This document shows positions 1 to 64,000 of a DNA stretch of 64,000 nt, piece after piece; within the stretch, counting starts at the first letter, position 1, and every line of letters begins with the position of its first letter. Under the pieces are notes generated by a model, which searched no databases, had not been told where the DNA came from, and worked only from the letters and a program-made list of their open reading frames with translations. The translations under genes were made by a program, and so were the position numbers. The DNA is taken from assembly GCA_050953885.1 (NCBI GenBank), contig JBMNNJ010000001.1:74132-138131 (forward strand), read 5' to 3'. This DNA comes from Patescibacteria group bacterium (GTDB lineage: Bacteria > Patescibacteriota > Microgenomatia > 0-14-0-10-38-17).

Positions 1-1174
1 TCGCGGCCACCGGCGCACCTATGTGGGGGCTCTGCCGGGGAGAATAATTCAGGGGATGAAAGAAGCGGGGACCAAAAACCCGGTTTTTATGCTTGACGAA
101 ATTGATAAGGTGGGGGCGGATTTTCGCGGCGATCCGGCCAGCGCCTTGCTTGAAGCATTGGATCCGGAGCAAAATAAAGAGTTTTCCGATCATTATCTTG
201 AGGTCCCTTATGATCTTTCTGAGGTTTTTTTCATCGCTACCGGTAATGTTTTAGATAATATTTTGCCTCCTTTGCGCGACCGAATGGAGATTATCCATTT
301 CCCCGGTTATACCGATGAGGAAAAGTATTTTATTGCCAAACGCTATCTTTGGCCGAAGCAATTAGAAGCTAATAGTCTTGAAAAAGAGGGAATTACCATT
401 ACGCCGGCGGCTTTGTATAAAATTATTCGTTCTTATACACGCGAGGCGGGAGTCCGTCAGCTGGAAAGAGAGTTGTCGAGGATTGCCAGAAAAAAGGCTC
501 GTCAGGTGGCGGAAGGAAAAAAAGTCGAGAAAAAAATTACCCCTGCTCAGCTTCACTCCCTGCTGGGGCCGGTGGAGTTTTCCTCTTTGGCGGCAGAGAC
601 CAAAGAAGAGGTGGGACGAGCCACGGGATTAGCCTGGACGCAGGCAGGGGGAGAAATTTTATTTATCGAGGTGGCGTTAATGCCGGGGAGAGGACAAATT
701 CTTTTAACCGGCCATTTGGGCGAGGTGATGAAGGAGTCCTGCCAAGCGGCAATTTCCTATGTCCGTAGCCATTGGGAGAAATTGGGGTTAAAAAAAGATT
801 TTAATAAGAATTTGGATATTCATGTCCATGTTCCCGAGGGGGCAGTGCCTAAAGATGGTCCTTCGGCGGGGGTGGCCATTGCCACAGCGGTGGTCTCAGC
901 GCTCACCGGCAAGCCGGTGAGAAGCGAGGTGGGGATGACGGGAGAAATTACCCTGCGGGGGAAGGTTTTGGAAATTGGCGGGGTAAAAGAAAAAGTTTTA
1001 GCCGCTCACCGCGCCGGTTTGAAAAAAGTGGTTTTACCAAAGGATAACAAGAAAAATTTGGAGGATATTCCAGCAAAAATCAGGAAGGAGATGAAATTTG
1101 TTTTTGCCGAAAATTTAGATGAGGTTTTTAAAGAGGCTTTGGTGGAGAATAAAAAGAAAAAATTAAAGACTTAA
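1..1174 (+). CDS. lon: Lon protease, C-terminal part (AAA+ C-terminal region and S16 proteolytic domain); 5' end cut by window edge
   Basis: Frame continuous from position 2. Conserved [15 protein letters not shown] and [14 protein letters not shown] motifs, and the catalytic-Ser motif [14 protein letters not shown]. Confidence 0.9.
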
Positions 1175-1486
1175 TTTTTTCCGTAATTGCTTAATTTCTA
1201 AAAGTGTTTTAGTAAGAATATTTGCTTTGCGTAGAGGAACAGCGTTGGAAGGAAGAACGCCTTCAGGAAATTTGTTTCCTATGATTTCTACTTCATTATT
1301 AACGCTGTAGATAATCTTAGGATTGGCAAGGGGAAAATCTTGGTTAAAGGATAATTGCTTTTCTTCTTCCAGGCGCTCTTTACCTTGCTTTAAATTTTGG
1401 CTTTTGGGTGTCTGCAACATCTCTTTTCTTGCTCTCCCCCAGCTAAGCCGGGCTATATATCGTTCGTTTTCTACTATTCTGGCCAT
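1163..1486 (-). CDS. hypothetical protein (107 aa), starts 17 nt after the tRNA-Glu 3' end on the same strand
   Basis: Intact ORF; I recognise no family. Its position suggests co-transcription with the tRNA. Confidence 0.35.
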   Translation of the reverse strand: MARIVENERYIARLSWGRARKEMLQTPKSQNLKQGKERLEEEKQLSFNQDFPLANPKIIYSVNNEVEIIGNKFPEGVLPSNAVPLRKANILTKTLLEIKQLRKKLSL

Positions 1487-1502
1487 GTTATGTTTTAATT
1501 TG

Positions 1503-1574
1503 TAGCCCCATCGGGATTTGAACCCGAATTGCCAGGATGAGAACCTGGTGTCCTAACCGTTAGACGATAGGGCC
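1503..1574 (-). tRNA. tRNA-Glu (anticodon CUC), CCA not encoded
   Basis: Reverse complement folds as a cloverleaf: acceptor GGCCCTA/TGGGGCT, D-arm GTCTAACGGTTAGGAC, anticodon stem CCAGG/CCTGG with loop TTCTCAT, T-arm TCGGG-TTCAAAT-CCCGA. Confidence 0.8.
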
Positions 1575-1640
1575 GGAAAATTTTCTGCCGTCGGCAGAAA
1601 ATTTAATCCGCCAGCTGGTGGATTGCCTTTTGACTTTTCT

Positions 1641-1669
1641 ATTATATCTTCTTTCCTTTTTCTTGACAA
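1641..1669 (-). promoter_or_regulatory. near-consensus promoter for tRNA-Glu on the minus strand, TTGTCA-17-TATAAT; its -35 overlaps the greA -35 back to back
   Basis: Reverse complement of 1641-1669 reads ttgtca-17nt-tataat. It shares the palindromic ttgacaa core with the plus-strand promoter. Confidence 0.45.
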
Positions 1670-1691
1670 GGGAAGGTTAAAGTAATATAAT
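1663..1691 (+). promoter_or_regulatory. consensus sigma-70-like promoter for greA, TTGACA-17-TATAAT
   Basis: ttgaca at 1663-1668, 17-nt spacer, tataat at 1686-1691, about 88 nt upstream of the greA ATG. Confidence 0.55.
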
Positions 1692-1778
1692 CCCTTCATT
1701 CTTTAAATTTTCCAAGGCGGAAACGTTTTTTAATCTGCAGAAAAAGGGCTTCTTCTGGGTTATTTTTAGCTACGTTTT

Positions 1779-2243
1779 TTGAATATGGATAAAAAAATAT
1801 TAACTCCTGAAGGATTTCGTGATCTTCAGGAAAAATTAGACCAGTTAAGAAAAAAGCGACCGGCGATTTTGGACCGGCTGGAACATGCTCGAAATATGGG
1901 TGATTTGGCAGAGAATAGCGAATATACCCAAGCTAAGCAAGATTTGGAATTTTTGGACCACCAGATTGACGAGTTAGAAGAGAAAATTAGCCAAGCGCAA
2001 GTGGTTGGCGACGAGGATAAAAACGGTCAGGTAAAAATTGGTAGCCGGGTAGAGGTGGTTTTGGGCCAAAAAACGAGTGTTCTTTCGGTTGTTGGCGATG
2101 ATGAGGGCAATCCTTTGGCGGCAAAAATTTCTTATTCCTCGCCCTTAGGCCAAGCTCTTTTGGGGAAAAAAGCCGGCGAGGAAGCAGTGCTTAAAACCCC
2201 AACGGGGGAAGAATTAGTTTATAAGATTAAAAAAGTTAGTTAA
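1779..2243 (+). CDS. greA: transcription elongation factor GreA
   Basis: 154 aa with N-terminal coiled coil (LTPEGFRDLQEKLDQLR, MGDLAENSEY) and C-terminal FKBP-like domain. Confidence 0.9.
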   Translation: MNMDKKILTPEGFRDLQEKLDQLRKKRPAILDRLEHARNMGDLAENSEYTQAKQDLEFLDHQIDELEEKISQAQVVGDEDKNGQVKIGSRVEVVLGQKTSVLSVVGDDEGNPLAAKISYSSPLGQALLGKKAGEEAVLKTPTGEELVYKIKKVS

Positions 2244-2276
2244 AAGAGAATTTTTTGTGGTAAACTAAGGCTTAAG

Positions 2277-3737
2277 ATGAATGCGCGTTTGGAAGAAATT
2301 CGTCAAGAGAGAATTAAGAAACTTCAACAGTGGCGCCAATTTGGCGTTGATCCTTTTCCTCCCCGCACCCCCCCGAGAGAACCAATAGAAGAGGCAAGAA
2401 AAAAAGAAGGAGAAAAAGTGAGCGTTTGCGGGCGGATTAAGGCTTGGCGGGGTCATGGCGGCTCTTCTTTTGCCGATCTTTACGATCAGAGCGGCAAGAT
2501 TCAACTTTTTTTCAGCCGTCGTGATTTAGGAGAAGAAAATTATCAGCGTCTTGAGCTTTTGGATATTGGTGACTTTCTTTTTGCTCAGGGGGAAGTTTTT
2601 ACCACCCAAAAAGGGGAAGTAAGCATTAAAGTTTCTTCTTACCAGCTTTTAGCTAAGTCTTTACGTCCTTTGCCGGGAAAATGGCGAGGGTTGCGGGATA
2701 TTGAATTGCGTTGCCGCAAGCGCTATTTGGATCTTTTAGTTAATCCTTCTTCGCGGGATGTTTTTTTAAAACGAAGCCAAATAGTGAGTTTCATGCGCTC
2801 TTTTTTGGAAAAAAGAGGCTTTTTAGAGGTAGAAACCCCCACACTTCAGCCAATTTACGGCGGGGCTTCGGCGCGGCCTTTTGTTACCCATCATCACGCC
2901 TTAGATGTTGATCTTTATCTGAAGGTTTCCGACGAGCTTTATCTTAAGCGGTTGATTATTGGGGGGATTGAGAAGGTTTTTGAAATTGACCATAATTTCC
3001 GGAATGAAGGCATTGATAAGCATCATAATCCGGAGTTTACGATGATGGAATGCTACTGGGCTTATGCCGATTATCAGGATATGATGACGCTGACAGAAGA
3101 GCTTTTTTCACAATTGGCCAAGGAAGTTTTAGGCAAGACGATAATTTCCTATCAAGGCCATAAAATTAACTTAAAAGCGCCTTGGGAAAGAATAAACATG
3201 GCCGAAGCTATTAAGCACTACTTGGGTTGGGACGCTAAAAAGATAAGCGATCGGGAGTTAAAGAAAAAGTTGGCGCAAAGGAAAATTACCTTGCCGGGAA
3301 AATTTAACCGGGGTTTGGCAATTGCCGCTCTTTTTGAGGAAGTAGAACCTTATTTAATTCAGCCTACGATCATCTATGATTATCCTAAGGAAACAACGAT
3401 GCTTTGCAAGTTAAAGCCCGGGAATCCGGATTTAATTGAACGCTTTGAGCCTTATATTGCCGGCATGGAGGTGGGCAATGCTTATTCGGAATTAAATGAT
3501 CCCCTTCTTCAACGAGAGTTTTTTGCGGATCAAGTAAGAAGAAAAAAAGCTGGCGAAGAAGAAGCCACGCCCATGGATGAGGATTTTCTTGAGGCAATGG
3601 AGTATGGGATGCCCCCTACCGGGGGTTTAGGAATTGGTATTGACCGGATGGTGATGCTTTTAACGGGGCAGGAAAATATTCGCGATGTGATTTTATTCCC
3701 AACGCTTAAGCCGAAGAAAGAAGAGAAGAGTATTTAG
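2277..3737 (+). CDS. lysS: lysyl-tRNA synthetase (class II)
   Basis: N-terminal OB domain and class II core motifs FLEVETP, FRNEG, GGLGIGIDRMVMLLTG. Confidence 0.95.
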   Translation: MNARLEEIRQERIKKLQQWRQFGVDPFPPRTPPREPIEEARKKEGEKVSVCGRIKAWRGHGGSSFADLYDQSGKIQLFFSRRDLGEENYQRLELLDIGDFLFAQGEVFTTQKGEVSIKVSSYQLLAKSLRPLPGKWRGLRDIELRCRKRYLDLLVNPSSRDVFLKRSQIVSFMRSFLEKRGFLEVETPTLQPIYGGASARPFVTHHHALDVDLYLKVSDELYLKRLIIGGIEKVFEIDHNFRNEGIDKHHNPEFTMMECYWAYADYQDMMTLTEELFSQLAKEVLGKTIISYQGHKINLKAPWERINMAEAIKHYLGWDAKKISDRELKKKLAQRKITLPGKFNRGLAIAALFEEVEPYLIQPTIIYDYPKETTMLCKLKPGNPDLIERFEPYIAGMEVGNAYSELNDPLLQREFFADQVRRKKAGEEEATPMDEDFLEAMEYGMPPTGGLGIGIDRMVMLLTGQENIRDVILFPTLKPKKEEKSI

Positions 3738-3780
3738 TATTAAGTATCAGGTATGAAAATGTTAAATAGAAATTGGGAAT

Positions 3781-4030
3781 TCGCCCCGCTCTGGCGGGGC
3801 TGAAATTAAGAAATTGAAAATGGGGAAAAATTTTGTTTCATTATTGCGGGCTGACCATAACTGTCATTCTGACGAAAGTCAGAACGAATAACTAAATTCA
3901 AAAGTTAAAATTTAAAAGTCAAAAGTACAAGTTAAAATTAAAAAGTAGAGCAAAAAGAACTTTTAACTTTTGACTTGCAATTTTGATCCGCCAGCTGGCG
4001 GATTGACTTTTGAATTTTGAATTATTTTTT
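3781..4030. repeat. intergenic repeat cluster: GC hairpin gccccgc-tctg-gcggggc (possible lysS terminator), gtcattctgacgaaagtcagaa hairpin, AT-rich k-mer element, ccgccagctggcgg palindrome
   Basis: Every module recurs elsewhere in the window; see findings. Confidence 0.7.
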
Positions 4031-4094
4031 CGTCTTCTATTCGTGTCAATTCGTGTATCTTAGTAATTTGACAATATAACAATTTAGTTTATCT

Positions 4095-4643
4095 ATGATC
4101 ACTCGTGAAGAAGCCTTAAAACTTTTGGAAGAAAATTTATCCAATCAAAATTTGGTAAAGCATAGTTTGGCTTCAGAAGCAGTAATGCGCGCTTTGGCGC
4201 GTTATTTGGGCGAGAATGAAGAGGAGTGGGGTTTGGCCGGGCTTTTGCATGATTTAGACGCTCAAATTGTCTCGCCCCAAGAGCATGGTTTGAAAACGGT
4301 GGCCATTTTGGGAGAAAGGATCACTCCTGCCATGGCGCAGGCGATTAAGGCTCATAACCAACCTTTTAATAATATTAAACGAGAAAGCAAGTTTGATTAC
4401 GCTTTGGCAGCGGGGGAAACAATTACCGGTTTAATTGTCGCTTCAACGTTGGTTTTGCCGAGCAAAAAATTAGCCGATTTAAAAGCCGAGAGTGTTTTGA
4501 AAAGATTTGGGGAAAAGCATTTTGCCGCTGGGGCGCGGCGGGAAGATATTATTTTATGCGAAAAGCTGGGATTAAGCTTGGAAGAGTTTGTTTCCCTTGC
4601 CTTAAAAGCGATGCAGGAGGTAAGCGGGGAATTAGGGTTATAA
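4095..4643 (+). CDS. HD-domain metal-dependent phosphohydrolase (small, 182 aa)
   Basis: H...HD signature (VKHSLASEAV ... GLLHDLD). Confidence 0.6.
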   Translation: MITREEALKLLEENLSNQNLVKHSLASEAVMRALARYLGENEEEWGLAGLLHDLDAQIVSPQEHGLKTVAILGERITPAMAQAIKAHNQPFNNIKRESKFDYALAAGETITGLIVASTLVLPSKKLADLKAESVLKRFGEKHFAAGARREDIILCEKLGLSLEEFVSLALKAMQEVSGELGL

Positions 4644-4747
4644 TAAGATAAATTATTAAACTGTTAAATTGTTATATTTTTTAGAAAATTCAAAATTAAA
4701 ACAAAAAAAACTTTTGACTTTTGAATTTTGCATTTTGAATTATCTTT

Positions 4748-6004
4748 ATGCTTTCTATCGACTTTATTCGCCAAAACAAGGAGTTGGTTAAAAAGGAAGC
4801 GGTAGAAAAACAGCTTGATCCCAAGGTGGTGGATCAGCTTTTAGCCATTGACGAGGAAAGGCGGGAGCTAATTCAGAAAATAGAAGTCCTGCGTCAGCAA
4901 AGAAAAACTGCTTCTCAAAAGAGAGACATTGAGACGGGGAAAAAGATAAAAGAAGAGTTGGGAAAGCTTGAGTCGGAGCTTAAAAAGAAAGAAGAGGAAT
5001 ATAAAAACCTCATGCTTTTGGTTCCCAATATTTCCTCGCCGGATACACCCCTGGAAGATAAGGAAATTTATCGTTGGGGTAAGAAGCCAAAATTTAATTT
5101 TCCGCCGCTTTCTCATCTTGAGTTGGGGGAAAAGTTAGACCTTATTGACCTTGAAAAAGGAGTGCAAACCGCCGGCTTTAGGGGTTATTATCTTAAAAAT
5201 GAAGCGGCCCAACTTCATTTTGCCCTTCTTTTTTATGCTTGGCAGAAAATTATCAGCAAAGGCTTTACTCCGCTGTTAGTGCCAACAATTTTGCGGGAAT
5301 TTGCTCTCTTAGGAAGCGGCCATTTTCCTTTTGGCCGGGAGGATATCTATCAGATTGCCAATCCCGGTAAGCTTGAAAGCGGGAAAACCATAAGCGAACC
5401 ATTGTTTTTAGCCGGTACCGCCGAACCCTCTCTTTTGGCATATTTTGCCAACGAAACTTTAAAAGAAGAGGATTTGCCGGTTAAAGTTTGCGGCTGGACA
5501 CAGTGTTATCGCTCGGAGGTGGGCAGTTACGGCCGTGACACGCAAGGGATTTACCGGATTCATGAGTTTATGAAGGTGGAACAGGTAGTTTTATGCCCGG
5601 CCGATGAGAAAGTTTCTGACGAGTGGTTGGAGAAAATGCGTATTTATTCGGAAGAAATTTTGCGTGATTTAAAACTTCCTTATCGGGTTATTCAAGTAGG
5701 GAAAAAAGAAATGGGGGCAGGAAAGAGGAAAATGTATGACTTGGAAACCTGGATGCCCTCGCGGCAAGGTTATGGGGAAACCCATTCCGATTCAAATTTA
5801 ACCGACTGGCAGGCGCGGCGGTTAAATATTAAGTATAAGACCAAAAAAGGAGAAATAAAGTTTGTACATTGTCTTAATAACACCGTTTTGGCCTCGCCGC
5901 GAATTTTAATTGCCGTTTTGGAAAATTTTCAGCAAAAAGACGGCTCCATTTTAATCCCCAAAGTTTTACAAAAACTGGTCGGAAAGAAAAAAATCGCCCG
6001 CTGA
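4748..6004 (+). CDS. serS: seryl-tRNA synthetase
   Basis: N-terminal coiled-coil arm followed by a class II core (GFTPLLVPTILRE, YRSEVGSYGRDTQGIYRIHEF, GETHSDSNLTDWQARRL). Confidence 0.9.
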   Translation: MLSIDFIRQNKELVKKEAVEKQLDPKVVDQLLAIDEERRELIQKIEVLRQQRKTASQKRDIETGKKIKEELGKLESELKKKEEEYKNLMLLVPNISSPDTPLEDKEIYRWGKKPKFNFPPLSHLELGEKLDLIDLEKGVQTAGFRGYYLKNEAAQLHFALLFYAWQKIISKGFTPLLVPTILREFALLGSGHFPFGREDIYQIANPGKLESGKTISEPLFLAGTAEPSLLAYFANETLKEEDLPVKVCGWTQCYRSEVGSYGRDTQGIYRIHEFMKVEQVVLCPADEKVSDEWLEKMRIYSEEILRDLKLPYRVIQVGKKEMGAGKRKMYDLETWMPSRQGYGETHSDSNLTDWQARRLNIKYKTKKGEIKFVHCLNNTVLASPRILIAVLENFQQKDGSILIPKVLQKLVGKKKIAR

Positions 6005-6089
6005 GTCCCGGTGTTAATTAACTTTCAAGCTCAAAAAATCCTTCGAAAAAAGGACAGGGGTTTTTCTTGTTTTTTTGACGTGATAAGCA

Positions 6090-6133
6090 AATACTATAGA
6101 CACTAAATTGCTATATAGTAATTTAGTGAAAAA
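6090..6133. repeat. 45-bp conserved element containing a 26-28 bp near-perfect palindrome (cactaaattgctatatagtaatttagtg); second copy at 16316-16361
   Basis: Two copies about 10 kb apart, both followed by gaaaaa. Confidence 0.7.
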
Positions 6134-6204
6134 TTAAGAAAATTTTTTTTGGGGGGAGCAAATCTAATTTTTTAAAACCTGTCTTTTTAGTCTTGAAACC
6201 AGAG

Positions 6205-6285
6205 GTGTAAATAGCCCCGCCGTGGCGGGATCCGCCCCGAGCGGACCGCCAAAGGCGGATCCCGCTATGGCGGGACAACCCACCT
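6205..6285. repeat. GC-rich nested palindromes (gccccgccgtggcggg ... gggatccgcc/ggcggatccc ... cccgctatggcgggac) directly 3' of the minus-strand MiaB-like gene; possible terminator
   Basis: Related palindromes at 3783, 24054 and 30725. Confidence 0.6.
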
Positions 6286-8190
6286 CTAAGGTGTAACTGC
6301 TTTTTCCAGCCAATGGGCGGCTTTTTTTACAAGGGGTTCTTTTTCTTTTTCAGCCAAAGAAAGCATCTTAAAAGCAAGCTCTTCCCAGTTTTCAACTTTA
6401 TTTTTAAGCTTTACGGTGGTTACCAGAGCGGCTCTTTTTAGCCAAATGTTTTCGGAATTTAGCCAATCATAAAGAAGATTATTCTTTTTTGGGGAATTTT
6501 TTAAGACAGGAGCCAAAACTTCGCCGGCAAGAGTGTCAGTTACGGCCCAATTGTTAATATTTTTGGTAATTAATTTTTCTAACCAGGAAATATCTTTTAT
6601 TGCCAAATTTTTTTGGTATAAACCTAAAAGAAAAATCCCCGCCAGCTTGCTATCTAAATTTTTGGTAGAAATTAATTTTTCCGCGGTAGTAAAACAAACC
6701 GCGGTTGTTTTTAACTCTGGATATTCTTTCCAATATTTTTTAATGATTTTTCTGATTTCTTTTGTTCTCACTCCATAAGAAATAATTTTTTCTCCAATTA
6801 ACTTGTTGCGGCTTTGAGCGAATTTTTTATCTTGATTTTTCCGCAGTTCTTGATCAAGAAAGCGGGAAAAGTCTTTATCGGGTTTTTTCAAAAGTAATTT
6901 GCCGTAAAGTTTTTTATTGCCGGCCAGGCCGGTAATTTCTACGGGGATAATTTTGGGCGCTAATTTTTGAGAGGTGTCAATTTCTATTTCCCAAAAATTT
7001 TCCGTCAAGCCTTGCCATGCTTTCCCCCTTTTTCCTAAAATTAAGCAATTTAATTTTTTGCCGATGAGTTTTTTTCCTTCCTCTTGGCGAATTTCTTTGG
7101 TTAGAGCGCGAACTTTTCGGCTTCTTTCTTTTTTAATTTCCGGCGGGATTTCTTTCCAGAGACCCTTTTCAATCATTTTTTCGGCAGTAGTACCCGGTCG
7201 GGGAGAGAAACGAAAGGTGTGGGTAAAGGCAATTCTTGTCTCTTCAATATATTGTAGCGTTTGCCGAAAATCTTCTTCGGTTTCTCCCGGAAAGCCAACT
7301 AAAATGTCCGCCCGCAAATTAAATTCAGGGATTTCTTGTTTTATATATTGTAGTAGCTTTTTTGTTTTATTTAGATCGGTTTTTGGCCGATTCATTAATC
7401 GGTGAAGACGGGGCGAGCCGGTTTGGAGGGCAAGATGAAAATAAATAGAAAGGCGTTTTTCTTGTTGATGGTCTTTTAGATAAGTTTCTATAAGAGAGGG
7501 AGTAATTAAATTAGGGGTAAGTGAGCTTAGGGAAAGGCGAGGGATTTTCGTTTTTGTTAAGATTAAATTGATAAGATCGTTAAGGTTAAGATTGGGTTTT
7601 AAGTCTTGGCCAAAGGCAGAAAGATTAATACCGCATAAAACCACTTCCTGAACACCCCGACCTACCAGTTGGTTAATTTCTTTAATAATTTCTTTTGGCG
7701 GTTTGCTTTGAAAGTTGGGGCGCAAAAGAGGGACGATGCAGAAGGAACAATATTGTTGGCAACCGTCCTGAATTTTTACCCATTCTCGAGCCGGCGCTTC
7801 TTTGCCTTGAAAAGTTTTTTTCTTTTCCGGAAAATGTGGAAAGCAAGACGCGATTATTTGGGGAATTTTTTCTTTATCGGGATTACCAATAAAAAGATCG
7901 GCCGCCGGTAAGTTTATTCCTAATTTTTTTTGGACCTCAACGGCGCAACCGGTGGCCACTAAAAAACTTTGGGGGAATTCTTTCTTAAAATGGTTGATGG
8001 CCTGACGGGCTTCATGCTCGGCTTTTTTAGTAACGGCACAGGTGTTTAAAATGATTAAGTCGGGAGCGGTTTTATTTTTGGTGTCAAAAAGAGCAAAACC
8101 TTTATCAATTAACTCTTCTTGAATTTTTTTGCTTTCTGCTTGGTTAACCCGACAACCGAAGGTTTGGATGAGGAAAGAAGGCGGTTTCAT
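6286..8190 (-). CDS. MiaB/RimO-family radical-SAM methylthiotransferase (MTTase N-domain, CxxxCxxC, TRAM) with an extra C-terminal ~190-aa AlkD/AlkC-like HEAT-repeat domain
   Basis: Start chosen at MKPPSFLIQTFGCRVNQ. Radical-SAM motif CQQYCSFC, TRAM segment, then a tail that aligns with AlkD (NWAVTDTLAGEVL, ENIWLKRAAL, KKAAHWLEKA). Confidence 0.8.
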   Translation of the reverse strand: MKPPSFLIQTFGCRVNQAESKKIQEELIDKGFALFDTKNKTAPDLIILNTCAVTKKAEHEARQAINHFKKEFPQSFLVATGCAVEVQKKLGINLPAADLFIGNPDKEKIPQIIASCFPHFPEKKKTFQGKEAPAREWVKIQDGCQQYCSFCIVPLLRPNFQSKPPKEIIKEINQLVGRGVQEVVLCGINLSAFGQDLKPNLNLNDLINLILTKTKIPRLSLSSLTPNLITPSLIETYLKDHQQEKRLSIYFHLALQTGSPRLHRLMNRPKTDLNKTKKLLQYIKQEIPEFNLRADILVGFPGETEEDFRQTLQYIEETRIAFTHTFRFSPRPGTTAEKMIEKGLWKEIPPEIKKERSRKVRALTKEIRQEEGKKLIGKKLNCLILGKRGKAWQGLTENFWEIEIDTSQKLAPKIIPVEITGLAGNKKLYGKLLLKKPDKDFSRFLDQELRKNQDKKFAQSRNKLIGEKIISYGVRTKEIRKIIKKYWKEYPELKTTAVCFTTAEKLISTKNLDSKLAGIFLLGLYQKNLAIKDISWLEKLITKNINNWAVTDTLAGEVLAPVLKNSPKKNNLLYDWLNSENIWLKRAALVTTVKLKNKVENWEELAFKMLSLAEKEKEPLVKKAAHWLEKAVTP

Positions 8191-8194
8191 GGCT

Positions 8195-8250
8195 AAAAAA
8201 CACGAATTAACGCGAACGGGAAACGAATGAACGCGAATGAGCGAATAATT
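8195..8250. repeat. acgcgaat / acgaatg periodic repeat array
   Basis: cacgaattaacgcgaacgggaaacgaatgaacgcgaatgagcgaat; related arrays at 18470, 21325 and 41858. Confidence 0.6.
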
Positions 8251-8256
8251 GGCAAA

Positions 8257-8346
8257 GCACACGGGATTAAACAGGATGTTTACGGGATGAAACAGGATAA
8301 AAAATCCCGTTCAATCCTGTCCTAAATCCTGTTGTATCCCGTGTGC
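8257..8346. repeat. about 90-bp imperfect palindrome (gcacacgggat ... acaggat x2 | atcctgt x2 ... atcccgtgtgc) in the divergent MiaB-like/secA intergenic region
   Basis: Arm-to-arm reverse-complement match read directly from the sequence. Confidence 0.7.
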
Positions 8347-8444
8347 TTCTCTATCAATTTAGCAATTTAACAATATCGCAGTTTATCTTTTCCATTATAT
8401 CATCAGCCTTAGCCTTGAAAGCAAAGATGGTTTATAATTAAACT

Positions 8445-11174
8445 ATGCTTTCATTTCTTAAAAATATTTTTGATGATCAGGGGAGGGAAATTAAGCGCCT
8501 TTCCAAACTGGTAAACGAAGCTAATTCTTGGGAGGCAAAAATCGGGAAATTAAGCGACCAAGAATTAGCCTTAAAAACGAAGGAGTTTAAAAAAAGATTA
8601 GCAAAGGAAACTCTGGGTTCTTTTTTACCCGAAGCTTTTGCGGTGGTGCGGGAGGCCTCGCGGCGGACCATTGGCTTGCGTCATTTTGATGTTCAACTTA
8701 TTGCTGCTGCCGCTCTTTTTGAAGGAAAAATTGCCGAGCAAAAAACCGGCGAGGGGAAAACCTTATCGGCGACGCCGGCGCTTTATCTGCGGGCGCTTGA
8801 AGGAAGAGGAGCACATTTGGTAACGGTTAACGATTACCTGGCGCGCCGTGATGCCGGTTGGATGGGGCCGATTTTCCACTTTTTGGGGCTTTCGGTGGGC
8901 TGTTTGGTTCACGATCAGGCTTTCTTGTTCGACCCGCAATTTTATCAGGAAGCCGACGATGAGCGTTTGGCGCATTTGCGACCGGTGTCAAGAAAAGAGG
9001 CTTATCGGGCGGATATTACTTATGGCACTAATAATGAATTTGGTTTTGACTATCTTCGCGATAATTTAGTTTTCAATTTGTCCGATAAGGTCCAGCGGGG
9101 CCATTATTTTGCCGTGGTGGACGAAGTTGATTTCGCCTTAATTGATGAGGCCAGAACCCCGCTGATTATTTCCTCCCCGGAGCTTGAGGCGACGGATAAA
9201 TATTATCAGTTTGCCCGTTTGGCGCGGGAGCTTAACAATGGCGTTGATTATAAAGTTGACGAAGAGGCAAAAAATGTCCTTTTAACCGACCATGGTATTT
9301 CCAAGGTGGAAAAGCGTTTGGGGGTGGAAAATCTTTACGAAAAGGATTTTGAAAGCATCCATCATTTGGAAAACGCTTTAAAAGCCAAAGAGCTTTTTCG
9401 CCTTAACCGTGATTATGTGATTAAGGACGGTGAAGTGGTGATTGTCGATGAATTTACCGGCCGCTTAATGTTTGGGCGGCGTTGGTCGGCGGGGCTGCAT
9501 CAAGCGGTCGAGGCAAAGGAAGGGGTAAAAATTCAACAGGAATCAAAAACTTTAGCCACCATTTCTTTCCAAAACTATTTTCGTCTTTACGAGGTTTTGT
9601 CGGGGATGACAGGAACGGCTTATACCTCGCGGGAGGAATTTAAGAAAATTTACGGGCTGCAAACTTTGGTAATTCCTACTTATAAGCCGATAAAAAGAGT
9701 TGATCACCCCGACGCGATTTTTAAGACGCAACGGGCAAAATATACGGCGGTGGCTAATAAGGTGGAAGAACTTTATAAGAAAGGTCAGCCGGTTTTAGTG
9801 GGCACCACCTCGATTGAAAAAAACGAAATTGTTTCCAAGCTTTTGGATCATAAAAGGATTCCTCATCAGGTTTTAAACGCTAAAAACCATGAAAAGGAAG
9901 CGGCGGTAATTGCCCAAGCGGGGAGAAAGGGGGCGGTAACCGTGGCCACCAACATGGCCGGGCGAGGAGTGGATATTGTTTTGGGAGGAGAGCCGCCAAA
10001 GGAAATTCGAAATTCGAAATTAGAAATTAAAAATGGTAGGAAAGAAAAAGAAGAATGGCAGAAGGAGCATGATGAGGTGGTCGGTTTGGGGGGGTTGTTT
10101 GTTTTGGGAACGGAGCGGCATGAGGCAAGAAGGATTGATAACCAACTGCGCGGCCGCTCCGGCCGCTTGGGCGATCCCGGTTCTTCCCAGTTTTTTATTG
10201 CCTTAGACGATGATATGATGCGTGTCTTTGGGGGAGAGCAAATCGCCTCTCTTATGACTCGCTTTAATTTTCCCGATGAGGTGCCGATTGAGAATAGTTT
10301 AATCAGCCGTTCTTTGGACCAAATTCAGGCGAAGGTGGAAAATTTGAATTTTGATGCTCGGCGTTATTTGGTGGAATATGATGACGTGATTAACAAACAG
10401 CGGGAAATTATTTATAAAATTAGGGATAAAGTTTTGCTTTGGGAAGAAGAAAAGAATTTTGCCGCTTTCAAGAAAACATTTTTGGGAAGGATTAATCAAG
10501 AGCTTGAAAGTTCAGTTGAACGCCATACTGAGTATGTCGAAAGCGAAATCGGGAAAATTGACGATGATGCTTTATTGAATGAAGTTTTAGAAATTATTCC
10601 TCTTCAGAATAAGGAAAGCCTAAAAAAAGAAATTTATGGCCGGCAGGGGGAGGCGGTTAAGAAAGCTCTTAAGGATTTAGCCAAAAATTCCTGGCAGACG
10701 CTTGAGGAGAAAATAGGTAGGGATAATCTTTTAACCTTAGGGAAATGGGTTTATCTTTCCACCCTTGACCGTTTTTGGACTCAACATCTTGACAATATGG
10801 AGGCCTTAAGAGAAGGAATTTCCCTGCGGGCTTATGGTCAGGAAAATCCGCTGACGGCTTATAAAAAAGAAGCCTTTGAGGCTTTTGATAAATTAATGGG
10901 AGAAATTGATTATCAGGTGAGCCGGCGGATTTTACGCCTTGAGGTAAAAGAACCGGCTTTTGTTTCTCCTTTTTCGGGTTTAATTACCAACGCCGATCGC
11001 GCGGACGGGATGGGTTTAACGGCAAATTTTAACAAGCCATTGTCAAGCGCTTCTCAACCGTCGCCATCACATGCCAAAGCGCCGGGGCGTAACGATCCCT
11101 GCCCATGCGGAGCGAAGAAAGCTGACGGTACCCCTAAAAAATATAAACATTGTTGTTACCCTAAATATGGATAG
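8445..11174 (+). CDS. secA: preprotein translocase ATPase SecA
   Basis: 909 aa with DEAD-like motor motifs and the C-terminal zinc-finger tail CPCGAKK...KKYKHCCYPKYG. Confidence 0.97.
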   Translation: MLSFLKNIFDDQGREIKRLSKLVNEANSWEAKIGKLSDQELALKTKEFKKRLAKETLGSFLPEAFAVVREASRRTIGLRHFDVQLIAAAALFEGKIAEQKTGEGKTLSATPALYLRALEGRGAHLVTVNDYLARRDAGWMGPIFHFLGLSVGCLVHDQAFLFDPQFYQEADDERLAHLRPVSRKEAYRADITYGTNNEFGFDYLRDNLVFNLSDKVQRGHYFAVVDEVDFALIDEARTPLIISSPELEATDKYYQFARLARELNNGVDYKVDEEAKNVLLTDHGISKVEKRLGVENLYEKDFESIHHLENALKAKELFRLNRDYVIKDGEVVIVDEFTGRLMFGRRWSAGLHQAVEAKEGVKIQQESKTLATISFQNYFRLYEVLSGMTGTAYTSREEFKKIYGLQTLVIPTYKPIKRVDHPDAIFKTQRAKYTAVANKVEELYKKGQPVLVGTTSIEKNEIVSKLLDHKRIPHQVLNAKNHEKEAAVIAQAGRKGAVTVATNMAGRGVDIVLGGEPPKEIRNSKLEIKNGRKEKEEWQKEHDEVVGLGGLFVLGTERHEARRIDNQLRGRSGRLGDPGSSQFFIALDDDMMRVFGGEQIASLMTRFNFPDEVPIENSLISRSLDQIQAKVENLNFDARRYLVEYDDVINKQREIIYKIRDKVLLWEEEKNFAAFKKTFLGRINQELESSVERHTEYVESEIGKIDDDALLNEVLEIIPLQNKESLKKEIYGRQGEAVKKALKDLAKNSWQTLEEKIGRDNLLTLGKWVYLSTLDRFWTQHLDNMEALREGISLRAYGQENPLTAYKKEAFEAFDKLMGEIDYQVSRRILRLEVKEPAFVSPFSGLITNADRADGMGLTANFNKPLSSASQPSPSHAKAPGRNDPCPCGAKKADGTPKKYKHCCYPKYG

Positions 11175-11254
11175 ATTAAGTTAAAAAAATAGCGAAGTCC
11201 CCCAAGGTTCGCTCTTTGAGCCGTGTATGAATAATACCTAAAGGCGAAAAGTAA

Positions 11255-11314
11255 GAACCGGGGGACGGGAGCGGAAAAAAATACAAGAAGTGCTGTTATC
11301 CGAAGTACGGGTAA
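11255..11314 (+). pseudogene. relic second copy of the SecA C-terminal zinc-finger tail (EPGDGSGKKYKKCCYPKYG-stop), different frame, no start codon
   Basis: Translation of 11255-11314 gives the SecA tail motif with synonymous changes relative to the real tail. Confidence 0.6.
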
Positions 11315-11456
11315 AAAAAATTCAAAATTTAAAATTCAAAAGTTAAAATTACAACTCAAAATTAAAAAGTTTTTAGCGCGCACTGAAGTGCGCTACTACA
11401 AAAAATGGAATAGCGGACTTTAGTCCGCGCCGGTAATTTAACAATTTAAAAAATTC

Positions 11457-12470
11457 ATGACCAAAGAAGAATTATCAAGCCGTTTAAGAACTTTGGAAGA
11501 AAAGCTTAATCTTGAGGTGAAGAAAAAACGCCTTGAGGAGCTTAAGAAAGAAAGTGAGAATCCGGCTCTTTGGCAAGACCACCAGCGAGCAGCCCAGATA
11601 ATGAAGGAGCTGGCAGATTTGCAAAAAGAGATGGAAACCATGGAAATGGCGGCTCTTTTTCTTGAAGAAGGAGAACTGGCGGAAGCCGAAAAATTGCTCT
11701 CGCAAGCGGAAAAAGAACTTTACTTTTCCGGCCCTTATGATCGGGGTGGAGCGATGGTGACTATTCAAGCCGGTCAGGGGGGAACAGAGGCGATGGATTG
11801 GGCGGGGATGTTAACACGAATGTACCAGCGGTTTTTTGAAAAAAAAGGCTGGCATTATGAAATTTTAGATCGTTCTTCGGGGGAGGAGGCGGGAATTAAG
11901 AGCGTCACCATGAGGGTGGAGGGGAAAAATGTTTACGGCATGCTAAAACATGAACAGGGAGCCCATCGTTTGGTGCGCCAATCGCCTTTTAATGCTGATA
12001 AACTGCGCCAAACTTCTTTTGCGCGGGTGGAAGTTTTTCCCCTTCTTCCCAAAGAGGATTTTGAAATTAATGAAGATGAAATTGAGTTTGAGGCTTTTCG
12101 GGCCGGTGGCCATGGCGGCCAAAACGTTAACAAAGTGGCCACGGCGGTGCGTTTACGCCATAAACCGACGGGCATCGTCGTTTCCTGCCAATCACAGCGT
12201 TATCAGCCCCAAAATCGGGAATTGGCAATGGATATGTTGCGGCAAAAGCTTTGGGCGCTTAAGGAGGAAGAGCGGGAGAAAAAAGAAGCCCAAATTCGCG
12301 GCGAATATCATGCTCCCAGCTGGGGCCAGCAAATTCGGTCTTATGTTTTGCACCCTTATAAAATGATTAAAGATTTGCGCACCGGTTATCAAACAAGCAA
12401 TGTGGAAGCAGTTTTAGATGGTGATTTAGACGGATTTATTGAGGAAGAAATTAAAATCTTGGCAAGATAA
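11457..12470 (+). CDS. prfB: peptide chain release factor 2 (SPF and GGQ motifs); single contiguous ORF with no programmed frameshift
   Basis: SPF tripeptide motif, GGQ motif, 337 aa. Confidence 0.93.
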
Positions 12471-12507
12471 AAAAATTGTGTTATAGTGGTTTAAGTTATT
12501 AAAAAGT

Positions 12508-13005
12508 ATGGCAGAAGAAGAAACCTATCTTATCAGCGACTTGGAGGAAAGTCAGGTAACGCCGGAAGAAGAAGGAAAAGAAGAAAACTTTTTTTCTTCT
12601 CCCAAGGGGAAAATTATCACCGCCACCGTGGCGGTGGTGGCAATTATTTTGGGCGTTTTTAGCGGGAAACTTTTAGCCAAACCCGGCGAGCAGGAGGCAA
12701 AAACGGCTAGTGCCGGCGTGGCGGAAGGAGAGGAGATTAAGCGGGGAATGGAATTTGGTCTTCTCGACGCCGAGGAAACTTTTAAGGATAACGCGATTGG
12801 GGTTTTGAAAGAAGGAGGGATTGACGGTGAGGGGACTCATCATTTGGAGCGAGAAGGCGGGCCGTCGCAGAATGTTTACCTCACTTCCTCTGCCGTGGAT
12901 TTAAGCCAATTAATAGGTCGCAAGGTTCAGGTTTGGGGGGAAACTTTTGCTACCCAAAAAGCGGGCTGGTTTATGGATGTGGTGAAGGTGAAAGTTTTAG
13001 AATAA
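12508..13005 (+). CDS. hypothetical single-pass membrane protein (165 aa) immediately upstream of ftsE
   Basis: One TM helix (ITATVAVVAIILGVF) and a small C-terminal domain. Confidence 0.4.
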   Translation: MAEEETYLISDLEESQVTPEEEGKEENFFSSPKGKIITATVAVVAIILGVFSGKLLAKPGEQEAKTASAGVAEGEEIKRGMEFGLLDAEETFKDNAIGVLKEGGIDGEGTHHLEREGGPSQNVYLTSSAVDLSQLIGRKVQVWGETFATQKAGWFMDVVKVKVLE

Positions 13006-13018
13006 AAGAGGCTTTCTT

Positions 13019-13753
13019 ATGATGACAACTGCCGAGGAAAACGAAACCGTTGAGAACGAAAAAAAAGCGGTAGTGAGATTAGAGAAGGTAGGAAAAAAAT
13101 TTGGGCCGCTAACAATTTTTGAGGAAATTAGTTTTTCTCTTTTTCCGGGCGAATTTGCCTTTTTGGTGGGGCCTTCAGGTTCAGGCAAAACCACCCTGCT
13201 TCGTTTAATTTACCGCGAACTTTTGCCAACAACGGGGGAAATTTTTTTAGACGAGGAGGAAATTTCGGCAAAAATTTCGGGGCGAAAACTTTGCGAGGTG
13301 AGGAAAAAAATTGGCCGAGTTTTTCAGGATTTAAAAATTATTCAAGACCGGACGGCTTGGGAAAACTTAATGCTGGCTTTTCAGATTTTAGGGAAGAACG
13401 ATAAGGAGGCAAAGAGCCAGATGGAGGAAATTTTTTCTCTTGTTGGTCTTGAAGAAAGAATGAATCTTTTCCCCAGCCAACTATCAGAGGGGGAAAAACA
13501 GCGATTGGGAATTGCCCGGGCGCTGGTGGGTGAGCCGGAAATTCTTTTAATTGATGAACCGACCAGTAATTTGGACCCGGCCAACACTTGGCAGATTATG
13601 AAGCTTTTGGACGAGATTAACAAGAAAGGGATTGCCGTTTTTTTGGCCACCCACGACGAGGATTTAGTAGATTCTTTGCAAAAAAGAGTGATCGAGATTG
13701 GTCAGGGAAAGTTGTTGCGAGATGAGAAAAAAGGAGGTTATTCAGCAAAATGA
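13019..13753 (+). CDS. ftsE: cell-division ABC ATPase FtsE
   Basis: Walker A GPSGSGKTT, ABC signature LSEGEKQR, Walker B ILLIDEP; followed by ftsX. Confidence 0.85.
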   Translation: MMTTAEENETVENEKKAVVRLEKVGKKFGPLTIFEEISFSLFPGEFAFLVGPSGSGKTTLLRLIYRELLPTTGEIFLDEEEISAKISGRKLCEVRKKIGRVFQDLKIIQDRTAWENLMLAFQILGKNDKEAKSQMEEIFSLVGLEERMNLFPSQLSEGEKQRLGIARALVGEPEILLIDEPTSNLDPANTWQIMKLLDEINKKGIAVFLATHDEDLVDSLQKRVIEIGQGKLLRDEKKGGYSAK

Positions 13754-14637
13754 ATAGTTTAAAAACGGCCTTAAGCCATATTCGCCGTTCCCCCTACCAA
13801 ACGGTTTTAATTATTTTGGTTTTGTTTTTTTCCTTTTTCCTTTTAACTTCTTTTGCGATTTTAGCCTTTGCTTCGCAAAAAGTGTTGACTTTTTTTGAAG
13901 CCAAGCCGCAGGCGATTGCTTATTTAAAAGACGAAGCCACCCCTGAGCAGGTGCAGGCGGTGGTTGATAAGCTTAAAGCCACCGGCAAGGTTAAGGAAAT
14001 AAAATATGTTTCCAAAGAAGAGGCTTTAAGAATTTATCAGGAGGCCAACAAGGATAATCCCCTGCTTTTGGAAATGGTAACCGCCGATATTCTGCCGGCA
14101 AGTTTGGAAATTTCCGCAAGTAATATTTCCTATCTTGAGGAATTGGCTTCTATTTTGGAAAAGGAAGACATTGTTTCCGTTTCCGAAAGCGGGAAAAAAG
14201 AGATTGACTTTGCCAAGGATATTGCCACTTCACTGCGGCAATGGACGCAAACAATTAGAAGGGTGGGAATAGGTTTGGGCGCTTTTTTATTAGCCGAGTG
14301 CTTTTTGCTTATTTTAGTGATTACCTCGATGAAAATTGCCCTGCGGCGCGAAGAAGTGGAAATTGTGCGTCTTTTAGGAGGTTCTTCCTGGTTTGCCCGC
14401 CTGCCTTTCTTATTTGAGGGGGCGATTTATGGATTTTTAGGTTCGCTTTTGGGGGCGGGGGCGACTTATTTGCTTTTAAGCCAAGGCGGGAAAATGGCGG
14501 AACAATTTTTAGGGAATATTGGCATTTTCCCCCTGCCTTTCTCTTTTTTGATCGCTCTTTTTGGAGGAACGGTTGTTTTTGCCTCGTTTCTTTGCGCTTT
14601 AGCCAGCTTCACGGCAACAAGACGGTATTTAAAATAA
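13750..14637 (+). CDS. ftsX: cell-division permease-like protein FtsX
   Basis: 4-TM topology with a periplasmic loop, overlapping the ftsE stop. Confidence 0.85.
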   Translation: MNSLKTALSHIRRSPYQTVLIILVLFFSFFLLTSFAILAFASQKVLTFFEAKPQAIAYLKDEATPEQVQAVVDKLKATGKVKEIKYVSKEEALRIYQEANKDNPLLLEMVTADILPASLEISASNISYLEELASILEKEDIVSVSESGKKEIDFAKDIATSLRQWTQTIRRVGIGLGAFLLAECFLLILVITSMKIALRREEVEIVRLLGGSSWFARLPFLFEGAIYGFLGSLLGAGATYLLLSQGGKMAEQFLGNIGIFPLPFSFLIALFGGTVVFASFLCALASFTATRRYLK

Positions 14638-14770
14638 ACTTCGCCGGCGTTTCTTCAGCAAGGAGTATTTTTTGCAAAAGAAGGCGGGATTATGGCATAA
14701 TGATAAAGAAAGTTAAACTCGTAATGCGTAACAGGTAATGCGTAATGTGTAAATGCAAAGCGCAAAGAGT

Positions 14771-14843
14771 GTAGGGGCGCATCACGATGCGCCCGCATCT
14801 TGACACAAATTATCTAACGGGCGATTCGTGAATCGCCCCTACA
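14771..14843. repeat. structured element bounded by GTAGGGGCG/CGCCCCTAC inverted repeats, with two inner hairpins (ggcgcatc-ac-gatgcgcc and gggcgattc-gt-gaatcgccc)
   Basis: Larger copy at 21367-21483 and a minimal copy near 25270. Confidence 0.7.
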
Positions 14844-14877
14844 AAGCCAATAATATTCTTTGATATTTTAAAAAAAT

Positions 14878-16056
14878 ATGGGAAAAAGAAAAAAGCTGTT
14901 TTGGTTTATTTTTGCTATTTTTGTCGGCTTTATTTTTTATTCCGGCTCAACGGTTTTGGCCGATGAGGTGAGCGATAAGTTTAACGATCTGCAAAACCAA
15001 ATCAGCGAGCTGGAGAAAAAGCTTGAGGAAACGCGGGGGCAAAAGCAAACTCTTTCTTCGCAAATTGCCTACATGAATCAGCAGATTCAAATTGCCCAGT
15101 TAAAAATTAACCAAACTCAAGCCCAAATAAGCGCCCTCGAAGAAGAAATTAATGATCTTTCCTTAAAAATTGATCGCCTTGATGTTTCTTTGGACAAACT
15201 TTCTCAATTGCTTTTGCGCCGGGTGGTGGAAACCTATAAAAAAGGCCAGCTTGAGCCCGCCTTGCTTCTTTTTGCCACCGAAGATATGAGCCAATTTTTA
15301 ACCAATTATCGTTATCTTCAGGAGGCGCAAAAGCATGACAAAGCCTTAATTTTGGCGGTGCAAGCGGCAAGGGATAATTTTGACGCCCAAAAAAGCCTTA
15401 AAGAAGAAAAACAGGCGGAGTTGGAAAAATTAAGGGTCCAGCTTCAACAGCAAAATAATGCCTTGGCACAGCAAAGAGCGGACAAAGAACGTCTTTTGGC
15501 GGTTACGAAAAGTAATGAAGCTTTGTATCAGCAAATGCTGGCCAATGCCTTGGCAGAGCTTCAGGCAATTCAGGCAATTGTGGCCGGCAGAGGGGAAGAA
15601 AAAGAAGTAGGCCAAGTTAAAGAAGGGGAAAAAATTGCCACTGTTATTCAAGGTAAATCCGCCTGTTCAACAGGAACACATTTACATTTCGAAGTGAGAG
15701 AGGGAAGCGCCCTGAAAAATCCCTTTACTTATCTTTCTTCAACTTCGCTAATTAATGATTCTGGTGGAGATGAATATTTTTTTGGGGGGAGTTGGTCTTG
15801 GCCATTAGTGGGGACAATAAGGCTAACACAGGGCTTTGGCAATACCTGGTGGGTGCGTTCCGGCGGGGCTAATTATCCTTCTCATACGGGAATTGATATT
15901 GTTTCCGACAATAGCGCGGTTTCGGCGGTTAAGGAGGGGACTTTATTTAATGGTTCAATTAAATGCGGAGGAGGAAATTTATTTTATGTGCGGGTGGATC
16001 ATGCTGACTCCGGTCTTGACACTTATTATCTTCACGTTAACTACGCCAAACTTTAA
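14878..16056 (+). CDS. EnvC-like coiled-coil protein with an M23/LytM peptidase domain whose segments appear circularly permuted
   Basis: Signal/TM, long coiled coil, then the STGTHLHFEV (HxH) segment before the HTGIDIV ... GGGN ... YYLHVNY segment; sits directly after ftsEX. Confidence 0.75.
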   Translation: MGKRKKLFWFIFAIFVGFIFYSGSTVLADEVSDKFNDLQNQISELEKKLEETRGQKQTLSSQIAYMNQQIQIAQLKINQTQAQISALEEEINDLSLKIDRLDVSLDKLSQLLLRRVVETYKKGQLEPALLLFATEDMSQFLTNYRYLQEAQKHDKALILAVQAARDNFDAQKSLKEEKQAELEKLRVQLQQQNNALAQQRADKERLLAVTKSNEALYQQMLANALAELQAIQAIVAGRGEEKEVGQVKEGEKIATVIQGKSACSTGTHLHFEVREGSALKNPFTYLSSTSLINDSGGDEYFFGGSWSWPLVGTIRLTQGFGNTWWVRSGGANYPSHTGIDIVSDNSAVSAVKEGTLFNGSIKCGGGNLFYVRVDHADSGLDTYYLHVNYAKL

Positions 16057-16119
16057 AGCCCTATAGCGAAACTTCAGTAAAATAGTGCTGGAGCCTGAAT
16101 TTTAAAATGCTCTAAAGCA

Positions 16120-16190
16120 TTTAATCCCGAGGTTCCTGCCTAATCAACCCCCGGAGTTGATTAGATTTGCAACCTCGGGAGCAATACTTA
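16120..16190. repeat. cccgaggtt ... ctaatcaacccccggagttgattag ... aacctcggg hairpin element
   Basis: Related copies at 25423-25475 and 35800-35920. Confidence 0.65.
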
Positions 16191-16315
16191 ATTTCTAATT
16201 TTCTTTGCTTGCGGCAGGTCGTCTACTGTAGGAGGATTGGCGCGGACTGCCTGCCCGCCCGCTGGCGGAAAGCACGCTATTTCATTTAACATCCAGCCAC
16301 ATTATTGTTTTATCG

Positions 16316-16361
16316 ATTATACTATAGGAACTAAATTACTATATAGTAATTTAGTGAAAAA
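16316..16361. repeat. second copy of the 45-bp element with a perfect 26-bp palindrome actaaattactatatagtaatttagt
   Basis: Matches 6090-6133. Confidence 0.7.
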
Positions 16362-16373
16362 GAGCAGACTATT

Positions 16374-17684
16374 TTGGGGAATTGGGTAATAAATTTTCTT
16401 CTTGATAAAAAGAGGTTAGTTTTTGATAATAAAAACACGGTGGAAAAAAAGAAAATCTTTTTTCTTTTATTGGGAGCGTTTATTTTTCTGCTTTTACCAT
16501 CGGTGGTTTTTGGCCAGGTGGTAATTAACGAAGTTTATTATCAAGGAGACTCCACGAAGGAGTGGGTAGAAATTTATAATTATGGTGATGCTTCTTTTAA
16601 TTTAATGAACTGTCGGCTTGAAGATAATAATGGTAGTGATAATATTGGTGCTTATTCAATTAACGCTAAAGAGTTTTTGGTGATTGCGAAAATCGGAAAC
16701 AATAGTCTTGCAGAAGCTGTTGGCAGTCCGGGGAAAATTATTTGGTTGGATGGGCCAATAGGAAACGGTTTGGCTGATGGAGGAGATCGTCTTTTGCTGT
16801 CTTGTGGTGGGGAAGAGATAGATAAGATAAGCTGGGGTTCTGATATAATTTATTTTAATATAAAGGCAGTCGGCAATGGCTATTCTCTTGAGCGCTTACC
16901 GACAGGACAAGGAGATTTTGTTGAGCAGAAAAACCCAACACCGGGAAAAGGGGTTTTTATTGCCTTTACGCCAATACCCACAGCGACGATATCGCCATCG
17001 CCTCAATTGACATCAGACCTTACTCCAACAGTAATCGTTACCCCCGCTCCTGCAGCAGTGAAAGCAACTTATCAAATAAACGAGGTAAAAAACGAAAAAG
17101 GGGAGGTTCTTTCCAGTGTTAAAATTTATGTTGACGACCAGTATCTTCATCATTACGCGCCCGAGGTCTTGGAATTTGGCGACGGCTATTATTGCGATGA
17201 TGATAAAAAAGTGGCCTGCGGCTTCGGCGAGCATTCAATTAGGCTTGAAAAAAACGGCTACGAGGATTGGGAGGAAACAAAGGAGATTAAGGCGGGAGAT
17301 GCTTATTCGGTTAATCCGGTAATGGCTTTTTTACCCTCGCCAACACCAAACCCTACCGCTACTCCTGTTTCTAGTTTATCGCCAACAGGGCGGATAAGCC
17401 CAAGCCCGTCGTTGGCGATAACTTCTCTTTTATTAAGCCCGACTTCTTCTTCGCCCCTTTTGCCTTTTGCTGACTTTGCCTTAGTTCCTAAAAAGATCAC
17501 GGGCGAAGAAGAAATTTTGGAGGAAAATTTGGGGCAGGTTTTAGGAGAAGAAAAAAGAGAAGAAAAGAAAAGTTCAAGCTGGTATTTTGGTGTCGGCGCT
17601 TTTTATTTAGGCGTTTCCGGCTGGCGCTTAGCGCGGAAAAACGATAATGATATAATGGAAAAGTTAAATTTTGAAGAAAAATAA
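16374..17684 (+). CDS. secreted or surface protein with a Lamin-tail-domain (LTD), Pro/Thr-rich linkers, a second beta-rich domain and a C-terminal TM anchor
   Basis: LTD signature VVINEVYY ... WVEIYNYGD ... GDRLLL ... ISWG; PT-rich linkers; C-terminal hydrophobic segment. Confidence 0.55.
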   Translation: MGNWVINFLLDKKRLVFDNKNTVEKKKIFFLLLGAFIFLLLPSVVFGQVVINEVYYQGDSTKEWVEIYNYGDASFNLMNCRLEDNNGSDNIGAYSINAKEFLVIAKIGNNSLAEAVGSPGKIIWLDGPIGNGLADGGDRLLLSCGGEEIDKISWGSDIIYFNIKAVGNGYSLERLPTGQGDFVEQKNPTPGKGVFIAFTPIPTATISPSPQLTSDLTPTVIVTPAPAAVKATYQINEVKNEKGEVLSSVKIYVDDQYLHHYAPEVLEFGDGYYCDDDKKVACGFGEHSIRLEKNGYEDWEETKEIKAGDAYSVNPVMAFLPSPTPNPTATPVSSLSPTGRISPSPSLAITSLLLSPTSSSPLLPFADFALVPKKITGEEEILEENLGQVLGEEKREEKKSSSWYFGVGAFYLGVSGWRLARKNDNDIMEKLNFEEK

Positions 17685-18091
17685 TGAAAAAAGTCCTTTC
17701 TTTTTTAAATCGCTTTTTACCGCCAATTTTGGTAATGGCGTTAATTTTTTATCTTTCTTCCCGTTCTTCCTTTTCGGTTTCGCCAAAATTTTGGTTAAAT
17801 TTTTTAGTTTTTAAAACCCTTCACTTTTTAGAATTCGGGTTTTTATTCCTGCTTTGGGCGCGCGCTTTTTTGGGCAATAAAAATCGTTTTTGGCTGGCTT
17901 TTCTTTTGAGCTTTTTTTGGGCCTTAACCGATGAGGTTCATCAGCTTTTTGTCCCTACCCGAGAGGGGACAATCCGTGATATGCTCATTGATACGGCCGG
18001 AATTTTATTTTTTTGGTGGCTTTTATGGAGTATCTTACCAAAAGCGCCCAAGAAACTAAAGAATTGGGCGAAAAAATTGGCGCTAATTTAA
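17684..18091 (+). CDS. VanZ-like family membrane protein
   Basis: LTDEVHQLFVPTREGTIRDMLIDTAG motif. Confidence 0.7.
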   Translation: MKKVLSFLNRFLPPILVMALIFYLSSRSSFSVSPKFWLNFLVFKTLHFLEFGFLFLLWARAFLGNKNRFWLAFLLSFFWALTDEVHQLFVPTREGTIRDMLIDTAGILFFWWLLWSILPKAPKKLKNWAKKLALI

Positions 18092-18468
18092 AGCCGGGTG
18101 ATCTCTTGGCTTGTTTTGGCCAGCTGGGAGGCGGAAAAACCACCTTTCTTCAAGGAGTGGCCAAGGCTTTGGGGATAAAGGAGCGAATTTTAAGTCCGAC
18201 TTTTATTTTGATGCGCCAATACGAACTTCCCCACCAAAAAAGAGGGATAGAAAGATTTTATCATTGGGACTGGTATCGGATTAAGGGAGAAAAGGAAGCC
18301 TTGGCGGCGGGTTTTGGCGAAAATCTTCTTGATCCAAAAGCGGTAGTGGCGGTAGAATGGGCCGAAAACGCCCTTAAAGCCTTGCCGAGAAAAAGAATTG
18401 AGGTTCATTTTGAATATGGGGAGAAAGAAAAAGAGAGAAGAATAAGGATTATTAGAAAGAATTGTTAA
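18025..18468 (+). CDS. tsaE: tRNA t6A37 threonylcarbamoyl-adenosine biosynthesis ATPase TsaE
   Basis: GQLGGGKTTF P-loop, SPTF, HWDWYR motifs. Start at MEYLTK; overlaps the VanZ gene 3' end. Confidence 0.8.
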   Translation: MEYLTKSAQETKELGEKIGANLKPGDLLACFGQLGGGKTTFLQGVAKALGIKERILSPTFILMRQYELPHQKRGIERFYHWDWYRIKGEKEALAAGFGENLLDPKAVVAVEWAENALKALPRKRIEVHFEYGEKEKERRIRIIRKNC

Positions 18469-18469
18469 A

Positions 18470-18535
18470 AGACGCGAATTGACGCGAATGAGAAACGAAG
18501 GGACGCGAATGAGCGAATGGAATGGTTGGAGTAGC
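18470..18535. repeat. acgcgaat periodic repeat array directly after the tsaE stop
   Basis: gacgcgaattgacgcgaatgagaaacgaagggacgcgaatgagcgaatggaatgg. Confidence 0.6.
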
Positions 18536-18612
18536 GCCGTTTACGGCGCGCTAAAAATCAACGCGAACAACTAAATTTCGTTATTCCAATAATGAAGTAA
18601 TTTATTTTCTGT

Positions 18613-18906
18613 ATGATTCTTTTCATAGATACTACTAATAACCAAAAGATTTTCCTAAAATTGGGAGAAAAAGCCAGTATTATAAATAAAAGTGAGGATT
18701 TATTGGGGGCGATAGAAACTTTATTAAATGAAAGCGGTTGTACAATAGATGATATTAGCGGGATAGAAATTAACACCGGTCCGGGGTCTTTTACCGGTTT
18801 GCGTATCGGGATAACGATTGCCAATATTTGGGGTTGGTTTAAAAAAATTAAGGTTAACGGCAAACTGATAAACGCTCAAGATTTTATTTTGCCAAAATAC
18901 GAATAG
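18613..18906 (+). CDS. tsaB: TsaB-like (inactive Kae1/YeaZ homolog), unusually short at 97 aa
   Basis: ILFIDTT ... GIEINTGPGSFTGLRIGITIAN; only the N-terminal subdomain is present. Confidence 0.7.
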   Translation: MILFIDTTNNQKIFLKLGEKASIINKSEDLLGAIETLLNESGCTIDDISGIEINTGPGSFTGLRIGITIANIWGWFKKIKVNGKLINAQDFILPKYE

Positions 18907-18922
18907 AAGTTAAAAGAAACTA

Positions 18923-20416
18923 ATGAGAAAAATCCTGCCCTTTTTTCTAACTTTAATAATTTTTCTTTTTGGTTTTTCCAGTGAGTCTTTTGCCTCTTTT
19001 TCTCCCTCCTCGGCTCAAGATTTAAGTTTTTATGGTGAGTATTGCCAGAGCCAAGAGTGGCGGTGGCTTTGCCAGGTTGGGCAAACGGAATTGGCGGCCT
19101 TAAAAGAAGAAGACGGCTGGGAGTTGGTTTTAGATGATTTTGCTTTTTTTGGCCAAAATCGGGGGATAGAGTTTGTTTTTCCTGCCCTTGAAAACGGTTT
19201 AGAAAATCCGGTGTTAGTCCTTTCCTTACGGGCAATGGGGGAAACTTTTGGTTGGGCGCGGCTGGAAATTTACCAAAAAGACACTTGGCAAATGGTTTGG
19301 GGTGGAGTAGGCCAGGACCGCTTGGTTTTTTATGGCGATAAACCCTGGCGGGAAGAAGTTAATCTAAAAGAAGTTTTGGGAGGTGGTTTAGAAGAAGAAT
19401 TAAAGGAGGGTTTGCGAGTGCGGTTACAAGTGGGGCCGTTAGTTTCCTCAAGCTATGTTTTGCCCGCTATTGACCAAGCAGTGATTATTGACAAGGGTAA
19501 CCAAAACGAGATTTTAACTCCCACCTTGGGGATAACATTGGCCTTAAGTCTCACCCCAACGGCGACTCCTATGGTTTTTCCTTCCCCTACCTTAACGTCA
19601 ACGCTAACCCCAACAGCGACTCCGACACCAACTGGCACCATTGAGGAAAATAAAGTTGTTTGGATTTTCCCCCAAGATGGGGAAACGGTTTCGGGGAAAG
19701 TGATTTTAGAAGCAAGATTAGAGGAGGAAGGGGAAGAAACGAAAACCTTGCGGGAGGTCTTTTTCTGGCGGCCTTTGGGCCAAAACTCGTGGCAGCAACT
19801 TGCGGAAAATATTTGGGAAACCGAAAATCTACCCTTGGGAGAATACCAACTGCAGACAAAACTAACCAGCGAGGAAGGCGAGGAAAAAAGCGCGGAAATA
19901 GTGGTGAGCTTAGGGGCGAGGATTTTTAATGTTTTTTTAACCGGGAGAACTCTTTCTTGGCAAACCGATCGACCCACCCTGGGCCGAATTATTTATGATC
20001 GTGCTTCTCATTTGGGGGTTGAGAAAAATTATCCCAATTTTGGTTATCTTTGGGCAAGTGAGCCTACCAGTAGGCAAAAGCAAACCAGCCATCAGTTTAC
20101 TTTTGGGCAAATTCCCGCTGGTCGGTATTATTACCGCATTTTGGCTTTTGGCTCGCCGGTTTCCTACAGCGACGAGTATGTTTTGGAAACGGATTCTTTG
20201 CTAATCGAAGAAGAAAAGGTTTTGGGCCAAGCGGCAAGCGCTGAAGCAAGCATTTCTTTGCCACCGACACCAGAGGAAAACGGAGAAGAAGTTTTTGATC
20301 AAAGCCAACCATTAGCTGAAGAAAAGCCATTCAATTTTCCTCGCTTTTTAGCCTTGTTTTTACTAGGGGTTTTGGCCGGAGGAGGGATTGTTCATTTGAC
20401 AAAGAAGGAAAAATAG
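18923..20416 (+). CDS. secreted hypothetical protein with a PT-rich linker and C-terminal TM anchor
   Basis: Signal peptide, TPTATPTPTG linker, C-terminal hydrophobic segment. Confidence 0.45.
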   Translation: MRKILPFFLTLIIFLFGFSSESFASFSPSSAQDLSFYGEYCQSQEWRWLCQVGQTELAALKEEDGWELVLDDFAFFGQNRGIEFVFPALENGLENPVLVLSLRAMGETFGWARLEIYQKDTWQMVWGGVGQDRLVFYGDKPWREEVNLKEVLGGGLEEELKEGLRVRLQVGPLVSSSYVLPAIDQAVIIDKGNQNEILTPTLGITLALSLTPTATPMVFPSPTLTSTLTPTATPTPTGTIEENKVVWIFPQDGETVSGKVILEARLEEEGEETKTLREVFFWRPLGQNSWQQLAENIWETENLPLGEYQLQTKLTSEEGEEKSAEIVVSLGARIFNVFLTGRTLSWQTDRPTLGRIIYDRASHLGVEKNYPNFGYLWASEPTSRQKQTSHQFTFGQIPAGRYYYRILAFGSPVSYSDEYVLETDSLLIEEEKVLGQAASAEASISLPPTPEENGEEVFDQSQPLAEEKPFNFPRFLALFLLGVLAGGGIVHLTKKEK

Positions 20417-20432
20417 TCTTAAATTAGTCTTA

Positions 20433-21323
20433 ATGAGCGCTAAAAAAGGTTTAAAAGATTTTTTTATTCCCGGCGAAAGTAATAATTTTCGCGCCCGTCT
20501 GCTCCATCTGCCATTTTTGGCCGCCTTTCTCTTTTTTTTCCTTTTTTTTAAAACCGCCCTTTCTTTATACCTTTTAACTAATCCGGCGGTTTTAGGTTAT
20601 TCTTCGCAAATTACCAGCGCCCAGATTATAGAGTTAACAAATGCGGAACGGCAGAAGTATGGCCTGCCGGCGTTAACGCCTAGCCCTCTTTTGGAAAAAG
20701 CGGCGCGGCTTAAGGCGGAGGATATGTTTGCCGGCGACTATTGGTCGCATCGCTCGCCTACGGGAAAAACCCCTTGGGATTTTTTGAAAGAAGTTGGTTA
20801 TAATTATGTTTACGCTGGGGAAAATTTAGCCCGTGACTTTGCCGACGCGTCGGGAGTGGTGGCGGCGTGGATGGCCTCGCCGACTCATAAAGAAAATATT
20901 GTAAGTAAGAATTATCAGGAAATTGGGGTGGCGGTGGTTGATGGCGAGCTTGGGGGTTTGAAGACTACTCTGGTGGTGCAGATGTTTGGGACGCCGACAA
21001 GGCTGGTGGGAGAAAAGCCGCCGGCGCCGGTTCAGGAAATGCCGCCAGAGATAAAAGCAAAAACGGAGGAAAAAGGAGGAGTGCTTCCCTCGGCGGAAAA
21101 TAATAATCTTGGAGAAAAAGGAGGAACGATTGACCTTTTATCCTTAGAAAAACTGGCGGTGGTTTTTTGCTTGGGGTTACTCTTAGGAGTTTTAGTGGTA
21201 GATAAGGTGGTGGCGGAAAGAAGGCAAACGCCGCGATTAACAGCCGACAACAATGCCCATCTTATTTTCCTGCTTTTGGTGATTTTAGTAGTGGTTCTTT
21301 TGGAAGCGGGGACGATTGTTTAA
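20433..21323 (+). CDS. CAP/SCP/PR-1-like domain protein with N-terminal TM and C-terminal TM
   Basis: CAP motifs (LTNAERQKYGLPAL, YWSHRSP, GENLA, HKENI). Confidence 0.7.
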   Translation: MSAKKGLKDFFIPGESNNFRARLLHLPFLAAFLFFFLFFKTALSLYLLTNPAVLGYSSQITSAQIIELTNAERQKYGLPALTPSPLLEKAARLKAEDMFAGDYWSHRSPTGKTPWDFLKEVGYNYVYAGENLARDFADASGVVAAWMASPTHKENIVSKNYQEIGVAVVDGELGGLKTTLVVQMFGTPTRLVGEKPPAPVQEMPPEIKAKTEEKGGVLPSAENNNLGEKGGTIDLLSLEKLAVVFCLGLLLGVLVVDKVVAERRQTPRLTADNNAHLIFLLLVILVVVLLEAGTIV

Positions 21324-21324
21324 G

Positions 21325-21483
21325 ATACGCGAATTAACACGAATGGAAAACGAATGGACGCGAATTTGTAGGGGCGGGGTTTTTCCCCGCCCGAAACCAA
21401 AATGAATTCTATAGGGGCGATTCATGAATCGCCCGTTAGGGTAATTGGCGCCAATATGCGGGCGCATCGTGATGCGCCTCTAC
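21325..21483. repeat. acgcgaat array (21325-21365) followed by a 117-bp GTAGGGGCG-bounded structured element with 4 inner hairpins
   Basis: Same families as 18470 and 14771. Confidence 0.65.
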
Positions 21484-21500
21484 ATATTTTTTTATGAAAT

Positions 21501-21761
21501 ATGAAAAATAAGAAAGAAAACACCGTTTTTCCCTACGAGTATTTAGTTTTGGCGATAATTTTGGCCTCGGCGGCGATTTTATTGCTTTATTTTCCTCCTC
21601 TTTCGGGGAAAAGGGAAATAGTGGCTCTCTCCTTAGGCATTTTTTATTTTCTTTGGGGGATTTGGCATCATAGTCGTCGCGGCGATTTAGTTTTAAAAAT
21701 TATTTTGGAATATTTAGCGGTGGCCGCTTTAGGCGTGGCGGCTTTATTAATTTTAATTTAA
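21501..21761 (+). CDS. small hypothetical membrane protein (86 aa, 3 TM)
   Basis: Hydrophobic ORF ending 4 nt before the next gene. Confidence 0.4.
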   Translation: MKNKKENTVFPYEYLVLAIILASAAILLLYFPPLSGKREIVALSLGIFYFLWGIWHHSRRGDLVLKIILEYLAVAALGVAALLILI

Positions 21762-21764
21762 AAA

Positions 21765-22502
21765 ATGAAGGGTATTATCTTAGCTGGTGGTTTAGGCACG
21801 CGCCTTTATCCTCTCACTTGGGCAACCAACAAGCATCTTCTGCCTGTTTTTGACCAGCCGATGATTTTTTATCCGATTAATACTTTAGTAAAGGCAGGGG
21901 TTAGGGAGATTTTGGTGGTTACCGGCGGGCCGCATGCGGGACATTTTCTTCAGGTTTTGAAAAACGGCAAGGAGTTGGGATTGAAGCATTTGGAATATGC
22001 TTATCAGGAAGGAGAAGGGGGCATTGCTGCCGCCCTTTCTTTGGCGGAGGACTTTGCCGATGGAGAAGCGGTGGCGGTGGTTTTAGGCGATAACACCACC
22101 GATGCCGATATTTCCCCGGCGGTCAAAAATTTTCAAGCTGGAGCGACCGTTTTTTTAAAAAAGGTGCCCGACCCCGAACGTTTTGGTGTACCTGTTTTTT
22201 CCAAAAAAAACCCTAAAAAAATTATTAAGATTGAAGAAAAACCGGCCAAACCGCAATCAAATTTTGCCGTTACCGGCCTTTATCTTTATGATAATGAGGT
22301 TTTCAAAATTATTAAAACCTTGAAACCGTCGGCGCGAGGAGAGCTGGAGATAACCGATGTTAATAATGGCTATCTTGAACAAGGCAAGCTTAACTGGTTT
22401 GAGCTTGAGGGTTTTTGGTCCGACGCCGGCACCTTTGAGAGCCTTTTTCGTACTAACCAATATTGGGCCAAGAAAAAGATGAGCAAGGCTAAACTCCCTT
22501 AA
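21765..22502 (+). CDS. sugar-1-phosphate nucleotidyltransferase (short RmlA-like glucose-1-P thymidylyltransferase)
   Basis: GIILAGGLGTRLYPLT N-terminal motif; 245 aa. Confidence 0.8.
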   Translation: MKGIILAGGLGTRLYPLTWATNKHLLPVFDQPMIFYPINTLVKAGVREILVVTGGPHAGHFLQVLKNGKELGLKHLEYAYQEGEGGIAAALSLAEDFADGEAVAVVLGDNTTDADISPAVKNFQAGATVFLKKVPDPERFGVPVFSKKNPKKIIKIEEKPAKPQSNFAVTGLYLYDNEVFKIIKTLKPSARGELEITDVNNGYLEQGKLNWFELEGFWSDAGTFESLFRTNQYWAKKKMSKAKLP

Positions 22503-23907
22503 TAACCGCCAAAGGCTTAAGGCGGGCGACTTTTTCGGTTAAACCTTCCTTAACTAATACTTCAACTACCTCTTCGATGTCTTTATAAGCTCCCGGCGCT
22601 TCATCGGCAACTTTATGAAAGGGAAGGTTGTAAATTATTTCTCCCATTGACTTTTCAAACTGGGAAAGGCTGATGTTTTTTTGGGCAGCGCGGCGGGACA
22701 TCAGTCGGCCGGCGCCATGGTTGACGGAATGGAAGGTTTCCTTATTTTTGGCCGTGCCGACAACGATATAAGAGGCAGTGCCCATACTGCCGGGGATAAG
22801 AGCCGGATGGCCGGTTTTGGCAAAAGAGGGAGGATTTTGGGGATGACCGGCCGGCAGCGCCCGAGTGGCGCCTTTGCGATGGACTAAAACCTTTTGACCA
22901 AAATGACTTTCCCACTTAGCAATGTTATGGGCAACATCGTAAAGAAGGGCAAGGGGGTCATTATTGCCAAAAGTTTCCCGCCAAGCCTGGCGGACAAAGT
23001 GGGTGATAATCTGGCGGTTGGCAAAGGCAAAGTTAACGCAGGCGGCCATGGCGCCAAAGTAGCGTTCTCCTTCAGGGGTAGTAACCGGGAGAGCGGCTAA
23101 GCCTTGATTTGGAATTTGCAGACGGTATTTTTCTTTTTCCCGCCAAAGAATTTGGGTGTAGTCAAGGCAAGTTTGGTGGCCTAAGGCACGGGAGCCGGTA
23201 TGGATCATCACCGTTATTTGATTAGGGAAAAGGTCGAATGCTTGGGCAGTTGAGGGGTCAAAAATCCGGTCTACTTTTTGGATTTCAATAAAGTGGTTGC
23301 CGGAGCCCAGAGTGCCTAATTCGTTTTTAGCGCGCCCGATCGCTTTTGTCGAGAGGTAAGAAAATTCTGCTTCTTTCATTTGGCCATTTTCTTCCGTTTT
23401 TTCCAAATCGTCTTTTTGCGCCAGACCCTTTTTTACTAAAAAAGAAAGCCCTTCCCGGCAAACCTTTTCCAGCGGCAGATCAAGACGCCCTTTTTGGTGT
23501 TGCCCGCCAAGGCCCAAGGGCACAAGCTGGCTAATTTTCTCAATTAATTGCCGGAGCAAAGAGGGGGTAAAAACCTTTTCGTCAAAAAACTGTTGGGAAA
23601 GAAGAAGACGCACCCCGCAATTAATATCCATCCCCACGGCGCCGGCGGAAACTAAACCATTCGTAGCCATAACGCCGCCAATTGGCAGGCCGAAACCTTC
23701 ATGGATATCCGGCATTCCCAAAACCGGCGAGATAACCTCCGGCAGGCAGGCAGCGGCAACTAATTGTTCCAAGCTTCTATCTTCTTGAATTGGTTTCAAA
23801 AGTTTTTCAGAGGCATAAATTATTACCTCGGCTTGCATCGGCCCGCTTTTTTTGATCCGCCATTTTTGAGGAGAAAGTGGTTCAAGGTTAAACATTATTG
23901 TCGGCAA
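22489..23907 (-). CDS. rtcB: RNA 3'-phosphate ligase RtcB
   Basis: MDINCGVR, GSGNHFIE, HNIAKWE, IPGSMGT and SVNHGAGR motifs. Confidence 0.9.
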   Translation of the reverse strand: MPTIMFNLEPLSPQKWRIKKSGPMQAEVIIYASEKLLKPIQEDRSLEQLVAAACLPEVISPVLGMPDIHEGFGLPIGGVMATNGLVSAGAVGMDINCGVRLLLSQQFFDEKVFTPSLLRQLIEKISQLVPLGLGGQHQKGRLDLPLEKVCREGLSFLVKKGLAQKDDLEKTEENGQMKEAEFSYLSTKAIGRAKNELGTLGSGNHFIEIQKVDRIFDPSTAQAFDLFPNQITVMIHTGSRALGHQTCLDYTQILWREKEKYRLQIPNQGLAALPVTTPEGERYFGAMAACVNFAFANRQIITHFVRQAWRETFGNNDPLALLYDVAHNIAKWESHFGQKVLVHRKGATRALPAGHPQNPPSFAKTGHPALIPGSMGTASYIVVGTAKNKETFHSVNHGAGRLMSRRAAQKNISLSQFEKSMGEIIYNLPFHKVADEAPGAYKDIEEVVEVLVKEGLTEKVARLKPLAVIKGV

Positions 23908-24049
23908 TGTTATAATAAAGAAAGTTAAATTGCTAAATTGCTAAGCAGTTTAACTATATTAACAAACTCAAAACTTAAATCGCAAAGATCAAAACCTAAC
24001 TCAAAGTTCAAAAACGTTTTTATGTGTTGGTTTTGATTTTTAAATTTGG

Positions 24050-24300
24050 TTTTGTCCCGCCATAGCGGGACCCCGTTGCGGCGGGGCATTTTGATCCGCC
24101 AGCTGGCCTTGTACCAGCACGGTACAGAGCTGACGGACAGGGTTCATTCCTGTAGCTGTCATTCCTGAACTAAATTCAGGACAGGCTCTGACGAAAGTCA
24201 GGATCTAAATGATTCTGAATCAAGTTCAGAATGACGCTAATCGTGGCCGTCATTCTGATGAATCCGCCAGCTTGCGGATCAAATCTGAAAGCTACCACGC
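24050..24300. repeat. composite cluster of GC palindromes and hairpin modules in the divergent rtcB/24455 intergenic region
   Basis: gtcccgccatagcgggac, ccgccagctgg (interrupted), tctgacgaaagtcagga, gattctgaatcaagttcagaatgacg, gatccgcaagctggcggattc. Confidence 0.75.
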
Positions 24301-24454
24301 AAAACTCAAATCTTAAAAATTACATATATTTCAGAAAGATTTAACATTTACCATTTGAGTTTTAAGTTTTCAAACTACAAGTTGCCTGCCGCTTTCTTTT
24401 TTGCTTTTTTGATTTAACGATTTAATGATTTGGTAATTTTTTGTTATCTTTATT

Positions 24455-24958
24455 ATGCCCGATAAAAAAATTTTTTTCAACAATCCTGTTTTGGGGAAAA
24501 AATCGCTGGTGGAAGTGGTGGAGGAGATTGTGGCTTTTATTAACCATGACCCCCAATCTTTTTACCACTTAATTATTGGCACCGATTCGCAAGACCATGC
24601 ACTGGAGAAAGTTAATGGTTATCTTAATTTAGTCTCGGCGATTGTTATTTATCGCGACGGCCATGGCGGCCGTTATTTTTGGCGACGGCAAAGGCTGCCT
24701 CATTCCCGAAATCTTCGGGAGAAAATTTATCAGGAAACTCTTACCTCGTTGGACTTAGCGCAAAAGCTGGTGCCTTTGTTGCACCAAAAACTTAATGGTA
24801 ATGAATATGAGCTGGAGATTCATATTGATGTGGGTAATGCCGGGCCAACACGGGAAATGATTCGCGAGCTGGTGGCGATGGTAAATAGTAACGGGTTTCG
24901 GGCTAAAACCAAACCCGAATCATATGGCGCCACCTGCGTGGCGGATAAATACACCTAA
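24455..24958 (+). CDS. conserved hypothetical protein, possibly RNase-H-like DUF458/YkuK family (tentative)
   Basis: HLIIGTDSQ motif; 167 aa; family assignment from memory only. Confidence 0.35.
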   Translation: MPDKKIFFNNPVLGKKSLVEVVEEIVAFINHDPQSFYHLIIGTDSQDHALEKVNGYLNLVSAIVIYRDGHGGRYFWRRQRLPHSRNLREKIYQETLTSLDLAQKLVPLLHQKLNGNEYELEIHIDVGNAGPTREMIRELVAMVNSNGFRAKTKPESYGATCVADKYT

Positions 24959-24959
24959 A

Positions 24960-25180
24960 AAAAGTCAAAAGTTAAAAGTCAAAAGTTAAATATAAAAAGT
25001 TAGTAACTCGTAATAAGTAAATTCAAAATTCAAAAGTCAAAATTCAAAATTGCAAGTCAAAAGTTAAAAATTTTTTTATTCTACTTTTGAATTTTAACTT
25101 GTAATTTTGACTTTTAAATTTTAACTTTTGACTTTTAGTTATTCTCTGTCCGCCAGCTGGCGGACAGAATCATTCCCTCA
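24960..25180. repeat. about 170-bp AT-rich palindromic k-mer region (aaagtcaaaagttaaaa units) followed by the perfect 22-bp palindrome ctgtccgccagctggcggacag
   Basis: The 55-bp segment ttctacttttgaattttaacttgta.ttttgacttttaaatttt recurs at 30903 and, reverse-complemented, at 3905. Confidence 0.7.
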
Positions 25181-25422
25181 TTGCTACATTACTCTTGCTA
25201 TTATTATCTTGCTATTATTATCTTGCTATTATTGTCTTGTTATTATTACAGGTCTAATATCGTCATCATCGCTAGTGACTTATTTAGGGGGCGATCGCCC
25301 CTATTTTAATTCCCTTTTAAATTTAAAAATTTTTAGTTAATTATTTTTCTTCTATATTTTTAAAAATATAGCGGTAAAATATAGGTGAGTCAGAAAAAAG
25401 CCAGGCGAGAAAATTTTTTTAT

Positions 25423-25475
25423 CCCGAGGTTTGAAGCTAATCAACTCCGGGGGTTAAATGGCTTCAAACCTCGGG
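25423..25475. repeat. perfect 15-bp stem hairpin cccgaggtttgaagc ... gcttcaaacctcggg with ctaatcaactccggggg loop
   Basis: Family also at 16120 and 35800-35920. Confidence 0.7.
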
Positions 25476-25623
25476 AGTTAGCTATAAAATAATTCCGGTG
25501 ATTATTTTATTTTGATTTCCTAATTTCGCGAGCGCAAGCGAGTTAATTTCTCAATTTCAGCCCCGTCAGGGCGGGACGAATTTCTAACTTCTAATTTTCT
25601 TTTTTTTATGTGTTAGAATAAAG

Positions 25624-26640
25624 TTGATGAAACTACTCGTTACCGGTGGCGCGGGTTTTATCGGCACTAATTTTATTCGTTATTGGCTTAAGAATCATCC
25701 CCAAGACAAGGTTATTAATCTTGATAAACTTACCTATGCCGGTGACCGGCGAAATTTAGCAGATTTGGAAAGCGCTTCTTCTTACTGTTTTGTTAAAGGC
25801 GATATTGGCGATCCTAAATTGGTAGAAAAACTCATGGAAAAAGTTGAGGTGGTAGTGAACTTTGCCGCCGAAAGCCACGTTGATCGCTCAATTGAAAACC
25901 CCGAAGTTTTTCTTAAAACTAATATTTTGGGGACTTTTAATTTGCTTGAAGCGGCGCTTAAAAATAAAATTAGACGTTTTCATCATGTTTCTACCGACGA
26001 AGTTTATGGCGAGCTTCCTTTGGAGTCGGAGGAAAAATTTAACGAGGTAACAAAATTCGCCCCCCATAGCCCCTATTCGGCTTCTAAAGCTGGCTCCGAC
26101 CATTTAGTTTTAAGCTACTACTATACTTACGGTTTGCCGGTAACCATTACTAATTGTTCTAATAATTATGGTGCCTACCAGTATCCGGAAAAATTTATTC
26201 CCCGGATGATTACGAACCTTTTGGAGGGCAGGAAAATCCCTATTTATGGCGATGGTCGCTATGTCCGCGATTGGCTTTATGTTGAGGATCACGCACGGGC
26301 AATTGAAGCGTCTTTGCTTGACGGCAAGCCGGGACAAACCTATTGTGTGGGCGGCTTAACCAAAGATGTTAGTAATTTAGAGCTGGCAAAGATGATCTTA
26401 AAAATTATGGGTAAAAACGAAGATTTTTTAGAATTTGTGGCCGATCGGGCTGGTCATGACCGTCGTTATGCGGTTGACTGGGGAAAAATTAAGGATGAAC
26501 TTGGTTGGAAACCGCAGGAAACAATCGAATCGGGATTAGAGAAAACCGTTTCTTGGTATTGCCGGAATAAATCATGGTGGCAGGAAAAGAAGAAAGAAGC
26601 CGAGGAGTTTTATCAAAAATTAGCCGTTAAAAAAATTTAG
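25624..26640 (+). CDS. rmlB: dTDP-glucose 4,6-dehydratase
   Basis: TGGAGFIG, YSASKAGSDHL and other SDR motifs; 338 aa. Confidence 0.93.
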   Translation: MMKLLVTGGAGFIGTNFIRYWLKNHPQDKVINLDKLTYAGDRRNLADLESASSYCFVKGDIGDPKLVEKLMEKVEVVVNFAAESHVDRSIENPEVFLKTNILGTFNLLEAALKNKIRRFHHVSTDEVYGELPLESEEKFNEVTKFAPHSPYSASKAGSDHLVLSYYYTYGLPVTITNCSNNYGAYQYPEKFIPRMITNLLEGRKIPIYGDGRYVRDWLYVEDHARAIEASLLDGKPGQTYCVGGLTKDVSNLELAKMILKIMGKNEDFLEFVADRAGHDRRYAVDWGKIKDELGWKPQETIESGLEKTVSWYCRNKSWWQEKKKEAEEFYQKLAVKKI

Positions 26641-27213
26641 ATGAATTTCAAAAAACTTAAGATTTCGGGGTTAATCTTGGTTGAGCCGGATGTTTTTGGT
26701 GACGAGCGGGGATTTTTTTTGGAATCTTATCATCAGAAAAAATTTACCGAGGAGGGAATAAGAGTTAATTTTGTTCAGGACAATCATTCTCGCTCTTCGC
26801 GGGGAGTTTTACGGGGTCTTCACTTTCAAAAAGCTCCCTTTGCCCAAGATAAATTAGTGCGCGTGGTGCGGGGGGAGGTTTTCGATGTTGCCGTTGATCT
26901 TCGGCCCGATTCCCCAACGTTAGGCCAGTGGGAAGCGGTGGTGCTTTCCGAAAAAAATAAAAAAATATTTTTTATTCCCCAAGGTTTTGCCCATGGCTTT
27001 CTGGCTCTAAGCGAAGTAGTTGATTTTGAGTATAAGGTGAGTAATTTTTATTCGCCTGAAAGCGAGATGGGAATTATTTTTGATGATCCCCGCATTAATA
27101 TTTCCTGGCCTTTAGTAAAAGAAGAGCTAATTTTATCAGCCAAAGACAAGGGTTGGCCGTTGTTTTCTCAAGTTAAAGATGAATTAAAGAAGATATGGGG
27201 AAAACAAAAATAA
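26641..27213 (+). CDS. rmlC: dTDP-4-dehydrorhamnose 3,5-epimerase
   Basis: Cupin fold; RGLHFQ; starts at the rmlB stop. Confidence 0.93.
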   Translation: MNFKKLKISGLILVEPDVFGDERGFFLESYHQKKFTEEGIRVNFVQDNHSRSSRGVLRGLHFQKAPFAQDKLVRVVRGEVFDVAVDLRPDSPTLGQWEAVVLSEKNKKIFFIPQGFAHGFLALSEVVDFEYKVSNFYSPESEMGIIFDDPRINISWPLVKEELILSAKDKGWPLFSQVKDELKKIWGKQK

Positions 27214-28085
27214 TAGGAACTGGCTTAAGCGGTTTGGTAGGCTCACGCTTGGCGGAAATTCTCCAAAATAACTACTCATTTATTGATTTTTCTCTTGAGA
27301 CGGGGGTGGATATTTTAGATATTAAGTCTTTAGAAAAGCATTTTTTAGAAAATAAAGAAGCAAAAGTGGTGATCCATTTGGCGGCCTTTACGGATACGAA
27401 TGCCGCCTGGAGCCAGCGGGGAGATAAAAGTGGCCTTTGTTATCGTCTAAATGTTTTGGGGACGGAAAATATTATCAAACTTTGTCAAGAATATGGCCGG
27501 TATTTAATTTACGTTTCTACCGACTTTGTTTTTTCCGGCCAAAAAGATGGTGTTTATACCGAGGAAGATACTCCCGATCCGATTGAGTGGTATGGGCAAA
27601 CAAAGCGGTGGGCGGAGGAAGCGGTTTTGGAAAGTAGTCTGCCGGCGGCGATTGTTCGTCTTTCCTATCCCTTCCGGGCTTTTTTCCCGAAAAAAACCGA
27701 TTTGATACGAAAGATAATTGAGGGTTTAAAAAATCAAACACTTTATCCTCTTTTTACCGATCAAATAATCACCCCTACTTTTATTGATGATTTTGCCAAG
27801 GGGATTGGTTTTTTCCTAAAAGAAAAGCCGGTTGGTATTTTTCATTTGGTGGGAGAAAACCACCTTTCCCCCTACGCGGTGGGGTTGGAAGTGGCGCGAA
27901 CTTTTGGTTTTGATTCGAAATTAGTGAAGAAGGGAAGTTTAAAGGAGTATGAGCAAAATGCTCCCGCTGGTTCGCGGCCATTCCAAAAAAATTTAGCTCT
28001 TGATAATCAAAAAATTACTTCTTTGGGGATAAAGATGCTTCCCTTTGCGGCTGCGCTCCAAAAGGTGAAAGAACAACTTAGCTAA
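27195..28085 (+). CDS. rmlD: dTDP-4-dehydrorhamnose reductase
   Basis: GxxGxxG N-terminus, YGQTK catalytic motif. Confidence 0.88.
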   Translation: MGKTKIIGTGLSGLVGSRLAEILQNNYSFIDFSLETGVDILDIKSLEKHFLENKEAKVVIHLAAFTDTNAAWSQRGDKSGLCYRLNVLGTENIIKLCQEYGRYLIYVSTDFVFSGQKDGVYTEEDTPDPIEWYGQTKRWAEEAVLESSLPAAIVRLSYPFRAFFPKKTDLIRKIIEGLKNQTLYPLFTDQIITPTFIDDFAKGIGFFLKEKPVGIFHLVGENHLSPYAVGLEVARTFGFDSKLVKKGSLKEYEQNAPAGSRPFQKNLALDNQKITSLGIKMLPFAAALQKVKEQLS

Positions 28086-29116
28086 GTAAAGATTCTTTTG
28101 GCTAAAAGAATAACTCCTCCCGTTACTAAGGGAATAAAAAGATTATCGTTAAGGCGCCGGCCGTCAATTTTTGGTTCGCTGAATTCCAAGATGGTGGTAG
28201 TGATAATTGCTGGGGCTAAGAATTTCAAAGGCACATAGGGCAGGGAAACGGTAGCGGCGGCAATGGCACTAGCGAAGGCGGCACTCCAGCGCTTCTTTAA
28301 AGAATGACCATTATTTAGATAATAACCGGTAATCGCATTAATTGAATCCCCCACTGCCAAGGTTAAAATGGCTACTGTAGCAACAGGAAGAGGAAAAGCA
28401 AAAACAGCGGCTAAGCTGCTCCAGGTAAAAAGAAGCGGGCCAAGCCCTAAAAATTTCGGCAAGGGTTTTCGCTCGAAATAAATAATAATTTTATTTAAGA
28501 AAGTAAGAGGTCGAAGATGATTTAAGAGAAGAAGGATGGTTAAAAGAAGGGTAAAAAGGGCAAGGTAGTAGGGGGTTAAAATTTGATAATTAACCACCAG
28601 CGCTAAAGACAAGCCGTAAAAAAGATGGACAATTTTTCTCCTTAGGTTAACGTCCTTACTCCAGTCGGAAGCGTGTTTGGTTTGGGAAAGAAAATAAAAA
28701 AACCAAAAAATGGCGGTGGCAAGAAAGAAGCCGCCAACAACATCAGAAAGATGATGCAGTCCTAAACTAACCCGGGAGTAAGCAATTAAAAAAGCTCCAA
28801 AGAAACCCAAGGGGGAAAGTTTTGGCCAAAAAACGGTGATTGTCCAGGCAATAACGGTGGCCACCGCCGTATGCAAAGAAGGAAAGGCAAAATCGGCGGG
28901 GATATTGGTGGTTACTCCCAAAACAGCGGGGTTTTCAACAAAAGGCCGGCTTATTTGGGTTAAATCCTTAATTATTTTTCCAAAAAATAGGGTAAAAATT
29001 AAGGCGGGGGCAAAAATGGGTAGAAAATATTCTTTTTTAAATTTTAGGATAAAAAAAGCCAGCAGCCCGATTAATATCGGCAAAAGGAATGGTGAGTTAA
29101 GAATGGCGGCAATCAT
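28082..29116 (-). CDS. PAP2-family phosphatase domain fused to a C-terminal polytopic membrane domain (possibly CTP-dependent polyprenol/dolichol-kinase-like; tentative)
   Basis: PAP2 motifs KDLTQISRPF, PSLH, SRVSLGLHHLSDV; about 150 further aa with 4-5 TM helices. Confidence 0.55.
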   Translation of the reverse strand: MIAAILNSPFLLPILIGLLAFFILKFKKEYFLPIFAPALIFTLFFGKIIKDLTQISRPFVENPAVLGVTTNIPADFAFPSLHTAVATVIAWTITVFWPKLSPLGFFGAFLIAYSRVSLGLHHLSDVVGGFFLATAIFWFFYFLSQTKHASDWSKDVNLRRKIVHLFYGLSLALVVNYQILTPYYLALFTLLLTILLLLNHLRPLTFLNKIIIYFERKPLPKFLGLGPLLFTWSSLAAVFAFPLPVATVAILTLAVGDSINAITGYYLNNGHSLKKRWSAAFASAIAAATVSLPYVPLKFLAPAIITTTILEFSEPKIDGRRLNDNLFIPLVTGGVILLAKRIFT

Positions 29117-29928
29117 TTTTTGGAAAGGTTTTTCGTTTTAGAAACAGAAAGAGATTTTTTTTCTGATTTTTCGGTAAGAAAATTATTAATGGCAAATAAA
29201 AAGACGCCAAGAGAAAAAATTAATTCGGTAGGCTCTTGGTCTCGGGCATCAATAAAAGTGTCAAAAAAATTGAGATCCTCATGGAGCCAGAACTGGAGCC
29301 AAAGCAGGGTGTCTTTGCCAAGAAAGTCAGCAGAAGGAAGGCTTAAATCACGGATAAAAACAGCTACCAGTTCATCTATATACTGAACCCAAGAATAATA
29401 AAAAAGAATAGGGAAAAAATAGAAAGAAAGATTTTTTTGGGGGAAAAATTTTTCAATCCAAGGGGTCTTTTTTTTGAATTTTGAAACAATTATCCAGCCA
29501 AAAGAACCCCAAAGGCCAATTAAAATATAAATTTGTGGTAGTTTTCCTTGGAAAAAGCCTAAGTTATGAATAGTGATTTCGTTTTGGACATTTTTTTGGG
29601 CAATTTTTTCTGGGGTTTCTATTTCCAAGATTCTTTGTCCCCAAGAAATTTCTTCGCCGGCAACAAAGAATAAACCAAGCGATAAAATAAAAAAAACGCT
29701 TCCTAACCAGAAGTTTTTCTTTTTAAAAAAACTTAAGGCGGTTAAAAATGAAAAAATACTGGCTAAAAGAAAAAAAGTAAATTGCAGCCACTCAACTGGG
29801 CCGTCTTCGGCAATAAAAAGATGATAAAGATAAGCGTTTTTTATTTTAAAGACGATAAAAAAAATAACAAGAATAATAGGCAGAAGAAAAATAATTTTAT
29901 TTTTTCTAAAAATGTTTGTTAGCTTCAT
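29113..29928 (-). CDS. hypothetical polytopic membrane protein
   Basis: Multiple TM helices; lies in the operon between trmD and the PAP2 fusion. Confidence 0.4.
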   Translation of the reverse strand: MKLTNIFRKNKIIFLLPIILVIFFIVFKIKNAYLYHLFIAEDGPVEWLQFTFFLLASIFSFLTALSFFKKKNFWLGSVFFILSLGLFFVAGEEISWGQRILEIETPEKIAQKNVQNEITIHNLGFFQGKLPQIYILIGLWGSFGWIIVSKFKKKTPWIEKFFPQKNLSFYFFPILFYYSWVQYIDELVAVFIRDLSLPSADFLGKDTLLWLQFWLHEDLNFFDTFIDARDQEPTELIFSLGVFLFAINNFLTEKSEKKSLSVSKTKNLSKK

Positions 29929-30635
29929 TTTTTATTAATAATTTGTTTTTTTTGCCACTCTTTTATTTTTTTAGGATCGCCGCTAAGAAGAACTTGGGGC
30001 ACTTTTAGCCCGAGAAACTCTTCGGGGCGGGTATATTGAGGATATTCAATATAGACTTGAGATTTGAGATTAGAAGTTTGGGGCTGGGGAGAAGAATCAA
30101 CGATTTTTTCCAATCCCGGAGAGAAGGATTCGATTTGGTTGGCTTCTTCTTTTTTTAAAACTCCGGGCAGAAGACGAACGACGGTGTCGGTGATGGCCAT
30201 GGCCGGAATTTCCCCGCCGGTTAAGACAAAATCGCCTAAGGAAATTTCTTCGTCAACAAACTTTTTAATGCGTTCGTCAAAGCCCTCGTAATGGCCGCAA
30301 ATTAAAATTATTTCCTGAACTTTGGCTAATTGCCGGGCTTTTTTTTGGTTAAAAGTTTTTCCACGCGGAGTAAGAAGAATAATTTTTTGATTTTTCTTTG
30401 ACCAGTTATTGGTTAAATCTTTTAAGGCATTGTAAATTGGTTCAATGCGTAAAATCATCCCCGCGCCGCCGCCATAGGGGCGGTCATCAACGGTGCCGCG
30501 CTTGTCAATGGCCCACTGGCGCAAGTTATGGATTTTAATTTCCACCAGTCCTTTTTCTTGGGCGCGTTTAATAATGCTTTCCCCAAAAGGCCCTTCAAAC
30601 ATTTTTGGAAAAAGGGTTAAAATGTGGATGATCAT
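29925..30635 (-). CDS. trmD: tRNA (guanine37-N1)-methyltransferase TrmD
   Basis: SPOUT motifs: DDRPYGGGAGM, ICGHYEGFDER, LTGGE. Confidence 0.93.
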   Translation of the reverse strand: MIIHILTLFPKMFEGPFGESIIKRAQEKGLVEIKIHNLRQWAIDKRGTVDDRPYGGGAGMILRIEPIYNALKDLTNNWSKKNQKIILLTPRGKTFNQKKARQLAKVQEIILICGHYEGFDERIKKFVDEEISLGDFVLTGGEIPAMAITDTVVRLLPGVLKKEEANQIESFSPGLEKIVDSSPQPQTSNLKSQVYIEYPQYTRPEEFLGLKVPQVLLSGDPKKIKEWQKKQIINKK

Positions 30636-30699
30636 AAGTTGTATTCTATCAAGTTTTTGTGATATATTGCAAAATGAAAGCGAGTAACTCGTAACAAGT

Positions 30700-30960
30700 A
30701 ATCAGTAGAGTAAAAGGCAAAGACCTGCCGCAGTGGGGTCTTGCTATGGCGGGACAAAACCTAAATCAAAGTTCAAAAACAAAAGATAAACTCAAATGTT
30801 AAATCGCAAAACGCAAATCTACAACGCAAAACTCAAAACTTGAAAGACAAAAACAGAATTACAATTTAGAAATACAAATATTAAGCCCCTAAAGTTTTTT
30901 TGTTCTACTTTTGAATTTTAACTTGTACTTTTGACTTTTAAATTTTGACTTTTGAATTTA
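30700..30960. repeat. intergenic repeats: gtaactcgtaacaagtaa unit, gcagtggggtcttgctatggcgggac palindrome, AT-rich k-mer element
   Basis: Shares the 55-bp AT-rich segment with 25084 and 3905. Confidence 0.65.
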
Positions 30961-30962
30961 TT

Positions 30963-31358
30963 ATGAACGATTGTGTTTTTTGCCAAATTGCGGCCGGGAA
31001 AATTCCCTGTTTTAAAATTTACGAAGGGGAGGATTTTTTGGCTTTTTTGGATATTAATCCTTGGGTTGAAGGCCACACTTTGGTAATCCCCAAAAAGCAT
31101 TACCGTTGGGTTTGGGATATGCCGGAAGAATTAGTCGGTCAGTATTTTGCCGTGGTTAATAAAGTTGCTAATCATTATCGGCAGGTTTTTAAAACAGAAT
31201 TTGTGATGAGCTGGATTTATGGTTTTGAGGTACCCCACGCTCATGTTCATCTTTTCCCCAATTCGCGGGGAAAAATTGCCTTTTACCCAAAAGAAAAATT
31301 GCCAACGCTTACGAACGAGGAAGGGGAAAAGTTAGCGGCGGCATTAAAATTAAAATAA
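30963..31358 (+). CDS. HIT-family (histidine triad) nucleotide hydrolase
   Basis: HVHLFP histidine triad. Start at MNDCVFCQI. Confidence 0.88.
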   Translation: MNDCVFCQIAAGKIPCFKIYEGEDFLAFLDINPWVEGHTLVIPKKHYRWVWDMPEELVGQYFAVVNKVANHYRQVFKTEFVMSWIYGFEVPHAHVHLFPNSRGKIAFYPKEKLPTLTNEEGEKLAAALKLK

Positions 31359-31363
31359 GAACA

Positions 31364-32659
31364 ATGAAAATTGCGGTTGTGGGCGCCGGTTATGTGGGTT
31401 TAACCTGGGCGGCGGTGCTGGCATCGTTGGGCCATAAGGTTTTTTTGGTGGAAAATAATCAGGAAAAGTTAGCCAAGCTTAAGAAGGGACAGGCGCCTTT
31501 TTTTGAGCCCGGTCTGGAGCCCCTTTTGAAAAAAGGAATTAAGAGCAAGCGGCTTTACCTTTTTTCTTCTCTTAAAAACCTTCGGGAAAAACCGGCGCTG
31601 GTTTTTATTTGTGTCGGCACGCCTTCCCAAAAGGATGGCTCAATTGATCTTTCTTACGTGTTTCAAACAGCCGAAGAGTTGGGGAAAAATCTTTGGCTTG
31701 GCCAGATAACAGTGGCGCTTAAAAGCACCGTTTTGCCGGGGACAACCAAAAAAGTAGGGAAAATTATTAGTCAAAATAAAAGCAAAAAAGCAAATTTTAG
31801 TTTGGCTTTCTGTCCGGAATTTTTAAGAGAAGGAAAGGCAGTTGAAGACACTCTTCACCCCAGCCGCGTTATTATTGGCAGTGAGGACAAAAAGGCTGTT
31901 AGCCTTCTTAAAAAACTTCATGTTCCTTTTGGGGCGCCAATCCTAATGATGAAAATTGAGAGCGCCGAGCTCACCAAGTATGCGGCTAACGCCTATCTTG
32001 CCTTGCGGATTGTTTTTGCCAACCAAATTGCCGATTTGGTTGAGAAAGCAGGAGCGGATGTGGAGGAGGTTATTGCCGGCATTGGACTTGATCCTCGCAT
32101 TGGCACTGGCTACTGGTACCCCGGGCTAGGATATGGCGGCTCTTGTTTTCCCAAAGATGTGGCCGCCTTGGCCTCTTTTGGCGCCAAAGAGGGGTTAAAA
32201 AAGTCGCTTTTTTCTTTTATGCATGATTATAACCAAAGTCGTCCCGAGGAAAAATTAGCGGAGATTGAAGAAAAATGGGGTAGCCCGGCCGGAAAAAAAG
32301 TGGCTGTTTGGGGGCTGGCTTGTAAGCAGGGGACCGATGACGTGCGAGGTTCGGCGGCGCTTTTGGTGGCGGATAAATTATCCCAAAAAGGGGCAATGGT
32401 TTTTGCTTTTGACACCTTGGCGGAAGAAAATGCCCAAAGGGAATGCTCTCGTCTTTATTATTCTCCTGATCCTTATTTGGTAGCCAAAAATGCGGATTGG
32501 CTTTTGGTTTTAAGCGATGATCCTCTTTTTGCTAAGGCTAATTTTAAAAAAGTGAAGGAATTAATGAAGGGAAGGAAAATTTTTGATGCCCGCAATATTT
32601 TACCTAAAGAAAAACTTAAAAAGATGGGTTTTGAATATTTAGGCGTGGGCAGGAGTTAA
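31364..32659 (+). CDS. ugd: UDP-glucose 6-dehydrogenase family
   Basis: N-terminal Rossmann GAGYVG, catalytic GGSCFPKD. Confidence 0.88.
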   Translation: MKIAVVGAGYVGLTWAAVLASLGHKVFLVENNQEKLAKLKKGQAPFFEPGLEPLLKKGIKSKRLYLFSSLKNLREKPALVFICVGTPSQKDGSIDLSYVFQTAEELGKNLWLGQITVALKSTVLPGTTKKVGKIISQNKSKKANFSLAFCPEFLREGKAVEDTLHPSRVIIGSEDKKAVSLLKKLHVPFGAPILMMKIESAELTKYAANAYLALRIVFANQIADLVEKAGADVEEVIAGIGLDPRIGTGYWYPGLGYGGSCFPKDVAALASFGAKEGLKKSLFSFMHDYNQSRPEEKLAEIEEKWGSPAGKKVAVWGLACKQGTDDVRGSAALLVADKLSQKGAMVFAFDTLAEENAQRECSRLYYSPDPYLVAKNADWLLVLSDDPLFAKANFKKVKELMKGRKIFDARNILPKEKLKKMGFEYLGVGRS

Positions 32660-32707
32660 CTTTTATCTTGCTTGTCTTTTTTAAATAATTGTTGTATTTT
32701 AAGATTA

Positions 32708-33877
32708 ATGGTTAAAGAAAAAGCCGTCGTTATCATCCCTACTTATAACGAACGGGAAAACATTGGTCGGATGATTGAAGTTTTGGAAAAAGAAATTTTC
32801 CCGCAGATTAAGGATTGGGAAATGGCCATTTTGGTGGTCGATGACCATTCTCCCGACGGCACGGCCGAGATTGTGCGGGAGAAAATGAAAATTTATCCCA
32901 ACATTGAGCTTTCCTTAGGAGAAAAGCAGGGTTTGGGAGCGGCTTACGCGCGGGGGATGAAATACGCGATGCAAAAAATGAATGCCGATTGGGTGATTGA
33001 GTTTGACGCCGATTTTCAGCACGATCCGGCCTATATTCCTCAGCTTTTAAACGCCGCTAGGCAAGGCTACGATTATGTAGTTGGTTCCCGTTATGTTTCC
33101 GGCGGCAAGGTTCCGCAGGATTGGAATTTTTCCCGCCGCCTCATTAGCTCGTTGGGCAGTTTTGTCGCCCGTTTTATTCTTTTTTTTCCTTTTGAGTTTA
33201 GAAACGCCCCGCGCGATTTAACTTCCGGCCTTAAGGCCACCAAAGTTAAAGGATTTTTGGAGAAAATTGATTTAGACCATCTTCTTTCCAAAGGCTACGC
33301 TTATAAAATTGAGATTTTTTACCGGATGGTAAAGCTGGGAGCAAGGGTAAAAGAGATCCCCATTGAATTTAAAAATCGAGAGAAGGGGGAGTCAAAAATG
33401 CCACCCAAGAATTTAACTGATTCTTTAAAAGTGGTGATAAAATTGCGTCTTCAAGACGAGAAAACGCAAAGCTTTTTAAAATTCGCGGTGGTGGGATTTG
33501 TGGGTTACTTGGTTAACGCTCTTTCTTTGGCGCTTTTTACTTCTTTTTCCTGGCCAGAAGCTCTTTGCTGGCTTTTATCAACCGAGCTGGCGATTATTTC
33601 TAATTTTACCTGGAACAACCTTTGGACTTTTGCTAAAGAAAAGTTTACCAAGCCCTCTTTAGTTTTGAAGAAATTTCTCCAGTTTAACCTTACTTCAGCC
33701 GGAGCCTTAGTTATCCAAACGGTAATGGGTACGCTTTTAACCTCTCTTTTTGGGCCCGAGCATCGCCAGCTTTATCTGCCCCTAATTATTGTTTTTATGG
33801 TTTTGCCATATAACTGGTTGATGTATAATCGGGTAATTTGGAAAGTAGACAAGAAAGGTAAAAAAGAAAAAAAATGA
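32708..33877 (+). CDS. GT2 polyprenol-phosphate sugar synthase (DPM1/GtrB-like) fused to a C-terminal GtrA-like membrane domain
   Basis: VVIIPTYNE ... VVDDHSPDGT ... FDADFQHDP, then FLKFAVVGFVGYLVN ... NFTWNNLWTF. Confidence 0.85.
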   Translation: MVKEKAVVIIPTYNERENIGRMIEVLEKEIFPQIKDWEMAILVVDDHSPDGTAEIVREKMKIYPNIELSLGEKQGLGAAYARGMKYAMQKMNADWVIEFDADFQHDPAYIPQLLNAARQGYDYVVGSRYVSGGKVPQDWNFSRRLISSLGSFVARFILFFPFEFRNAPRDLTSGLKATKVKGFLEKIDLDHLLSKGYAYKIEIFYRMVKLGARVKEIPIEFKNREKGESKMPPKNLTDSLKVVIKLRLQDEKTQSFLKFAVVGFVGYLVNALSLALFTSFSWPEALCWLLSTELAIISNFTWNNLWTFAKEKFTKPSLVLKKFLQFNLTSAGALVIQTVMGTLLTSLFGPEHRQLYLPLIIVFMVLPYNWLMYNRVIWKVDKKGKKEKK

Positions 33878-34293
33878 GTAGTCCGGAAAAACATTTTCCA
33901 GAAAGCCATTATTTTTCTTCCTATCAAGAATATCGTTCTTTTGGTGGGCAGCTTAATGAAGAATTTTTTAACCAAGCGCTTGAGTTTTTGAAAGACGGTC
34001 AACAACTAAAATCTCAGCAGAAAGTTTATATTCAGTCAGAAAGGCACTGTGCTTACCGGGCGGGTGTTATTCCTTCTCCTCAAGAGGAACGCCTTTATGT
34101 TTTCTTAAGAGAACTAATGCCTCCGCCTTCCTCGGTGGAGAAAAAAAGTCAAGATAATAAGGGTTTCCCTTGGCAGTTAGGTGACCATTCTCTTTTAGCA
34201 GAAGTTTTCTTGCTTAATAACAATATCTTTTCTTACCAGCAATTTACAGATTATTTTCCTCATATTTTCAACAAAGAAGAAAAAAGCGGGTAA
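33874..34293 (+). CDS. hypothetical soluble protein (139 aa)
   Basis: ORF only; no family recognised. Confidence 0.35.
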   Translation: MSSPEKHFPESHYFSSYQEYRSFGGQLNEEFFNQALEFLKDGQQLKSQQKVYIQSERHCAYRAGVIPSPQEERLYVFLRELMPPPSSVEKKSQDNKGFPWQLGDHSLLAEVFLLNNNIFSYQQFTDYFPHIFNKEEKSG

Positions 34294-34294
34294 G

Positions 34295-35503
34295 CTAAAG
34301 ATAGGGTGTCCAGTCGCTTATAGACATGGTGTTAAAGCTGATAAAGCTTATGGCGTAAAGAAAAAGAGCCGGTAAAAGAAGAATGAAGGGAATTAAAAAT
34401 TGCTTCTTTTGAAAAAAATTTTCTCCACCTAAGATTAAAAAAGGCAGGGCGGGAATGAGGTAGCGGGCAATGTCGCGATGGGCCACAAAAATGAGGGAAA
34501 AGTAAAAAACAACCGGGAAAATAAAGAGAATATCAGTTTTATATTTTTGCCAAAGGAAAGAAAGAAGAATTCCCCCTAAAAGATAGTAAAGATAAACGTC
34601 TTCGAGCCAAAATGTTCCTACCCATTTCTCATTGAAATCAAAAACCTGAAATGGCGGCCAAAAAAGATGAATGTTGTCGCCGGTTTTAAAATAGGCCCAA
34701 AAATCGCCGGTGGTGATTTTATAGAGAGAGAAAACGCTGATAATGCCCAACGGCGTTAAAAGTATTGGCCAAAACTTCTTTAGTCCCTCTTTAATTTTCT
34801 TCTTATCTTTTAAGAGCGAAGAAGATTTTAAAACTTCAATCAAGCCCGCCAAACCCAGAGCGCCGGCTAAAAGCACCCCCGGGCTTTTAACGGTTTGGGA
34901 AAAAATCGCCATTAAGGCGCTTTTACCATAATTTCCTTTTTTGAAAAAGTAGATGGCGCTGATAATAAAAAACAAAAAAAGCGGTTCGGGGCTGGGAACA
35001 TTTTTAACCACCAACCAGCGGGCGGGGAAAAAGACAAAAAGAGAGGCTAGAAAAAGACTGGCTTTTTGTCTTTTGGTTACCAAGAGAAGGAGTTGGTAAA
35101 AAGCAAAGATAGCCGCAAGACTGGTAAGCTGAGTAACAAAAATGGCCGCATGAGGGAAATCAATTTTAGGAATTTGGGCGGCAAGCCAAATTAGGGCCGG
35201 GTAGGCGGGGAAATGAGCGGGGAAGTAGGCAGGCGGCAGGGTGTTGGGGAAAAGAGCCTCAATTTTTTGAGGATCATACCAAGTTTTGGCCACAATAATA
35301 TAATTCAGGCTGTCAAAATTAAGCAAAACGGTGGAGAAGTTAAATTTTTCCGGGTAGTTTAAGCCGAAAAATGATTCAAGATGAAAAACAAAGGGGAAAT
35401 AAAGAAGGGCGGCGGAAAGAAAAGAAACCAGCGCTAAAGTCCAAAAAGGATGAAGCAGGGCCAACTTGCCAAGGTGGGAAAAGAAATTCTTAATTTTGGC
35501 CAT
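34295..35503 (-). CDS. polytopic membrane protein, GT-C-like (paralog of 55417-56565)
   Basis: Shared N-terminal motif SLNYIIVAKTWY ... FPNT (compare FDGFHYLSIARGGYGY ... FFPLFP in 55417). Confidence 0.5.
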   Translation of the reverse strand: MAKIKNFFSHLGKLALLHPFWTLALVSFLSAALLYFPFVFHLESFFGLNYPEKFNFSTVLLNFDSLNYIIVAKTWYDPQKIEALFPNTLPPAYFPAHFPAYPALIWLAAQIPKIDFPHAAIFVTQLTSLAAIFAFYQLLLLVTKRQKASLFLASLFVFFPARWLVVKNVPSPEPLFLFFIISAIYFFKKGNYGKSALMAIFSQTVKSPGVLLAGALGLAGLIEVLKSSSLLKDKKKIKEGLKKFWPILLTPLGIISVFSLYKITTGDFWAYFKTGDNIHLFWPPFQVFDFNEKWVGTFWLEDVYLYYLLGGILLSFLWQKYKTDILFIFPVVFYFSLIFVAHRDIARYLIPALPFLILGGENFFQKKQFLIPFILLLPALFLYAISFISFNTMSISDWTPYL

Positions 35504-35559
35504 CGTCTTTTTTCTTTAGTATAGCAAAAATGATAAAATTGCTAAACTGTTATTTTGTT

Positions 35560-35930
35560 AAATTATGACACGACTAACAAGCCGTCATTCTGAACTCGAT
35601 TCAGAATCGTTGTTTAATGCCTAAAGAAATGATTCTGATTTTCATCAGGACAACGCTTTCGTTAGAATGACGGCGGGAGGAGTCAGGATGACGACAGCCG
35701 TGCCGTCATTCCGGACTTGATCCGGAATCTGTGTTATTACCAAGGAAAGATTCTGACTTTCGTCAGAATGACAGAGAAGCGCCAGAATGACAGTAAGGGA
35801 ATAATTCTGCCTAATCAACTCCGGGGACTAATCCCGAGGTTTGAAGCTAAAAAAGTCCCGAGGTTTGAAGGCTCGCCAACTCCGGGGGTTAAATAGCTTC
35901 AAACCTCGGGAAAATAAGCAGAAATGATAA
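35560..35930. repeat. large composite repeat cluster (hairpin modules in both orientations plus tandem cccgaggtttgaag hairpins)
   Basis: gccgtcattctgaactcgattcagaatcg, gattccggatcaagtccggaatgacgg, cccgaggtttgaagc x2, gcttcaaacctcggg. Confidence 0.75.
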
Positions 35931-35961
35931 GGGGAAATTTATGTTAAGATAATAAACAGCG

Positions 35962-37524
35962 ATGGCTAAATATAAAGAAAAATTTCTTCGTTGGGCTCCA
36001 TTTGTCTTACTGGTTTTTCTCTCGGCTTTCCTGCGTTTTTATAAGCTTGAGGATTTAACTACTTTTCTTGATGATCAGGGACGAGATGTTTTAAAAGCGG
36101 CCCAAATTATAAAAGAAAAAGATCTACCGTTTATTGGCCCTTTGGCCTCAATGGGGAATGTTTATTTAGGGCCTCTTTATTACTGGGCGATTACTCCCGT
36201 TCTTTGGCTTTTTGGCTTTAATCCGGTTGGGCCGGTGGTTTTGGTGGCTCTTTTGGGAGTGCTAACCAATATTTTGCTTTTTTTCTTTCTTTGGCGTTAT
36301 TTTGACAAAAAAAGCGCTTTTTTGGCTAGTTTTCTTTACGCTCTTTCGCCTTTAATTTTGCAAAACAGCCGTTTTTCCTGGAACCCCAATCCGGTGCCTC
36401 TTTTTACCCTGCTTTGGTTTCTCTTGATGTTAAAATTTTTTGATGAGGAGAAAGGGCGATGGGCCCTTGGGGCGGGGATTTGCTTGGGGATTCTTCTTCA
36501 GCTTCATTATGTTACCGGCTTGCTTTTATTATTCACCGGGGCGGCTTTATTATTTTGGCTGATTAAGAAAAGCCGCCAAGAAAGTTTTTCCCCAAAACTC
36601 TTGAAACCTTTAGGCTGGTTAATCTTAGGAGTTATTATTCCCCTCATTCCCTTTATTCTTTTTGAATTTAAAAATTATTTTCTTAACACCCGGGCGGCGT
36701 GGCAATTCCTTTTTGACGGTCATAAAGAAGAGCTTTTGGCAGAAAGTTTGTTAAGCCGCGTTTTTGCTTTACTTAATCGTTTTTTTCAGGAACTTTTGGG
36801 TCTTTCCCGCCCTTCCCCTCTGCCGCTGGCTTACTTTATTTTAACCGTTCTTTCTCTTTTCTTTGTGGGAGGGAAAAAATTGGGAAAAGAAAAAAAGAAA
36901 ATAATTTTTTCTTCTGCCGCGATTTTAGTTTTAACGCCGTTTTTGCTTTGTGGGGCGGTTGGGGGCGAAATTCATCTTCATTATATTGGCCTTCTTTATC
37001 CTTTTGTTTTTATTATTGTGGCGGCGGGAGATTATTTATGGCGTCGGGCGCGGTTTTGGCCGTTGGTAATTTTAAATAGCGCTCTTTTGCTTTTGGCCTG
37101 TTACCAAATGGGGAGTTGGGATTATCGGCAAATTATTACCGCTGACAGTAATCATCAGATAGAAAAAGCGAAGCTGACCGCCGAGTACATTAGCCAGGAA
37201 GCGGAGGATAAAAATATTTTCGTCGCTTCCCTCACCGGTTCTCCTTTTGCCTACCCGGCTCGCTATTTTCTTTATCTTCAGGATTTTACCGTCGATTCTT
37301 TACAGCCCTCATCTGTTTTTGCTGTTTGCTATGATCAACCTTGCCAACCGGAGAAAAGCATTCTTTGGGAATTAGCCCAATTTGGGATTTTAAAAACGGT
37401 AAGCGAGAAAGCGCTTCCTTATGGGGTGTGGGTGTATGAATTAAAAACTCAAATGTCAAGCTTAGAACTCAAATCTCAAAACGCAAATGTCAAATCTACA
37501 TGGCAAATGTTAAAACTTTTTTAA
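35962..37524 (+). CDS. polytopic membrane glycosyltransferase-like protein (GT-C; paralog of 62095-63459); last ~25 codons come from an AT-rich repeat element
   Basis: N-terminal motif FLDDQGRDV ... IGPLASMGNVYLGPLYYW; 520 aa. Confidence 0.55.
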   Translation: MAKYKEKFLRWAPFVLLVFLSAFLRFYKLEDLTTFLDDQGRDVLKAAQIIKEKDLPFIGPLASMGNVYLGPLYYWAITPVLWLFGFNPVGPVVLVALLGVLTNILLFFFLWRYFDKKSAFLASFLYALSPLILQNSRFSWNPNPVPLFTLLWFLLMLKFFDEEKGRWALGAGICLGILLQLHYVTGLLLLFTGAALLFWLIKKSRQESFSPKLLKPLGWLILGVIIPLIPFILFEFKNYFLNTRAAWQFLFDGHKEELLAESLLSRVFALLNRFFQELLGLSRPSPLPLAYFILTVLSLFFVGGKKLGKEKKKIIFSSAAILVLTPFLLCGAVGGEIHLHYIGLLYPFVFIIVAAGDYLWRRARFWPLVILNSALLLLACYQMGSWDYRQIITADSNHQIEKAKLTAEYISQEAEDKNIFVASLTGSPFAYPARYFLYLQDFTVDSLQPSSVFAVCYDQPCQPEKSILWELAQFGILKTVSEKALPYGVWVYELKTQMSSLELKSQNANVKSTWQMLKLF

Positions 37525-37760
37525 AGCTTAAAGTTGTTTTTTTAGATTTAAGTTTTGAATTGTTGTTTTGATCTGCCAGCTGGCGGATTGAGTTGTAGTT
37601 TTAAGTTTTGCGATTTAACATTTGAGTTTATTTTTTGTTTTTGAACTTTAATTTAGGTTCTAATCTTTTCCGCCAGCTGGCGGGTTGATATTTGATTTTT
37701 GTATTTTTTTAATACTGATTTTCATCAGGACAACAGTTGCGTTTTGTCCGTAGTCCAACC
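37441..37760. repeat. AT-rich element (reverse-complement copy of 50645-50710) plus ccgccagctggcgg palindromes
   Basis: gatctgccagctggcggattgag and ttccgccagctggcgggttg. Confidence 0.7.
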
Positions 37761-37863
37761 CGAGGCGCCACAGTTACCGGCGAGGCAGGAATCCCGTTGT
37801 GCTAAGACATTGAAACAATAAAGCAATCTAATAAGGTAATTTTATGTTATTATCATTTTTAAG

Positions 37864-38631
37864 ATGAATAAGAAAGAGGCGGCGATTTTTCTTTCGGTGG
37901 TGATTCCTTGCTATAACGAGGAGGCAAATTTAAAAAGAGGGGTTTTGGGGGAAGTTAACGACTATCTTCAAAAACAAAAATATTCTTGGGAGGTAATCAT
38001 CTCCGATGATGGCTCAACTGATAAAAGCAAGGATTTAGCCGAAAAATTTGCGAAAAGTAATCAGGGCTTTAGGCTTTTGAAAAATCAGCATGGCGGCAAG
38101 CCCTACGCTGTTTGGCAGGGAATTAAGAAGGCGCGGGGACAAATTGTTTTGTTTACCGACATGGATCAGTCCACCCCCATTAGGGAAATAGAAAAGCTTT
38201 TGCCTTATTTTAAGAAAAACTACGACGTAGTGATCGGTTCAAGAGGCTGGAAACGAACCGGCGCCCCTTTCTATCGGCAAATAGCGGCTTTTATTTTCTT
38301 GCAAGTGCGCCGTCTCCTGCTTTTACCGGAAATTATCGACACCCAATGCGGTTTTAAGGCTTTTAAAACTAAAGTGGCTCAAGAGCTTTTTTCCAAACTT
38401 TCGGTTTTGAAAAATTGGCAGGAAGCTTCCGGCTGGCGGGTAACCGCTTTTGATGTAGAGCTTTTGTTTTTGGCCAAGAAAAAGGGCTACCGGATTAAAG
38501 AAGTGCCGGTTTTGTGGCGCGATGAGGATGTGGCTTTGGGAAAAAATAAAAGTTTTGTCAAAGAATCGCGACAAATGCTGGAGCAGATTATAAACGTGCG
38601 TCGTCAGGAACGGCGGGGGGAATACGAATAG
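37864..38631 (+). CDS. GT2 glycosyltransferase, polyprenol-phosphate sugar synthase-like (DPM1/ArnC-like)
   Basis: LSVVIPCYNEE ... ISDDGSTD ... FTDMDQS. Confidence 0.85.
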   Translation: MNKKEAAIFLSVVIPCYNEEANLKRGVLGEVNDYLQKQKYSWEVIISDDGSTDKSKDLAEKFAKSNQGFRLLKNQHGGKPYAVWQGIKKARGQIVLFTDMDQSTPIREIEKLLPYFKKNYDVVIGSRGWKRTGAPFYRQIAAFIFLQVRRLLLLPEIIDTQCGFKAFKTKVAQELFSKLSVLKNWQEASGWRVTAFDVELLFLAKKKGYRIKEVPVLWRDEDVALGKNKSFVKESRQMLEQIINVRRQERRGEYE

Positions 38632-38668
38632 GTTTCCTTTTGTCGCAATAGGTTATAATAGGGAAAGA

Positions 38669-40180
38669 ATGAAAAAAAACTCCCCGTTTCTGGTTTTAAA
38701 AAAGGCCTTTAAGCCTTACCAAAAACTAATTTTTCTGGTTCTTCTTTTGCTTTTTCTTCTCACCCGTTTTTCAAACCTTAAGGCATTGCCAATCTTTTGC
38801 GATGAGGCAATTTATATTCGCTGGGCGCAAATTGCCGATGAAAATCATGATCATCTTTTTATTTCCCTCACTGACGGCAAACCCCCCTTACATATTTGGG
38901 CAATGATTCCTTTCTTAAGAATTTTTAGCGATCCGTTGGTGGCGGGACGGATTACCTCCGGTTTAGCCGGCCTGTTGCTTTTCTTGATTTTTTCTCTAAC
39001 CGCTTTTTTCTTTTTTAAAAAACCCATTTTCCCTCTTTTGGCGGGATTGTTAATTGTTTTTACTCCTTATTTGCTTTTTTTTGACCGGATGGCTTTGGCG
39101 GAATCAATTTTAACCTGTTTTGCCGCCGGCTCTTTTTTACTGGCTTTTCTTTTAGGCCGCTACCCACGCTTCTTTTTGGCCGTTCTTTCCGGTGGTTGGT
39201 TAGGGCTGGCGCTTTTGGTTAAATCCCAAGCCTTTTTTTTCCTGCTACTCTTTCCTTTAGGAATAATTTTTACTTTAAAAGAAAAAGACAGAAAGAAACT
39301 TAAGAAATTTTTACTGCTTCTTTTGCCGGTTTTTGTCCTTTCTTTAGGAATTTACAATCTTCAGCGTGTTTCTCCTTATATGAGCTTAATTGCCCAAAAA
39401 AGCCAAACTTTTACCGTTCCCTTAAAAGAAGCCTTAGCCGACTTTAACCGTTTGTTTTCTAATTTAAAAACAGCTTTAAGCTGGTTTTGGCAGTATTTAA
39501 CGCCGCCGTTGTTTTTAACCTCTCTCCTGGGTTTAGGCTGGCTTTTGAAGAAAAATTGGCGTCAAGGGGTTTTTCTGACCGCCTGGATTTTAGCACCTCT
39601 TTTGGGAGCCTCCTTAATTGCCCAAGTTTTTACCTCTCGGTATTTGGCTTTTTTGAGTCCATTTTTTCTTTTGGGGACGGTTTATTTTTTTGGCCAGCTC
39701 TGGCAAAAAATTCCCCAAAAGCATTTTATCCTTTTAATAATTCTTATTTTGGCCTTGCCCGTTTGGCGTTCTTACCAGCTTATTTTTACTCCCCAGAATT
39801 TTCCTTTCTTGAAAAGTGATCGAGGGTATCTTGAGGACTGGACTGCTGGCTTTGGGATTGAGGAAACGGTGGAGCAAATTAAAGAAGCGCGTCAGGAGGG
39901 ATTACCGGTATTAGTCGGTACCGAAGGCTTTTTTGGCCTTCTTTCCCAGGGATTAGAAATTTATTTTGCCGACGATCCCAAAGTAGAAATTGTTGGTTTT
40001 TATCCTCTTCCTGAAAAATTGCCTCCTGCCGATTGGTTAGAAAAGACAAAAGAAAAAAAAGTTTTTTTTGTGGTTAATAACACTCCGGGGGATTTTAGCA
40101 ATGACCACTTTATTTTAAGAAGCGAATATTCTAAAATTAACAATACTGGTTCCCTGCGACTATATGAAGTGGTGGAATAA
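38669..40180 (+). CDS. ArnT/PMT-like GT-C membrane glycosyltransferase
   Basis: CDEAIYIRWAQ ... DGKPPLHIW N-terminal loop; 11-13 TM helices. Confidence 0.6.
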   Translation: MKKNSPFLVLKKAFKPYQKLIFLVLLLLFLLTRFSNLKALPIFCDEAIYIRWAQIADENHDHLFISLTDGKPPLHIWAMIPFLRIFSDPLVAGRITSGLAGLLLFLIFSLTAFFFFKKPIFPLLAGLLIVFTPYLLFFDRMALAESILTCFAAGSFLLAFLLGRYPRFFLAVLSGGWLGLALLVKSQAFFFLLLFPLGIIFTLKEKDRKKLKKFLLLLLPVFVLSLGIYNLQRVSPYMSLIAQKSQTFTVPLKEALADFNRLFSNLKTALSWFWQYLTPPLFLTSLLGLGWLLKKNWRQGVFLTAWILAPLLGASLIAQVFTSRYLAFLSPFFLLGTVYFFGQLWQKIPQKHFILLIILILALPVWRSYQLIFTPQNFPFLKSDRGYLEDWTAGFGIEETVEQIKEARQEGLPVLVGTEGFFGLLSQGLEIYFADDPKVEIVGFYPLPEKLPPADWLEKTKEKKVFFVVNNTPGDFSNDHFILRSEYSKINNTGSLRLYEVVE

Positions 40181-41849
40181 AATTTTAAAACACCAGAATC
40201 TTATTTTGGCCCTCTTATTTTTGGCGGCCAATATTCTTCTTTTGCTGCCTGTTTTGGGCAAGAACCAATTTTTTCCTTCTCATGATGACACCTGGATTAT
40301 CCGCCTCCAGCAGTTTGACCGAGCGATTAAATTGGGGCAGATCCCGCCGCGATTGGCTCCTGATATGGCCTTTGGGTTTGGCTATCCGATTTTTGTTTAT
40401 TACGCACCTCTTTTTACTTTCCTTTCCTGGATTTTTTTGAAAATTGTTGGTTCTTATTCTTTGGCGGTGGTTTTAACAATTATTTTCGTTAATTTCTTGG
40501 GGACTTGGGGGATGTTTCTTTTAGCCAAAAAATTTTTTGGCACAAAGGGAGGGGTTATTGCCGCTTTGGCCTTTATCTTTCTTCCTTATCGGGCTTTGGA
40601 TATTTATGTGCGGGGAGCCTTGGCCGAACTGGCCGCTCTTTCTTTCTTGCCGTTTTTTTTCTATTTTTTCTTCGGCCTTTTTGAGGGAAAAGAAAGAAAG
40701 AAAAATGCTTTAGGGCTTATTTTAGCCACCGTTGGCCTTCTTCTTTCTCATAACCTAATGATAATTATTTTCGCCTATCTTTTTTTGCCGTTTTTAATTT
40801 TGGCCTTTTGGCAGTTATTCCACCATCGTCTTCCCTGGCGCTGGCCAATTTTGGTTGTCTTTCTTGTTCTATTTTTAAGCGCCTTTTATTGGTTACCCAT
40901 GATAACCGGTCTGGATAATGTTCAGGCCGTTAGTCAGGCGCAAAAAACTTTTTTTGCCGACCATTTTGTTTATCTTCGTCAGCTTTGGGATTGGCCTTGG
41001 GGCTTCGGCGGTTCTGATGCTGGCTTAAGCGATGGGATGTCTTTTAAAATTGGTAAGGCTCATTTACTTTTGGCCTTGGGGGGATTGGTGGCTTTATTTT
41101 TGGCTAAAAAATGGCAAAAAGAATTTGCCTGCTTGCTTATCTTGGGTCTTTTCTCTTTGTTTTTTAGTCTTTCTTATTCATCCTTTTTTTGGGAAAACCT
41201 GCCTTATCTGGCGGTAGTTCAATTTCCGTGGCGTTTCTTAGGGCCCCTAAGTTTGGCAGTCTCTTTTTTTAGTGGAGCGATTGTTTTTTTTCCACAGCTA
41301 AGATTTTTTTCAAGCTGGCCAAGAACGGTTAAGACCGCCGGGATGGCGGCGATTGTTTTGGCAAGCGCCTTAGGATTGGTTTATTTTAACTTAAAATACT
41401 TTACCCCCCGTTTTAAGATTTACCAAGCCGACGAAGCTTATTTAACAGCGGAGAAAATTAGTCAGGCGGCAAAGGTGATTCCGGAATATTTACCTTTCTG
41501 GGCCAGCGTTTGGCCGGAGGAAAAACCGGCACAGGCGGTTGAGACAGAAGAGGGGAAGACGGAAATTTCTCTTGATTCTCCTTATAAAATCACTTTTCGG
41601 GTTGAGGGAAAAAAAGAAGAGGAGATTATTGTCAATCGTTTTTATTTCCCCGGTTGGCAAGCCAAAAGTGCTTCGGAGGAGAAAATAATTCTTGAACCAG
41701 AAAAAGAGAAGGGAAGAATTGTTTTAACTTCCAAAGTTGGCGAAAACGAAGAAATTACTCTTTTTTTTGCCCCCACTTTGGTGGAAAAAATAGGGATTGC
41801 TTTTTCGATTTTGGGATTAATACTTTTATTAGTGGTGGTTTTTTATTAA
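40164..41849 (+). CDS. large polytopic membrane protein, GT-C-like (YfhO-like?), family shared with 50729 C-terminal half and 60372
   Basis: FPSHDDTWIIRL ... IPPRLAP ... GFGYPIFVYYAPLF and C-terminal FYFPGWQA. Confidence 0.5.
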   Translation: MKWWNKILKHQNLILALLFLAANILLLLPVLGKNQFFPSHDDTWIIRLQQFDRAIKLGQIPPRLAPDMAFGFGYPIFVYYAPLFTFLSWIFLKIVGSYSLAVVLTIIFVNFLGTWGMFLLAKKFFGTKGGVIAALAFIFLPYRALDIYVRGALAELAALSFLPFFFYFFFGLFEGKERKKNALGLILATVGLLLSHNLMIIIFAYLFLPFLILAFWQLFHHRLPWRWPILVVFLVLFLSAFYWLPMITGLDNVQAVSQAQKTFFADHFVYLRQLWDWPWGFGGSDAGLSDGMSFKIGKAHLLLALGGLVALFLAKKWQKEFACLLILGLFSLFFSLSYSSFFWENLPYLAVVQFPWRFLGPLSLAVSFFSGAIVFFPQLRFFSSWPRTVKTAGMAAIVLASALGLVYFNLKYFTPRFKIYQADEAYLTAEKISQAAKVIPEYLPFWASVWPEEKPAQAVETEEGKTEISLDSPYKITFRVEGKKEEEIIVNRFYFPGWQAKSASEEKIILEPEKEKGRIVLTSKVGENEEITLFFAPTLVEKIGIAFSILGLILLLVVVFY

Positions 41850-42024
41850 AAATTACATTGTTAGAAGACGCGAATTAACACGAATGTAAGGCGGCCCCAT
41901 GTGTGTTCGCCTGTCAAAGGGCTTGTGTTTTGCATGTTTAAAACCATTAATCGGGTCGACACATGGGTCGACCCCTACCAATTCCCGTCACAGGCGGGAT
42001 CCCTACCTCGTTTAATTAACGTAA

Positions 42025-43482
42025 ATGAATAAAAATAGACGGCTTTTCTTTCTTGCTTTTTTGGGGGTGGCGGCTATTTTTCTGCTAATTTACCACGGTG
42101 CCTTAGATAACTATTTTTTTCAGGATGATTTTTATTTCTTGCGTCTTTCCCGCGCGGAAAGTTTTCTTGACTTTCTTAAATTTTTTAGCCCCTGGCACCA
42201 GCAGGGCTTTCCTGCTTATCGGCCCTTAGGCACTCAAGTTTATTTTTTCTTTGGCCAGCTTTTTCCCGCTTTTGCCTCGCCGTATATTATGCGCGGGATT
42301 TTATTTCTATTTCATTTTTTTAACTTTTTTCTTATTTTTAAAATTTTAAAAAAACTTCTTAAGAAAGATTGGTTGGCTTTAATTTTAGCCGCCCTTTATT
42401 TAAACGCGCCGCTTCATTTTTTAAGCCTTTATTATCTGGCTGCTTTCCAGCAGGTTTTGGCGGCCTTTTTCCAGCTTTTAGGCTTTTATCTTTATCTTAA
42501 AAACAAGAAAAAAGCAGTTTATTTTTGTTATTTAGGAGCGCTTTTGGCAAAAGAAACCGCCATTTTTTTTCCCGCTCTTTTGCTTATTTTTAAGACGCTT
42601 GTCTATTTTGACAAAAATAAGAGTTTTAAAAATATTAAAAGCGAGATTGGGGGGGAAAAACGCTATTGGCTTGGTTTCGTTTTTTTAGCTTTTGCCTACG
42701 CTTTGTTGCGATTATTGTCTTTTTCCCAGCCTCCGGGTGAGGAATACCGACTTTCTTTAACGCCAAAAACCTTCTTTTCTTCTCTGCGTTGGTATTTAAT
42801 TTGGCTCTTGGGAGCGCCGGAGACAATCATTAATTATGCTCAAGGAGGGATTAATTTTTCGGTAGCTAAATTTACTAATGATGCGGGGATTTCGGCCTAT
42901 TTTTTTGGCGGGCTCTTTTTAGCAGAGTTTATCGTTCTTTGTTTAATTTTAATAAATTTAGGCCGCAAAAAGAAAGGCCGCCGGCAGGTAGCTCTTTTTT
43001 TGCTTTTAGGGCTGGCGGCGATGATAATTTCTTTGGCTTCGGTAATTTTTATGCCCTATCACCGCTTTGCCCACTACCTTGATCTTGCTCTATTTTTATT
43101 TTTAGTTATTTTTGGGCTTCTTGTCAAGAGGGAAAAAGGACTAACGCTAACTTTAGCTTTTGTTTTTACTTTTTTGTTCTTAGCGAACGCTTTCTTTTGT
43201 GTTAGAATTGACGAGAAACTTCATTGGGCGCCGGCCCGCCCGAGAATAGCGGCAAAATACCAAGAATTTTTTAAGGATGAAGGGGTTTGCGATAAGAGGC
43301 AGGGAATTTATTTTATTGATGCCAAGTCTAATTCAGCAAAAGAAGTCGCCATCGCTCTCTCGTTTGCTGATGGCCCCCGCTATTTTTGTCAGAATTACGA
43401 TTTACCGGTTTTTTATCAGGGGTTAGTCGAACCAAACGAGAAAGAAAAGCAACAACTTTTAATAATTAGCAGCGGCAACTAA
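42025..43482 (+). CDS. polytopic membrane protein, probable GT-C glycosyltransferase
   Basis: FQDDFYFL and YRPLG motifs in the first loops. Confidence 0.4.
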   Translation: MNKNRRLFFLAFLGVAAIFLLIYHGALDNYFFQDDFYFLRLSRAESFLDFLKFFSPWHQQGFPAYRPLGTQVYFFFGQLFPAFASPYIMRGILFLFHFFNFFLIFKILKKLLKKDWLALILAALYLNAPLHFLSLYYLAAFQQVLAAFFQLLGFYLYLKNKKKAVYFCYLGALLAKETAIFFPALLLIFKTLVYFDKNKSFKNIKSEIGGEKRYWLGFVFLAFAYALLRLLSFSQPPGEEYRLSLTPKTFFSSLRWYLIWLLGAPETIINYAQGGINFSVAKFTNDAGISAYFFGGLFLAEFIVLCLILINLGRKKKGRRQVALFLLLGLAAMIISLASVIFMPYHRFAHYLDLALFLFLVIFGLLVKREKGLTLTLAFVFTFLFLANAFFCVRIDEKLHWAPARPRIAAKYQEFFKDEGVCDKRQGIYFIDAKSNSAKEVAIALSFADGPRYFCQNYDLPVFYQGLVEPNEKEKQQLLIISSGN

Positions 43483-43495
43483 TAAGACAATTTCT

Positions 43496-44995
43496 ATGGT
43501 TAAAAAAGAAAACGCTGATCAGGTTAAAGGGAGAGCGGTGAGGGGAACGCTTACCCTCACGGCGCGGCGGATTATTCTTAAGGGGATTGACCTTTTGGGG
43601 ATGATTTTTTTGGCCCGGCTTTTAACGCAGGAAGAGTTTGGTATTTTCGGGATTATTAACTTTATTGTTTTTACTCTTTTTGGCTTTTTGTCGGATATTG
43701 GCTTGGGCGCTTCTTTGATTCAAAAAAAGGAAAAGATTAAAAAAGACGATTTGGCAACCGTTTTCACCACTCAGTTGGTTTTAGTTTTAGTTTTAAATCT
43801 TTTGGTTTGGTTGCTTTCTCCTTATTTAGTAAAGGTTTATAATCTTTCCCCGGCCCATATTTGGCTTTTGCGAACGACGGCTTTCTGCCTAATTTTAACT
43901 TCTTTCAAAACAATTCCCTCGGTTTTACTGGAAAGGGAGCTTTTGTATGAGAAACTTTTAATTCCCGAAATAGCGGAAACTATTTCTTATAATATTTTGG
44001 CGGTTTTTTTGGCCTTTCGCGGCTTTGGGGTTTGGAGTTTAACCATTTCTCTTTTGGTGCGGACTTTTTTAGGGGCCCTTATTTTATTCTTTATTTCTCC
44101 TTGGCCAATTCGCCTAAAAATCAAGCGCGCTTCGCTTAAAAATCTTCTTTCTTTTGGGGTGCCTTATCAGCTTAATTCCTTTCTGTCGCTTTTAAAGGAT
44201 AATCTTACCCCCACCGTGATTGCCTTCTTTTATGGGCCGGCGGCGGTGGGATATGTTAATTTGGCGCAAAGTATTGCTTTTAAGCCGATGGAAATTACCA
44301 ACATTGTTAATCGCTTGGTTTTTCCCATTTTTTCCAAAATTCAAGATGATCGTGATCGGGTGGGCAGATGGTTGGAAAAAGGAGTACGGCTAATGGCCTA
44401 TTTATATTTCCCTCTTGTTTTGGGGCTTTTGGTTACCGCTCGACCAATTTTGACCTATATTTATGCCGACCGTTCCGATAAATGGCTGCCGGCATTATCT
44501 GCCCTTTATCCTTTTCTTTTAGGATCGTTGCCGGTGGTTTTTACCACCACCGCCACTAATGTAATTTACGCCTTAGGCCAAGCCAAAACTGTTTTAAGAG
44601 TAATGGTAATTTATACTTTAATTACGTGGGGAGTGGGCATTCCTTTAATTTTAAAAATTGGTTTTTCGGGTATTGCCTGGGCGAATGTGGTGGTGGGAAT
44701 TGTTAGCGTTATTTTAATCAATCATGAACTTAAAAAGGCAAAAATAAATTTTTCTCTTACGAAGGCTGTTGCTATCCCTTTTTTTTCTTCTCTTCTGATG
44801 GCTCTTTTTCTTTTACCAGCCGTCGCTTGGGTTAAAGGCATTCCCAGTCTTATAGGGATTGTTTTTCTTGGGGCATTTCTTTATTTTCTTTTTCTTTTCC
44901 TTTTTCTTCGGGGTAAAATAAAGGAAGAAGTTGCTTTAGTAAAAAGCCTTTTACCAAAATATGAAAGAAGTAAAGCCACAAAAGAGGAAAGATAA
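43496..44995 (+). CDS. Wzx-like oligosaccharide flippase (MOP superfamily polysaccharide biosynthesis protein)
   Basis: About 12 TM helices with a characteristic N-terminal region (ARLLTQEEFGIF). Confidence 0.75.
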   Translation: MVKKENADQVKGRAVRGTLTLTARRIILKGIDLLGMIFLARLLTQEEFGIFGIINFIVFTLFGFLSDIGLGASLIQKKEKIKKDDLATVFTTQLVLVLVLNLLVWLLSPYLVKVYNLSPAHIWLLRTTAFCLILTSFKTIPSVLLERELLYEKLLIPEIAETISYNILAVFLAFRGFGVWSLTISLLVRTFLGALILFFISPWPIRLKIKRASLKNLLSFGVPYQLNSFLSLLKDNLTPTVIAFFYGPAAVGYVNLAQSIAFKPMEITNIVNRLVFPIFSKIQDDRDRVGRWLEKGVRLMAYLYFPLVLGLLVTARPILTYIYADRSDKWLPALSALYPFLLGSLPVVFTTTATNVIYALGQAKTVLRVMVIYTLITWGVGIPLILKIGFSGIAWANVVVGIVSVILINHELKKAKINFSLTKAVAIPFFSSLLMALFLLPAVAWVKGIPSLIGIVFLGAFLYFLFLFLFLRGKIKEEVALVKSLLPKYERSKATKEER

Positions 44996-45893
44996 AAAAA
45001 TTTCCGTAGTAATTATTTCTCGAAATGAGGAGCCAAGAATAAGGCAGTGTCTTTTGGGCGCCAAAAAAGTGGGCGATGAGGTTATTTTGGTGCTTGGCTC
45101 CCGTGAGAAAGGCAATGTTTTGGAAGAAGCCCGAAAAGTGGGGGCGAAAATTTTTTGCCGCCCTTTTGATAATTATTCAAATCAAAAAAACTTTGCTATT
45201 AGCAAGGCGCAAGGTGATTGGATTTTTTCCTTAGACGCCGATGAGGAAATAAGCTCCTCGTTGGCAAAAGAACTTAAAGAAGCCACGGCGGATCTTTCTT
45301 ACAACGGCTATCTTGTGCCGCGGCAAAATATTATTTTTGGGAAAAAAATTCGCGGCGGCGGCTGGTGGCCGGATGAACAACTACGTTTCTTTGCTAAGGG
45401 TTTTGGCCAATTCTCTGGTTTAATCCATGAAAGGGTAGATGTTCAAGGAGGGGTAGGGAAGCTAAAATCGCCCCTCATTCACTACAACTATGATTCTTTA
45501 GAGGGCTTTATTGACCGGCTTAATCGTTACACTAGCTTTGAAGCAGAAAAGCTGGTCAAAGAAGGCTATTCTTTTTCCCAAAAGGATTGTTTAACACGAC
45601 CGATAGAGGAATTTTTAGGCCGTTTTTTTGCCCAAAAAGGCTGGCTTGACGGTTTCCATGGTTTGGCGCTTGCCCTGCTTCAGGCTTTTTATACGCTGGT
45701 AATTTATCTTAAAGTTTGGCAAAAAGAAGGTTTTGCGTCCATGAAGCCACTTTCTGACAAAAAAATCCAAAAAATTAGTCGTGAGAAGAAAAAGGAATTT
45801 TGTTATTGGCGTGATACTTATTTAATTGAAAAAGAAGAAAACTCTTTTAAACGCTTTTTTTTAAGATTAAGAAGAAAAATTTTTTATGGCTAA
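44961..45893 (+). CDS. GT2 glycosyltransferase (GGWWPD subfamily)
   Basis: ISVVIISRNEE ... LDADEE ... GGGWWPDEQLRFF. Confidence 0.8.
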   Translation: MKEVKPQKRKDKKISVVIISRNEEPRIRQCLLGAKKVGDEVILVLGSREKGNVLEEARKVGAKIFCRPFDNYSNQKNFAISKAQGDWIFSLDADEEISSSLAKELKEATADLSYNGYLVPRQNIIFGKKIRGGGWWPDEQLRFFAKGFGQFSGLIHERVDVQGGVGKLKSPLIHYNYDSLEGFIDRLNRYTSFEAEKLVKEGYSFSQKDCLTRPIEEFLGRFFAQKGWLDGFHGLALALLQAFYTLVIYLKVWQKEGFASMKPLSDKKIQKISREKKKEFCYWRDTYLIEKEENSFKRFFLRLRRKIFYG

Positions 45894-46887
45894 AGAAAAA
45901 GCAAAAATTGCCGTTATTATTTTAAATTGGAATCAAATTGATTTAACGCTGGCATGTTTGAAATCAGTTTTTCAGTCTAGAGCCGATGGACAAATTGAAA
46001 TTGAGGCGATCGTGATTGATAATGGTTCAACAGATAACTCAAAAAAGCGCCTGAAAGAAATTCAAGAGAGAAGAAATTTATCCCGCCAAGGGCGGGGTGA
46101 AATTAGGATTTCGCGAAGCAAATTTCCCAATTTCAAGGTTATTTTTAATAAAGAGAATCTTGGCTTTGCCGGCGGGAATAATGTGGGCATCCGTTATGCG
46201 CTAAAAAAAGGAGCCGATTTTGTTTTTATTTTAAATAACGACACCGAGATTAAAAATGATTGTCTTTTAAATTTATGGCAGACTTTTGAGGAGGAGGAAA
46301 AAATTGGCATTGTTTCTCCCAAAATTTATTATGCCCCGGGGTTTGAGTTTCATAAAAAAAGATACCAAAAAAAAGACTTAGGAAAGGTGATTTGGTATGC
46401 TGGTGGAAAAATTGACTGGGATAATGTTTTAGGCCGCCATTTGGGAGTAGATGAAGTTGACCAAGGTCAGTATGAAAAAAAGGAGGAAAACGAATTTGCC
46501 ACCGGCTGTGCTTTTATGGCCAAAAGAGCGGTGTTTGAGAATGTTGGCCTTTTTGACGAGCGATTTTTTCTTTATCTTGAAGATTTAGATTTTTCTTATC
46601 GAGTTGTCAAAGCTGGTTTTAAGCTTGTTTTTAATCCTCAAGCGATTGTTTGGCATAAAAATGCCGGCTCATCCTCAGCCGGTTCGGCTTTGCAAACCTA
46701 TTATTTTACCCGCAACCGCCTTCTTTTTGCCCAAAAACACGCCCCGTTAAAACTAAAACTTTTGGTTTATCGCCAGGCCTTAGAAAAAATGCGGCAGGGA
46801 AGCAAGATAGAAAAAGAGGCGGGACGGGATTTTTTTAAAAGGCGCTTTGAATTTCAAGAAATTGATAAAATAAAAGGAAATGATTAA
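45886..46887 (+). CDS. GT2 glycosyltransferase (rhamnosyltransferase-like)
   Basis: AVIILNWNQ ... IDNGSTD ... YLEDLDFSYR. Confidence 0.8.
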   Translation: MAKEKAKIAVIILNWNQIDLTLACLKSVFQSRADGQIEIEAIVIDNGSTDNSKKRLKEIQERRNLSRQGRGEIRISRSKFPNFKVIFNKENLGFAGGNNVGIRYALKKGADFVFILNNDTEIKNDCLLNLWQTFEEEEKIGIVSPKIYYAPGFEFHKKRYQKKDLGKVIWYAGGKIDWDNVLGRHLGVDEVDQGQYEKKEENEFATGCAFMAKRAVFENVGLFDERFFLYLEDLDFSYRVVKAGFKLVFNPQAIVWHKNAGSSSAGSALQTYYFTRNRLLFAQKHAPLKLKLLVYRQALEKMRQGSKIEKEAGRDFFKRRFEFQEIDKIKGND

Positions 46888-47653
46888 AAATTCTTTAAAG
46901 ATTTCCGTCAACATTATTGTTCGTAATGAAGAAAAGCGAATTAAGGAGTGTCTTCTTTCGGCGCGTTTGATTGCCGATGAGATTATTTTGGTGGATATGG
47001 AGTCGGACGACAAAACCGTAGAGATTGCCAAAAAATATGCCGATAAAATTTATTCTTATTCCCAAGTAGGCTATGTTGAGCCGGCGCGCAACTTTGGTAT
47101 CAAAAAATGTTCTGGCGATTGGATTTTTATTTTGGATGCCGACGAGCGGATCACTCCCGAGTTGGCAAACGAAATTATGCAAACTTTGCCTCAAACTTCG
47201 GAAAGTGTTGGCGCTTTTGCTATTCCCCGGGCCAATTATAATTTTGGTGTTTGGCTAAAGCATGGCGGTTGGTGGCCGGATTATCAAGTTCGGCTTTTAA
47301 GAAAGAAAAGTTTCGTTGTTTGGCCGGAGGCGATTCATAGTTTTCCGAAATTTAAAGGCGAGCAGAAAAAATTAAATAATCCCTTTAGACATTTGGCTAA
47401 TGAGAATATTGAGGGAATGGTGGAGAAAACTATTAATTATTCTCAAAAAGAAGCAAATCTTATTTTTGCCGGCGGCGAAAAAGTTAGCGCTTTAACTATT
47501 CTTAAAAAAATGCTGGCGGAATTTTTCCGGCGAGGAATTAAGAAGGGGGGCGTTTTGGATAAGACTGCTGGTATTATCCAAAGCCTTTACCAGGCTTTTG
47601 CGGTTATGTGTACTTATATTTTTCTTTGGGAGAAACAGCATGAAAATCAGTAA
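46880..47653 (+). CDS. GT2 glycosyltransferase (GGWWPD subfamily)
   Basis: Paralog of 44961 and 56729. Confidence 0.8.
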   Translation: MIKNSLKISVNIIVRNEEKRIKECLLSARLIADEIILVDMESDDKTVEIAKKYADKIYSYSQVGYVEPARNFGIKKCSGDWIFILDADERITPELANEIMQTLPQTSESVGAFAIPRANYNFGVWLKHGGWWPDYQVRLLRKKSFVVWPEAIHSFPKFKGEQKKLNNPFRHLANENIEGMVEKTINYSQKEANLIFAGGEKVSALTILKKMLAEFFRRGIKKGGVLDKTAGIIQSLYQAFAVMCTYIFLWEKQHENQ

Positions 47654-48323
47654 TTTTTTTCTTCCTTTTGATATTTTTTGTCGGCATAAGACAGTGGCTA
47701 GGTTAATTGGTAATCAGGAGGGAGAAATATTGGATGTGGGTGGAGGTGTGAAGGGGCTAAACCGTTTTGTTAAAAATAAGGTGGTGGTGAGCAATTTAAA
47801 AGAGGGCGATGTTTTGGCTGATGGGCGGGCCCTCCCTTTTGCTGATAATTCTTTTTCCTTGGTTACCAGTATTGATGTGTTAGAACATGTTCCACCTCAG
47901 GATCGAGAAAAATTCGTAAGCGAGCTGAAACGTGTCGCTAAAAAAAGAGTGATTTTATCTTTTCCTTTAGGAACAAAGACTCATATTAGGGCAGAAAAAG
48001 AACTCAAGGATTTTTTAGAAAAAAAGGGGGAAGAGGTTGGCTATCTTGAAGAGCATATTGCCAATGGCTTGCCGACGCTTAAAGAATTAGAAAAAATCTT
48101 AAAAAACCATTCTTTTCAGATTTTCTTTGGGGAAAACTTTAACCTTAATAATTTTTTATTTAAAGTCCAGTTTAGTTTAGGCGAAAAAAGAGTTTTAGGA
48201 AGATTTTATTTTTATTTCCAAAAATTAATTAACTTCTTGCTTAATGTTTTTTATTATCCGTTTTCCCTTTCCAAAAAACCACGCCGCTTTACTAATCGCG
48301 CTTATGTAGTGATTAATAAGTGA
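47640..48323 (+). CDS. class I SAM-dependent methyltransferase
   Basis: ILDVGGG ... DVLEHV motifs. Start at MKISNFF. Confidence 0.7.
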   Translation: MKISNFFLPFDIFCRHKTVARLIGNQEGEILDVGGGVKGLNRFVKNKVVVSNLKEGDVLADGRALPFADNSFSLVTSIDVLEHVPPQDREKFVSELKRVAKKRVILSFPLGTKTHIRAEKELKDFLEKKGEEVGYLEEHIANGLPTLKELEKILKNHSFQIFFGENFNLNNFLFKVQFSLGEKRVLGRFYFYFQKLINFLLNVFYYPFSLSKKPRRFTNRAYVVINK

Positions 48324-48372
48324 TAATCTAATTATTATATATAATATTATTTCAATTCATTAAATAATATCA

Positions 48373-49437
48373 ATGAAAAAGGCCGTTTTTTTTGATCCCT
48401 ATCTTGATACTTTAGGCGGTGGTGAGCGTTATACTTTAACTTTTGCCAGGATACTTTTGGATGAAGGCTGGCAGGTTTCTCTTCTTTGGAAAAAAGACGA
48501 CATTTTGAAAAAAGCCGAAGAAAGATTTAATCTTAACTTAGGGAAAATAGAAATTTTTCCTTTAGAAATTCTTAATAATAGTCTTACTCAAAAATATCAT
48601 TTTTTTAAAGATTATCAGCTTTATTTTCATCTTTCCGACGGTAGTGTTCCCCTGATGTTTGCCCAAAAGAACTTGCTCCATTTTCAGGTGCCTTTTAAGA
48701 AGACAGGAGGAAGGAGTTTTTCTAACCGCTTAAAATTAAAATTGGTTAATGAAGTTGTTTGTAACTCTTTTTTTACCAAAAAAATTATTGACAAGGAATT
48801 TGGGGTAGAAAGTCAGGTGCTTTATCCGCCGGTGGCGGTAGAAGATTTTTATAACCACGAGCAAAAAGAAAAAGTTATTTTAGCTGTCGGCCGCTTTGAA
48901 CAAACGATGCAAGCCAAAAAGCAGGATGTTTTGGTGGAAGTTTTTAAAAAAATGGTCGATAGCGGTTTGAGAGATTGGCAATTGGTGTTGGCAGGAGCTT
49001 CTCTTTCAGAAGAAGGGGAAAATGAATTTCTTGGAAGATTAAAAAAAGAAGCCAATGGTTATCCGGTTTCTTTTATGGTTAATATCCCTTTTCAAGAACT
49101 GAAAAAACTTTATTGGCAGGCGGCTATTTTTTGGCATGCGGCAGGGTTTGGTGTTAATGAGAAAGAAAATCCGGAAAAAGTGGAACACTTTGGGATGACT
49201 ACCATTGAGGCTATCGCCGCCGGCTGTTGGCCTTTAGTTTATGAAGCCGGGGGCCAGCGGGAAATTTTTGCCTCTTTTCCCCAAAAAAATCTTTGTTTAT
49301 GGCATTCTCAAGAAGAACTGGCGGCCAAAACTTTGGCAGTGATTGAAAACCAGCCTTCAAACAAAGAACTAAGTTCTTTAGCTAAAAAATTTTCGGTAGA
49401 AAGTTTTGCCGAAAATGTTAAAAAAATTATCTATTAA
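48373..49437 (+). CDS. GT4 (group 1) glycosyltransferase
   Basis: C-terminal E..GMT.IEA..G.P motif. Confidence 0.8.
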   Translation: MKKAVFFDPYLDTLGGGERYTLTFARILLDEGWQVSLLWKKDDILKKAEERFNLNLGKIEIFPLEILNNSLTQKYHFFKDYQLYFHLSDGSVPLMFAQKNLLHFQVPFKKTGGRSFSNRLKLKLVNEVVCNSFFTKKIIDKEFGVESQVLYPPVAVEDFYNHEQKEKVILAVGRFEQTMQAKKQDVLVEVFKKMVDSGLRDWQLVLAGASLSEEGENEFLGRLKKEANGYPVSFMVNIPFQELKKLYWQAAIFWHAAGFGVNEKENPEKVEHFGMTTIEAIAAGCWPLVYEAGGQREIFASFPQKNLCLWHSQEELAAKTLAVIENQPSNKELSSLAKKFSVESFAENVKKIIY

Positions 49438-49441
49438 ATAA

Positions 49442-50353
49442 ATGAAAAGCGTTTCTATTATTATCCCCAACTGGAACGGCGAACGACAGTTAAAGAAAAA
49501 TTTGCCTTTATTATTTAATGTATTGGCTAAATTTAACGGGGAAAGCGAAATAATTATTATTGATGATCAGTCGGAAGATGGCTCCAGAGGATATCTTAAA
49601 AAGATGCGGAATCAGAAAAAACTTAGGCTTATTTTTAATAATAAGAATCTTGGTTTTGGCGGGAGCGTTAATAGGGGGGTAAGGGCGGCGCGATATGATA
49701 TTGTGTTTTTACTTAACACCGATGTGGAGGCGAAAACGGGTTGTTTTGAGCACATTTTGCCTCATTTTGAAAAAAAAGATGTTTTTGGAGTAGGAGCGAA
49801 TGCCGATTGGTTGGTGGGGCGGGGCCAATTTATTAACGGTTATTTTGATATTTCTTCGCCCATAAAAATAAAAAAAACTTGCCAAGAAGCGCAACCTTCA
49901 TTTTGGGTTTCCGGGGGCCATAGCGCTTTTAGGAAAAATCTTTGGGAAAAATTAGGCGGTCTTGACCCTCTTTACGCGCCCTTTTATTTTGAAGAAACCG
50001 ATCTTTGCTACCGCGCCTGGAAACGAGGCTGGAAAGTGCTTTTGGAGCCCAAGGCGCCGGTTTTACACAAGCACGAGGAAAGCGTGATTCGTCAAAATTT
50101 TTCGCCCCGGCATATTAGTTCTGTTGCCCAAAGAAACCAATTAATTTTTATCTGGAAAAACATCACCGATGAGAATATGTTTGCCGAACATAAAAAGGCC
50201 CTGATAAAGCGATTAGCCAAAAAGCCTTCTTATTTTAAGGTTTTTTTGACGGCGGCAAAAAAATGGCCGGAAATTAAAAGAAAACGAGCGATTGAAGAAA
50301 AAGAGATGGTTTTAACGGATAAAGAAATATTTGATAAATTTAAGATGAGATAG
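49442..50353 (+). CDS. GT2 glycosyltransferase
   Basis: SIIIPNWNG ... IIDDQSEDGS ... FYFEETDLCYR. Confidence 0.8.
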   Translation: MKSVSIIIPNWNGERQLKKNLPLLFNVLAKFNGESEIIIIDDQSEDGSRGYLKKMRNQKKLRLIFNNKNLGFGGSVNRGVRAARYDIVFLLNTDVEAKTGCFEHILPHFEKKDVFGVGANADWLVGRGQFINGYFDISSPIKIKKTCQEAQPSFWVSGGHSAFRKNLWEKLGGLDPLYAPFYFEETDLCYRAWKRGWKVLLEPKAPVLHKHEESVIRQNFSPRHISSVAQRNQLIFIWKNITDENMFAEHKKALIKRLAKKPSYFKVFLTAAKKWPEIKRKRAIEEKEMVLTDKEIFDKFKMR

Positions 50354-50399
50354 AAATAATAAACGGTAATTGTTTTTTATGATGAAAATTAAAGTCAAA

Positions 50400-50710
50400 A
50401 CAATCTAAATGCAAAGCGCGATCCGCCAGCTGGCGGACAGGATCTACCGTTCTTTAGACATTAATAACGATTCTGAATCAAGTTCAGAATGACGCTAATC
50501 GTAACCGTCATCCTGACGAAAGTCAGGATCTTTCCTTGTCATTAACACAGATTCCGGATCAAGTCCGGAATGACGGTTTCCGAGTTCGTCATTCTGACGA
50601 ATTCGCCAGCGGGCGGATTAAACTTTAAAAAGTTTTAACATTTACCATGTAGTTTTGCCATTTGACATTTGCGTTTTGAGATTTGAGTTTGTTTTTCGTG
50701 TCCATTCGTT
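50400..50710. repeat. composite intergenic repeat cluster (palindrome, three hairpin modules, AT-rich element)
   Basis: gatccgccagctggcggacaggatc; gattctgaatcaagttcagaatgacg; catcctgacgaaagtcaggat; gattccggatcaagtccggaatgacgg. Confidence 0.8.
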
Positions 50711-50728
50711 TCTTATTCGTTTTGGTTC

Positions 50729-53323
50729 ATGTCTTTTAGCAATGAAACAATGAAGCAGTCTAAGCCTCTTTTATCAATCATCATCGTTTCCTACAACACC
50801 CGGGAGCTTTTGGAAAAATGCCTTAACTCCGTGGTTAAATCATTAGCCGGCTCTAATCTTAAAAGCAACCAAGAAAAGATCCTGAACCAAGTTCAGGATG
50901 ACGCTAATCGCAACCGTCATCCTGACGATCCGCCAGCTGGCGGACAGGATCTGCCCTTGACCGAAATCATCGTTGTTGATAATAATTCCCGCGACGATTC
51001 GGTAGAAATGCTTCAAAATTTAAAATTGAAACTTGAAAATTCATTGAAAATTCAAAACTTAAAATTGAAAATTATTGTTAATAACGATAATCTTGGCTTT
51101 GCCAAGGCGGTTAATCAGGGAATTAAGAAAAGCCGAGGAGAATACTTGCTTCTTTTGAATTCCGACACGATTGTTCCTCCTCAAACTTTAGAAAAAATGA
51201 TTGAATTTGCCAGAAAGAAAAAAGACGCGGGCATTATTGCCCCCAAACTCTTAGATAAAAATGGAAAAACCTCCCAACCTTCCTGCTACCGTTTGCCGGC
51301 AATTAAGGGAGCCGTTAAAGAATTTTGGTTAGGGGAAAAAGGTGCTTTTGGAAAATATCTTCCCCGTGGCGGCAATCCGGTTAAGCCAGAAGCGGTGGTA
51401 GGGGCGGCGATGCTTATTCCCCGAGCCGTTTATGATGTGGTGGGCGAGTTTGACGAAAAATATTTTATGTATTATGAGGATTTAGACTATTGCCGCCGTG
51501 TTAGAGAAGCGGGATTTGCGGTTTATTATTTACCAACCGCTAAGATTATTCATTATCATGGTCAAAGCGGCCAAAAAGAGCCTCAAAAAGTTAATCGCCA
51601 TCTTATTGAAAGCAGTAAAAAATATCATGGCCGCCTAAAACATTTTTTCTTAAATGCCATCATTCGCCTTGGTCAGGCTAAAAAGTTTTTGCCGCTTATC
51701 CTTTTGGTTTTGGCAATGTTGGTCTGGTCGGTTCATCATTTATATTTTTTAAAACCTGCTTTTCCAAAAACCCATGATGGCCATTTTCACCTTATTCGTT
51801 TAGCTGAATTTGACCGATCTTTCAAAGCAGGTATTATTCCCCCTCGCTGGGCACCGGGTTTGGCCAATGGTTTGGGAGCGCCAGTTTTTAATTATTTTTA
51901 TCCCTTGGTTTATTACCTGGGAGAAGGATTTCATCTTTTGGGCTTTTCTTTTGCTTCCTCTCTTAAATTGGTGGCCGCTCTTTCTTGCTTTGCGGCTTTT
52001 TTCTTTAGCTTTCTTTTCTTTAAACTTTTTTTTGCTACCCTATCAAGTTTCTTGGGGGCAAGTTTAGTGGTTTATGCTCCCTACAGCTTTCTTAATCTTT
52101 TTGTGCGCGGAGAATTTCCAGAAATTTTGGCCCTTTGCCTTTTACCGGCAATTTTCTGGGCCACCACCAAGGCGGTTTTAAATAAAGAAAAAAACCGCCA
52201 TTTTCTTTTAGCCGCTCTTCCTTGGGCGTTGATAATTTTATCCCACAATATTATTGCCCTGCTAGCTACTGTCTGGTTGATAATTTTTTTATTTTTAGTT
52301 TTAATCAGGGATAGAAAAGCCGCTAAAAAAACAATTTTTATTTTTTTGTTATCGCTTGCTTTAAGCGCCTTTTTTTGGATACCGGCATTGGGAGAAATGA
52401 AATATGTTCATCTGGGTTATGATGAAGTTTTTTCCTGGTGGGACCATTTTCCCACTCTTAGGCAGTTAATTTATTCTCCTTGGGGGCATGGTTATTCTTA
52501 TCCGGGACAAAGCGATGAAATGTCTTTTCAAATTGGCTTACCCCATCTTTTTCTTTCCCTATCGGCAGGGATACTTCTTTTAATCCAGCTTTTCAAAGAC
52601 AAGAAAAATTTTTGGAAAAGCTGGAAAAATCTAGCCATTTTTTTCTTTGCCTTTTCTTCTTTTACCTTTATCTTTTTAATGAATCACCGCTCTTCTTTTT
52701 TCTGGCAAACGCTTCCTTTTCTTTCCCGGGTCCAGTTTCCGTGGCGGTTTTTGGGATTTTTAAATTTTTCTCTTTGTTTCTTAATTACTTTTTTCTTAGA
52801 ACAGCTTTTATCTTTTTCAAAAGAAAAAATCGCCTTGCCAGTTATTTTTCTTATTTTTATCGGAACATTTTTTGCTTATTTTGGTTATATCCGGCCGGAA
52901 AGTTATCTTACTCAAGAAGTAATCTTTAATTCAAATGAAGTGCGGGAAACCACTACCAATGCCAATGAAATTTTACCGATTTGGGCGCCAAAAGATAGTT
53001 ATCAAAATATTAATTTAACCAATACAATAGAGTGTAAAGAGTTTTCCTGCGAAACATCAACTGCCTTTAACCAAGAAAAAGAAGTTATTTTCAGAAAATT
53101 TTATTTTCCTTCTTGGCAGGGAAAAATTGATGACTTTCCTTTAAGGCTTTATCCTCAAGAAAAAACAGGCTTGATAGCCGCGCTGGTTCCGGCCGGAAAT
53201 CATCAGGTTAGGATAGAGTGGGGGAAAACTAATCTTGAAAGGGCGGCCGATTATATCAGTCTTGCTTCGCTTGTCTTTTTGTTTTCTTTTATTACGATCT
53301 TTAAAAAGAAAAAATTAACTTGA
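50729..53323 (+). CDS. fusion protein: N-terminal GT2 domain plus C-terminal large GT-C-like polytopic membrane domain (YfhO-like family)
   Basis: LSIIIVSYNTRE ... VVDNNSRDDS ... YYEDLDYCRR, then FPKTHDGHFHLIRL ... IPPRWAP ... GAPVFNYFYPLVYY and C-terminal FYFPSWQG. Confidence 0.8.
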   Translation: MSFSNETMKQSKPLLSIIIVSYNTRELLEKCLNSVVKSLAGSNLKSNQEKILNQVQDDANRNRHPDDPPAGGQDLPLTEIIVVDNNSRDDSVEMLQNLKLKLENSLKIQNLKLKIIVNNDNLGFAKAVNQGIKKSRGEYLLLLNSDTIVPPQTLEKMIEFARKKKDAGIIAPKLLDKNGKTSQPSCYRLPAIKGAVKEFWLGEKGAFGKYLPRGGNPVKPEAVVGAAMLIPRAVYDVVGEFDEKYFMYYEDLDYCRRVREAGFAVYYLPTAKIIHYHGQSGQKEPQKVNRHLIESSKKYHGRLKHFFLNAIIRLGQAKKFLPLILLVLAMLVWSVHHLYFLKPAFPKTHDGHFHLIRLAEFDRSFKAGIIPPRWAPGLANGLGAPVFNYFYPLVYYLGEGFHLLGFSFASSLKLVAALSCFAAFFFSFLFFKLFFATLSSFLGASLVVYAPYSFLNLFVRGEFPEILALCLLPAIFWATTKAVLNKEKNRHFLLAALPWALIILSHNIIALLATVWLIIFLFLVLIRDRKAAKKTIFIFLLSLALSAFFWIPALGEMKYVHLGYDEVFSWWDHFPTLRQLIYSPWGHGYSYPGQSDEMSFQIGLPHLFLSLSAGILLLIQLFKDKKNFWKSWKNLAIFFFAFSSFTFIFLMNHRSSFFWQTLPFLSRVQFPWRFLGFLNFSLCFLITFFLEQLLSFSKEKIALPVIFLIFIGTFFAYFGYIRPESYLTQEVIFNSNEVRETTTNANEILPIWAPKDSYQNINLTNTIECKEFSCETSTAFNQEKEVIFRKFYFPSWQGKIDDFPLRLYPQEKTGLIAALVPAGNHQVRIEWGKTNLERAADYISLASLVFLFSFITIFKKKKLT
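50878..50951 (+). repeat. 74-75 bp hairpin repeat element inserted in-frame inside the GT2 domain of the 50729 gene (encodes KILNQVQDDANRNRHPDDPPAGGQD)
   Basis: Near-identical to intergenic copies at 50468-50545 and 53400-53545: gatcctgaaccaagttcaggatgacgctaatcgcaaccgtcatcctgacgatccgccagctggcggacaggatc. Confidence 0.8.
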
Positions 53324-53369
53324 GTTATATCCAAATCTTTATGGCAAAACGTAATTTTGCCTCTTGGCC

Positions 53370-53620
53370 CCGTATAATTTTGGTACGGGACTTGACGAGT
53401 TCGTCATCCTGACGAAAGTCAGGATCTGCCTTTGGCATTAACACAGATTCCGGATCAAGTCCGGAATGACGGTTTCCGAGTTTGTCGTTCTGACTCCTCT
53501 TACCGTCATTCTGACAATCCGCCAGCTGGCGGACAGGATCTGCCTCTTTCTGACGATAAGGCAGATTATAAGACAGATTCTGAATTAAATTCAGCATGAC
53601 GACCAGGGGATTATTTATGT
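53370..53620. repeat. composite repeat cluster (same modules as 50400-50640)
   Basis: The 90-aa minus-strand ORF here is simply a translation of the repeats. Confidence 0.8.
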
Positions 53621-53717
53621 TATTATTTTTTTAGTTTTTTCTTTGGGAGTAATTTTATTTACCCGAGGATATTGGTGGGGGTAAAAAATATTAATTATCA
53701 GGTGTTATACGCGGTGT

Positions 53718-55400
53718 ATGGCAAAATTGAGAATTTTTAAGAAACCAGTTTTCTGGTTAGTATTGATTTTGGCTTTAGCGGCTTTTTTAAGGTTTTATAA
53801 AATCGACCAGGTGCCACCTTCGTTAAATTGGGACGAGGTGGCCATTGGCTATAATGCCTACTCAATTTTAAAAACCGGCAAGGATGAGTGGGGCGTGCCT
53901 TTTCCTCTTTTAGGTTTTGAGTCGTTTGGAGAATACAAGTTGCCTCTTTTTATTTACGCGACTATCCCTGGAGTGGGAATTTTTGGCTTAAATGAATTGG
54001 GGGTGCGATTTGCACCGGCGCTTTTTGGGGTCGTTGGGGTTTGGGCCGCCTATCTTTTGGCCAAAGAGATGTTTAAAAAAGAAAAAGTTGCCCTTTTAAC
54101 CGCCTTTATTCTTGCCGTTGACATTTGGCATCTTCAAATTACCCGTGTTGCCTTTGAAGCCGGCCTTGCCCAGCTTTTAATCTGCTTTTCCATTCTTTTC
54201 TTGCTTAAATCAGAGAAAAAATGGTTTTTTTTGCCCCTTTCCTTTTTGATGGCCTGCCTTGCCGTTTATACTTATAATTCTTCCCGCACCTTTATTCCTC
54301 TCTTTTTTGCTTTTGCTTTTCTTTTAAGGCCCCGCTTATTTTTAAAAAATAAAAAGGGGCTTTTTTGGGGCGCAGTAATTATTTTGCTTTTTGCTGTTCC
54401 TCTTCTTTTAAATTATCACAAGCCTGTTGTTCAGGGCCGTTATCAATTAATCAGTATTCAAAGCGATCCGGGTTTTATTCTTACCATTAATCAAAAAAGA
54501 GGAGAACTTTTAGAAAAAGGCTGGCCGCCGGCCTTGGCGCGTTTGGTTCATAATAAAGCCACTCATTATGTTTGGAGTTTTTCTAAATATTATTTTCTTC
54601 ACTTTACCCCCTCTTTTCTATTTATTGAAGGCGCCGAGCACACCCAGCAAAGTGTTCCCGGGTTGGGTCAATTTCTTTGGTTTTGGGGGCCATTTTTGCT
54701 TCTGGGAACAATAATTACTCTCAAGAAGGTGATTAGAAAGAAAAGTTTTCCAAGTAAACTCCTTTTTTTACAGATATTGGTCTCGCCGGTAGGCACGGCA
54801 ATGACTATCAACGCCAACCCCCATGCCCTGCGAACTTTTTGTGGTTTACCGGCTTGGCAAATTATTATTGCTATAGGCGTTGGCGAAGCGATCATTCTTC
54901 TTAAAAAAATTAGAAAACCATTACTTCAATATATAATAGGAGTGGGGATGACGATTCTTTTTTTAGCTAACTTTGCCTATTATTTACATCAGTATTATTT
55001 AGTGTATCCCAAAGAATATGCTCACGATTGGCAATATGGTTATAAAGAAGCGGTTTTTTATGTTTGGGAAAACCACGACCAGTATGACAAAGTATTTTTT
55101 GCCCGTGATTATGGGGAACCATATATTTTCTTTCTTTTTTACACAAAATACCCTCCCCAAGCTTATCAGCAAGCCAGCAAAGAACGAGTGGAGCGTTATA
55201 ATTGGGTTTGGGTAGACCGGATTGAAAAATTTTATTTTCCTGACTTTAGCGAACCGGGAAGCTCAGTTTTGGAAATTGCCCGCCGGGAAAAAGAGAGACT
55301 TCTTTTTGTCGGCTTATCCGGTGATTTGCCTCAAGAATGGATAGAAAAAGTGGTCAGGTTTCCAAATGGCAAGGTGGCCTTTGAAATTGGCAAACCTTAA
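53718..55400 (+). CDS. ArnT/PMT-like GT-C membrane glycosyltransferase (paralog of 57486-59225)
   Basis: Conserved N-terminal region FLRFYKIDQVPPSLNWDEVAIGYNAYSI. Confidence 0.65.
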   Translation: MAKLRIFKKPVFWLVLILALAAFLRFYKIDQVPPSLNWDEVAIGYNAYSILKTGKDEWGVPFPLLGFESFGEYKLPLFIYATIPGVGIFGLNELGVRFAPALFGVVGVWAAYLLAKEMFKKEKVALLTAFILAVDIWHLQITRVAFEAGLAQLLICFSILFLLKSEKKWFFLPLSFLMACLAVYTYNSSRTFIPLFFAFAFLLRPRLFLKNKKGLFWGAVIILLFAVPLLLNYHKPVVQGRYQLISIQSDPGFILTINQKRGELLEKGWPPALARLVHNKATHYVWSFSKYYFLHFTPSFLFIEGAEHTQQSVPGLGQFLWFWGPFLLLGTIITLKKVIRKKSFPSKLLFLQILVSPVGTAMTINANPHALRTFCGLPAWQIIIAIGVGEAIILLKKIRKPLLQYIIGVGMTILFLANFAYYLHQYYLVYPKEYAHDWQYGYKEAVFYVWENHDQYDKVFFARDYGEPYIFFLFYTKYPPQAYQQASKERVERYNWVWVDRIEKFYFPDFSEPGSSVLEIARREKERLLFVGLSGDLPQEWIEKVVRFPNGKVAFEIGKP

Positions 55401-55416
55401 TAAAAAAAATTTTAAA

Positions 55417-56565
55417 ATGGAGAAAATTAAGAAAACTTTACTATTTTTTTGTCTTTTCCAGATAATTTTAGTTATAGCTTTTTTTCTTTCAGAAAAATTA
55501 CCGTCACAAAAAGAAACTTATCTGGGACGGGGCTTTGGTGAACAAACGAATAAACCTTTAGTTTGGTCGCGGGCTAATTTTGATGGTTTTCATTATCTTT
55601 CTATCGCCCGTGGTGGTTATGGTTACCTTCAGGAGGCTTTTTTTCCTCTTTTCCCGCTATTGATAAGATTTTTAGCGCCTTTTTTTAAAGGCTATTTAAA
55701 TGCCGGTTTTTTCTTAGTTAATTTTGCTTTTTTGGTAATGATTTACGCTTTTCAGCTTTTAATGGAGATAGGCAAAAAAAAGAATCTTGATCGCTTACTG
55801 CTTCTTTTTCTTTTTTTTCCCACCAGTTTTTATTTTGCCTGCCTTTATAACGAGAGTCTTTTTTTAGCTTTTGTTTTTCTTTCTTTTTTCCAGGCTAAAA
55901 AGGGCAAGTGGCTTTGGGCAGGCATTTTAGCCGCTCTTGCCTCGGCTACCCGTGTGGTGGGGATCTTTATGCTCCCCGCTCTTTTAGTAGAATTTTTAGA
56001 ACAAAACCATTGGTCTTTTAAATCTTTTTTGAAAAAAAAGCATTGGCCAAAATTAGCGGCAATTGGCGTTAGCGTTTTAGGGTTTTTAGCTTATGCGGCT
56101 TATCTTAAAATAAAAACCGGCGACTGGCTCCGCTTTGCCAGCGTTCAGGCGGGATTTGGGGCGCAAAGAACTACTAGCCGTTTAATTCTCTTGCCCCAAG
56201 TTTTTTGGCGCTATTTAAAAATGATTGTTACCGTTGACCCCCATCAATATCTTTATTTCAATGTTTGGCTGGAATTTTTGGTTGCCTTAATGTTTTTGCT
56301 TTTGCTTATTTTGGGCTGGGGGAAAAGAAAAAAATATCAGATTCCTGCCAGCTTTCTCACTTTTGCCAGCTTTGCTTATTTGCTTCCCACCCTAACCGGC
56401 ACTTTTTCTTCCCTACCACGCTATGTTTTAGCTTGCTTTCCCGCTTTTATGGTTTTGGAAAAATTGCTTTCTCAAAAACGGCTTTTTAGGATTTATTTTG
56501 TTTTTAGCATCTTGGGTTTTACTCTTTTGGCCGCCTTTTTTTTCCGCGGCTATTGGGTGGCGTAA
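55417..56565 (+). CDS. polytopic membrane protein, putative mannosyltransferase-like GT-C (PIG-V/DUF2029-like; tentative)
   Basis: WSRANFDGFHYLSIARGGYGYLQEAFFPLFP. Start at MEKIKK. Confidence 0.45.
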   Translation: MEKIKKTLLFFCLFQIILVIAFFLSEKLPSQKETYLGRGFGEQTNKPLVWSRANFDGFHYLSIARGGYGYLQEAFFPLFPLLIRFLAPFFKGYLNAGFFLVNFAFLVMIYAFQLLMEIGKKKNLDRLLLLFLFFPTSFYFACLYNESLFLAFVFLSFFQAKKGKWLWAGILAALASATRVVGIFMLPALLVEFLEQNHWSFKSFLKKKHWPKLAAIGVSVLGFLAYAAYLKIKTGDWLRFASVQAGFGAQRTTSRLILLPQVFWRYLKMIVTVDPHQYLYFNVWLEFLVALMFLLLLILGWGKRKKYQIPASFLTFASFAYLLPTLTGTFSSLPRYVLACFPAFMVLEKLLSQKRLFRIYFVFSILGFTLLAAFFFRGYWVA

Positions 56566-56728
56566 GAAATGATAAAATAAAGACGAATCATTGTCGCCTT
56601 ACAAAAAATTCATGGTTGATAATATCGTTTTTTTAAAACCTGAAATCTGCCTTATTAACAAAGCCCAAAAATTAAAAGCCAAAAGCACAAGTTAAAATTA
56701 AAAATTTTGGCTTTTAAATTTTTTTATT

Positions 56729-57505
56729 ATGACTCTTTCCGTTGCTTTAGCCACCTATAATGAGGAGAAAAATTTGCCTTCTTGCCTTGAAGCGGTGAAA
56801 GATTGGGTAGAGGAGATTGTTGTTGTTGACGGTTCCTCAACGGACAAAACGCGGGAAATTGCCCAAAAATATGGAGCGCGGGTGATTAAAACCACCAACA
56901 AACCGATTTTCCATATTAACAAGCAAATGGCCATTGACGCCTGCCGCGGCGACTGGATTCTTCAGTTAGACGCTGATGAAATTGTGGAACCGGCCTTGAA
57001 AAAAGAAATTTTGGCCGTAATTAAAAAGGGCAGTGACTTTGACGCTTTTTCCCTACCCCGTAAAAACTTTTTTTTGGGCCGTTGGCTTTCAAAAGGGGGG
57101 CAGTATCCCGACACGGTGATCAGATTTTTCAAAAAAGGTAAGGCCTTTTTGCCCTGCCAATCGGTTCATGAACAAATGATGGTTCCATCGGGAAAAATAG
57201 GCAATCTTTCCGGTCATCTTCTCCATTATCCCTATCCAAGTTTTAATGAATATTTGGTAAAATTTAACCGTTATACCGATTTAACCGCCGCAGAATATCT
57301 TAAAAACCCAAAAATAAAACCAAATTTTTGGTATTATTTAAAATCGGAAGCGCAAGGAACAGGGGCATTTTTAGCCCGCTACCTACGCCACAAAGGCTTT
57401 GTTGATGGCTTTGCGGGTTTTGTTTTCGCTCTTTTTTCAGGTCTTCATTATCCGGTGGCGTTTATTAAGTATTGGGAAAAAAGATATGAAAGAAAAAAAG
57501 ACTAA
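56729..57505 (+). CDS. GT2 glycosyltransferase (GGQYPD subfamily)
   Basis: LSVALATYNEE ... LQLDADE ... GGQYPDTVIRFF. Confidence 0.8.
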   Translation: MTLSVALATYNEEKNLPSCLEAVKDWVEEIVVVDGSSTDKTREIAQKYGARVIKTTNKPIFHINKQMAIDACRGDWILQLDADEIVEPALKKEILAVIKKGSDFDAFSLPRKNFFLGRWLSKGGQYPDTVIRFFKKGKAFLPCQSVHEQMMVPSGKIGNLSGHLLHYPYPSFNEYLVKFNRYTDLTAAEYLKNPKIKPNFWYYLKSEAQGTGAFLARYLRHKGFVDGFAGFVFALFSGLHYPVAFIKYWEKRYERKKD

Positions 57506-59225
57506 AAAAGCCGTCCCCTCTTGGTTTATCTTATTAATAATTTTAGCGGTGGCCGGTTTTTTCCGTTTTGTTGGTTTAGATCAAATACCACCGGGAATTA
57601 ATGTCGATGAAAGCGCGATTGGCTATAACGCTTACTCAATTAAAGAAGCAGGTATTGACGAATGGGGCAAGAAATATCCCACCGTTTTTTTATCCTATGG
57701 CGACAGTAAGCCGCCGGGGTTAATTTATGCAGTGGCGCTTTTGCTTAACTTTTTTCCTCCCTCGGTAATGGTGGTTCGTCTGCCATCGGCAATTGCCGGT
57801 TTTTTGGCTATTATAGGCATTTATTTTTTAGTCAAAGAATTTTTTCCAAAAGATAAGCTTTTGCCTCTTTTGGGAGCGGCAATTTTTGCCTTTTCCCCCG
57901 TGTTTTTCCAAGTTAGTCGCTTTTTTTACGAAAGTAACGTGGCCAATACTTTTTTTATTTTCGGCTTGCTTTTTCTTTTAAGGTCTATCAATGAAAAGAA
58001 AATTCCTAAAGGGAACAAAAATATTATTTTGGCAATTATTTTTTTGGGGTTATCCGGTTACTTTTATATTGCCCACCGCGTTATTTCTTTGGCGGTCTTC
58101 TTTTTAACAATCTTGTTTTTTCTTCTCAAAAAGAGCATTTCTTTTAAGAAAGGCTGCCTTTTAGCACTTCTTTATCTTCTTTTAACCCTGCCTATTTTTT
58201 GGCAATTTTTTACCGGTTCGGGGCTTAAAAGGTTAAGCCAAGAAGGGGAATTAGTTAATTTTGGCGCGGAGTTAACGATTAATGAAAGAAGGGGTCTTTG
58301 TTACTTATCAAGCAATAAAAATCCAATAATAACGAAGGCTTGTTATCTTTTTTGGAATAAGCCGCTCTCAAGAATTCAAAGCACGGCCGCTTCGTTTTTA
58401 AAACATTTTTCGATTGATTTTTTATTTGTTGAGGGGACTAATAGTGTTGATCGGTCAGTTTCCGGCTATGGGCCATTTCTATTTATCTTTATTCCTTTTT
58501 ATTTAGTTGGCCTTTTTATTTTAGTTTGGCAATCAATTAATGATCGTCGTAAACTGGCTCTTCTTGTCCTTGCCGGAGCGGTTATTGCTTCTCTCCCGAG
58601 CGTTGCTTCCTCCCAACCGACAGAACATCGCGCCCTGCCGTTTTTTATTTTCATTTTTCTTATTGTTCTTTTTGGGCTGAAATTTTTTTTCTCGCTTTTT
58701 GAAAAAAAGGGGAAATTTTTAGTTTTTCTTGCTTTAATTTTAATTTTTCTTTTTAGCACTACTCGTTATTTAACCGACTACTTTTTGATTCATACTAAGA
58801 ATAACGATTCTTTGTTTCGTCCCGATATCCCGGTGGTAATGGCTTATATTGCTGAAAGAGAACAAAATTACGACCGAGTCCTTTTTAATGATTATCGGGA
58901 GGATGCTCTTTTGGCTTTAGCCTTTTTAAATCAATTTGATCCTACTTATTTTGTTCAGAATGTCAAAAGAAGCGATCCAAATCAATATGGTTGGACTTTT
59001 CCAATTAAGCTGGGTAAATATGAACGAGGAAATTTTGATATTAACCAACTTTTAGCTGATTATGATTTTAAAGAGGACGGTCGGATCCTTCTTGTAACTA
59101 CTCCTCTTTCTCAAAAAAATTATTATCAAGCCGCTTCTTTAAGAATTTTCGATCGTCATCAGGTTCATTGTCTCACGGAAATTTATGACATTGGGGAGTT
59201 GAAGAAAACATTAGAAAAAGAGTAA
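57486..59225 (+). CDS. ArnT/PMT-like GT-C membrane glycosyltransferase
   Basis: FFRFVGLDQIPPGINVDESAIGYNAYSI. Start at MKEKKTKK. Confidence 0.65.
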   Translation: MKEKKTKKAVPSWFILLIILAVAGFFRFVGLDQIPPGINVDESAIGYNAYSIKEAGIDEWGKKYPTVFLSYGDSKPPGLIYAVALLLNFFPPSVMVVRLPSAIAGFLAIIGIYFLVKEFFPKDKLLPLLGAAIFAFSPVFFQVSRFFYESNVANTFFIFGLLFLLRSINEKKIPKGNKNIILAIIFLGLSGYFYIAHRVISLAVFFLTILFFLLKKSISFKKGCLLALLYLLLTLPIFWQFFTGSGLKRLSQEGELVNFGAELTINERRGLCYLSSNKNPIITKACYLFWNKPLSRIQSTAASFLKHFSIDFLFVEGTNSVDRSVSGYGPFLFIFIPFYLVGLFILVWQSINDRRKLALLVLAGAVIASLPSVASSQPTEHRALPFFIFIFLIVLFGLKFFFSLFEKKGKFLVFLALILIFLFSTTRYLTDYFLIHTKNNDSLFRPDIPVVMAYIAEREQNYDRVLFNDYREDALLALAFLNQFDPTYFVQNVKRSDPNQYGWTFPIKLGKYERGNFDINQLLADYDFKEDGRILLVTTPLSQKNYYQAASLRIFDRHQVHCLTEIYDIGELKKTLEKE

Positions 59226-59245
59226 GTTAGAAAACCTTTCTTAAA

Positions 59246-60349
59246 ATGGGAAAAATTAAAGTGGGGATTGATATTTCTCCTCTTAAAAATGCCAACCGTT
59301 TTCGAGGGGTAGGTTTTTATACAAAGAATTTAGTGGAATCGTTACAGAGTCTAATAAAAGAAAACAAAAAATACTCAAATTGGCAAATAAACTTAATTGA
59401 AAATTGGAAATTGGAAATTGGAAATTTTGATTTGTTTCATTACCCTTATTTTGATATTTTTTTTCCTACTCTTCCCAAAAAAAAGAATATCCCCACAGTG
59501 GTGACGGTTCATGACTTAACGCCCTTGGTTTTTCCCGAGCATTACCCGGCGGGAGTACGAGGGAAAATTAATTGGTTGCGGCAAAAAAGAAACCTAAAAA
59601 AAACCGAGGCAATTATCACCGATTCCCAAAAATCAAAGCAGGACATTGTTAAAATTGTCGGTTATCCTGAAAAGAGGGTTCATGTGGTCTACTTAGCCCC
59701 TTCTTTTGACCCTAAAAAATTTAAAACTGAAAATTTAAAATTGAAAATTAAACAAAAGTATCATCTTCCTGATAATTTTGTTTTGTATGTGGGTGATGTT
59801 AATTGGAATAAAAATCTCCCCGGTTTGGTGAAAGCTTGCCGAAAAATAGGTATTCCTTTGGTGATTGTGGGTAAGCAGGCGGTGAGCAAAGATTATGACC
59901 AAACCCATCCGGAAAATCAGGGCTTGGTTTGGTTGCAAAGGGAAGCAGAAAAATCTAAATTGCTAAAACGCGATCACTCTAAGTCTCTGCTTTTATTAGG
60001 CTTTGTTGAGGAAGAAGACTTGGCGGCTTTATATAATTTAGCCACTCTTTATTGCCAGCCTTCATTTTATGAAGGCTTTGGCATGCCGGTGGTGGAAGCC
60101 ATGGCCGGCGGTTGCCCGGTGGTTTGCTCTAATCAAGGATCGTTACCAGAAATTGGCGGCCAAGCAGTTGCTTATTTTGATCCTTATAAGAAAGGCAATT
60201 TGGAAAAAGTTTTAAAAAAGGTTTGGGAAGATAAAAATTTAAGGCAAGAACTTGCCCAAAAAGGCTTAGCCCAAGCCAAAAAATTTTCCTGGCCAAAATG
60301 CGCCCAAGAAACACTTAATGTTTATCAGAAGATTTTAGATAATTCATAA
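59246..60349 (+). CDS. GT4 (group 1) glycosyltransferase
   Basis: EGFGMPVVEAMAGGCPVVCSN. Confidence 0.82.
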   Translation: MGKIKVGIDISPLKNANRFRGVGFYTKNLVESLQSLIKENKKYSNWQINLIENWKLEIGNFDLFHYPYFDIFFPTLPKKKNIPTVVTVHDLTPLVFPEHYPAGVRGKINWLRQKRNLKKTEAIITDSQKSKQDIVKIVGYPEKRVHVVYLAPSFDPKKFKTENLKLKIKQKYHLPDNFVLYVGDVNWNKNLPGLVKACRKIGIPLVIVGKQAVSKDYDQTHPENQGLVWLQREAEKSKLLKRDHSKSLLLLGFVEEEDLAALYNLATLYCQPSFYEGFGMPVVEAMAGGCPVVCSNQGSLPEIGGQAVAYFDPYKKGNLEKVLKKVWEDKNLRQELAQKGLAQAKKFSWPKCAQETLNVYQKILDNS

Positions 60350-60371
60350 GGCTGTTGCCCCTATATTTTAA

Positions 60372-62117
60372 ATGAAAAAGGAAACATTTTTTTTAAAAAC
60401 CAAAAAAATTCTTCCTGTCATCTTAATTTTGCTTTTAGGAGCTTATTGTTCGAAAGGCCTTTTTACTTATCATTTTTTTAGCACTCATGACGGCGACCAT
60501 CATCTTGCTCGTAGTTATGATGCCGTAAAGACGCTTTCGGAAGGACATTTTCCGCTTCGTTGGGCGGGTAGTTTAAATTATTTCTGCGGGATTCCTATTT
60601 TTAATTTTTTCTACCCCCTTTTTTACTATTTAATTTTTCTGGTTAATCTTTTAGTTGGCGATATTATTTTCTCGCTAAAAATCGTTTATGTTTTAAGCTT
60701 TACGCTTGCTCCTTTGTTTTTTTATCTTTGGCTAAAGAGGGAGACTAAGAACCCCATCGCCTCACTTTTAGGGGCGATACTTTATCTTTTTGTTCCCTAT
60801 CGTTTCTTGCTTGTTTTTGTTCGCTCCAGTCCCGAATTTATGGCTTATACGATTTTACCGGTTTTTTTATATCTTTTAAGTATTTTCTTTGAAAAAATTA
60901 AGAAAAAAGAAAGAAACGCTGCTTACCTTTTTGGCTTTTTAACTTCTCTTTCGGGAGCGGCTTTAATTACCGCTCATCAATTAATAGCCTTTTTGCTCTT
61001 TCCGATTATTTTTTTATGGTTTGTAATAAAAACTTGGCAAACAAAAGTTTACAAGCAAAAAGTTAATTTTTTATGGCTTATTTTTTTAACGGCGGTATCT
61101 ATTGTTGGCTTGAGCGCTTTTTTTTGGGGACCGGTTTTTTTAGAAAAAGGGGAAGTTAAAATCGGAGAGTTGGAGGTTATTAGCTACTGGCAACATTTTC
61201 CTTCTTTAAAACAATTAATTCATTCCCCCTGGGGTTACTTTTATTCCGCTCCCGGTGTTGAAAATGATGGCATGTCTTTTTCCTTAGGTTATGCACAATG
61301 GGCGGTTTTGGGGTTGTCGGGAATTTGGTTGGTAATTAAGGCGGTAAAAACAGGACTTCTTAAAACAATGAGAGAAAATTTTGGAGTGCTATTTTTCTTT
61401 TTAATCTCTGTTTTCGCTCTTTTTCTGATGCTTGAACAATCTAGGTTTGTTTGGGAGCTATTTGTTTTATTGCAAGAAGTTCAGTTTCCTTGGCGTTTTT
61501 TGGGAGTAACCTCTTTTACTATTGCTGCCTTAGGGGGGTTTTGGTTAACACAGATTGGCAACAAAAAAATTGTTTATGCTTTGGCAATATTAATTTCTTT
61601 TTTGGCAATCTATGGTAATCGCAACCATCTTCTCCCCCAACCCTTAGCAGAACCAGAAAGATACGAAGATTTTGAGAGGCTACATCCCCATCGGTATAGC
61701 ACGACTACTCTTGGAGATGATATTCTTAATAGAGAAGCCGAAAAGGCATGTTATTTTGGTGACCCTTTTCTTTTAGTTAATAAAGAAAAAATTGAAAATA
61801 AACTTAATCGGGGCAATACTTTTGGAGAGGTTTACTTTAAATGGCCCCAGCAAGAAGCAAGTGCAACAATTAATCTTAATTTAGAATACTTTCCCGGGAT
61901 CTATAAAATTAAGATCAATGGAGAAGAAATAAAAAAAATCAGCAATTTTTCAGGAAGAATAGCTTTAGAAGAGATTTCTTTAAAAGAAGGGGAAAATGTT
62001 ATTAGCTGGCAAATCGTCCAGTCGCCAATTGAGCGGTTTTTTAATGGTGTTAGCTTGGGTTTTTTAGTCCTTTGGTTGATTTTAATACCAATCTATGAAA
62101 TTAAAAGGAAAGCTTAA
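60372..62117 (+). CDS. large polytopic membrane protein, GT-C-like (YfhO-like family; paralog of 40164 and 50729 C-terminal half)
   Basis: FFSTHDGDHHLARS ... FPLRWAG ... GIPIFNFFYPLFYY. Confidence 0.5.
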   Translation: MKKETFFLKTKKILPVILILLLGAYCSKGLFTYHFFSTHDGDHHLARSYDAVKTLSEGHFPLRWAGSLNYFCGIPIFNFFYPLFYYLIFLVNLLVGDIIFSLKIVYVLSFTLAPLFFYLWLKRETKNPIASLLGAILYLFVPYRFLLVFVRSSPEFMAYTILPVFLYLLSIFFEKIKKKERNAAYLFGFLTSLSGAALITAHQLIAFLLFPIIFLWFVIKTWQTKVYKQKVNFLWLIFLTAVSIVGLSAFFWGPVFLEKGEVKIGELEVISYWQHFPSLKQLIHSPWGYFYSAPGVENDGMSFSLGYAQWAVLGLSGIWLVIKAVKTGLLKTMRENFGVLFFFLISVFALFLMLEQSRFVWELFVLLQEVQFPWRFLGVTSFTIAALGGFWLTQIGNKKIVYALAILISFLAIYGNRNHLLPQPLAEPERYEDFERLHPHRYSTTTLGDDILNREAEKACYFGDPFLLVNKEKIENKLNRGNTFGEVYFKWPQQEASATINLNLEYFPGIYKIKINGEEIKKISNFSGRIALEEISLKEGENVISWQIVQSPIERFFNGVSLGFLVLWLILIPIYEIKRKA

Positions 62118-63459
62118 TTGGTCTTGCCTAACTTTGTTGGCAGTTTTGGTTATTTTTCTTTTTCTTCGTTTTTACCAACTGCCCCAACGAACCATTTTTA
62201 ATTGGGATCAGGAAAGGGATGCTTTTGAAGTGCAAAAAATTCTTTCTGGCGACCCAAGCCTTATCGGCCCGCGTGTTTTGGGGCCGCAAGGGTTTTTCTT
62301 AGGCCCTTATTTTTACTATCTTTTAGCGCCATTTTATTTCCTCACCGGCGGCCACCCCCAAGCGATTGTTTATTTCCTAATCGTCTTGAACCTTGTTTTT
62401 TTCTTGGCCGCCTATTTGATTGTTAAAAAAATCTGGGGAGAAAAAACCGCCCTAATCTTTCTTTTTCTTTGGACGATTAATCCGGCGGCAATAGAAACGG
62501 TGGCCTGGAATCCGACCCTAATCCCCTTAATGATTATTTTAATCTGGTTTACCCTTTCTCAAAAAAGTTATTTTTGGTTGGGCTTAAGCCTTTCTTTGGC
62601 GATTAATTTCCATTTTCAGGCAGTTTTTTTGGCGCCTTTTATTTTACTTTTTTTGTTTTGGCAAAGAGAGCTTTCGGGAAAAAATTTAGGCAAAGCGGCG
62701 TTGGGATTTTTTTTACCCTTTATTCCCTTGCTTCTTTTTGACTTACGACATAACTTCTTAAATTTTAAGCTTTTGGGGCAGTTTATAAAAGAGCGAGGCG
62801 AGGGGGGCAATTTTTTGGCTTGGCGGCCGGTGCTGGCTAATTTTTTAACTGGCTTTTGGGGGGAGGAAAAAATTTGGCTCCCCTTGACTTTAGCGCTTGT
62901 TCTTTTAACCCTGTGGCTTGTTAAAAAGCAAAAAAATTATTTTTCCAAAAACTTTCTTAAAAGTCTTCTTTTTCTTTACCCCATTGTTTTGTTGGGTTTT
63001 AGCATTTATGGCCAAAGACCGTCGGAATATTATTTTAATTTTCTTTTACCCTTTTTTATTTTAGTTTTGGCCTTATTTATCAGCTCTTTTGGCAAATTAA
63101 AACGGCTGTTTTTTTTGCTTCTTTTTATTCTTCTCTGGTTGCCAAAAACGATGGAAAAAACCGTTCCTGTTTCGGTTAGTTTGTTGGCGAAAGACAAAGC
63201 AATTGCTTATTTGGTAGAAAAAAACGGGAAAATACCGGCGGAAGTTCGCTATCAAACTCCTTTAGGCGAGGAAGCAGGTTTTTCCTATTTGCTAAATTAC
63301 TACGGCTTGGAAAAAGCGACCGAAGGAGAAAGAAAAATCTGGCTGGTAAGCATTCCGCCGGCAGAAGAAAGCCAAGCTTTTGGTGGAGTGGGAGTAAAAT
63401 TAATAGGAGAGGAAAAAAATTTGCTTATTAACAACGATTCTGAATCAAGTTCAGAATGA
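62095..63459 (+). CDS. polytopic membrane glycosyltransferase-like protein (paralog of 35962); stop codon supplied by a repeat element
   Basis: FNWDQERDAFEV ... IGPRVLGPQGFFLGPYFYY. Confidence 0.5.
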   Translation: MKLKGKLNWSCLTLLAVLVIFLFLRFYQLPQRTIFNWDQERDAFEVQKILSGDPSLIGPRVLGPQGFFLGPYFYYLLAPFYFLTGGHPQAIVYFLIVLNLVFFLAAYLIVKKIWGEKTALIFLFLWTINPAAIETVAWNPTLIPLMIILIWFTLSQKSYFWLGLSLSLAINFHFQAVFLAPFILLFLFWQRELSGKNLGKAALGFFLPFIPLLLFDLRHNFLNFKLLGQFIKERGEGGNFLAWRPVLANFLTGFWGEEKIWLPLTLALVLLTLWLVKKQKNYFSKNFLKSLLFLYPIVLLGFSIYGQRPSEYYFNFLLPFFILVLALFISSFGKLKRLFFLLLFILLWLPKTMEKTVPVSVSLLAKDKAIAYLVEKNGKIPAEVRYQTPLGEEAGFSYLLNYYGLEKATEGERKIWLVSIPPAEESQAFGGVGVKLIGEEKNLLINNDSESSSE

Positions 63460-63545
63460 CTGTAACCGCAGTCGTCATTCTAACGATCCGCTCGCTGGCG
63501 GACAGAATCTGTTTTGATTCTGAATCAAATTCAGAATAACGCTCT
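63425..63545. repeat. composite hairpin-module cluster
   Basis: gattctgaatcaagttcagaatgac; gtcgtcattctaacgatccgctcgctggcggacagaatc; gattctgaatcaaattcagaataacg. Confidence 0.75.
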
Positions 63546-63587
63546 GGCATATTTTATTTTTTTACGGGTTTCTTTGTATTTCTGTCT

Positions 63588-63861
63588 CAAGTATCAATTT
63601 AGCAATTTTGCTTTTAAGATAGCGCTTTTAAAAGTGTAATTCTGCAACTTGAGGGATTACTACCTGTTATTTTAAAACTTAAGAGGCTCAAATATGATAG
63701 ATTTAAATATGACAAATTTTTAAGCGATCGCCTAAAAATTTGTCATAGCGGGGTTGATGATAACGTTAACGTTAAGCCTTTAGTTCCAAACTTGGTAATT
63801 TATAGTTCCAAATTTGGCAATTTAGCAATTTTGTTTTTAAGATGACGCTTTTAAAAGACGA
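63588..63861. repeat. two copies of a ~44-bp segment (caatttagcaattttg.ttttaagat..cgcttttaaaag) flanking tandem 21-bp repeats; the second copy contains the start of the last gene
   Basis: Copy 1 has ATA in place of ATG followed by a stop. Confidence 0.6.
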
Positions 63862-64000
63862 GTTAGTCCATTTAAGTTTTTGCTTTTTTTCCGCCTTGTT
63901 TTTTTATTTCCTTTTTGGTTCTTTTTGGTTTTTCCCGCTTTGCCTTCTTTTGGGGTTTCTTATTGATGTTGATCACTTAGTTGATTATTTTTATTGCTTT
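63841..64000 (+). CDS. membrane protein, 5' part only (possibly YdjM-like membrane-bound metal-dependent hydrolase)
   Basis: MTLLKDELVHLSFCFF ... IDVDHLVDY; truncated by the window end. Confidence 0.35.

What the first reader, a model, noticed from the sequence alone, without database searches (positions are those of the whole stretch)
50400..50640. Modular hairpin repeats with fully compensatory stem substitutions, indicating selection on secondary structure
Hairpin 1 occurs as attctgaa-tcaag-ttcagaat (24217, 50471, 63440), atcctgaa-ccaag-ttcaggat (50879) and attccgga-tcaag-tccggaat (50557, 53445). Each change on one stem strand is matched on the other. Hairpin 2 shows the same pattern: ttctgac-gaaa-gtcagaa (3862) versus tcctgac-gaaa-gtcagga (50522, 53403). 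The modules are joined in different orders with the ccgccagctggcgg palindrome, which is sometimes nested in the loop of hairpin 2 as at 50910-50951. Covarying stems are the hallmark of elements recognised as folded single-stranded DNA or RNA. The best-known such systems are REP/BIME elements and their IS200/IS605-like RAYT (REP-associated tyrosine transposase), and ssDNA hairpin recognition by TnpA of IS608. The observation predicts a hairpin-binding mobilising enzyme encoded elsewhere in the genome, or alternatively a structured small-RNA family.
Basis: partly seen in the sequence, partly recalled or inferred. Interest (0 to 1): 0.72.

Follow-up and report, generated by a model that had tools for sequence, protein, structure and literature searches.

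The report
CGTC-tagged hairpin repeats, CPR genome
The region is a cluster of short hairpin-forming DNA repeats from an already described, very widespread bacterial family (CGTC-tagged REPs, which a small single-strand-DNA nuclease called Ssn recognises in Neisseria). Its host here is a tiny-genome 'candidate phyla radiation' bacterium, for which I found no earlier report of such repeats.

Summary
The window holds 13 simple hairpin units (0.6 expected by chance) plus about 10 nested or degenerate ones, in 11 places. Stems differ between copies by fully compensated changes.

The units have one fixed anatomy: an unpaired CGTC/TGTC tag, an 8-9 bp stem starting AT, a CTTGA or GAAA loop, then an invariant C. 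They alternate in orientation, like BIMEs. This matches the published CGTC-tagged REP superfamily (Di Nocera 2013; includes Neisseria dRS3 and Rickettsia RPE-4/-6).

In 129 of 140 viral hits all three free pairs were Watson-Crick, across 19 different stems.

No transposase lies in the window, and the one RAYT-like gene found near a unit carries a different REP. The characterised partner of this family is SsnA, a ~95-aa GIY-YIG ssDNA nuclease (Chenal 2025). I confirmed that 9 of 12 Ssn-homologue loci are flanked on both sides by CGTC hairpins with the same two loop types.

No ssn gene is in this window, and the published SRM search motif does not match these AT-rich units.

Verdict: new member of a known kind, in a Shapirobacteria-like CPR genome, with one in-frame copy inside a glycosyltransferase gene.

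The parts
50420..50444 (+). Left end of the finding's cluster. A nested-palindrome module, GATCCGCCAGCTGGCGGACAGGATC, without a clear CGTC tag.
   Evidence: pairs with the right end of the cluster in the fold
50467..50494 (-). CGTC unit with a 5-nt loop: cGTC ATTCTGAA cttga TTCAGAAT cgt.
   Evidence: folds as drawn, ssDNA -5.6 kcal/mol
50506..50532 (+). CGTC unit with a 4-nt loop: cGTC ATCCTGAC gaaa GTCAGGAT ctt. Its tag faces the tag of the previous unit across 11 nt.
   Evidence: ssDNA -7.3 kcal/mol, z = -4.3
50548..50575 (-). CGTC unit with a 5-nt loop and the stem variant ATTCCGGA/TCCGGAAT. Two pairs are compensated relative to ATTCTGAA.
50587..50619 (+). Degenerate CGTC unit with a nested palindrome (CGTCATTCTGACGAATTCGCCAGCGGGCGGATT). 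This is the right end of the cluster.
50876..50954 (.). Intragenic dimer of a 5-nt-loop unit (50876-50903, minus strand) and a nested-palindrome unit (50915-50954, plus strand). Together with four adjoining bases (50875-50955) it makes an 81-nt segment read in frame as KILNQVQDDANRNRHPDDPPAGGQDL, inside the GT2 domain of ORF 50729-53323.
53402..53601 (.). Second 200-nt cluster. Units at 53402-53428(+), 53444-53471(-), nested 53504-53543(+) and 53574-53601(-). It is 94% identical to 50506-50598 over 93 nt.
35583..35800 (.). Cluster in a divergent intergenic region. Units at 35583-35610(+), 35704-35731(+) and 35747-35773(-), plus degenerate tag-bearing remnants at 35631-35655, 35660-35672, 35682-35693 and 35781-35793.
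24157..24287 (.). Cluster made of a degenerate TGTC unit (24157-24185), a degenerate 4-nt-loop unit (24181-24207), a 5-nt-loop unit (24209-24236, minus strand) and a nested-palindrome unit (24248-24287, plus strand).
63434..63541 (.). Cluster overlapping the stop of ORF 62095-63459. Units at 63434-63461(-), nested 63473-63511(+) and 63514-63541(-).
3862..3888 (+). Solitary 4-nt-loop unit: tGTC ATTCTGAC gaaa GTCAGAAC gaa.
25147..25171 (+). Palindrome module TGTCCGCCAGCTGGCGGACAGAATC. Bare copies of the TCCGCCAGCTGGCGGA palindrome also lie at 1607-1622, 3987-4002, 16254-16269 (degenerate), 37572-37587 and 37669-37684.

Best explanation
The modules are members of the CGTC-tagged REP superfamily, the class that contains Neisseria dRS3/NTS and Rickettsia RPE-4/-6. 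The host is a Shapirobacteria-like CPR bacterium.

Each unit is an oriented element: an unpaired (C/T)GTC tag, an 8-9 bp stem that begins A-T, T-A, a 4- or 5-nt loop, and a C immediately after the stem. Units are strung together in alternating orientation into 80-200 nt mosaics.

Most likely mechanism, inferred by analogy rather than shown here. When DNA is single-stranded (during replication, repair, or uptake of transforming DNA) each unit folds into a hairpin. A small single-domain GIY-YIG nuclease of the Ssn family, encoded elsewhere in the genome, binds that hairpin and nicks a few bases 5' of the tag.

What is selected is the hairpin plus the fixed flanking bases. This explains why inner stem positions vary freely but always in compensated pairs.

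The clusters come and go quickly between close relatives and can sit in frame in tolerant protein loops. How copies multiply is not known for any member of this class.
For: Anatomy. Of 13 simple units, 12 carry CGTC or TGTC (one AGTC). All 13 stems start AT. Loops are CTTGA/CTCGA or GAAA. G2, T3 and C26 are invariant. These are the defining features listed by Di Nocera 2013.

Agreement with the SsnA mutagenesis. Chenal 2025 report that the C just after the palindrome is the base most critical for SsnA binding, and that the 3 nt upstream matter most for cleavage. Both are fixed in the window units.

Structure conservation beyond the window. Of 140 viral-contig hits to a pattern leaving three pairs free, 129 have all three pairs Watson-Crick. 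These span 19 distinct stems, in hosts of 31-73% GC. An anchor-only search that did not ask for pairing found 38 of 77 elements with 6/6 inner pairs, using 20 different arms.

My own check of the Ssn link. The N. gonorrhoeae GIY-YIG gene (Pfam PF01541, 4e-19) sits among 12 CGTC units in 1.5 kb. In 9 of 12 Ssn-homologue loci, CGTC hairpins lie 16-66 nt from both gene ends. Their loops are CTTGA or GAAA/GAAG, the same two classes as in the window. A nested-hairpin variant lies next to ssn in L254.

Turnover. A relative with 95% nucleotide identity in the flanks (L123) lacks the intragenic dimer and has an unrelated upstream spacer. A syntenic 12-kb stretch of another Shapirobacteria genome has 1 unit, against about 8 in the same stretch here.
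Against: No GIY-YIG/Ssn gene is present in the 64-kb window or in 1.9 Mb of loci fetched through the hairpin (phmmer; the probe was validated by tblastn).

The published SRM search motif matches none of the window units, because their stems are AT-richer.

The 3-nt tail is C-K-T or C-T-G rather than the CCA typical of the family.

I could not show that any CPR genome encodes an Ssn homologue; the search returned only Flavobacterium-like proteins. Chenal 2025 also report that 19% of SRM-rich genomes lack an ssn homologue.

ssDNA binding and cleavage were not tested here and cannot be with these tools.
Confidence: 0.55

Rival explanations
1. REP/BIME elements mobilised by a RAYT or IS200/IS605-type HUH tyrosine transposase.
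For: The architecture is BIME/REPIN-like. Units alternate in orientation with short spacers, and 55 of 63 adjacent opposite-orientation pairs in the viral loci lie tags-outward within 80 nt. An unpaired conserved tag beside a hairpin is how RAYTs read GTAG REPs.
Against: The tag is CGTC, not GTAG. Di Nocera 2013 found no RAYT or IS200 gene flanked by CGTC units in any of the genomes analysed. No Y1_Tnp domain occurs in about 50 window ORFs. The only Y1 transposase in 1.9 Mb of loci (L179; PF01797, 1.2e-5) is flanked by a different hairpin (CGAGTGGGACACTCG), with CGTC units 2-5 kb away.
Confidence: 0.07
2. The hairpins act mainly at the RNA level. They would be transcribed at the ends of or between genes, where they stabilise, terminate or mark mRNAs for processing, and that use maintains the stems.
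For: Most clusters lie between genes on the same strand. One cluster (63434-63541) overlaps the stop of the gene before it. Di Nocera 2013 argue that many REPs are transcribed and sit just 3' of ORFs. The cluster also folds strongly as RNA (-89 kcal/mol, z = -8.5).
Against: There is no T-run and no excess of terminator-like sites (29 found, 22 expected). Three clusters lie in divergent promoter regions. Units occur in both orientations. Non-Watson-Crick cells show no G-U over A-C asymmetry (5 versus 3 distinct cases). SsnA does not bind the RNA form of the NTS. There is no Rfam match.
Confidence: 0.15
3. These are relics or selfish palindromes with no current partner. Stem symmetry would then be kept by mutation bias, through intrastrand template switching that corrects quasi-palindromes, rather than by selection.
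For: Templated correction of quasi-palindromes is an established mutational mechanism and would give 'compensated' arms without selection (my own knowledge; not tested here). Di Nocera 2013 consider that CGTC families may be heading for extinction. Many window units are degenerate (24157-24207, 35631-35800).
Against: This does not explain why the unpaired tag, the first two stem pairs, the loop classes and the C after the stem are conserved from CPR to Alphaproteobacteria at 31-73% GC. It does not explain why the same elements bracket ssn genes. Recent gain in this lineage relative to a 95%-identical relative argues for ongoing activity.
Confidence: 0.15
4. A family of free-standing structured small RNAs.
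For: Covarying stems.
Against: Units are only 27-28 nt and occur in both orientations. One copy is inside a coding frame. No promoter or terminator signature is seen, and there is no Rfam hit.
Confidence: 0.03

Closest known systems
CGTC-tagged REPs, families CGTC-1 (4-nt loop) and CGTC-2 (8-bp stem, 5-nt loop), Di Nocera, De Gregorio & Rocco 2013 (PMC3733652)
   Same: Unpaired CGTC/TGTC tag. Stem of 8-9 bp starting with complementary AT. Loops of 4 or 5 nt. An unpaired 3-nt tail. Dimers in opposite orientation. Mostly intergenic, with occasional in-frame intragenic dimers encoding 20-30 aa. No flanking transposase.
   Different: The tail is CKT/CTG rather than CCA. Stems are AT-rich (ATTCTGAA, ATCCTGAC). 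Units are mostly grouped in mosaics, with both tags-inward and tags-outward junctions, whereas the paper reports clusters as rare. There is an extra unit type with a second palindrome (TCCGCCAGCTGGCGGA) nested in the loop. The host phylum (CPR/Patescibacteria) is not among the five phyla listed in 2013.
Neisseria NTS/dRS3 and Ssn-related motifs (SRM) with the SsnA GIY-YIG ssDNA nuclease, Chenal et al. 2025 (PMC11893778)
   Same: Same tag, stem start, GAAA-type loop and C after the palindrome as the NTS (CGTCATTCCCGCGMAVGCGGGAATCYRG). Dense mosaics near envelope or surface genes. The elements I found flanking ssn homologues have the same two loop classes and a nested variant.
   Different: The published SRM degenerate motif does not match any window unit. 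No ssn gene is in the window. No functional data exist for any CPR organism.
Rickettsia palindromic elements RPE-4/RPE-6 (equated with CGTC-4/CGTC-1 by Di Nocera 2013)
   Same: A palindromic repeat inserted in frame in a protein-coding gene without breaking it. Here this is 27 codons in a variable loop of a GT2 glycosyltransferase.
   Different: Only one intragenic copy is seen in 64 kb. Expression of the decorated protein has not been shown.
E. coli REP/BIME and Pseudomonas REPINs with RAYT transposases
   Same: A short tagged hairpin, alternating orientation, mosaic clusters and doublets.
   Different: The tag differs (GTAG versus CGTC). The enzyme class differs: HUH Y1 transposase versus, for this class, a GIY-YIG nuclease or none known. 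No RAYT association was found.

Membership tests
CGTC-tagged REP superfamily (Di Nocera 2013) | Unpaired CGTC (or TGTC/CCTC) tetranucleotide at one end of the hairpin | tested here: met
   9 CGTC, 3 TGTC and 1 AGTC among 13 simple units. G2 and T3 are invariant and C4 is present in 90% of the ten 5-nt-loop units.
CGTC-tagged REP superfamily (Di Nocera 2013) | Stem of 8-9 bp whose first two pairs are A-T and T-A | tested here: met
   All 13 simple units qualify. The degenerate unit at 24181 does not.
CGTC-tagged REP superfamily (Di Nocera 2013) | Loop of 4 nt (CGTC-1) or 5 nt (CGTC-2 to -4) | tested here: met
   GAAA in 4 units and CTTGA/CTCGA in 7. Two units read as a 9-bp stem with a 3-nt loop.
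CGTC-tagged REP superfamily (Di Nocera 2013) | Short unpaired tail, mostly CCA | tested here: inconclusive
   The first tail base is C in 12 of 13 units, but tails read CGT, CTG, CTT or CAT, not CCA. In the viral hits the tail is CCA or CTA.
CGTC-tagged REP superfamily (Di Nocera 2013) | Multi-copy, dispersed, mostly intergenic, with partners in opposite orientation | tested here: met
   11 loci in 64 kb, of which 10 are intergenic and 1 intragenic. Orientation alternates within clusters.
Ssn-related motif / NTS-Ssn system (Chenal 2025) | Match to the SRM search motif HGTCWYN(0-2)YYVSBRHN(0-5)WNVSBRGN(0-2)RNCYNB | tested here: not met
   0 matches in the window on either strand. The canonical NTS matches as a positive control. 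Failure is at inner stem positions, where the motif demands G/C.
Ssn-related motif / NTS-Ssn system (Chenal 2025) | Conserved bases shown by mutagenesis to matter: 3 nt upstream of the palindrome (cleavage) and the C right after it (binding) | tested here: met
   GTC precedes all 13 units and C follows 12 of 13 (compared).
Ssn-related motif / NTS-Ssn system (Chenal 2025) | A single-domain GIY-YIG (cd10448) gene in the same genome, typically bracketed by the motif | not testable with these tools
   None is present in the 64-kb window or in any fetched locus (Pfam on window ORFs). The rest of the genome is not available. The architecture itself was verified in other taxa.
Ssn-related motif / NTS-Ssn system (Chenal 2025) | Strand-specific binding and cleavage of the element as ssDNA | not testable with these tools
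   This needs purified protein and oligonucleotides.
GTAG REP/BIME with RAYT | GTAG/GTGG tetranucleotide at the end of the hairpin | tested here: not met
   The tag is CGTC/TGTC in every unit.
GTAG REP/BIME with RAYT | RAYT (Y1 HUH transposase) gene flanked by the repeats | tested here: not met
   No Y1_Tnp domain in the window ORFs. The L179 RAYT-like gene is flanked by another REP type. The literature agrees.
IS200/IS605 (IS608-type) ends or PATE derivatives | Subterminal hairpins in the same orientation at both ends of an element that carries or once carried tnpA/tnpB | tested here: not met
   Units pair in opposite orientation. No tnpA or tnpB is present. An IS200 TnpA probe (valid: PF01797, 2.8e-38) finds nothing.
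MITE | Terminal inverted repeats with target-site duplications | tested here: inconclusive
   The 200-nt cluster has inverted ends. No direct repeat flanks it or the intragenic dimer on inspection. No clean empty site was available.
Rfam RNA families | Score at or above a family's gathering threshold | tested here: not met
   Only tRNA-Glu in the whole window. Nothing credible at E up to 10 in 50350-51000.

The most novel reading that the evidence does not exclude
CPR bacteria carry a divergent, AT-rich branch of the CGTC/SRM elements that published search motifs miss. These would be paired either with a so far unrecognised Ssn-type ssDNA nuclease or with a different small partner.

The mosaics bracket cell-envelope glycosylation genes. 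They might therefore control which incoming single-stranded DNA can recombine there, in organisms thought to depend heavily on DNA uptake.

Because CPR genomes are only about 1 Mb, the partner, and perhaps the still unknown copying mechanism of the whole class, might be easier to pin down there.
Probability: 0.2. Interest if true: 0.6.

Novelty: new member of a known kind. Interest (0 to 1): 0.33.

Why it matters
It places a repeat class with a recently discovered ssDNA-nuclease partner in the candidate phyla radiation. It also shows that the published SRM search motif under-detects AT-rich members, so the family is probably broader than current counts suggest.

Practically, these mosaics break metagenome assemblies, and they generate spurious gene calls and in-frame 'insertions' that annotators should recognise.

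How CGTC elements multiply remains an open question, and a 1-Mb genome rich in them is a convenient place to look. Beyond that, the finding is an ordinary member of a described family.

Tried and rejected
- **Rfam.** Searched at gathering and permissive thresholds and found nothing relevant.
- **Literal sequence search of the literature.** Nothing found. The family was identified by its CGTC tag instead.
- **RAYT/IS200 hypothesis.** Pfam on about 40 window ORFs, plus precomputed Pfam labels for about 10 more, gave no transposase. An IS200 TnpA probe against all six-frame ORFs of 1.9 Mb found nothing. My recalled RAYT probe failed Pfam validation. It still led to one genuine Y1_Tnp ORF (L179), which is flanked by another REP type.
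- **Guilt by association.** I clustered 812 ORFs lying within 250 nt of units, and separately listed ORFs bracketed by units. Only phage or GTA structural genes and spurious high-GC ORFs recur. No candidate partner emerged.
- **Published SRM regex.** 0 matches in the window.
- **Ssn gene.** A crude GIY-YIG regex and phmmer probes found none in the window or loci.
- **Attempt to reach CPR Ssn homologues.** A protein search seeded with a low-GC homologue returned only Flavobacterium-type proteins, so it is uninformative for CPR.
- **Terminator or promoter role.** No enrichment.
- **RNaseH-like (PF04308) ORF 24455-24958.** It is bracketed by repeats and I considered it as a partner. I rejected it as unsupported, because four window genes are bracketed by chance-level adjacency and there is no NCBIfam hit.
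- **Genome-collection scan with the GT2 protein.** It gave only one true relative, truncated before the insertion site.

Full report
**What is in the sequence**

The stretch 50420-50619 lies between two glycosyltransferase genes. It is a chain of five hairpin modules.

A pattern for the main hairpin, with up to two mismatches, gives 10 matches in the window against 0.01 expected. A general finder (GTC, then R-Y, then a stem of at least 7 bp with at most one mismatch) gives 13 simple units against 0.57 in dinucleotide-preserving shuffles. About ten further units are degenerate or carry a second palindrome in the loop. Together they occupy about 1.1 kb (1.7%) of the window, in 11 places.

**Anatomy**

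Read with the tag first, every simple unit is (C/T)GTC, then AT plus six variable stem bases, then a loop, then the complementary arm ending AT, then C.

- There are two loop classes: CTTGA/CTCGA (5 nt) and GAAA (4 nt).
- A third module type keeps the tag and the outer stem (ATYCTG...CAGRAT) but holds the palindrome TCCGCCAGCTGGCGGA inside.
- Units alternate in orientation. Tags face each other across 11-13 nt, or bodies face each other across 22-29 nt.
- As a result, the whole 200-nt cluster can also fold as one long imperfect palindrome (ssDNA -52 kcal/mol, z = -8.7).
- Single units fold as drawn.

**Compensation**

Within the window, the 5-nt-loop units pair in 98.4% of cells, and three of eight pairs change on both sides. 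The 4-nt-loop units add one such pair. That amounts to only about four independent events.

The stronger test came from outside the window. Of 140 hits, 129 had all three free pairs Watson-Crick, where about 1 in 64 would be expected for unrelated bases. These used 19 distinct stems, in contigs of 31-73% GC.

A search anchored only on the flanks (GGAT...ATGACR) excluded the ascertained hits and found 77 distinct elements. Of these, 38 had six of six inner pairs, using 20 different arms. The stems are therefore conserved as structure, not as sequence. The unconstrained flanks are also conserved: T-R-G before the body and G after GAC.

**What it is**

The conserved CGTC end led to Di Nocera, De Gregorio and Rocco 2013. 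They define a 'CGTC-tagged' REP superfamily by these features:

- an unpaired CGTC (or TGTC) tag;
- 8-9 bp stems that almost invariably start with complementary AT;
- loops of 4 nt (CGTC-1) or 5 nt (CGTC-2 to -4);
- a 3-nt tail;
- dimers with tags outside;
- occasional in-frame intragenic dimers encoding 20-30 aa;
- no associated transposase.

They equate CGTC-1 with Neisseria dRS3, and CGTC-1/-4 with Rickettsia RPE-6/-4. The window units meet every feature except the tail, which starts with C but is not CCA. In my viral sample, 55 of 63 adjacent opposite-orientation pairs were tags-outward within 80 nt, as the paper describes. The alpha-type variant occurs in many copies in intergenic DNA of Sphingobium, Novosphingobium, Skermanella, Rhizobium and Shinella megaplasmids.

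**The partner enzyme**

Chenal et al. 2025 show that the Neisseria NTS (CGTCATTCCCGCGMAVGCGGGAATCYRG, which contains dRS3) is bound only as ssDNA. It is cut a few nucleotides upstream by SsnA, a small single-domain GIY-YIG nuclease. The ssn genes are typically bracketed by such motifs. The C just after the palindrome is the base most critical for binding, and the three bases upstream matter most for cleavage.

I checked the association independently.

- A consensus probe recalled from memory hit annotated 'GIY-YIG nuclease family protein' genes at 50-66% identity, including one in N. gonorrhoeae.
- That gene (Pfam GIY-YIG, 4e-19) sits among 12 CGTC units in 1.5 kb.
- In 9 of 12 homologue loci, CGTC hairpins lie 16-66 nt from both gene ends, usually tags-outward.
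- Their loops are CTTGA or GAAA/GAAG, the same two classes as here. A nested-hairpin variant lies next to ssn in L254.
- The bases that matter for SsnA are the ones that are invariant in the window units.

**What is not shown**

- No ssn gene lies in the window or in 1.9 Mb of loci fetched through the hairpin.
- The published SRM degenerate motif matches no window unit, because it demands G/C at inner stem positions.
- I could not establish that any CPR genome has an Ssn homologue.

The mechanism is therefore inferred by family resemblance. Only the class membership is demonstrated.

About 40 window ORFs scanned against Pfam, plus precomputed Pfam labels for about ten more, are housekeeping and envelope-glycosylation genes with no transposase. 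A validated IS200 TnpA probe found nothing. The one Y1_Tnp ORF in the fetched loci (L179) is flanked by a different hairpin, with CGTC units kilobases away. This is the situation Di Nocera et al. report for whole genomes. Clustering the ORFs near units gave no other recurrent candidate.

**Host and turnover**

The closest genome record is a Candidatus Shapirobacteria MAG. Its orthologue is 77% identical at the amino-acid level and the neighbouring genes are syntenic. In its 12 kb it has one CGTC unit and a few degenerate remnants, where the window has two 200-nt clusters.

A second relative (GCA_029563935.1) is 93.5-95% identical in nucleotides on either side of the GT2 insert. However, it carries a different tandem repeat there and an unrelated upstream spacer.

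The same population, 100% identical, occurs in several JGI and SRA samples. Two of those contigs end inside the cluster.

Three metagenome loci share both the 5-nt-loop unit and the 16-nt palindrome. L141 and L210 additionally carry a GAAA-loop unit with the stem ATCCTGAT. In L141, a sortase gene is bracketed by ~190-nt inverted mosaics of these modules.

**The intragenic copy**

An 81-nt segment at 50875-50955 holds one 5-nt-loop unit and one nested unit. It is read in frame as 27 residues between the first strand and the DxD region of a GT2 domain. This loop ranges from absent to about 30 residues longer among homologues. It parallels the RPE-type insertions already described for this class.

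**Rival explanations**

- An RNA-level role is not excluded. However, there is no terminator signature, no orientation bias, and no G-U asymmetry.
- Palindrome correction by template switching could help keep arms symmetric. It does not explain the conserved unpaired tag, the loop classes and the trailing C across phyla.
- A free-standing sRNA family is unlikely.

**Verdict**

The element is a new member of a known class, in a phylum where I found no earlier report. Its partner is plausible but unverified. Interest is moderate to low.

Noticed in passing
window 3894-3947, 4003-4021, 4714-4739, 11317-11368, 24960-25137, 30906-30960, 51012-51077: A second repeat family of 7-nt-period A/T-rich arrays (AAAAGTY / ACTTTTGAATTTTG). 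There are 16 matches to one 19-mer against 0.27 expected. They are often arranged as inverted arrays around the TCCGCCAGCTGGCGGA palindrome. One array lies in frame inside the GT2 gene (KLKLENSLKIQNLKLKI), where homologue P0011 has an even longer low-complexity insert.
   Followed up: partly
window 50830-50961 versus L123 278-394: The GT2 loop that holds the CGTC dimer here holds a different tandem repeat, (ACTTCACGCCTCAA)n, in a relative whose flanks are 93.5-95% identical. Other homologues have other low-complexity inserts or none. The loop is a hot spot for in-frame repeat insertion.
   Followed up: partly
window 53325-53597 (minus strand); L124 4292-4564: A 90-aa ORF called as a gene in the JGI annotation is made almost entirely of the repeat cluster (…NRHSGLDPESV…). 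It is almost certainly spurious.
   Followed up: no
L126 and L129 (ends correspond to window 50487 and 50498): Two independent metagenome assemblies of the same strain break inside the 50420-50619 cluster. The repeats fragment assemblies.
   Followed up: no
L141 9775-9930 and 10940-11100: In a CPR-like metagenome contig, a sortase gene is bracketed by ~190-nt perfect inverted copies of a mosaic of the same modules. The inverted repeat extends 24 nt beyond the outermost tags. It looks like a 'motif-gene-motif' cassette, or an invertible or duplicated segment.
   Followed up: partly
L179 3784-4332 (minus strand) and flanks: A RAYT-like Y1 transposase gene (PF01797, 1.2e-5) flanked by its own REP type (CGAGTGGGACACTCG hairpins). 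It lies in a 38% GC contig that also carries two CGTC units 2-5 kb away.
   Followed up: partly
L260 1170-1500 and 1790-2100 (Flavobacterium-like): An Ssn homologue flanked by another repeat type, GTCATTGCGAG...GAAGCAATC. It has a short stem and a long purine-rich loop. This is a further divergent motif class next to an ssn gene.
   Followed up: no
window 25181-25249: A 14-nt tandem repeat (ATTATCTTGCTATT, 4.3 copies, 91% matches) just downstream of a palindrome module.
   Followed up: no
window 24455-24958: An RNaseH-like (PF04308/DUF458) ORF bracketed by a CGTC cluster upstream and a palindrome module downstream. The adjacency is probably chance: four genes in the window are similarly bracketed.
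   Followed up: partly
viral loci L004, L011, L018, L036, L116 and others: In GC-rich contigs, CGTC dimers recur at the same intergenic positions between portal, terminase and capsid-type genes (annotation inferred from the translations, not Pfam-checked) in different contigs. This may explain why so many IMG/VR contigs carry the motif.
   Followed up: no

What the first reader, a model, noticed from the sequence alone, without database searches (positions are those of the whole stretch)
50878..50951. A hairpin miniature repeat is inserted in-frame inside a glycosyltransferase catalytic domain
A 74-75 bp element sits between the conserved GT2 blocks VVKSL and EIIVVDNNS of the 50729 ORF. It is almost identical to the intergenic copies at 50468-50545 and 53400-53545 and is made of the hairpin gatcctgaa-ccaag-ttcaggat plus the ccgccagctggcgg palindrome. 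Its length is a multiple of three, the frame is kept, and it adds about 25 hydrophilic residues (KILNQVQDDANRNRHPDDPPAGGQD) in what should be a surface loop. This is the behaviour known for Rickettsia palindromic elements (RPEs) and, to a lesser extent, Neisseria Correia elements: selfish palindromic repeats that survive inside genes by encoding tolerated loops. It implies an active or recently active mobilisation mechanism and ongoing protein-sequence innovation by repeat insertion.
Basis: seen in the sequence. Interest (0 to 1): 0.78.

Follow-up and report, generated by a model that had tools for sequence, protein, structure and literature searches.

The report
In-frame REP hairpin array in glycosyltransferase
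A pair of small palindromic "REP" repeats, normally found between genes, sits in frame inside a surface loop of a sugar-transferase gene of a Patescibacteria (CPR) bacterium; this is a real example, in a new lineage, of a phenomenon already known from Rickettsia and other bacteria.

Summary
Window 50876-50953 lies inside the 864-aa GT2 ORF (50729..53323). It is a head-to-head dimer of CGTC-tagged REP hairpins, and its second unit carries a nested CCGCCAGCTGGCGG palindrome. The same units form about 10 intergenic arrays in the window (0.46 expected by chance). The insert encodes K50-L75. An AlphaFold model (pLDDT 90) places it in the only low-confidence stretch, the loop between helix alpha1 and strand beta2 of the GT-A fold. 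Distant orthologs have 5-7 residues there.

Eight alleles from independent assemblies carry an array at this site. Seven share identical outer ends but differ in internal units (84-207 nt); the eighth is a single unit. The window allele equals a 195-nt allele minus 114 nt bracketed by a CGTCATCNTGACGA direct repeat.

This points to one old capture followed by unit loss and gain and by cassette recombination, not fresh transposition. DNA and protein scans found no other gene family carrying this repeat in frame. No transposase lies in the window.

Intragenic CGTC REPs, including RPE-4 and RPE-6, were described in 2013. The verdict is a new member of a known kind, of moderate interest.

The parts
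50729..53323 (+). Host gene: GT2 (GT-A fold) glycosyltransferase fused to a PTPS_related membrane domain, 864 aa. NCBI annotates the start at 50750 (857 aa).
   Evidence: ORF. Pfam PF00535 covers aa 16-171 and PF10131 covers aa 387-734. The exact protein occurs on 4 contigs from NCBI, JGI and Logan.
50876..50903 (-). REP unit A, read on the minus strand: CGTC-ATCCTGAA-CTTGG-TTCAGGAT-CTT. It encodes K50-D58.
   Evidence: The canonical CGTC-unit scan reports 50879-50903. The module matches intergenic copies. Stem covariation across copies is C-G 14, T-A 36, none mismatched.
50904..50914 (+). 11-nt head-to-head spacer, ctaatcgcaac.
   Evidence: Sequence. An 11-nt spacer occurs in 48 of 59 head-to-head dimers.
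50915..50952 (+). REP unit C: CGTC-ATCCTG-acga-[nested palindrome]-a-CAGGAT-CT. It encodes R63-L75.
50930..50943 (.). Nested perfect palindrome CCGCCAGCTGGCGG, which encodes PPAGG.
   Evidence: The same palindrome stands alone in intergenic DNA at 1606, 3987, 25149, 37575 and 37669.
50849..50962 (+). Whole variable loop 1, codons G41-T78, between helix alpha1 and strand beta2. It is modelled at low confidence.
   Evidence: AlphaFold pLDDT for 10-residue blocks 41-80 is 60/50/54/74, against at least 94 for the neighbouring blocks. The alignment shows 5-7 residues here in distant orthologs.
50419..50620 (+). Upstream intergenic REP array (units C, A, B, A2 and others). It is collinear with the in-ORF array of ortholog L001.
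   Evidence: The L001 in-ORF array matches 50473-50593 at 95% over 121 nt. Canonical units found.
53400..53603 (+). Downstream intergenic REP array (units B, A2, C, A).
63433..63543 (+). REP array overlapping the 3' end of the PMT_2 gene 62095..63459. It supplies the last ~8 codons and the TGA stop.
24160..24290 (+). Intergenic REP array that includes a full A-C-like dimer.
35583..35800 (-). Intergenic REP array in the opposite orientation.

Best explanation
The element is the shortened remnant of an array of CGTC-tagged REP hairpins that was captured once, in frame, in the DNA encoding the alpha1-beta2 surface loop of a GT-A-fold glycosyltransferase. The capture happened in an ancestor of a group of Patescibacteria (Microgenomates/Shapirobacteria-like) genomes.

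Shown:
- The units are the same family as the genome's intergenic REP arrays.
- The insert is read through in one frame and adds about 26 hydrophilic residues to a loop modelled as disordered and lying outside the core fold.
- Related alleles keep the same outer ends (unit A at the 5' end, ...CAGGATCT at the 3' end) but differ in internal units.

Inferred:
- Array size changes by recombination or slippage between the CGTCATCCTGAC direct repeats. The window allele A-C arose from an A-B-A2-P-C-like array by a 114-nt deletion.
- The whole 5' cassette, carrying loop 1 and loop 2, is exchanged between alleles and between GT2 paralogs by homologous recombination at conserved GT2 motifs.
- The peptide is a tolerated passenger with no required protein function.
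- The original capture came either from an unknown REP-mobilising activity or from copying of a nearby intergenic array.
For: Unit anatomy: CGTC tag, 8-bp stem beginning AT, 4-5-nt loop. There are 10 canonical units in the window against 0.46 in shuffles. This matches the definition in PMC3733652.

Arrangement: head-to-head dimers with an 11-nt spacer are the norm (48 of 59).

Link to intergenic copies: the in-ORF array of ortholog L001 is 95% identical over 121 nt to the window's intergenic array.

Position in the protein: in the protein alignment, distant orthologs have 5-7 residues where the window has about 40 and P0002 about 77. The AlphaFold model has pLDDT 90.3 overall, with low confidence only at residues 41-77, between alpha1 (25-40) and beta2 (78-84). 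Foldseek confirms a GT-A fold.

Allele series: modular alleles are A-C, A-h-B, A-h-P-B, A-B-A2-P-C, A-h-B-A2-h-B, A-h-B-A2-h-C and a near-identical variant of the last, spanning 84-207 nt, plus a one-unit allele. The 114-nt indel is bracketed by CGTCATC[C/A]TGACGA.

Assembly: the same protein was recovered from independent assemblies.

Literature: intragenic REP dimers encoding 20-30 aa are the typical known case.
Against: No mobilising enzyme was found. None of the ~52 window ORFs has a transposase domain, and only 64 kb of a contig of about 600 kb was visible.

The polarity of the 114-nt indel (deletion here or insertion in L001) is inferred from parsimony across alleles, not from a rooted tree.

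The retained REP sequence is more conserved than the flanking coding DNA (254/260 = 97.7% against 559/604 = 92.5%). A purely neutral passenger does not predict this, so there may be constraint on the hairpin or homogenisation with other copies.

Translation of the insert is not demonstrated.
Confidence: 0.8

Rival explanations
1. A currently or recently active miniature transposon (RPE, Correia or MITE-like) is inserting into genes of this lineage and creating new protein loops.
For: The repeat family is abundant and nearly identical between copies. Loop alleles differ among orthologs that are at least 90% identical elsewhere. A second array overlaps the 3' end of another gene.
Against: All array-bearing alleles share the same outer boundaries, although their flanks are only 79-94% identical. 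There is no target-site duplication, and the terminal inverted repeat is only 8 bp. Of 66 head-to-head dimers in metagenome contigs, the only intragenic ones are this same cassette. The all-against-library peptide search found only this cassette and spurious short ORFs. No transposase lies in the window.
Confidence: 0.08
2. The in-ORF hairpins are kept by selection for a nucleic-acid-level function, such as an mRNA structure that modulates translation or stability near the 5' end, a protein-binding site, or an antisense terminator. The encoded peptide would then be incidental.
For: The retained REP sequence is more conserved than the flanking coding DNA (97.7% against 92.5%). The stems covary perfectly across copies. 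The fold is very stable. The minus strand shows a terminator-like hairpin followed by a T-run.
Against: Close orthologs do without any REP at this site (P0001, P0138, P0003). Unit content varies freely between alleles. Conservation and covariation can equally come from subfamily structure or from gene conversion with other copies. There is no T-run after the hairpin on the sense strand.
Confidence: 0.1
3. The direction is reversed: the segment is ancestral coding sequence, and the intergenic copies are decayed fragments of GT2 genes. Alternatively, the junction is an assembly artefact.
For: Intergenic arrays flank this very gene on both sides. Repeats are known to cause chimeric assemblies.
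Against: Copies occur at about 10 unrelated loci, on both strands, with no GT2 flanking sequence. They also occur in 58 metagenome contigs. Distant orthologs lack the segment. The identical protein is found in NCBI, JGI and Logan assemblies, and the same junctions appear in seven other contigs.
Confidence: 0.02

Closest known systems
CGTC-tagged REPs (families CGTC-1 and CGTC-2) of Di Nocera, De Gregorio & Rocco 2013, BMC Genomics 14:522 (PMC3733652)
   Same: They share the CGTC tag, an 8-bp stem beginning AT, 4- or 5-nt loops, a short unpaired tail and a predominance of head-to-head dimers. They are mostly intergenic and lie downstream of ORFs. Occasional intragenic dimers encode 20-30 aa and clusters encode more. 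No dedicated transposase is known.
   Different: The host is a Patescibacteria/CPR genome, whereas that paper covered 5 phyla, mostly alpha-Proteobacteria. The tail is CTG, CGT or CTT rather than CCA. One unit type carries a second palindrome (CCGCCAGCTGGCGG or CCCGCCAAAGGCGGGG) nested in its loop. Only one gene cassette was found to carry the repeat.
Rickettsia palindromic elements (Ogata et al. 2000, Science 290:347; reviewed in PMC10969869)
   Same: Both are palindromic repeats inserted in frame, encoding hydrophilic segments in positions compatible with the protein fold. RPE-4 and RPE-6 belong to the same CGTC class according to PMC3733652.
   Different: RPEs interrupt dozens of unrelated genes, whereas here there is one ancestral site. 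RPE-1 is about 100-150 bp and has a conserved peptide. The lineage is different. Sequence homology to RPEs was not tested.
E. coli BIMEs (mosaic arrays of REPs in alternating orientation; from my own knowledge)
   Same: Both are arrays of alternating-orientation hairpins with conserved spacers, and both vary in unit number between strains.
   Different: BIME REPs are GTAG-type and extragenic. Their gyrase and IHF binding and RAYT association were not examined here.
Neisseria Correia elements and classical MITEs
   Same: Both are small non-autonomous repeats with inverted ends that can overlap ORFs.
   Different: Correia elements have ~26-bp terminal inverted repeats, a TA target duplication and an IHF site. 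Here the inverted end is only 8 bp and there is no duplication.

Membership tests
CGTC-tagged REP superfamily (PMC3733652) | An unpaired CGTC (or TGTC/CCTC) tetranucleotide at one end of the hairpin | tested here: met
   There are 10 canonical units with an exact CGTC tag in the window, against 0.46 in shuffles. TGTC and AGTC variants occur at 3862 and 63436.
CGTC-tagged REP superfamily (PMC3733652) | A stem of 8-9 bp whose first two positions are A-T, with a loop of 4-5 nt | tested here: met
   Examples are ATCCTGAC-GAAA-GTCAGGAT, ATTCTGAA-CTTGA-TTCAGAAT and ATTCCGGA-CTTGA-TCCGGAAT. The in-ORF unit C is a variant with a nested 14-nt palindrome.
CGTC-tagged REP superfamily (PMC3733652) | A short unpaired tail with consensus CCA | tested here: not met
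   The tails are CTG, CGT, CTT or CAT. A tail exists but the consensus differs.
CGTC-tagged REP superfamily (PMC3733652) | Predominantly head-to-head dimers | tested here: met
   The arrangement ...GACG-N11-CGTC... occurs in the ORF and at 50470-50529. A metagenome scan found 59 distinct dimers, 48 of them with an 11-nt spacer.
CGTC-tagged REP superfamily (PMC3733652) | Multi-copy, mainly intergenic, mostly downstream of ORFs | tested here: met
   The window has about 10 intergenic arrays in 64 kb, one intragenic array and one overlapping a stop codon.
RAYT-mobilised REPs (REPtron model) | An IS200/IS605-like tyrosine transposase (RAYT) gene flanked by the REPs | tested here: inconclusive
   None of about 52 window ORFs has a transposase Pfam hit. 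The rest of the contig of about 600 kb was not available. CGTC REPs are reported to lack a dedicated transposase.
Rickettsia palindromic elements | In-frame insertions in many unrelated protein-coding genes | tested here: not met
   Only one homologous GT2 5' cassette carries the repeat in frame. This held among 66 dimers, in the word-indexed peptide search and in the full library search.
Rickettsia palindromic elements | The insert lies in a position compatible with the fold (a surface loop) | tested here: met
   AlphaFold places the insert between alpha1 and beta2, at low pLDDT, with the rest of the domain above 90.
Rickettsia palindromic elements | Sequence homology to families RPE-1 to RPE-10 | not tested
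   No RPE reference sequences were at hand, and Rfam has no matching family. The only link is through the CGTC classification in PMC3733652.
Correia / classical MITE | Long terminal inverted repeats and a target-site duplication | tested here: not met
   Only AGATCCTG...CAGGATCT (8 bp) pairs at the ends. The flanks gaaaag|...|gccctt show no duplication.

The most novel reading that the evidence does not exclude
The REP arrays and the neighbouring 7-nt arrays may not be mere passengers. They could make the first ~450 nt of glycosyltransferase genes in these CPR glycan clusters a recombination hot-spot. One hairpin-rich 5' cassette would then be shuffled among alleles and among different GT2 paralogs, generating chimeric enzymes and hypervariable loops. 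That would amount to a repeat-driven diversification mechanism for cell-surface glycan synthesis in Patescibacteria.
Probability: 0.12. Interest if true: 0.7.

Novelty: new member of a known kind. Interest (0 to 1): 0.4.

Why it matters
It extends CGTC-type REPs, and their capture inside genes, to the Candidate Phyla Radiation. I found no description of REPs there in the searchable literature.

It also provides a clean natural series of eight alleles. The series shows how an in-frame hairpin array grows and shrinks in a disordered loop without breaking a GT-A fold.

On the practical side, it explains a set of spurious 'hypothetical proteins' in databases, and it warns annotators that such loops and their lengths are not enzyme features.

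The phenomenon itself (in-frame REPs and RPEs) has been known since 2000 and 2013, so it does not open a new question.

Tried and rejected
- Rfam, gathering threshold on the whole window and E-value mode on 50350-51150: no family beyond one tRNA.
- Peptide search with the long P0002 insert: only 14 short, domain-free ORFs. The tool did not even return P0002, so its sensitivity was doubtful. I repeated the search with the exhaustive library, with the same conclusion.
- Exact-pattern scan of species-representative genomes for the C unit: 7 scattered hits. This did not identify the source genome and was too few for a census.
- MAFFT alignment of the window insert against the L001 insert gave an ambiguous gap placement. 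It was resolved by locating the direct repeats explicitly.
- Misassembly was rejected because identical proteins occur in independent assemblies.
- An intrinsic terminator inside the gene was rejected because no T-run follows the hairpin on the sense strand.
- Translational bypass or frameshifting was considered unnecessary, because all eight alleles are open in one frame.
- A MITE with a target-site duplication was rejected on reading the flanks.
Full report
**1. The observation**

The ORF 50729..53323 (+) encodes 864 aa. Pfam finds Glycos_transf_2 at residues 16-171 and a PTPS_related membrane domain at 387-734.

The DNA at 50876-50953 is aagATCCTGAACCAAGTTCAGGATGACGctaatcgcaacCGTCATCCTGACGATCCGCCAGCTGGCGGACAGGATCTg. 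Its similarity to other copies is as follows:
- The 3' 26-mer recurs at 50420 (exact), 53516 (1 mismatch) and 63485 (3 mismatches), with none expected by chance.
- The 5' hairpin recurs at 24211 and 50469.
- BLAST gives 93.6% over 47 nt to 50473-50519, 100% over 27 nt to 50419-50445, and 95% over 41 nt to 53502-53542.
- Full-length relatives lie at 63440-63511 (83%) and 24215-24278 (86%).

The in-ORF copy is therefore a mosaic of modules found in intergenic arrays, not a copy of one particular array. As RNA it folds to -38.2 kcal/mol, z = -5.4.

**2. What the units are**

Each hairpin has the same anatomy: CGTC, an 8-bp stem beginning AT, a 4-nt (GAAA) or 5-nt (CTTGA) loop, the complementary stem, and a 3-nt tail. 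A scan for this pattern finds 10 canonical units in the window, against a mean of 0.46 in shuffles.

This is the definition of the CGTC-tagged REP superfamily of Di Nocera et al. 2013 (PMC3733652). Those authors also report that:
- such REPs occur mostly as head-to-head dimers;
- they lie mainly downstream of ORFs;
- they lack a known dedicated transposase;
- they are sometimes intragenic, with dimers encoding 20-30 aa and clusters encoding 43-82 aa;
- R. conorii RPE-4 and RPE-6 belong to this class.

The in-ORF element is such a head-to-head dimer:
- unit A on the minus strand (50876-50903);
- an 11-nt spacer (50904-50914);
- unit C (50915-52), whose loop holds the nested palindrome CCGCCAGCTGGCGG (50930-50943).

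In 59 distinct head-to-head dimers recovered from the metagenome contigs and the other loci held at that point, the spacer is 11 nt in 48. The variable stem position of unit A covaries perfectly: C-G in 14 copies, T-A in 36, none mismatched. Rfam has no family for these elements.

**3. Position in the protein**

An alignment of 18 orthologs shows two hypervariable segments flanked by invariant GT2 blocks.
- Loop 1 lies between ...S(V/I)xxSL and EIIVVDN.
- Loop 2 lies between the alpha2 helix and the (K/N)xIxNxxNLGF strand.

Distant orthologs (P0016-P0020) have 5-7 residues in loop 1. The window has about 40 and P0002 about 77.

An AlphaFold model of residues 1-333, built with 63 sequences, has mean pLDDT 90.3 and pTM 0.86. 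The secondary structure elements are beta1 15-21, alpha1 25-40, beta2 78-84, alpha2 91-104 and beta3 111-117. The only low-confidence stretch is 41-77. Foldseek matches GT-A enzymes such as GalNAc-T2 and WrtF. The REP-encoded residues K50-L75 thus sit in a loop outside the core fold.

**4. Related alleles**

The exact window protein is present in NCBI (MGI6775798.1, a Patescibacteria MAG with a 597,657-nt contig), JGI and Logan assemblies, which rules out misassembly.

The syntenic ortholog L001 (P0002) carries a 195-nt array at the same place. The window allele equals it minus 114 nt (38 codons) bracketed by CGTCATC[C/A]TGACGA. The L001 in-ORF array is 95% identical over 121 nt to the window's upstream intergenic array 50473-50593.

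Seven arrays were measured between identical anchors, and their modular compositions are as follows:

| Source | Units | Length (nt) |
|---|---|---|
| window | A-C | 84 |
| L058 | A-h-B | 90 |
| L059 | A-h-P-B | 126 |
| L001 | A-B-A2-P-C | 195 |
| L055 | A-h-B-A2-h-B | 195 |
| L042 | A-h-B-A2-h-C | 204 |
| L072 | A-h-B-A2-(h)-C | 207 |

L071 (P0137) has a single unit with a nested palindrome.

All seven measured arrays begin with unit A and end in ...CAGGATCT, so the outer junctions are constant and only the interior changes. Across five alleles the retained 5' 52 nt of the array is 97.7% identical to the window. The adjacent 5' coding DNA is 92.5% identical and the 3' coding DNA 79-91%.

**5. 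Cassette behaviour**

Within the 90%-identity cluster of the window protein, orthologs that are nearly identical over the C-terminal ~750 residues carry at least four unrelated loop-1 and loop-2 versions.

L002 (P0001) is 94.3% identical to the window from 51072 to 53415 but non-homologous across 50838-51071. Its loop 2 is instead 92.9% identical to loop 2 of a paralogous GT2 gene in the window, 45886..46887. That paralog itself carries an in-frame GC hairpin at 46081-46097.

Conversely, L042, L055, L058 and L059 share the REP-bearing 5' ~450 nt but continue from about 51170 into different GT2 paralogs that lack the membrane domain. The 5' end of these genes is therefore a mosaic exchanged by recombination at conserved GT2 motifs.

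Other lineages fill the same loops with other repeat types (each read from the sequence only):
- P0012 has three gcgggctaaagcccgctac units, which are GTAG-tagged on the reverse strand.
- P0005 has CAAAAYT heptamer arrays.
- The window's own loop 2 is a 7-nt-period array of 8.9 copies.

**6. How general is in-frame capture?**

Of 66 head-to-head dimers in 58 metagenome contigs, five lie inside long open frames. Four of these are the same GT2 5' cassette. The fifth is the C-terminus of the ortholog of window ORF 62095..63459.

A word-indexed peptide search found only short domain-free ORFs. The exhaustive search of 1.84 billion representatives found four hits: two fragments of the same cassette and two spurious ORFs.

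No window ORF has a transposase domain. There is no target-site duplication, and the terminal inverted repeat is only 8 bp.

**7. Interpretation**

The best reading has three steps:
- One ancestral in-frame capture of a CGTC-REP array in a permissive loop.
- Later unit loss and gain through the internal direct repeats.
- Spread by cassette recombination.

The window allele is a shortened A-C remnant. The inference of active mobilisation and ongoing insertion into genes does not.

A nucleic-acid-level function for the hairpins cannot be excluded, because they are more conserved than the flanks. REP-free orthologs show that no such function is required.

**8. Novelty**

Intragenic CGTC REPs are described (PMC3733652), and in-frame RPEs are well known (Ogata et al. 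2000, Science 290:347; reviewed in PMC10969869). I found no paper on REPs in CPR/Patescibacteria in the library. This is a new member of a known kind, with a useful allele series and a possible link to cassette shuffling among glycosyltransferases. Interest is moderate.

Noticed in passing
window 51015-51077 (loop 2 of the same gene); intergenic relatives at 3894-3950, 11318-11374, 25019-25075 and 50654-50691: Loop 2 of the GT2 gene (LQNLKLKLENSLKIQNLKLKI) is encoded by an imperfect 7-nt-period array (AAAATTG, 8.9 copies). It resembles an A-rich intergenic repeat family. Orthologs differ here by about 6-7 residues, close to three heptamers (21 nt), and P0005 builds both loops from CAAAAYT heptamers. 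A heptamer array inside a glycosyltransferase gene could in principle cause frameshift phase variation.
   Followed up: partly
window 45886..46887, hairpin at 46081-46097; L002 343-440: A paralogous GT2 gene carries an in-frame GC hairpin (tcccgccaagggcgggg, encoding LSRQGRG) in its loop 2. This 98-nt stretch is 92.9% identical to loop 2 of ortholog P0001 of the 50729 gene, which indicates gene conversion between paralogs.
   Followed up: partly
window 63433-63460, at the end of ORF 62095..63459; L052 388-546: A REP unit supplies the last ~8 codons (NDSESSSE) and the TGA stop of a PMT_2-family gene. In a metagenome ortholog the frame instead runs on through the REP array for 60 or more further codons.
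   Followed up: partly
L042, L055, L058 and L059 compared with window 50300-51175: The REP-bearing 5' ~450 nt of the gene is shared at 82-89% identity with contigs whose GT2 genes then diverge, from about 51170, into different single-domain paralogs. In L055 the shared region also includes the upstream intergenic array and the end of the upstream gene. This is locus-level gene replacement of the kind seen in O-antigen clusters.
   Followed up: partly
L004-L010 (species-representative genome contigs): The unit [C/T]GTCAT[C/T]CTG-(T)CCGCCAGCTGGCGGACAG[G/A]ATCT occurs almost unchanged in MAGs labelled Bacteroidota, Balneolaceae, Cyanobacteria, Paceibacterota and Kazan. The cause could be horizontal spread, a shared recognising enzyme, or mis-binned contigs (two of the MAGs come from the same sample).
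   Followed up: no
window 53325..53597 (-) and 53432..53599 (+): REP arrays are stop-free in several frames and produce spurious ORFs of 55-90 aa. Database 'hypothetical proteins' such as P0125 and P0170 are translations of such arrays.
   Followed up: partly
window 8189-8246, 18461-18518, 21316-21373 and, in inverted orientation, 50692-50728: Another repeat family, (ACGCGAAT / CATTCG)n, lies immediately upstream of start codons, including the start of the GT2 gene and of its orthologs in L001 and L003. It may be a 5'-UTR or promoter element.
   Followed up: no
window 16124-16166, 25421-25463 and 35831-35898: A further intergenic repeat family (ATCCCGAGGTTTGAAG...CTCCGGGGGTTAAAT) appears, with inverted copies next to the REP arrays.
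   Followed up: no
L069 211-340 (P0012 ortholog): Loop 1 of a 47%-identical ortholog contains three in-frame units gcgggctaaagcccgctac (RGLKPAT), which read as GTAG-tagged hairpins on the reverse strand. One is a perfect hairpin and two are degenerate. The same loop may have been colonised by the other REP superfamily.
   Followed up: partly
window 50729 versus 50750: JGI calls the gene from ATG 50729 (864 aa), while NCBI calls it from ATG 50750 (857 aa). Orthologs begin at the MKQS... methionine, so 50750 is the likelier start.
   Followed up: partly

What the first reader, a model, noticed from the sequence alone, without database searches (positions are those of the whole stretch)
50729..53323. 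Rosetta-stone fusion of a cytoplasmic GT2 with a YfhO-like GT-C membrane transferase
Elsewhere in the island GT2 genes and large GT-C membrane proteins are separate neighbours (37864+38669/40164; 56729+57486). Here a GT2 domain is fused N-terminally to a 550-aa polytopic domain. That domain belongs to the paralog family of 40164 and 60372, which share the FxxHDxxxxxR ... PPRWAP ... GxPxFNYFYPL loop and a C-terminal FYFP(G/S)WQ motif. The fusion argues that the GT2 makes the lipid-linked sugar donor that this GT-C enzyme transfers outside the membrane. The three-member family (40164, 50729C, 60372) has unclear assignment; I can only say YfhO-like.
Basis: partly seen in the sequence, partly recalled or inferred. 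Interest (0 to 1): 0.5.

Follow-up and report, generated by a model that had tools for sequence, protein, structure and literature searches.

The report
Fused inside-outside glycosyltransferase, CPR bacterium
One 864-residue gene in an uncultured Microgenomates-type bacterium really does join a cytoplasmic sugar-adding enzyme (GT2) to a membrane-embedded, outward-facing one (GT-C), but the GT2 half looks like a glycan-extending enzyme rather than the maker of the GT-C half's lipid-linked sugar donor, so this is a modest new variant of a known kind of cell-surface glycosylation system.

Summary

The fused GT2 is of the RfbF/rhamnosyltransferase/GlfT2 type, with an ED.D motif in its acceptor half. 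It is not the DPM1/GtrB/CsbB type that makes polyprenyl-phosphate sugars. Three GT2 genes of that type sit elsewhere in the island. Of 107 standalone relatives of the GT-C domain, 31 are followed directly by a DPM1-like GT2 and none by the fused type. Orthologues of the fused GT2 also occur alone, tail-anchored, at the same syntenic position.

Most likely the GT2 extends a lipid-linked glycan inside the cell and the GT-C decorates it outside, using donors made by the separate DPM1-like enzymes. Interest is modest.

The parts
50729..53323 (+). Whole fused gene, 864 aa (GT2 + linker TM helix + PF10131-type GT-C). The real start is possibly the ATG at 50750.
50768..51580 (+). Cytoplasmic GT2 (GT-A fold) catalytic domain, aa 14-284, of RfbF/rhamnosyltransferase/GlfT2-like type. 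Conserved residues: D84-N-N-S87, N144-S-D146 (DxD-equivalent) and E250-D-L-D253.
   Evidence: Pfam; NCBIfam; Foldseek top hits WrtF, GalNAc-Ts, RmlT and heparosan synthase; profile against PDB; conservation in A5
50875..50958 (+). In-frame 84-nt insertion of dispersed hairpin-repeat units in the GT2 alpha1-beta2 loop (about aa 49-77). It is absent from the closest orthologue P0001 and longer in P0003. This stretch of the model has low confidence.
51476..51487 (+). E250-D251-L252-D253, within the 'FMYYEDLDYCRR' motif of the acceptor half. It is nearly invariant in the GT2 subfamily and typical of GT2s that glycosylate hydroxyl acceptors.
51581..51676 (+). Long juxtamembrane helix (aa 285-316, 'SSKKYHG...IIRLGQ') connecting GT2 to TM1. 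Inferred to be amphipathic and to lie at the membrane interface.
   Evidence: AF2 secondary structure; conserved in standalone GT2 orthologues
51680..51745 (+). TM1 (aa 318-339). It serves both as the GT2 membrane anchor and as the first helix of the GT-C domain. It corresponds to the C-terminal tail anchor of standalone orthologues P0125 and P0134.
51746..51949 (+). First extracytoplasmic loop (EL1, aa 340-407), carrying the HD motif and 'IPPRWAP...GAPVFNYFYPL'. Invariant D350 (nt 51776-51778) is the candidate catalytic Asp; R373 is also invariant.
51680..52900 (+). Polytopic GT-C membrane core (aa 318-724), including the conserved 'VQFPWRFLG' motif (P671 and R673 invariant).
52901..53221 (+). 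Extracytoplasmic beta-sandwich domain (aa 725-831) between the last two TM helices. It contains FYFPSWQ...G.H and shares this module with a CPR YfhO protein.
53231..53317 (+). C-terminal TM helix (aa 835-863).
40164..41849 (+). Standalone PF10131-type GT-C paralogue (31% identical). It lies in an operon-like run after the DPM1-like GT2 37864 and the PMT_2 gene 38669.
60372..62117 (+). Standalone PF10131-type GT-C paralogue (33% identical).
56729..57505 (+). DPM1-like GT2 (258 aa; best NCBIfam hits TIGR04283, AglJ, SunS, dolichyl-phosphate hexose transferase). Candidate maker of the polyprenyl-P-sugar donor for the upstream GT-Cs, including the fused one. Its orthologue (73-77% identical) keeps this position in other fused loci.
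37864..38631 (+). DPM1/GtrB-like GT2 (best hits PgfS, ArnC, dolichyl-phosphate hexose transferase, AglJ, PpgS).
32672..33877 (+). GT2 fused to a GtrA/DPMS transmembrane domain (DPMS-type polyprenyl-phosphate glycosyltransferase architecture).
43496..44995 (+). Wzx-type flippase (Polysacc_synt_3). Candidate translocase between the cytoplasmic and outer steps.
   Evidence: syntenic in L002
50419..50619 (.). Upstream intergenic array of the same hairpin-repeat units.
53390..53605 (.). Downstream intergenic array of the same hairpin-repeat units. The antisense ORF 53325-53597 is a translation of this array.

Best explanation
The gene encodes a genuine bifunctional, two-sided glycosyltransferase of a Microgenomates (Shapirobacteria-like) CPR bacterium.

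Shown:
- A cytoplasmic Leloir GT2 of the RfbF/rhamnosyltransferase/GlfT2-like class is joined through a juxtamembrane helix and a single TM helix to a PF10131-type GT-C domain.
- The catalytic loop of the GT-C domain (invariant D350) lies on the outer face.
- In standalone orthologues the TM helix is the GT2's own tail anchor. Its N-in/C-out orientation matches that of GT-C TM1, so the fusion is topologically allowed.

Inferred:
- The GT2 domain uses a nucleotide sugar to extend a polyprenyl-(di)phosphate-linked glycan on the cytoplasmic face. dTDP-rhamnose is one candidate, because rmlABCD lie in the window.
- The Wzx-type flippase of the island (43496) moves the intermediate across the membrane.
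- The GT-C domain then adds a sugar to that glycan, or to its final acceptor, from a polyprenyl-phosphate monosaccharide donor.
- That donor is made by one of the island's separate DPM1/GtrB-like GT2s, most plausibly 56729, and not by the fused GT2.
- The fusion therefore links an inner 'builder' step with an outer 'decorator' step of one pathway. It does not link donor synthesis with donor use.
For: Architecture and conservation:
- establish the single ORF and its conservation.
- A split form exists with orthologous halves, 44% and 43% identical.

GT-C fold and active-site conservation:
-.

GT2 class:
- The best NCBIfam hit is rhamnosyltransferase TIGR01556, covering aa 79-308. The ArnC hit covers only aa 79-166.
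- Foldseek top hits are glycan- or peptide-acceptor GT-A enzymes: WrtF, GalNAc-Ts, RmlT, heparosan and chondroitin synthases.
- In the profile search against PDB, only GlfT2-type galactofuranosyltransferases and ppGalNAc-Ts align across the acceptor half. DPMS, ArnC and GtrB align to the nucleotide-binding half only.
- Within the window it is closest to 45886 and 49442, not to the DPM1-like 37864, 56729 or 32672.

Donor makers exist separately:
-.

Neighbour profiling:
- 31 of 107 standalone relatives of the GT-C domain have a DPM1-like GT2 within 200 nt downstream on the same strand. None has the fused-type GT2.
- Fused loci keep a 56729-type GT2 about 1.8 kb downstream, in a GT-C, GT-C, GT2 order.

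Other context:
- Orthologous tail-anchored GT2s stand alone at the same syntenic slot.
- rmlA-D and Wzx are present.
Against: - No biochemical data exist for any member of PF10131 or of this GT2 subfamily.
- The donor, the acceptor and even the lipid carrier are all inferred.
- The same GT2 subfamily is fused to two different kinds of GT-C: PF10131, and PMT_2 in P0321 and probably L030. That recurrence is what one would expect of a donor-supplying enzyme.
- All GT-A comparisons have low identity (14-20%), and the Foldseek E-values differ little between classes.
- No initiating phosphoglycosyltransferase was found in the window.
- Adjacency of DPM1-like GT2s to standalone relatives is evidence by association only.
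Confidence: 0.45

Rival explanations
1. Oligosaccharide-donor model, a relaxed form of the reader's idea. The fused GT2 performs a late cytoplasmic step that completes a polyprenyl-P- or polyprenyl-PP-linked oligosaccharide. After flipping, the fused GT-C domain uses that very oligosaccharide as its donor, acting as a polymerase, ligase or oligosaccharyltransferase. This would resemble lactococcal WpsC followed by WpsH/WpsJ.
For: - There is precedent for GT-C enzymes using lipid-linked oligosaccharides that were elongated by cytoplasmic GTs and flipped by a Wzx-type protein (PMC10821137).
- The GT2 subfamily is repeatedly fused to GT-C domains of two families.
- A Wzx gene lies in the island.
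Against: - Standalone relatives of the GT-C domain are typically followed by a DPM1-like GT2, which points to monosaccharide-phosphate donors for this family.
- Orthologous GT2s function without the GT-C at the same locus.
Confidence: 0.25
2. The fused GT2 is the CsbB/GtrB-equivalent enzyme that makes a polyprenyl-phosphate monosaccharide, which the fused GT-C (YfhO-equivalent) transfers outside the membrane.
For: - GT2 plus GT-C pairing is the rule in three-component systems such as CsbB/YfhO (PMC5836110).
- Both a split form and a fusion exist.
- The GT2 is held at the membrane by a juxtamembrane helix and a TM helix.
- The subfamily is fused recurrently to two GT-C families.
- The best single-sequence PDB hit is DPMS 5mlz, but only over aa 79-196.
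Against: - The acceptor half is RfbF/GlfT2-like with an ED.D motif. Matches to ArnC, DPMS and GtrB stop at the nucleotide-binding half.
- There is no GtrB-type 2-TM or GtrA-like domain.
- Three true DPM1/GtrB-like GT2s are present in the island.
- Standalone GT-C relatives pair with DPM1-like GT2s and never with this type.
- Orthologous GT2s occur without the GT-C.
Confidence: 0.12
3. Near-neutral fusion of neighbouring genes. A tail-anchored GT2 and the GT-C gene downstream of it merged through loss of a short overlapping stop/start region. The two activities serve the same crowded glycan island but have no direct substrate relationship.
For: - Gene overlaps of 11-28 nt between this GT2 and downstream GT-C genes are common (L001, L084, L003).
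- The fusion partner varies: PF10131 or PMT_2.
- The fused and unfused states alternate among related genomes at one syntenic slot.
Against: - The fusion has been kept across lineages, with identity falling to 31-51% and a conserved junction. This argues for selection.
- Operon adjacency itself usually reflects a shared pathway.
Confidence: 0.12
4. Artefact: a frameshift, a masked stop or an assembly chimera joins two separate genes.
For: None found.
Against: The ORF is uninterrupted. Identical architecture with a conserved junction occurs in at least 13 independently assembled clusters and in 5 species-representative genomes.
Confidence: 0.01

Closest known systems
CsbB/YfhO (B. subtilis), GtlA/GtlB (Listeria), GacI/J/K/L (S. 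pyogenes): multi-component transmembrane glycosylation systems
   Same: A cytoplasmic GT2 and a polytopic GT-C are encoded together. The GT-C has about 13 TM helices, a conserved Asp in the first outer loop and an extracytoplasmic domain between the last two TM helices. A Wzx-type flippase is present in the cluster.
   Different: Here the two are one polypeptide. The GT2 is not of the GtrB/CsbB/GacI (DPM1-like) class. The GT-C falls in PF10131, not PF09586. Its outer domain is about 110 aa rather than about 390 aa.
Mycobacterial arabinogalactan pathway (WbbL/GlfT1/GlfT2 inside; AftA/AftD/Emb GT-Cs outside, using decaprenyl-P-arabinose)
   Different: In mycobacteria these are separate proteins. 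Sequence identity is only 9-14%. The glycan of the CPR organism is unknown.
Lactococcal PSP pathway (WpsA/B, WpsC, WpsG, WpsH, WpsJ; PMC10821137)
   Same: Cytoplasmic GTs elongate a lipid-linked sugar, a Wzx-type flippase moves it, and GT-C enzymes polymerise or transfer it. This is a rhamnose-related context.
   Different: No fusion is described there between an elongating GT and a GT-C; the only fusion mentioned is GacJ-GacI. No orthology was shown here.
Pfam PF10131 PTPS_related (GT-C clan CL0111, function unknown)
   Same: The C-terminal domain and both paralogues hit this model. Most homologues carry it in precomputed annotation. The clan assignment and 'function unknown' status come from PMC7801869.
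   Different: The score sits exactly at the gathering threshold (26.4). The family has no characterised member, so membership says nothing about substrate.
Oligosaccharyltransferases AglB/STT3/PglB
   Different: There is no sequence-level match. The C-terminal soluble domain is a small beta-sandwich. The 'SWWDHFP' string lies in a loop between TM helices, and its WW is not conserved across the wider family.

Membership tests
GT2 / GT-A fold Leloir glycosyltransferase (PF00535) | Significant match to the family model above its curated cut-off | tested here: met
   PF00535 scores 88.3 bits against a cut-off of 23.3; PF13641 scores 55.5 against 27
GT2 / GT-A fold Leloir glycosyltransferase (PF00535) | Conserved nucleotide-sugar and metal-binding acidic motifs (D in beta2, DxD-equivalent) and a GT-A fold | tested here: met
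   D84, N144-S-D146 and E250-D251-x-D253 are invariant or nearly invariant in A5. Foldseek matches GT-A enzymes at E 1e-8.
Polyprenyl-phosphate glycosyltransferases (DPM1/GtrB/CsbB/ArnC/GacI type) | The whole catalytic domain, acceptor half included, is homologous to DPM1-like models | tested here: not met
   The ArnC NF007986 hit covers only aa 79-166 (E 8e-5), and no hit to a dolichyl-phosphate transferase model was listed; PgfS matched only weakly (NF047588, E 2.5e-4, aa 79-163). DPMS, ArnC and GtrB structures align only to profile positions 1-125. By contrast, ORF 37864 hits PgfS, ArnC, dolichyl-phosphate hexose transferase, AglJ and PpgS.
Polyprenyl-phosphate glycosyltransferases (DPM1/GtrB/CsbB/ArnC/GacI type) | C-terminal 2-4 TM helices or a GtrA-like domain, or a small membrane partner | tested here: not met
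   There is only one TM helix, shared with the GT-C domain. ORF 32672 in the same window does have the GtrA_DPMS_TM domain.
Polyprenyl-phosphate glycosyltransferases (DPM1/GtrB/CsbB/ArnC/GacI type) | Transfer of a sugar from an NDP-sugar to polyprenyl phosphate | not testable with these tools
   This needs an in vitro assay.
GT-C fold glycosyltransferases | Polytopic membrane fold shared with solved GT-C enzymes | tested here: met
GT-C fold glycosyltransferases | Conserved acidic residue in the first extracytoplasmic loop after TM1 | tested here: met
   D350 is invariant in 91 sequences and lies about 10 residues after TM1. With a cytoplasmic GT2 at the N-terminus, the topology places EL1 outside.
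GT-C fold glycosyltransferases | Use of a polyprenyl-phosphate-linked donor | not testable with these tools
   Only indirect evidence exists: 31 of 107 standalone relatives are followed by a DPM1-like GT2.
Pfam PF10131 PTPS_related | Score at or above the gathering threshold | tested here: met
   26.4 bits against 26.4, exactly at threshold. Paralogue 60372 scores 29.3 and 40164 scores 26.0. Many homologues carry PF10131.
YfhO family (PF09586) | Match to the YfhO model | tested here: not met
   The window protein gives no PF09586 hit at E<=1. Some homologues about 30% identical to it, and the double GT-C P0243, hit both PF10131 and PF09586.
YfhO family (PF09586) | About 13 TM helices with a large extracytoplasmic domain between the last two TM helices | tested here: inconclusive
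   The layout is the same, but the domain is about 110 aa rather than about 389 aa. Only the C-terminal YxPGW...G.H module aligns with a CPR YfhO (E 3e-4).
Oligosaccharyltransferase (STT3/AglB/PglB) | WWDYG motif in the C-terminal soluble domain; sequence-level homology | tested here: not met
   No sequence match to any PDB chain. 'SWWDHFP' lies in an inter-TM loop, and its WW is not conserved in the wider family.

The most novel reading that the evidence does not exclude
The RfbF-like GT2 subfamily found here is tail-anchored and carries the KEFWLG, FMY(F/Y)EDLDYCRR and SSKIYHG motifs. It is fused repeatedly to two different GT-C families. It could be a previously unrecognised class of polyprenyl-phosphate (or lipid-primer) glycosyltransferase that feeds its own fused GT-C. 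The protein would then be a self-contained inside-to-outside glycosylation machine, possibly with the GT-C membrane domain helping to translocate the lipid intermediate.
Probability: 0.1. Interest if true: 0.7.

Novelty: new variant of a known kind. Interest (0 to 1): 0.35.

Why it matters
CPR/Patescibacteria genomes devote very large islands to GT-C enzymes; this one has at least nine GT-C genes in 28 kb. The products of these islands are unknown, and no PF10131 member has been characterised. A conserved fusion, a natural split form and the neighbour statistics together give testable assignments. The PF10131 GT-Cs probably use polyprenyl-P-monosaccharides made by adjacent DPM1-like GT2s. The fused GT2 marks which cytoplasmic glycan-building step is coupled to one of the outer steps. 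The single polypeptide is also a convenient construct for expression or cryo-EM of an inner and an outer step together. It does not change the general picture of bacterial transmembrane glycosylation.

Tried and rejected
- Sequence searches of the C-terminal domain against PDB found nothing, either as a single sequence or as a 107-sequence profile. The fold comparison was needed instead.
- Foldseek with the full-length model returned only GT-A hits in the top 50. The GT-C domain therefore had to be modelled separately. That construct was cut at aa 331, inside TM1, so TM1 is truncated in that model.
- The AFDB50 library was not available, so fused proteins in UniProt/AFDB could not be listed.
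- Literature searches for PF10131, for CPR plus GT-C, and for GT2/GT-C fusions found no description of this architecture. The library lacks most subscription journals.
- Several loci looked like distant fusions in the genome scan (L055, L069, L074). On inspection they were adjacent or nearby separate genes, and their GT2s were mostly DPM1-like.
- The idea of a hidden frameshift in the split form L001 was rejected. Read as a single ORF, it would have two consecutive TM helices and therefore the wrong topology for EL1.
- No initiating phosphoglycosyltransferase and no separate GtrA-only flippase was found in the window.
- Rfam gave no family for the hairpin repeats.
Full report
**1. The observation**

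The window holds an uninterrupted ORF at 50729..53323 (+), ATG start, 864 aa. Pfam places a GT2 domain at the N-terminus: PF00535 at aa 16-171 (E 7e-25) and PF13641 at aa 78-281. PF10131 'PTPS_related' covers aa 387-734 at 26.4 bits, exactly its gathering score.

The C-terminal domain is 33% identical to ORF 60372 (E 2e-57) and 31% to ORF 40164 (E 2.5e-48). It has no significant similarity to the PMT_2-type GT-C genes of the island. The FYFP(G/S)WQ motif is degenerate in 60372.

**2. The fusion is not an artefact**

I searched the 5.8-billion-protein collection with the C-terminal domain. The 14 best clusters are at least 48% identical and 817-903 aa long, apart from two partial entries (P0004, 671 aa; P0011, 730 aa). 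They are named Shapirobacteria, Microgenomates or Patescibacteria where a name is given, and all carry GT2 Pfam domains. Identity then drops sharply to about 35% for standalone proteins of 535-590 aa.

In the alignment of the fused clade, both halves and the junction are conserved. Five GTDB species representatives carry the fused gene in a single frame. A search of 1.84 billion cluster representatives adds more distant fused proteins of the same architecture: P0241 (39% identical), P0242 (34%), P0245 (36%) and P0249 (31%).

One member of the clade is naturally split. In L001 a 298-aa GT2, 44% identical to the fused N-domain, overlaps a 566-aa GT-C gene by 11 nt. Each of the two proteins has its own TM helix.

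**3. The C-terminal domain**

AlphaFold2 models are confident. The full-length model has pLDDT 86.1 and pTM 0.78. The C-terminal domain modelled alone has pLDDT 94.8 and pTM 0.93.

The layout is as follows.
- TM1 spans aa 318-339.
- The first outer loop follows and carries D350, which is invariant in 91 sequences.
- About 13 helices come next.
- A beta-sandwich of about 110 aa lies between the last two TM helices.
- A final TM helix closes the protein.

This is the layout described for YfhO (PMC5836110). However, the window protein gives no PF09586 hit. Against a CPR YfhO protein, only the C-terminal YxPGW...G.H module aligns (E 3e-4). PF10131 belongs to the GT-C clan and has no known function (PMC7801869). 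'YfhO-like' is therefore fair at clan level, but the family is PF10131.

**4. The GT2 domain is not of the donor-making class**

- NCBIfam's best hit is rhamnosyltransferase TIGR01556 (E 7.5e-20, aa 79-308), followed by MftF, EpsD, HpsN and others. The ArnC hit covers only aa 79-166.
- The neighbour GT2 37864 hits PgfS, ArnC, dolichyl-phosphate hexose transferase, AglJ and PpgS. ORF 56729 hits AglJ and dolichyl-phosphate types. ORF 32672 is a GT2 fused to a GtrA/DPMS TM domain.
- Within the window, the fused GT2 is closest to 45886 (E 4e-26) and 49442 (E 4e-15). It is far from 37864 (3e-7), 56729 (2e-4) and 32672 (0.13).
- Foldseek places it nearest to WrtF, an O-polysaccharide fucosyltransferase (PMC12595478). 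After that come GalNAc-Ts, Listeria RmlT, and heparosan and chondroitin synthases.
- A 44-sequence profile of the subfamily aligns to DPMS, ArnC and GtrB only over the nucleotide-binding half. The only structures aligned across the acceptor half, with its nearly invariant E250-D-x-D253, are galactofuranosyltransferases (including GlfT2) and ppGalNAc-Ts.

From general knowledge of GT2 enzymes, this ED.D region supplies the catalytic base for hydroxyl acceptors.

**5. Phylogenetic profiling**

The GT2 subfamily is very common as a standalone protein of 260-320 aa in Microgenomates, at 44-57% identity. The closest standalone orthologues are P0125 (56%) and P0134 (48%). Both end in a single TM helix, a tail anchor.

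They occupy the same syntenic slot as the fusion. This slot comes after a 49442-like GT2 and before a PIG-V-like GT-C, a PMT_2 GT-C and a 258-aa GT2. No PF10131 domain is attached to them. The fused loci L002, L003 and L087 have the fusion in that slot.

The same subfamily is also fused to a PMT_2-type GT-C in P0321. L030 carries a similar fusion to a non-PF10131 membrane domain whose family was not determined.

Across 80 species-representative loci I found 107 standalone relatives of the GT-C domain. Of these, 31 have a DPM1-like GT2 within 200 nt downstream on the same strand and 1 has one upstream. None has the fused-type GT2. In fused loci a 56729-type GT2 (73-77% identical) lies about 1.8 kb downstream, in a GT-C, GT-C, GT2 order.

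**6. Context**

The window also encodes:
- rmlA (21765), rmlB (25624), rmlC (26641) and rmlD (27195);
- a UDP-glucose dehydrogenase (31364);
- a Wzx-type flippase (43496);
- several GT2 and GT4 genes;
- at least nine GT-C genes between 35962 and 63459.

No initiating phosphoglycosyltransferase was detected.

**7. Explanation**

Shown: the protein is a conserved fusion of a cytoplasmic, tail-anchored GT2 of RfbF/GlfT2 type with a PF10131 GT-C. The anchor helix doubles as GT-C TM1. This is topologically allowed because both run N-in to C-out.

Inferred (confidence about 0.45): the GT2 extends a lipid-linked glycan inside the cell and Wzx flips it. The GT-C then decorates it outside, using a polyprenyl-P-monosaccharide made by a separate DPM1-like GT2. 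The fusion thus couples an inner builder to an outer decorator.

Rivals:
- The GT2 completes a lipid-linked oligosaccharide that the GT-C then uses as its donor, as in lactococcal WpsC followed by WpsH/J (PMC10821137). Confidence about 0.25.
Confidence about 0.12.
- A near-neutral merger of overlapping neighbour genes. Confidence about 0.12.
- An artefact. Confidence about 0.01.

The recurrent fusion of this GT2 subfamily to two GT-C families is the main observation that keeps the donor-type models alive.

**8. Novelty and score**

I found no paper describing this architecture in the searchable library. Databases label these proteins simply 'GT2 family glycosyltransferase'. This is a new variant of a known kind of system, multi-component transmembrane glycosylation, and not a new principle. 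Interest is 0.35.

**9. Seen in passing**

The GT2 coding sequence carries an in-frame 84-nt insertion at 50875-50958. It is made of the same hairpin-repeat units that form arrays just upstream (50419-50619) and downstream (53390-53605) of the gene, and that recur in at least eight other intergenic spots. As RNA it folds with dG -42 kcal/mol (z -6.7). It maps to a low-confidence loop of the model. It is absent from the 89%-identical orthologue P0001 and longer in P0003.

Noticed in passing
window 50875-50958 (inside the GT2 coding sequence, aa ~49-77): An in-frame 84-nt insertion is built from two dispersed hairpin-repeat units and encodes 'KILNQVQDDANRNRHPDDPPAGGQDLP'. It sits in the alpha1-beta2 loop of the GT2 domain. 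It folds strongly as RNA (dG -42.1 kcal/mol, z -6.65) and lies in a low-pLDDT stretch of the model. It is absent from the closest orthologue P0001 and about twice as long in P0003, so it appears to be a polymorphic, tolerated MITE-like insertion within a protein-coding gene.
   Followed up: partly
window 1605, 3985, 24093-24280, 25147, 35705, 37570-37686, 50419-50619, 53390-53605, 63438-63502: A family of short palindromic repeat units (e.g. GATCCGCCAGCTGGCGGA, TTCTGAATCAAGTTCAGAATGAC, TCCGGATCAAGTCCGGAATGAC) is scattered through intergenic regions. There are 22, 4 and 3 matches respectively, against 0 expected by chance. The fused gene is bracketed by two arrays of them. No Rfam family matches.
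   Followed up: partly
window 53325-53597 (-): The 90-aa antisense ORF ('MLNLIQNL...RHSGLDPES...FRQDDE') is a translation of the downstream hairpin-repeat array and is very probably not a gene.
   Followed up: partly
window 21765-28085 and 31364-33877: A complete dTDP-L-rhamnose pathway is present: rmlA 21765, rmlB 25624, rmlC 26641, rmlD 27195. There is also a UDP-glucose dehydrogenase (31364) and a GT2 fused to a GtrA/DPMS transmembrane domain (32672). All lie upstream of the GT island and may supply its sugars and lipid-linked donors.
   Followed up: partly
window 35962-63459: The density of GT-C genes is exceptional: nine in about 28 kb. They are PMT_2 types at 35962, 38669, 53718, 57399 and 62095; PF10131 types at 40164, 50729C and 60372; and a PIG-V/GT87-like gene at 55366. 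They are interleaved with GT2, GT4, methyltransferase and Wzx genes. The order is largely syntenic in L002, L003, L084, L085 and L087.
   Followed up: partly
window 42025-43482 (+); L002 694-2133: A 485-aa ORF with no convincing Pfam family (only a sub-threshold CitMHS match, E 0.005) sits between the PF10131 GT-C 40164 and the Wzx flippase. L002 has a 479-aa no-Pfam gene in the same position (sequence similarity not checked). It could be a Wzy-like polymerase; in L003 a 500-aa gene (5657-7159), in a different gene context, gives a weak Wzy_C hit.
   Followed up: no
P0321 (760 aa); L030 6783-7993: The same GT2 subfamily is fused N-terminally to a different kind of GT-C in other Patescibacteria. 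In P0321 the partner is PMT_2 PF13231 (E 2.8e-10). In L030 the GT2, 42% identical, runs without a stop into a non-PF10131 membrane domain.
   Followed up: partly
P0243 (1093 aa), P0244 (1116 aa), P0246 (3329 aa), P0254 (2119 aa): There are other unusual architectures among relatives. One is a tandem double GT-C protein that hits both PF10131 (9e-30) and YfhO PF09586 (1.8e-17), which shows that the two Pfam families overlap. Others are very long proteins with several matched stretches, including repeated GT2-type segments.
   Followed up: no
window 52436-52456 (aa 570-576, 'WWDHFPT'): The fused clade has an invariant W570 and a nearly invariant W571 before the family-wide DHFP motif. This gives a string reminiscent of the oligosaccharyltransferase WWDYG motif. 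However, it lies in a loop between TM helices and the WW is not conserved in the wider family, so the resemblance is probably coincidental.
   Followed up: no
loci L007-L009, L012, L015-L017 and many others: Many MAG records that carry these typically Patescibacteria gene clusters are titled 'uncultured Gammaproteobacteria bacterium' (TPA assemblies). This looks like a placeholder or a wrong taxonomic label.
   Followed up: no
window 50729 vs 50750: The ORF's first ATG gives a 7-residue N-terminal extension (MSFSNET) that is absent from most orthologues. Those start at MKQSKPLL or MLLSIII, so the true start may be the ATG at 50750.
   Followed up: no
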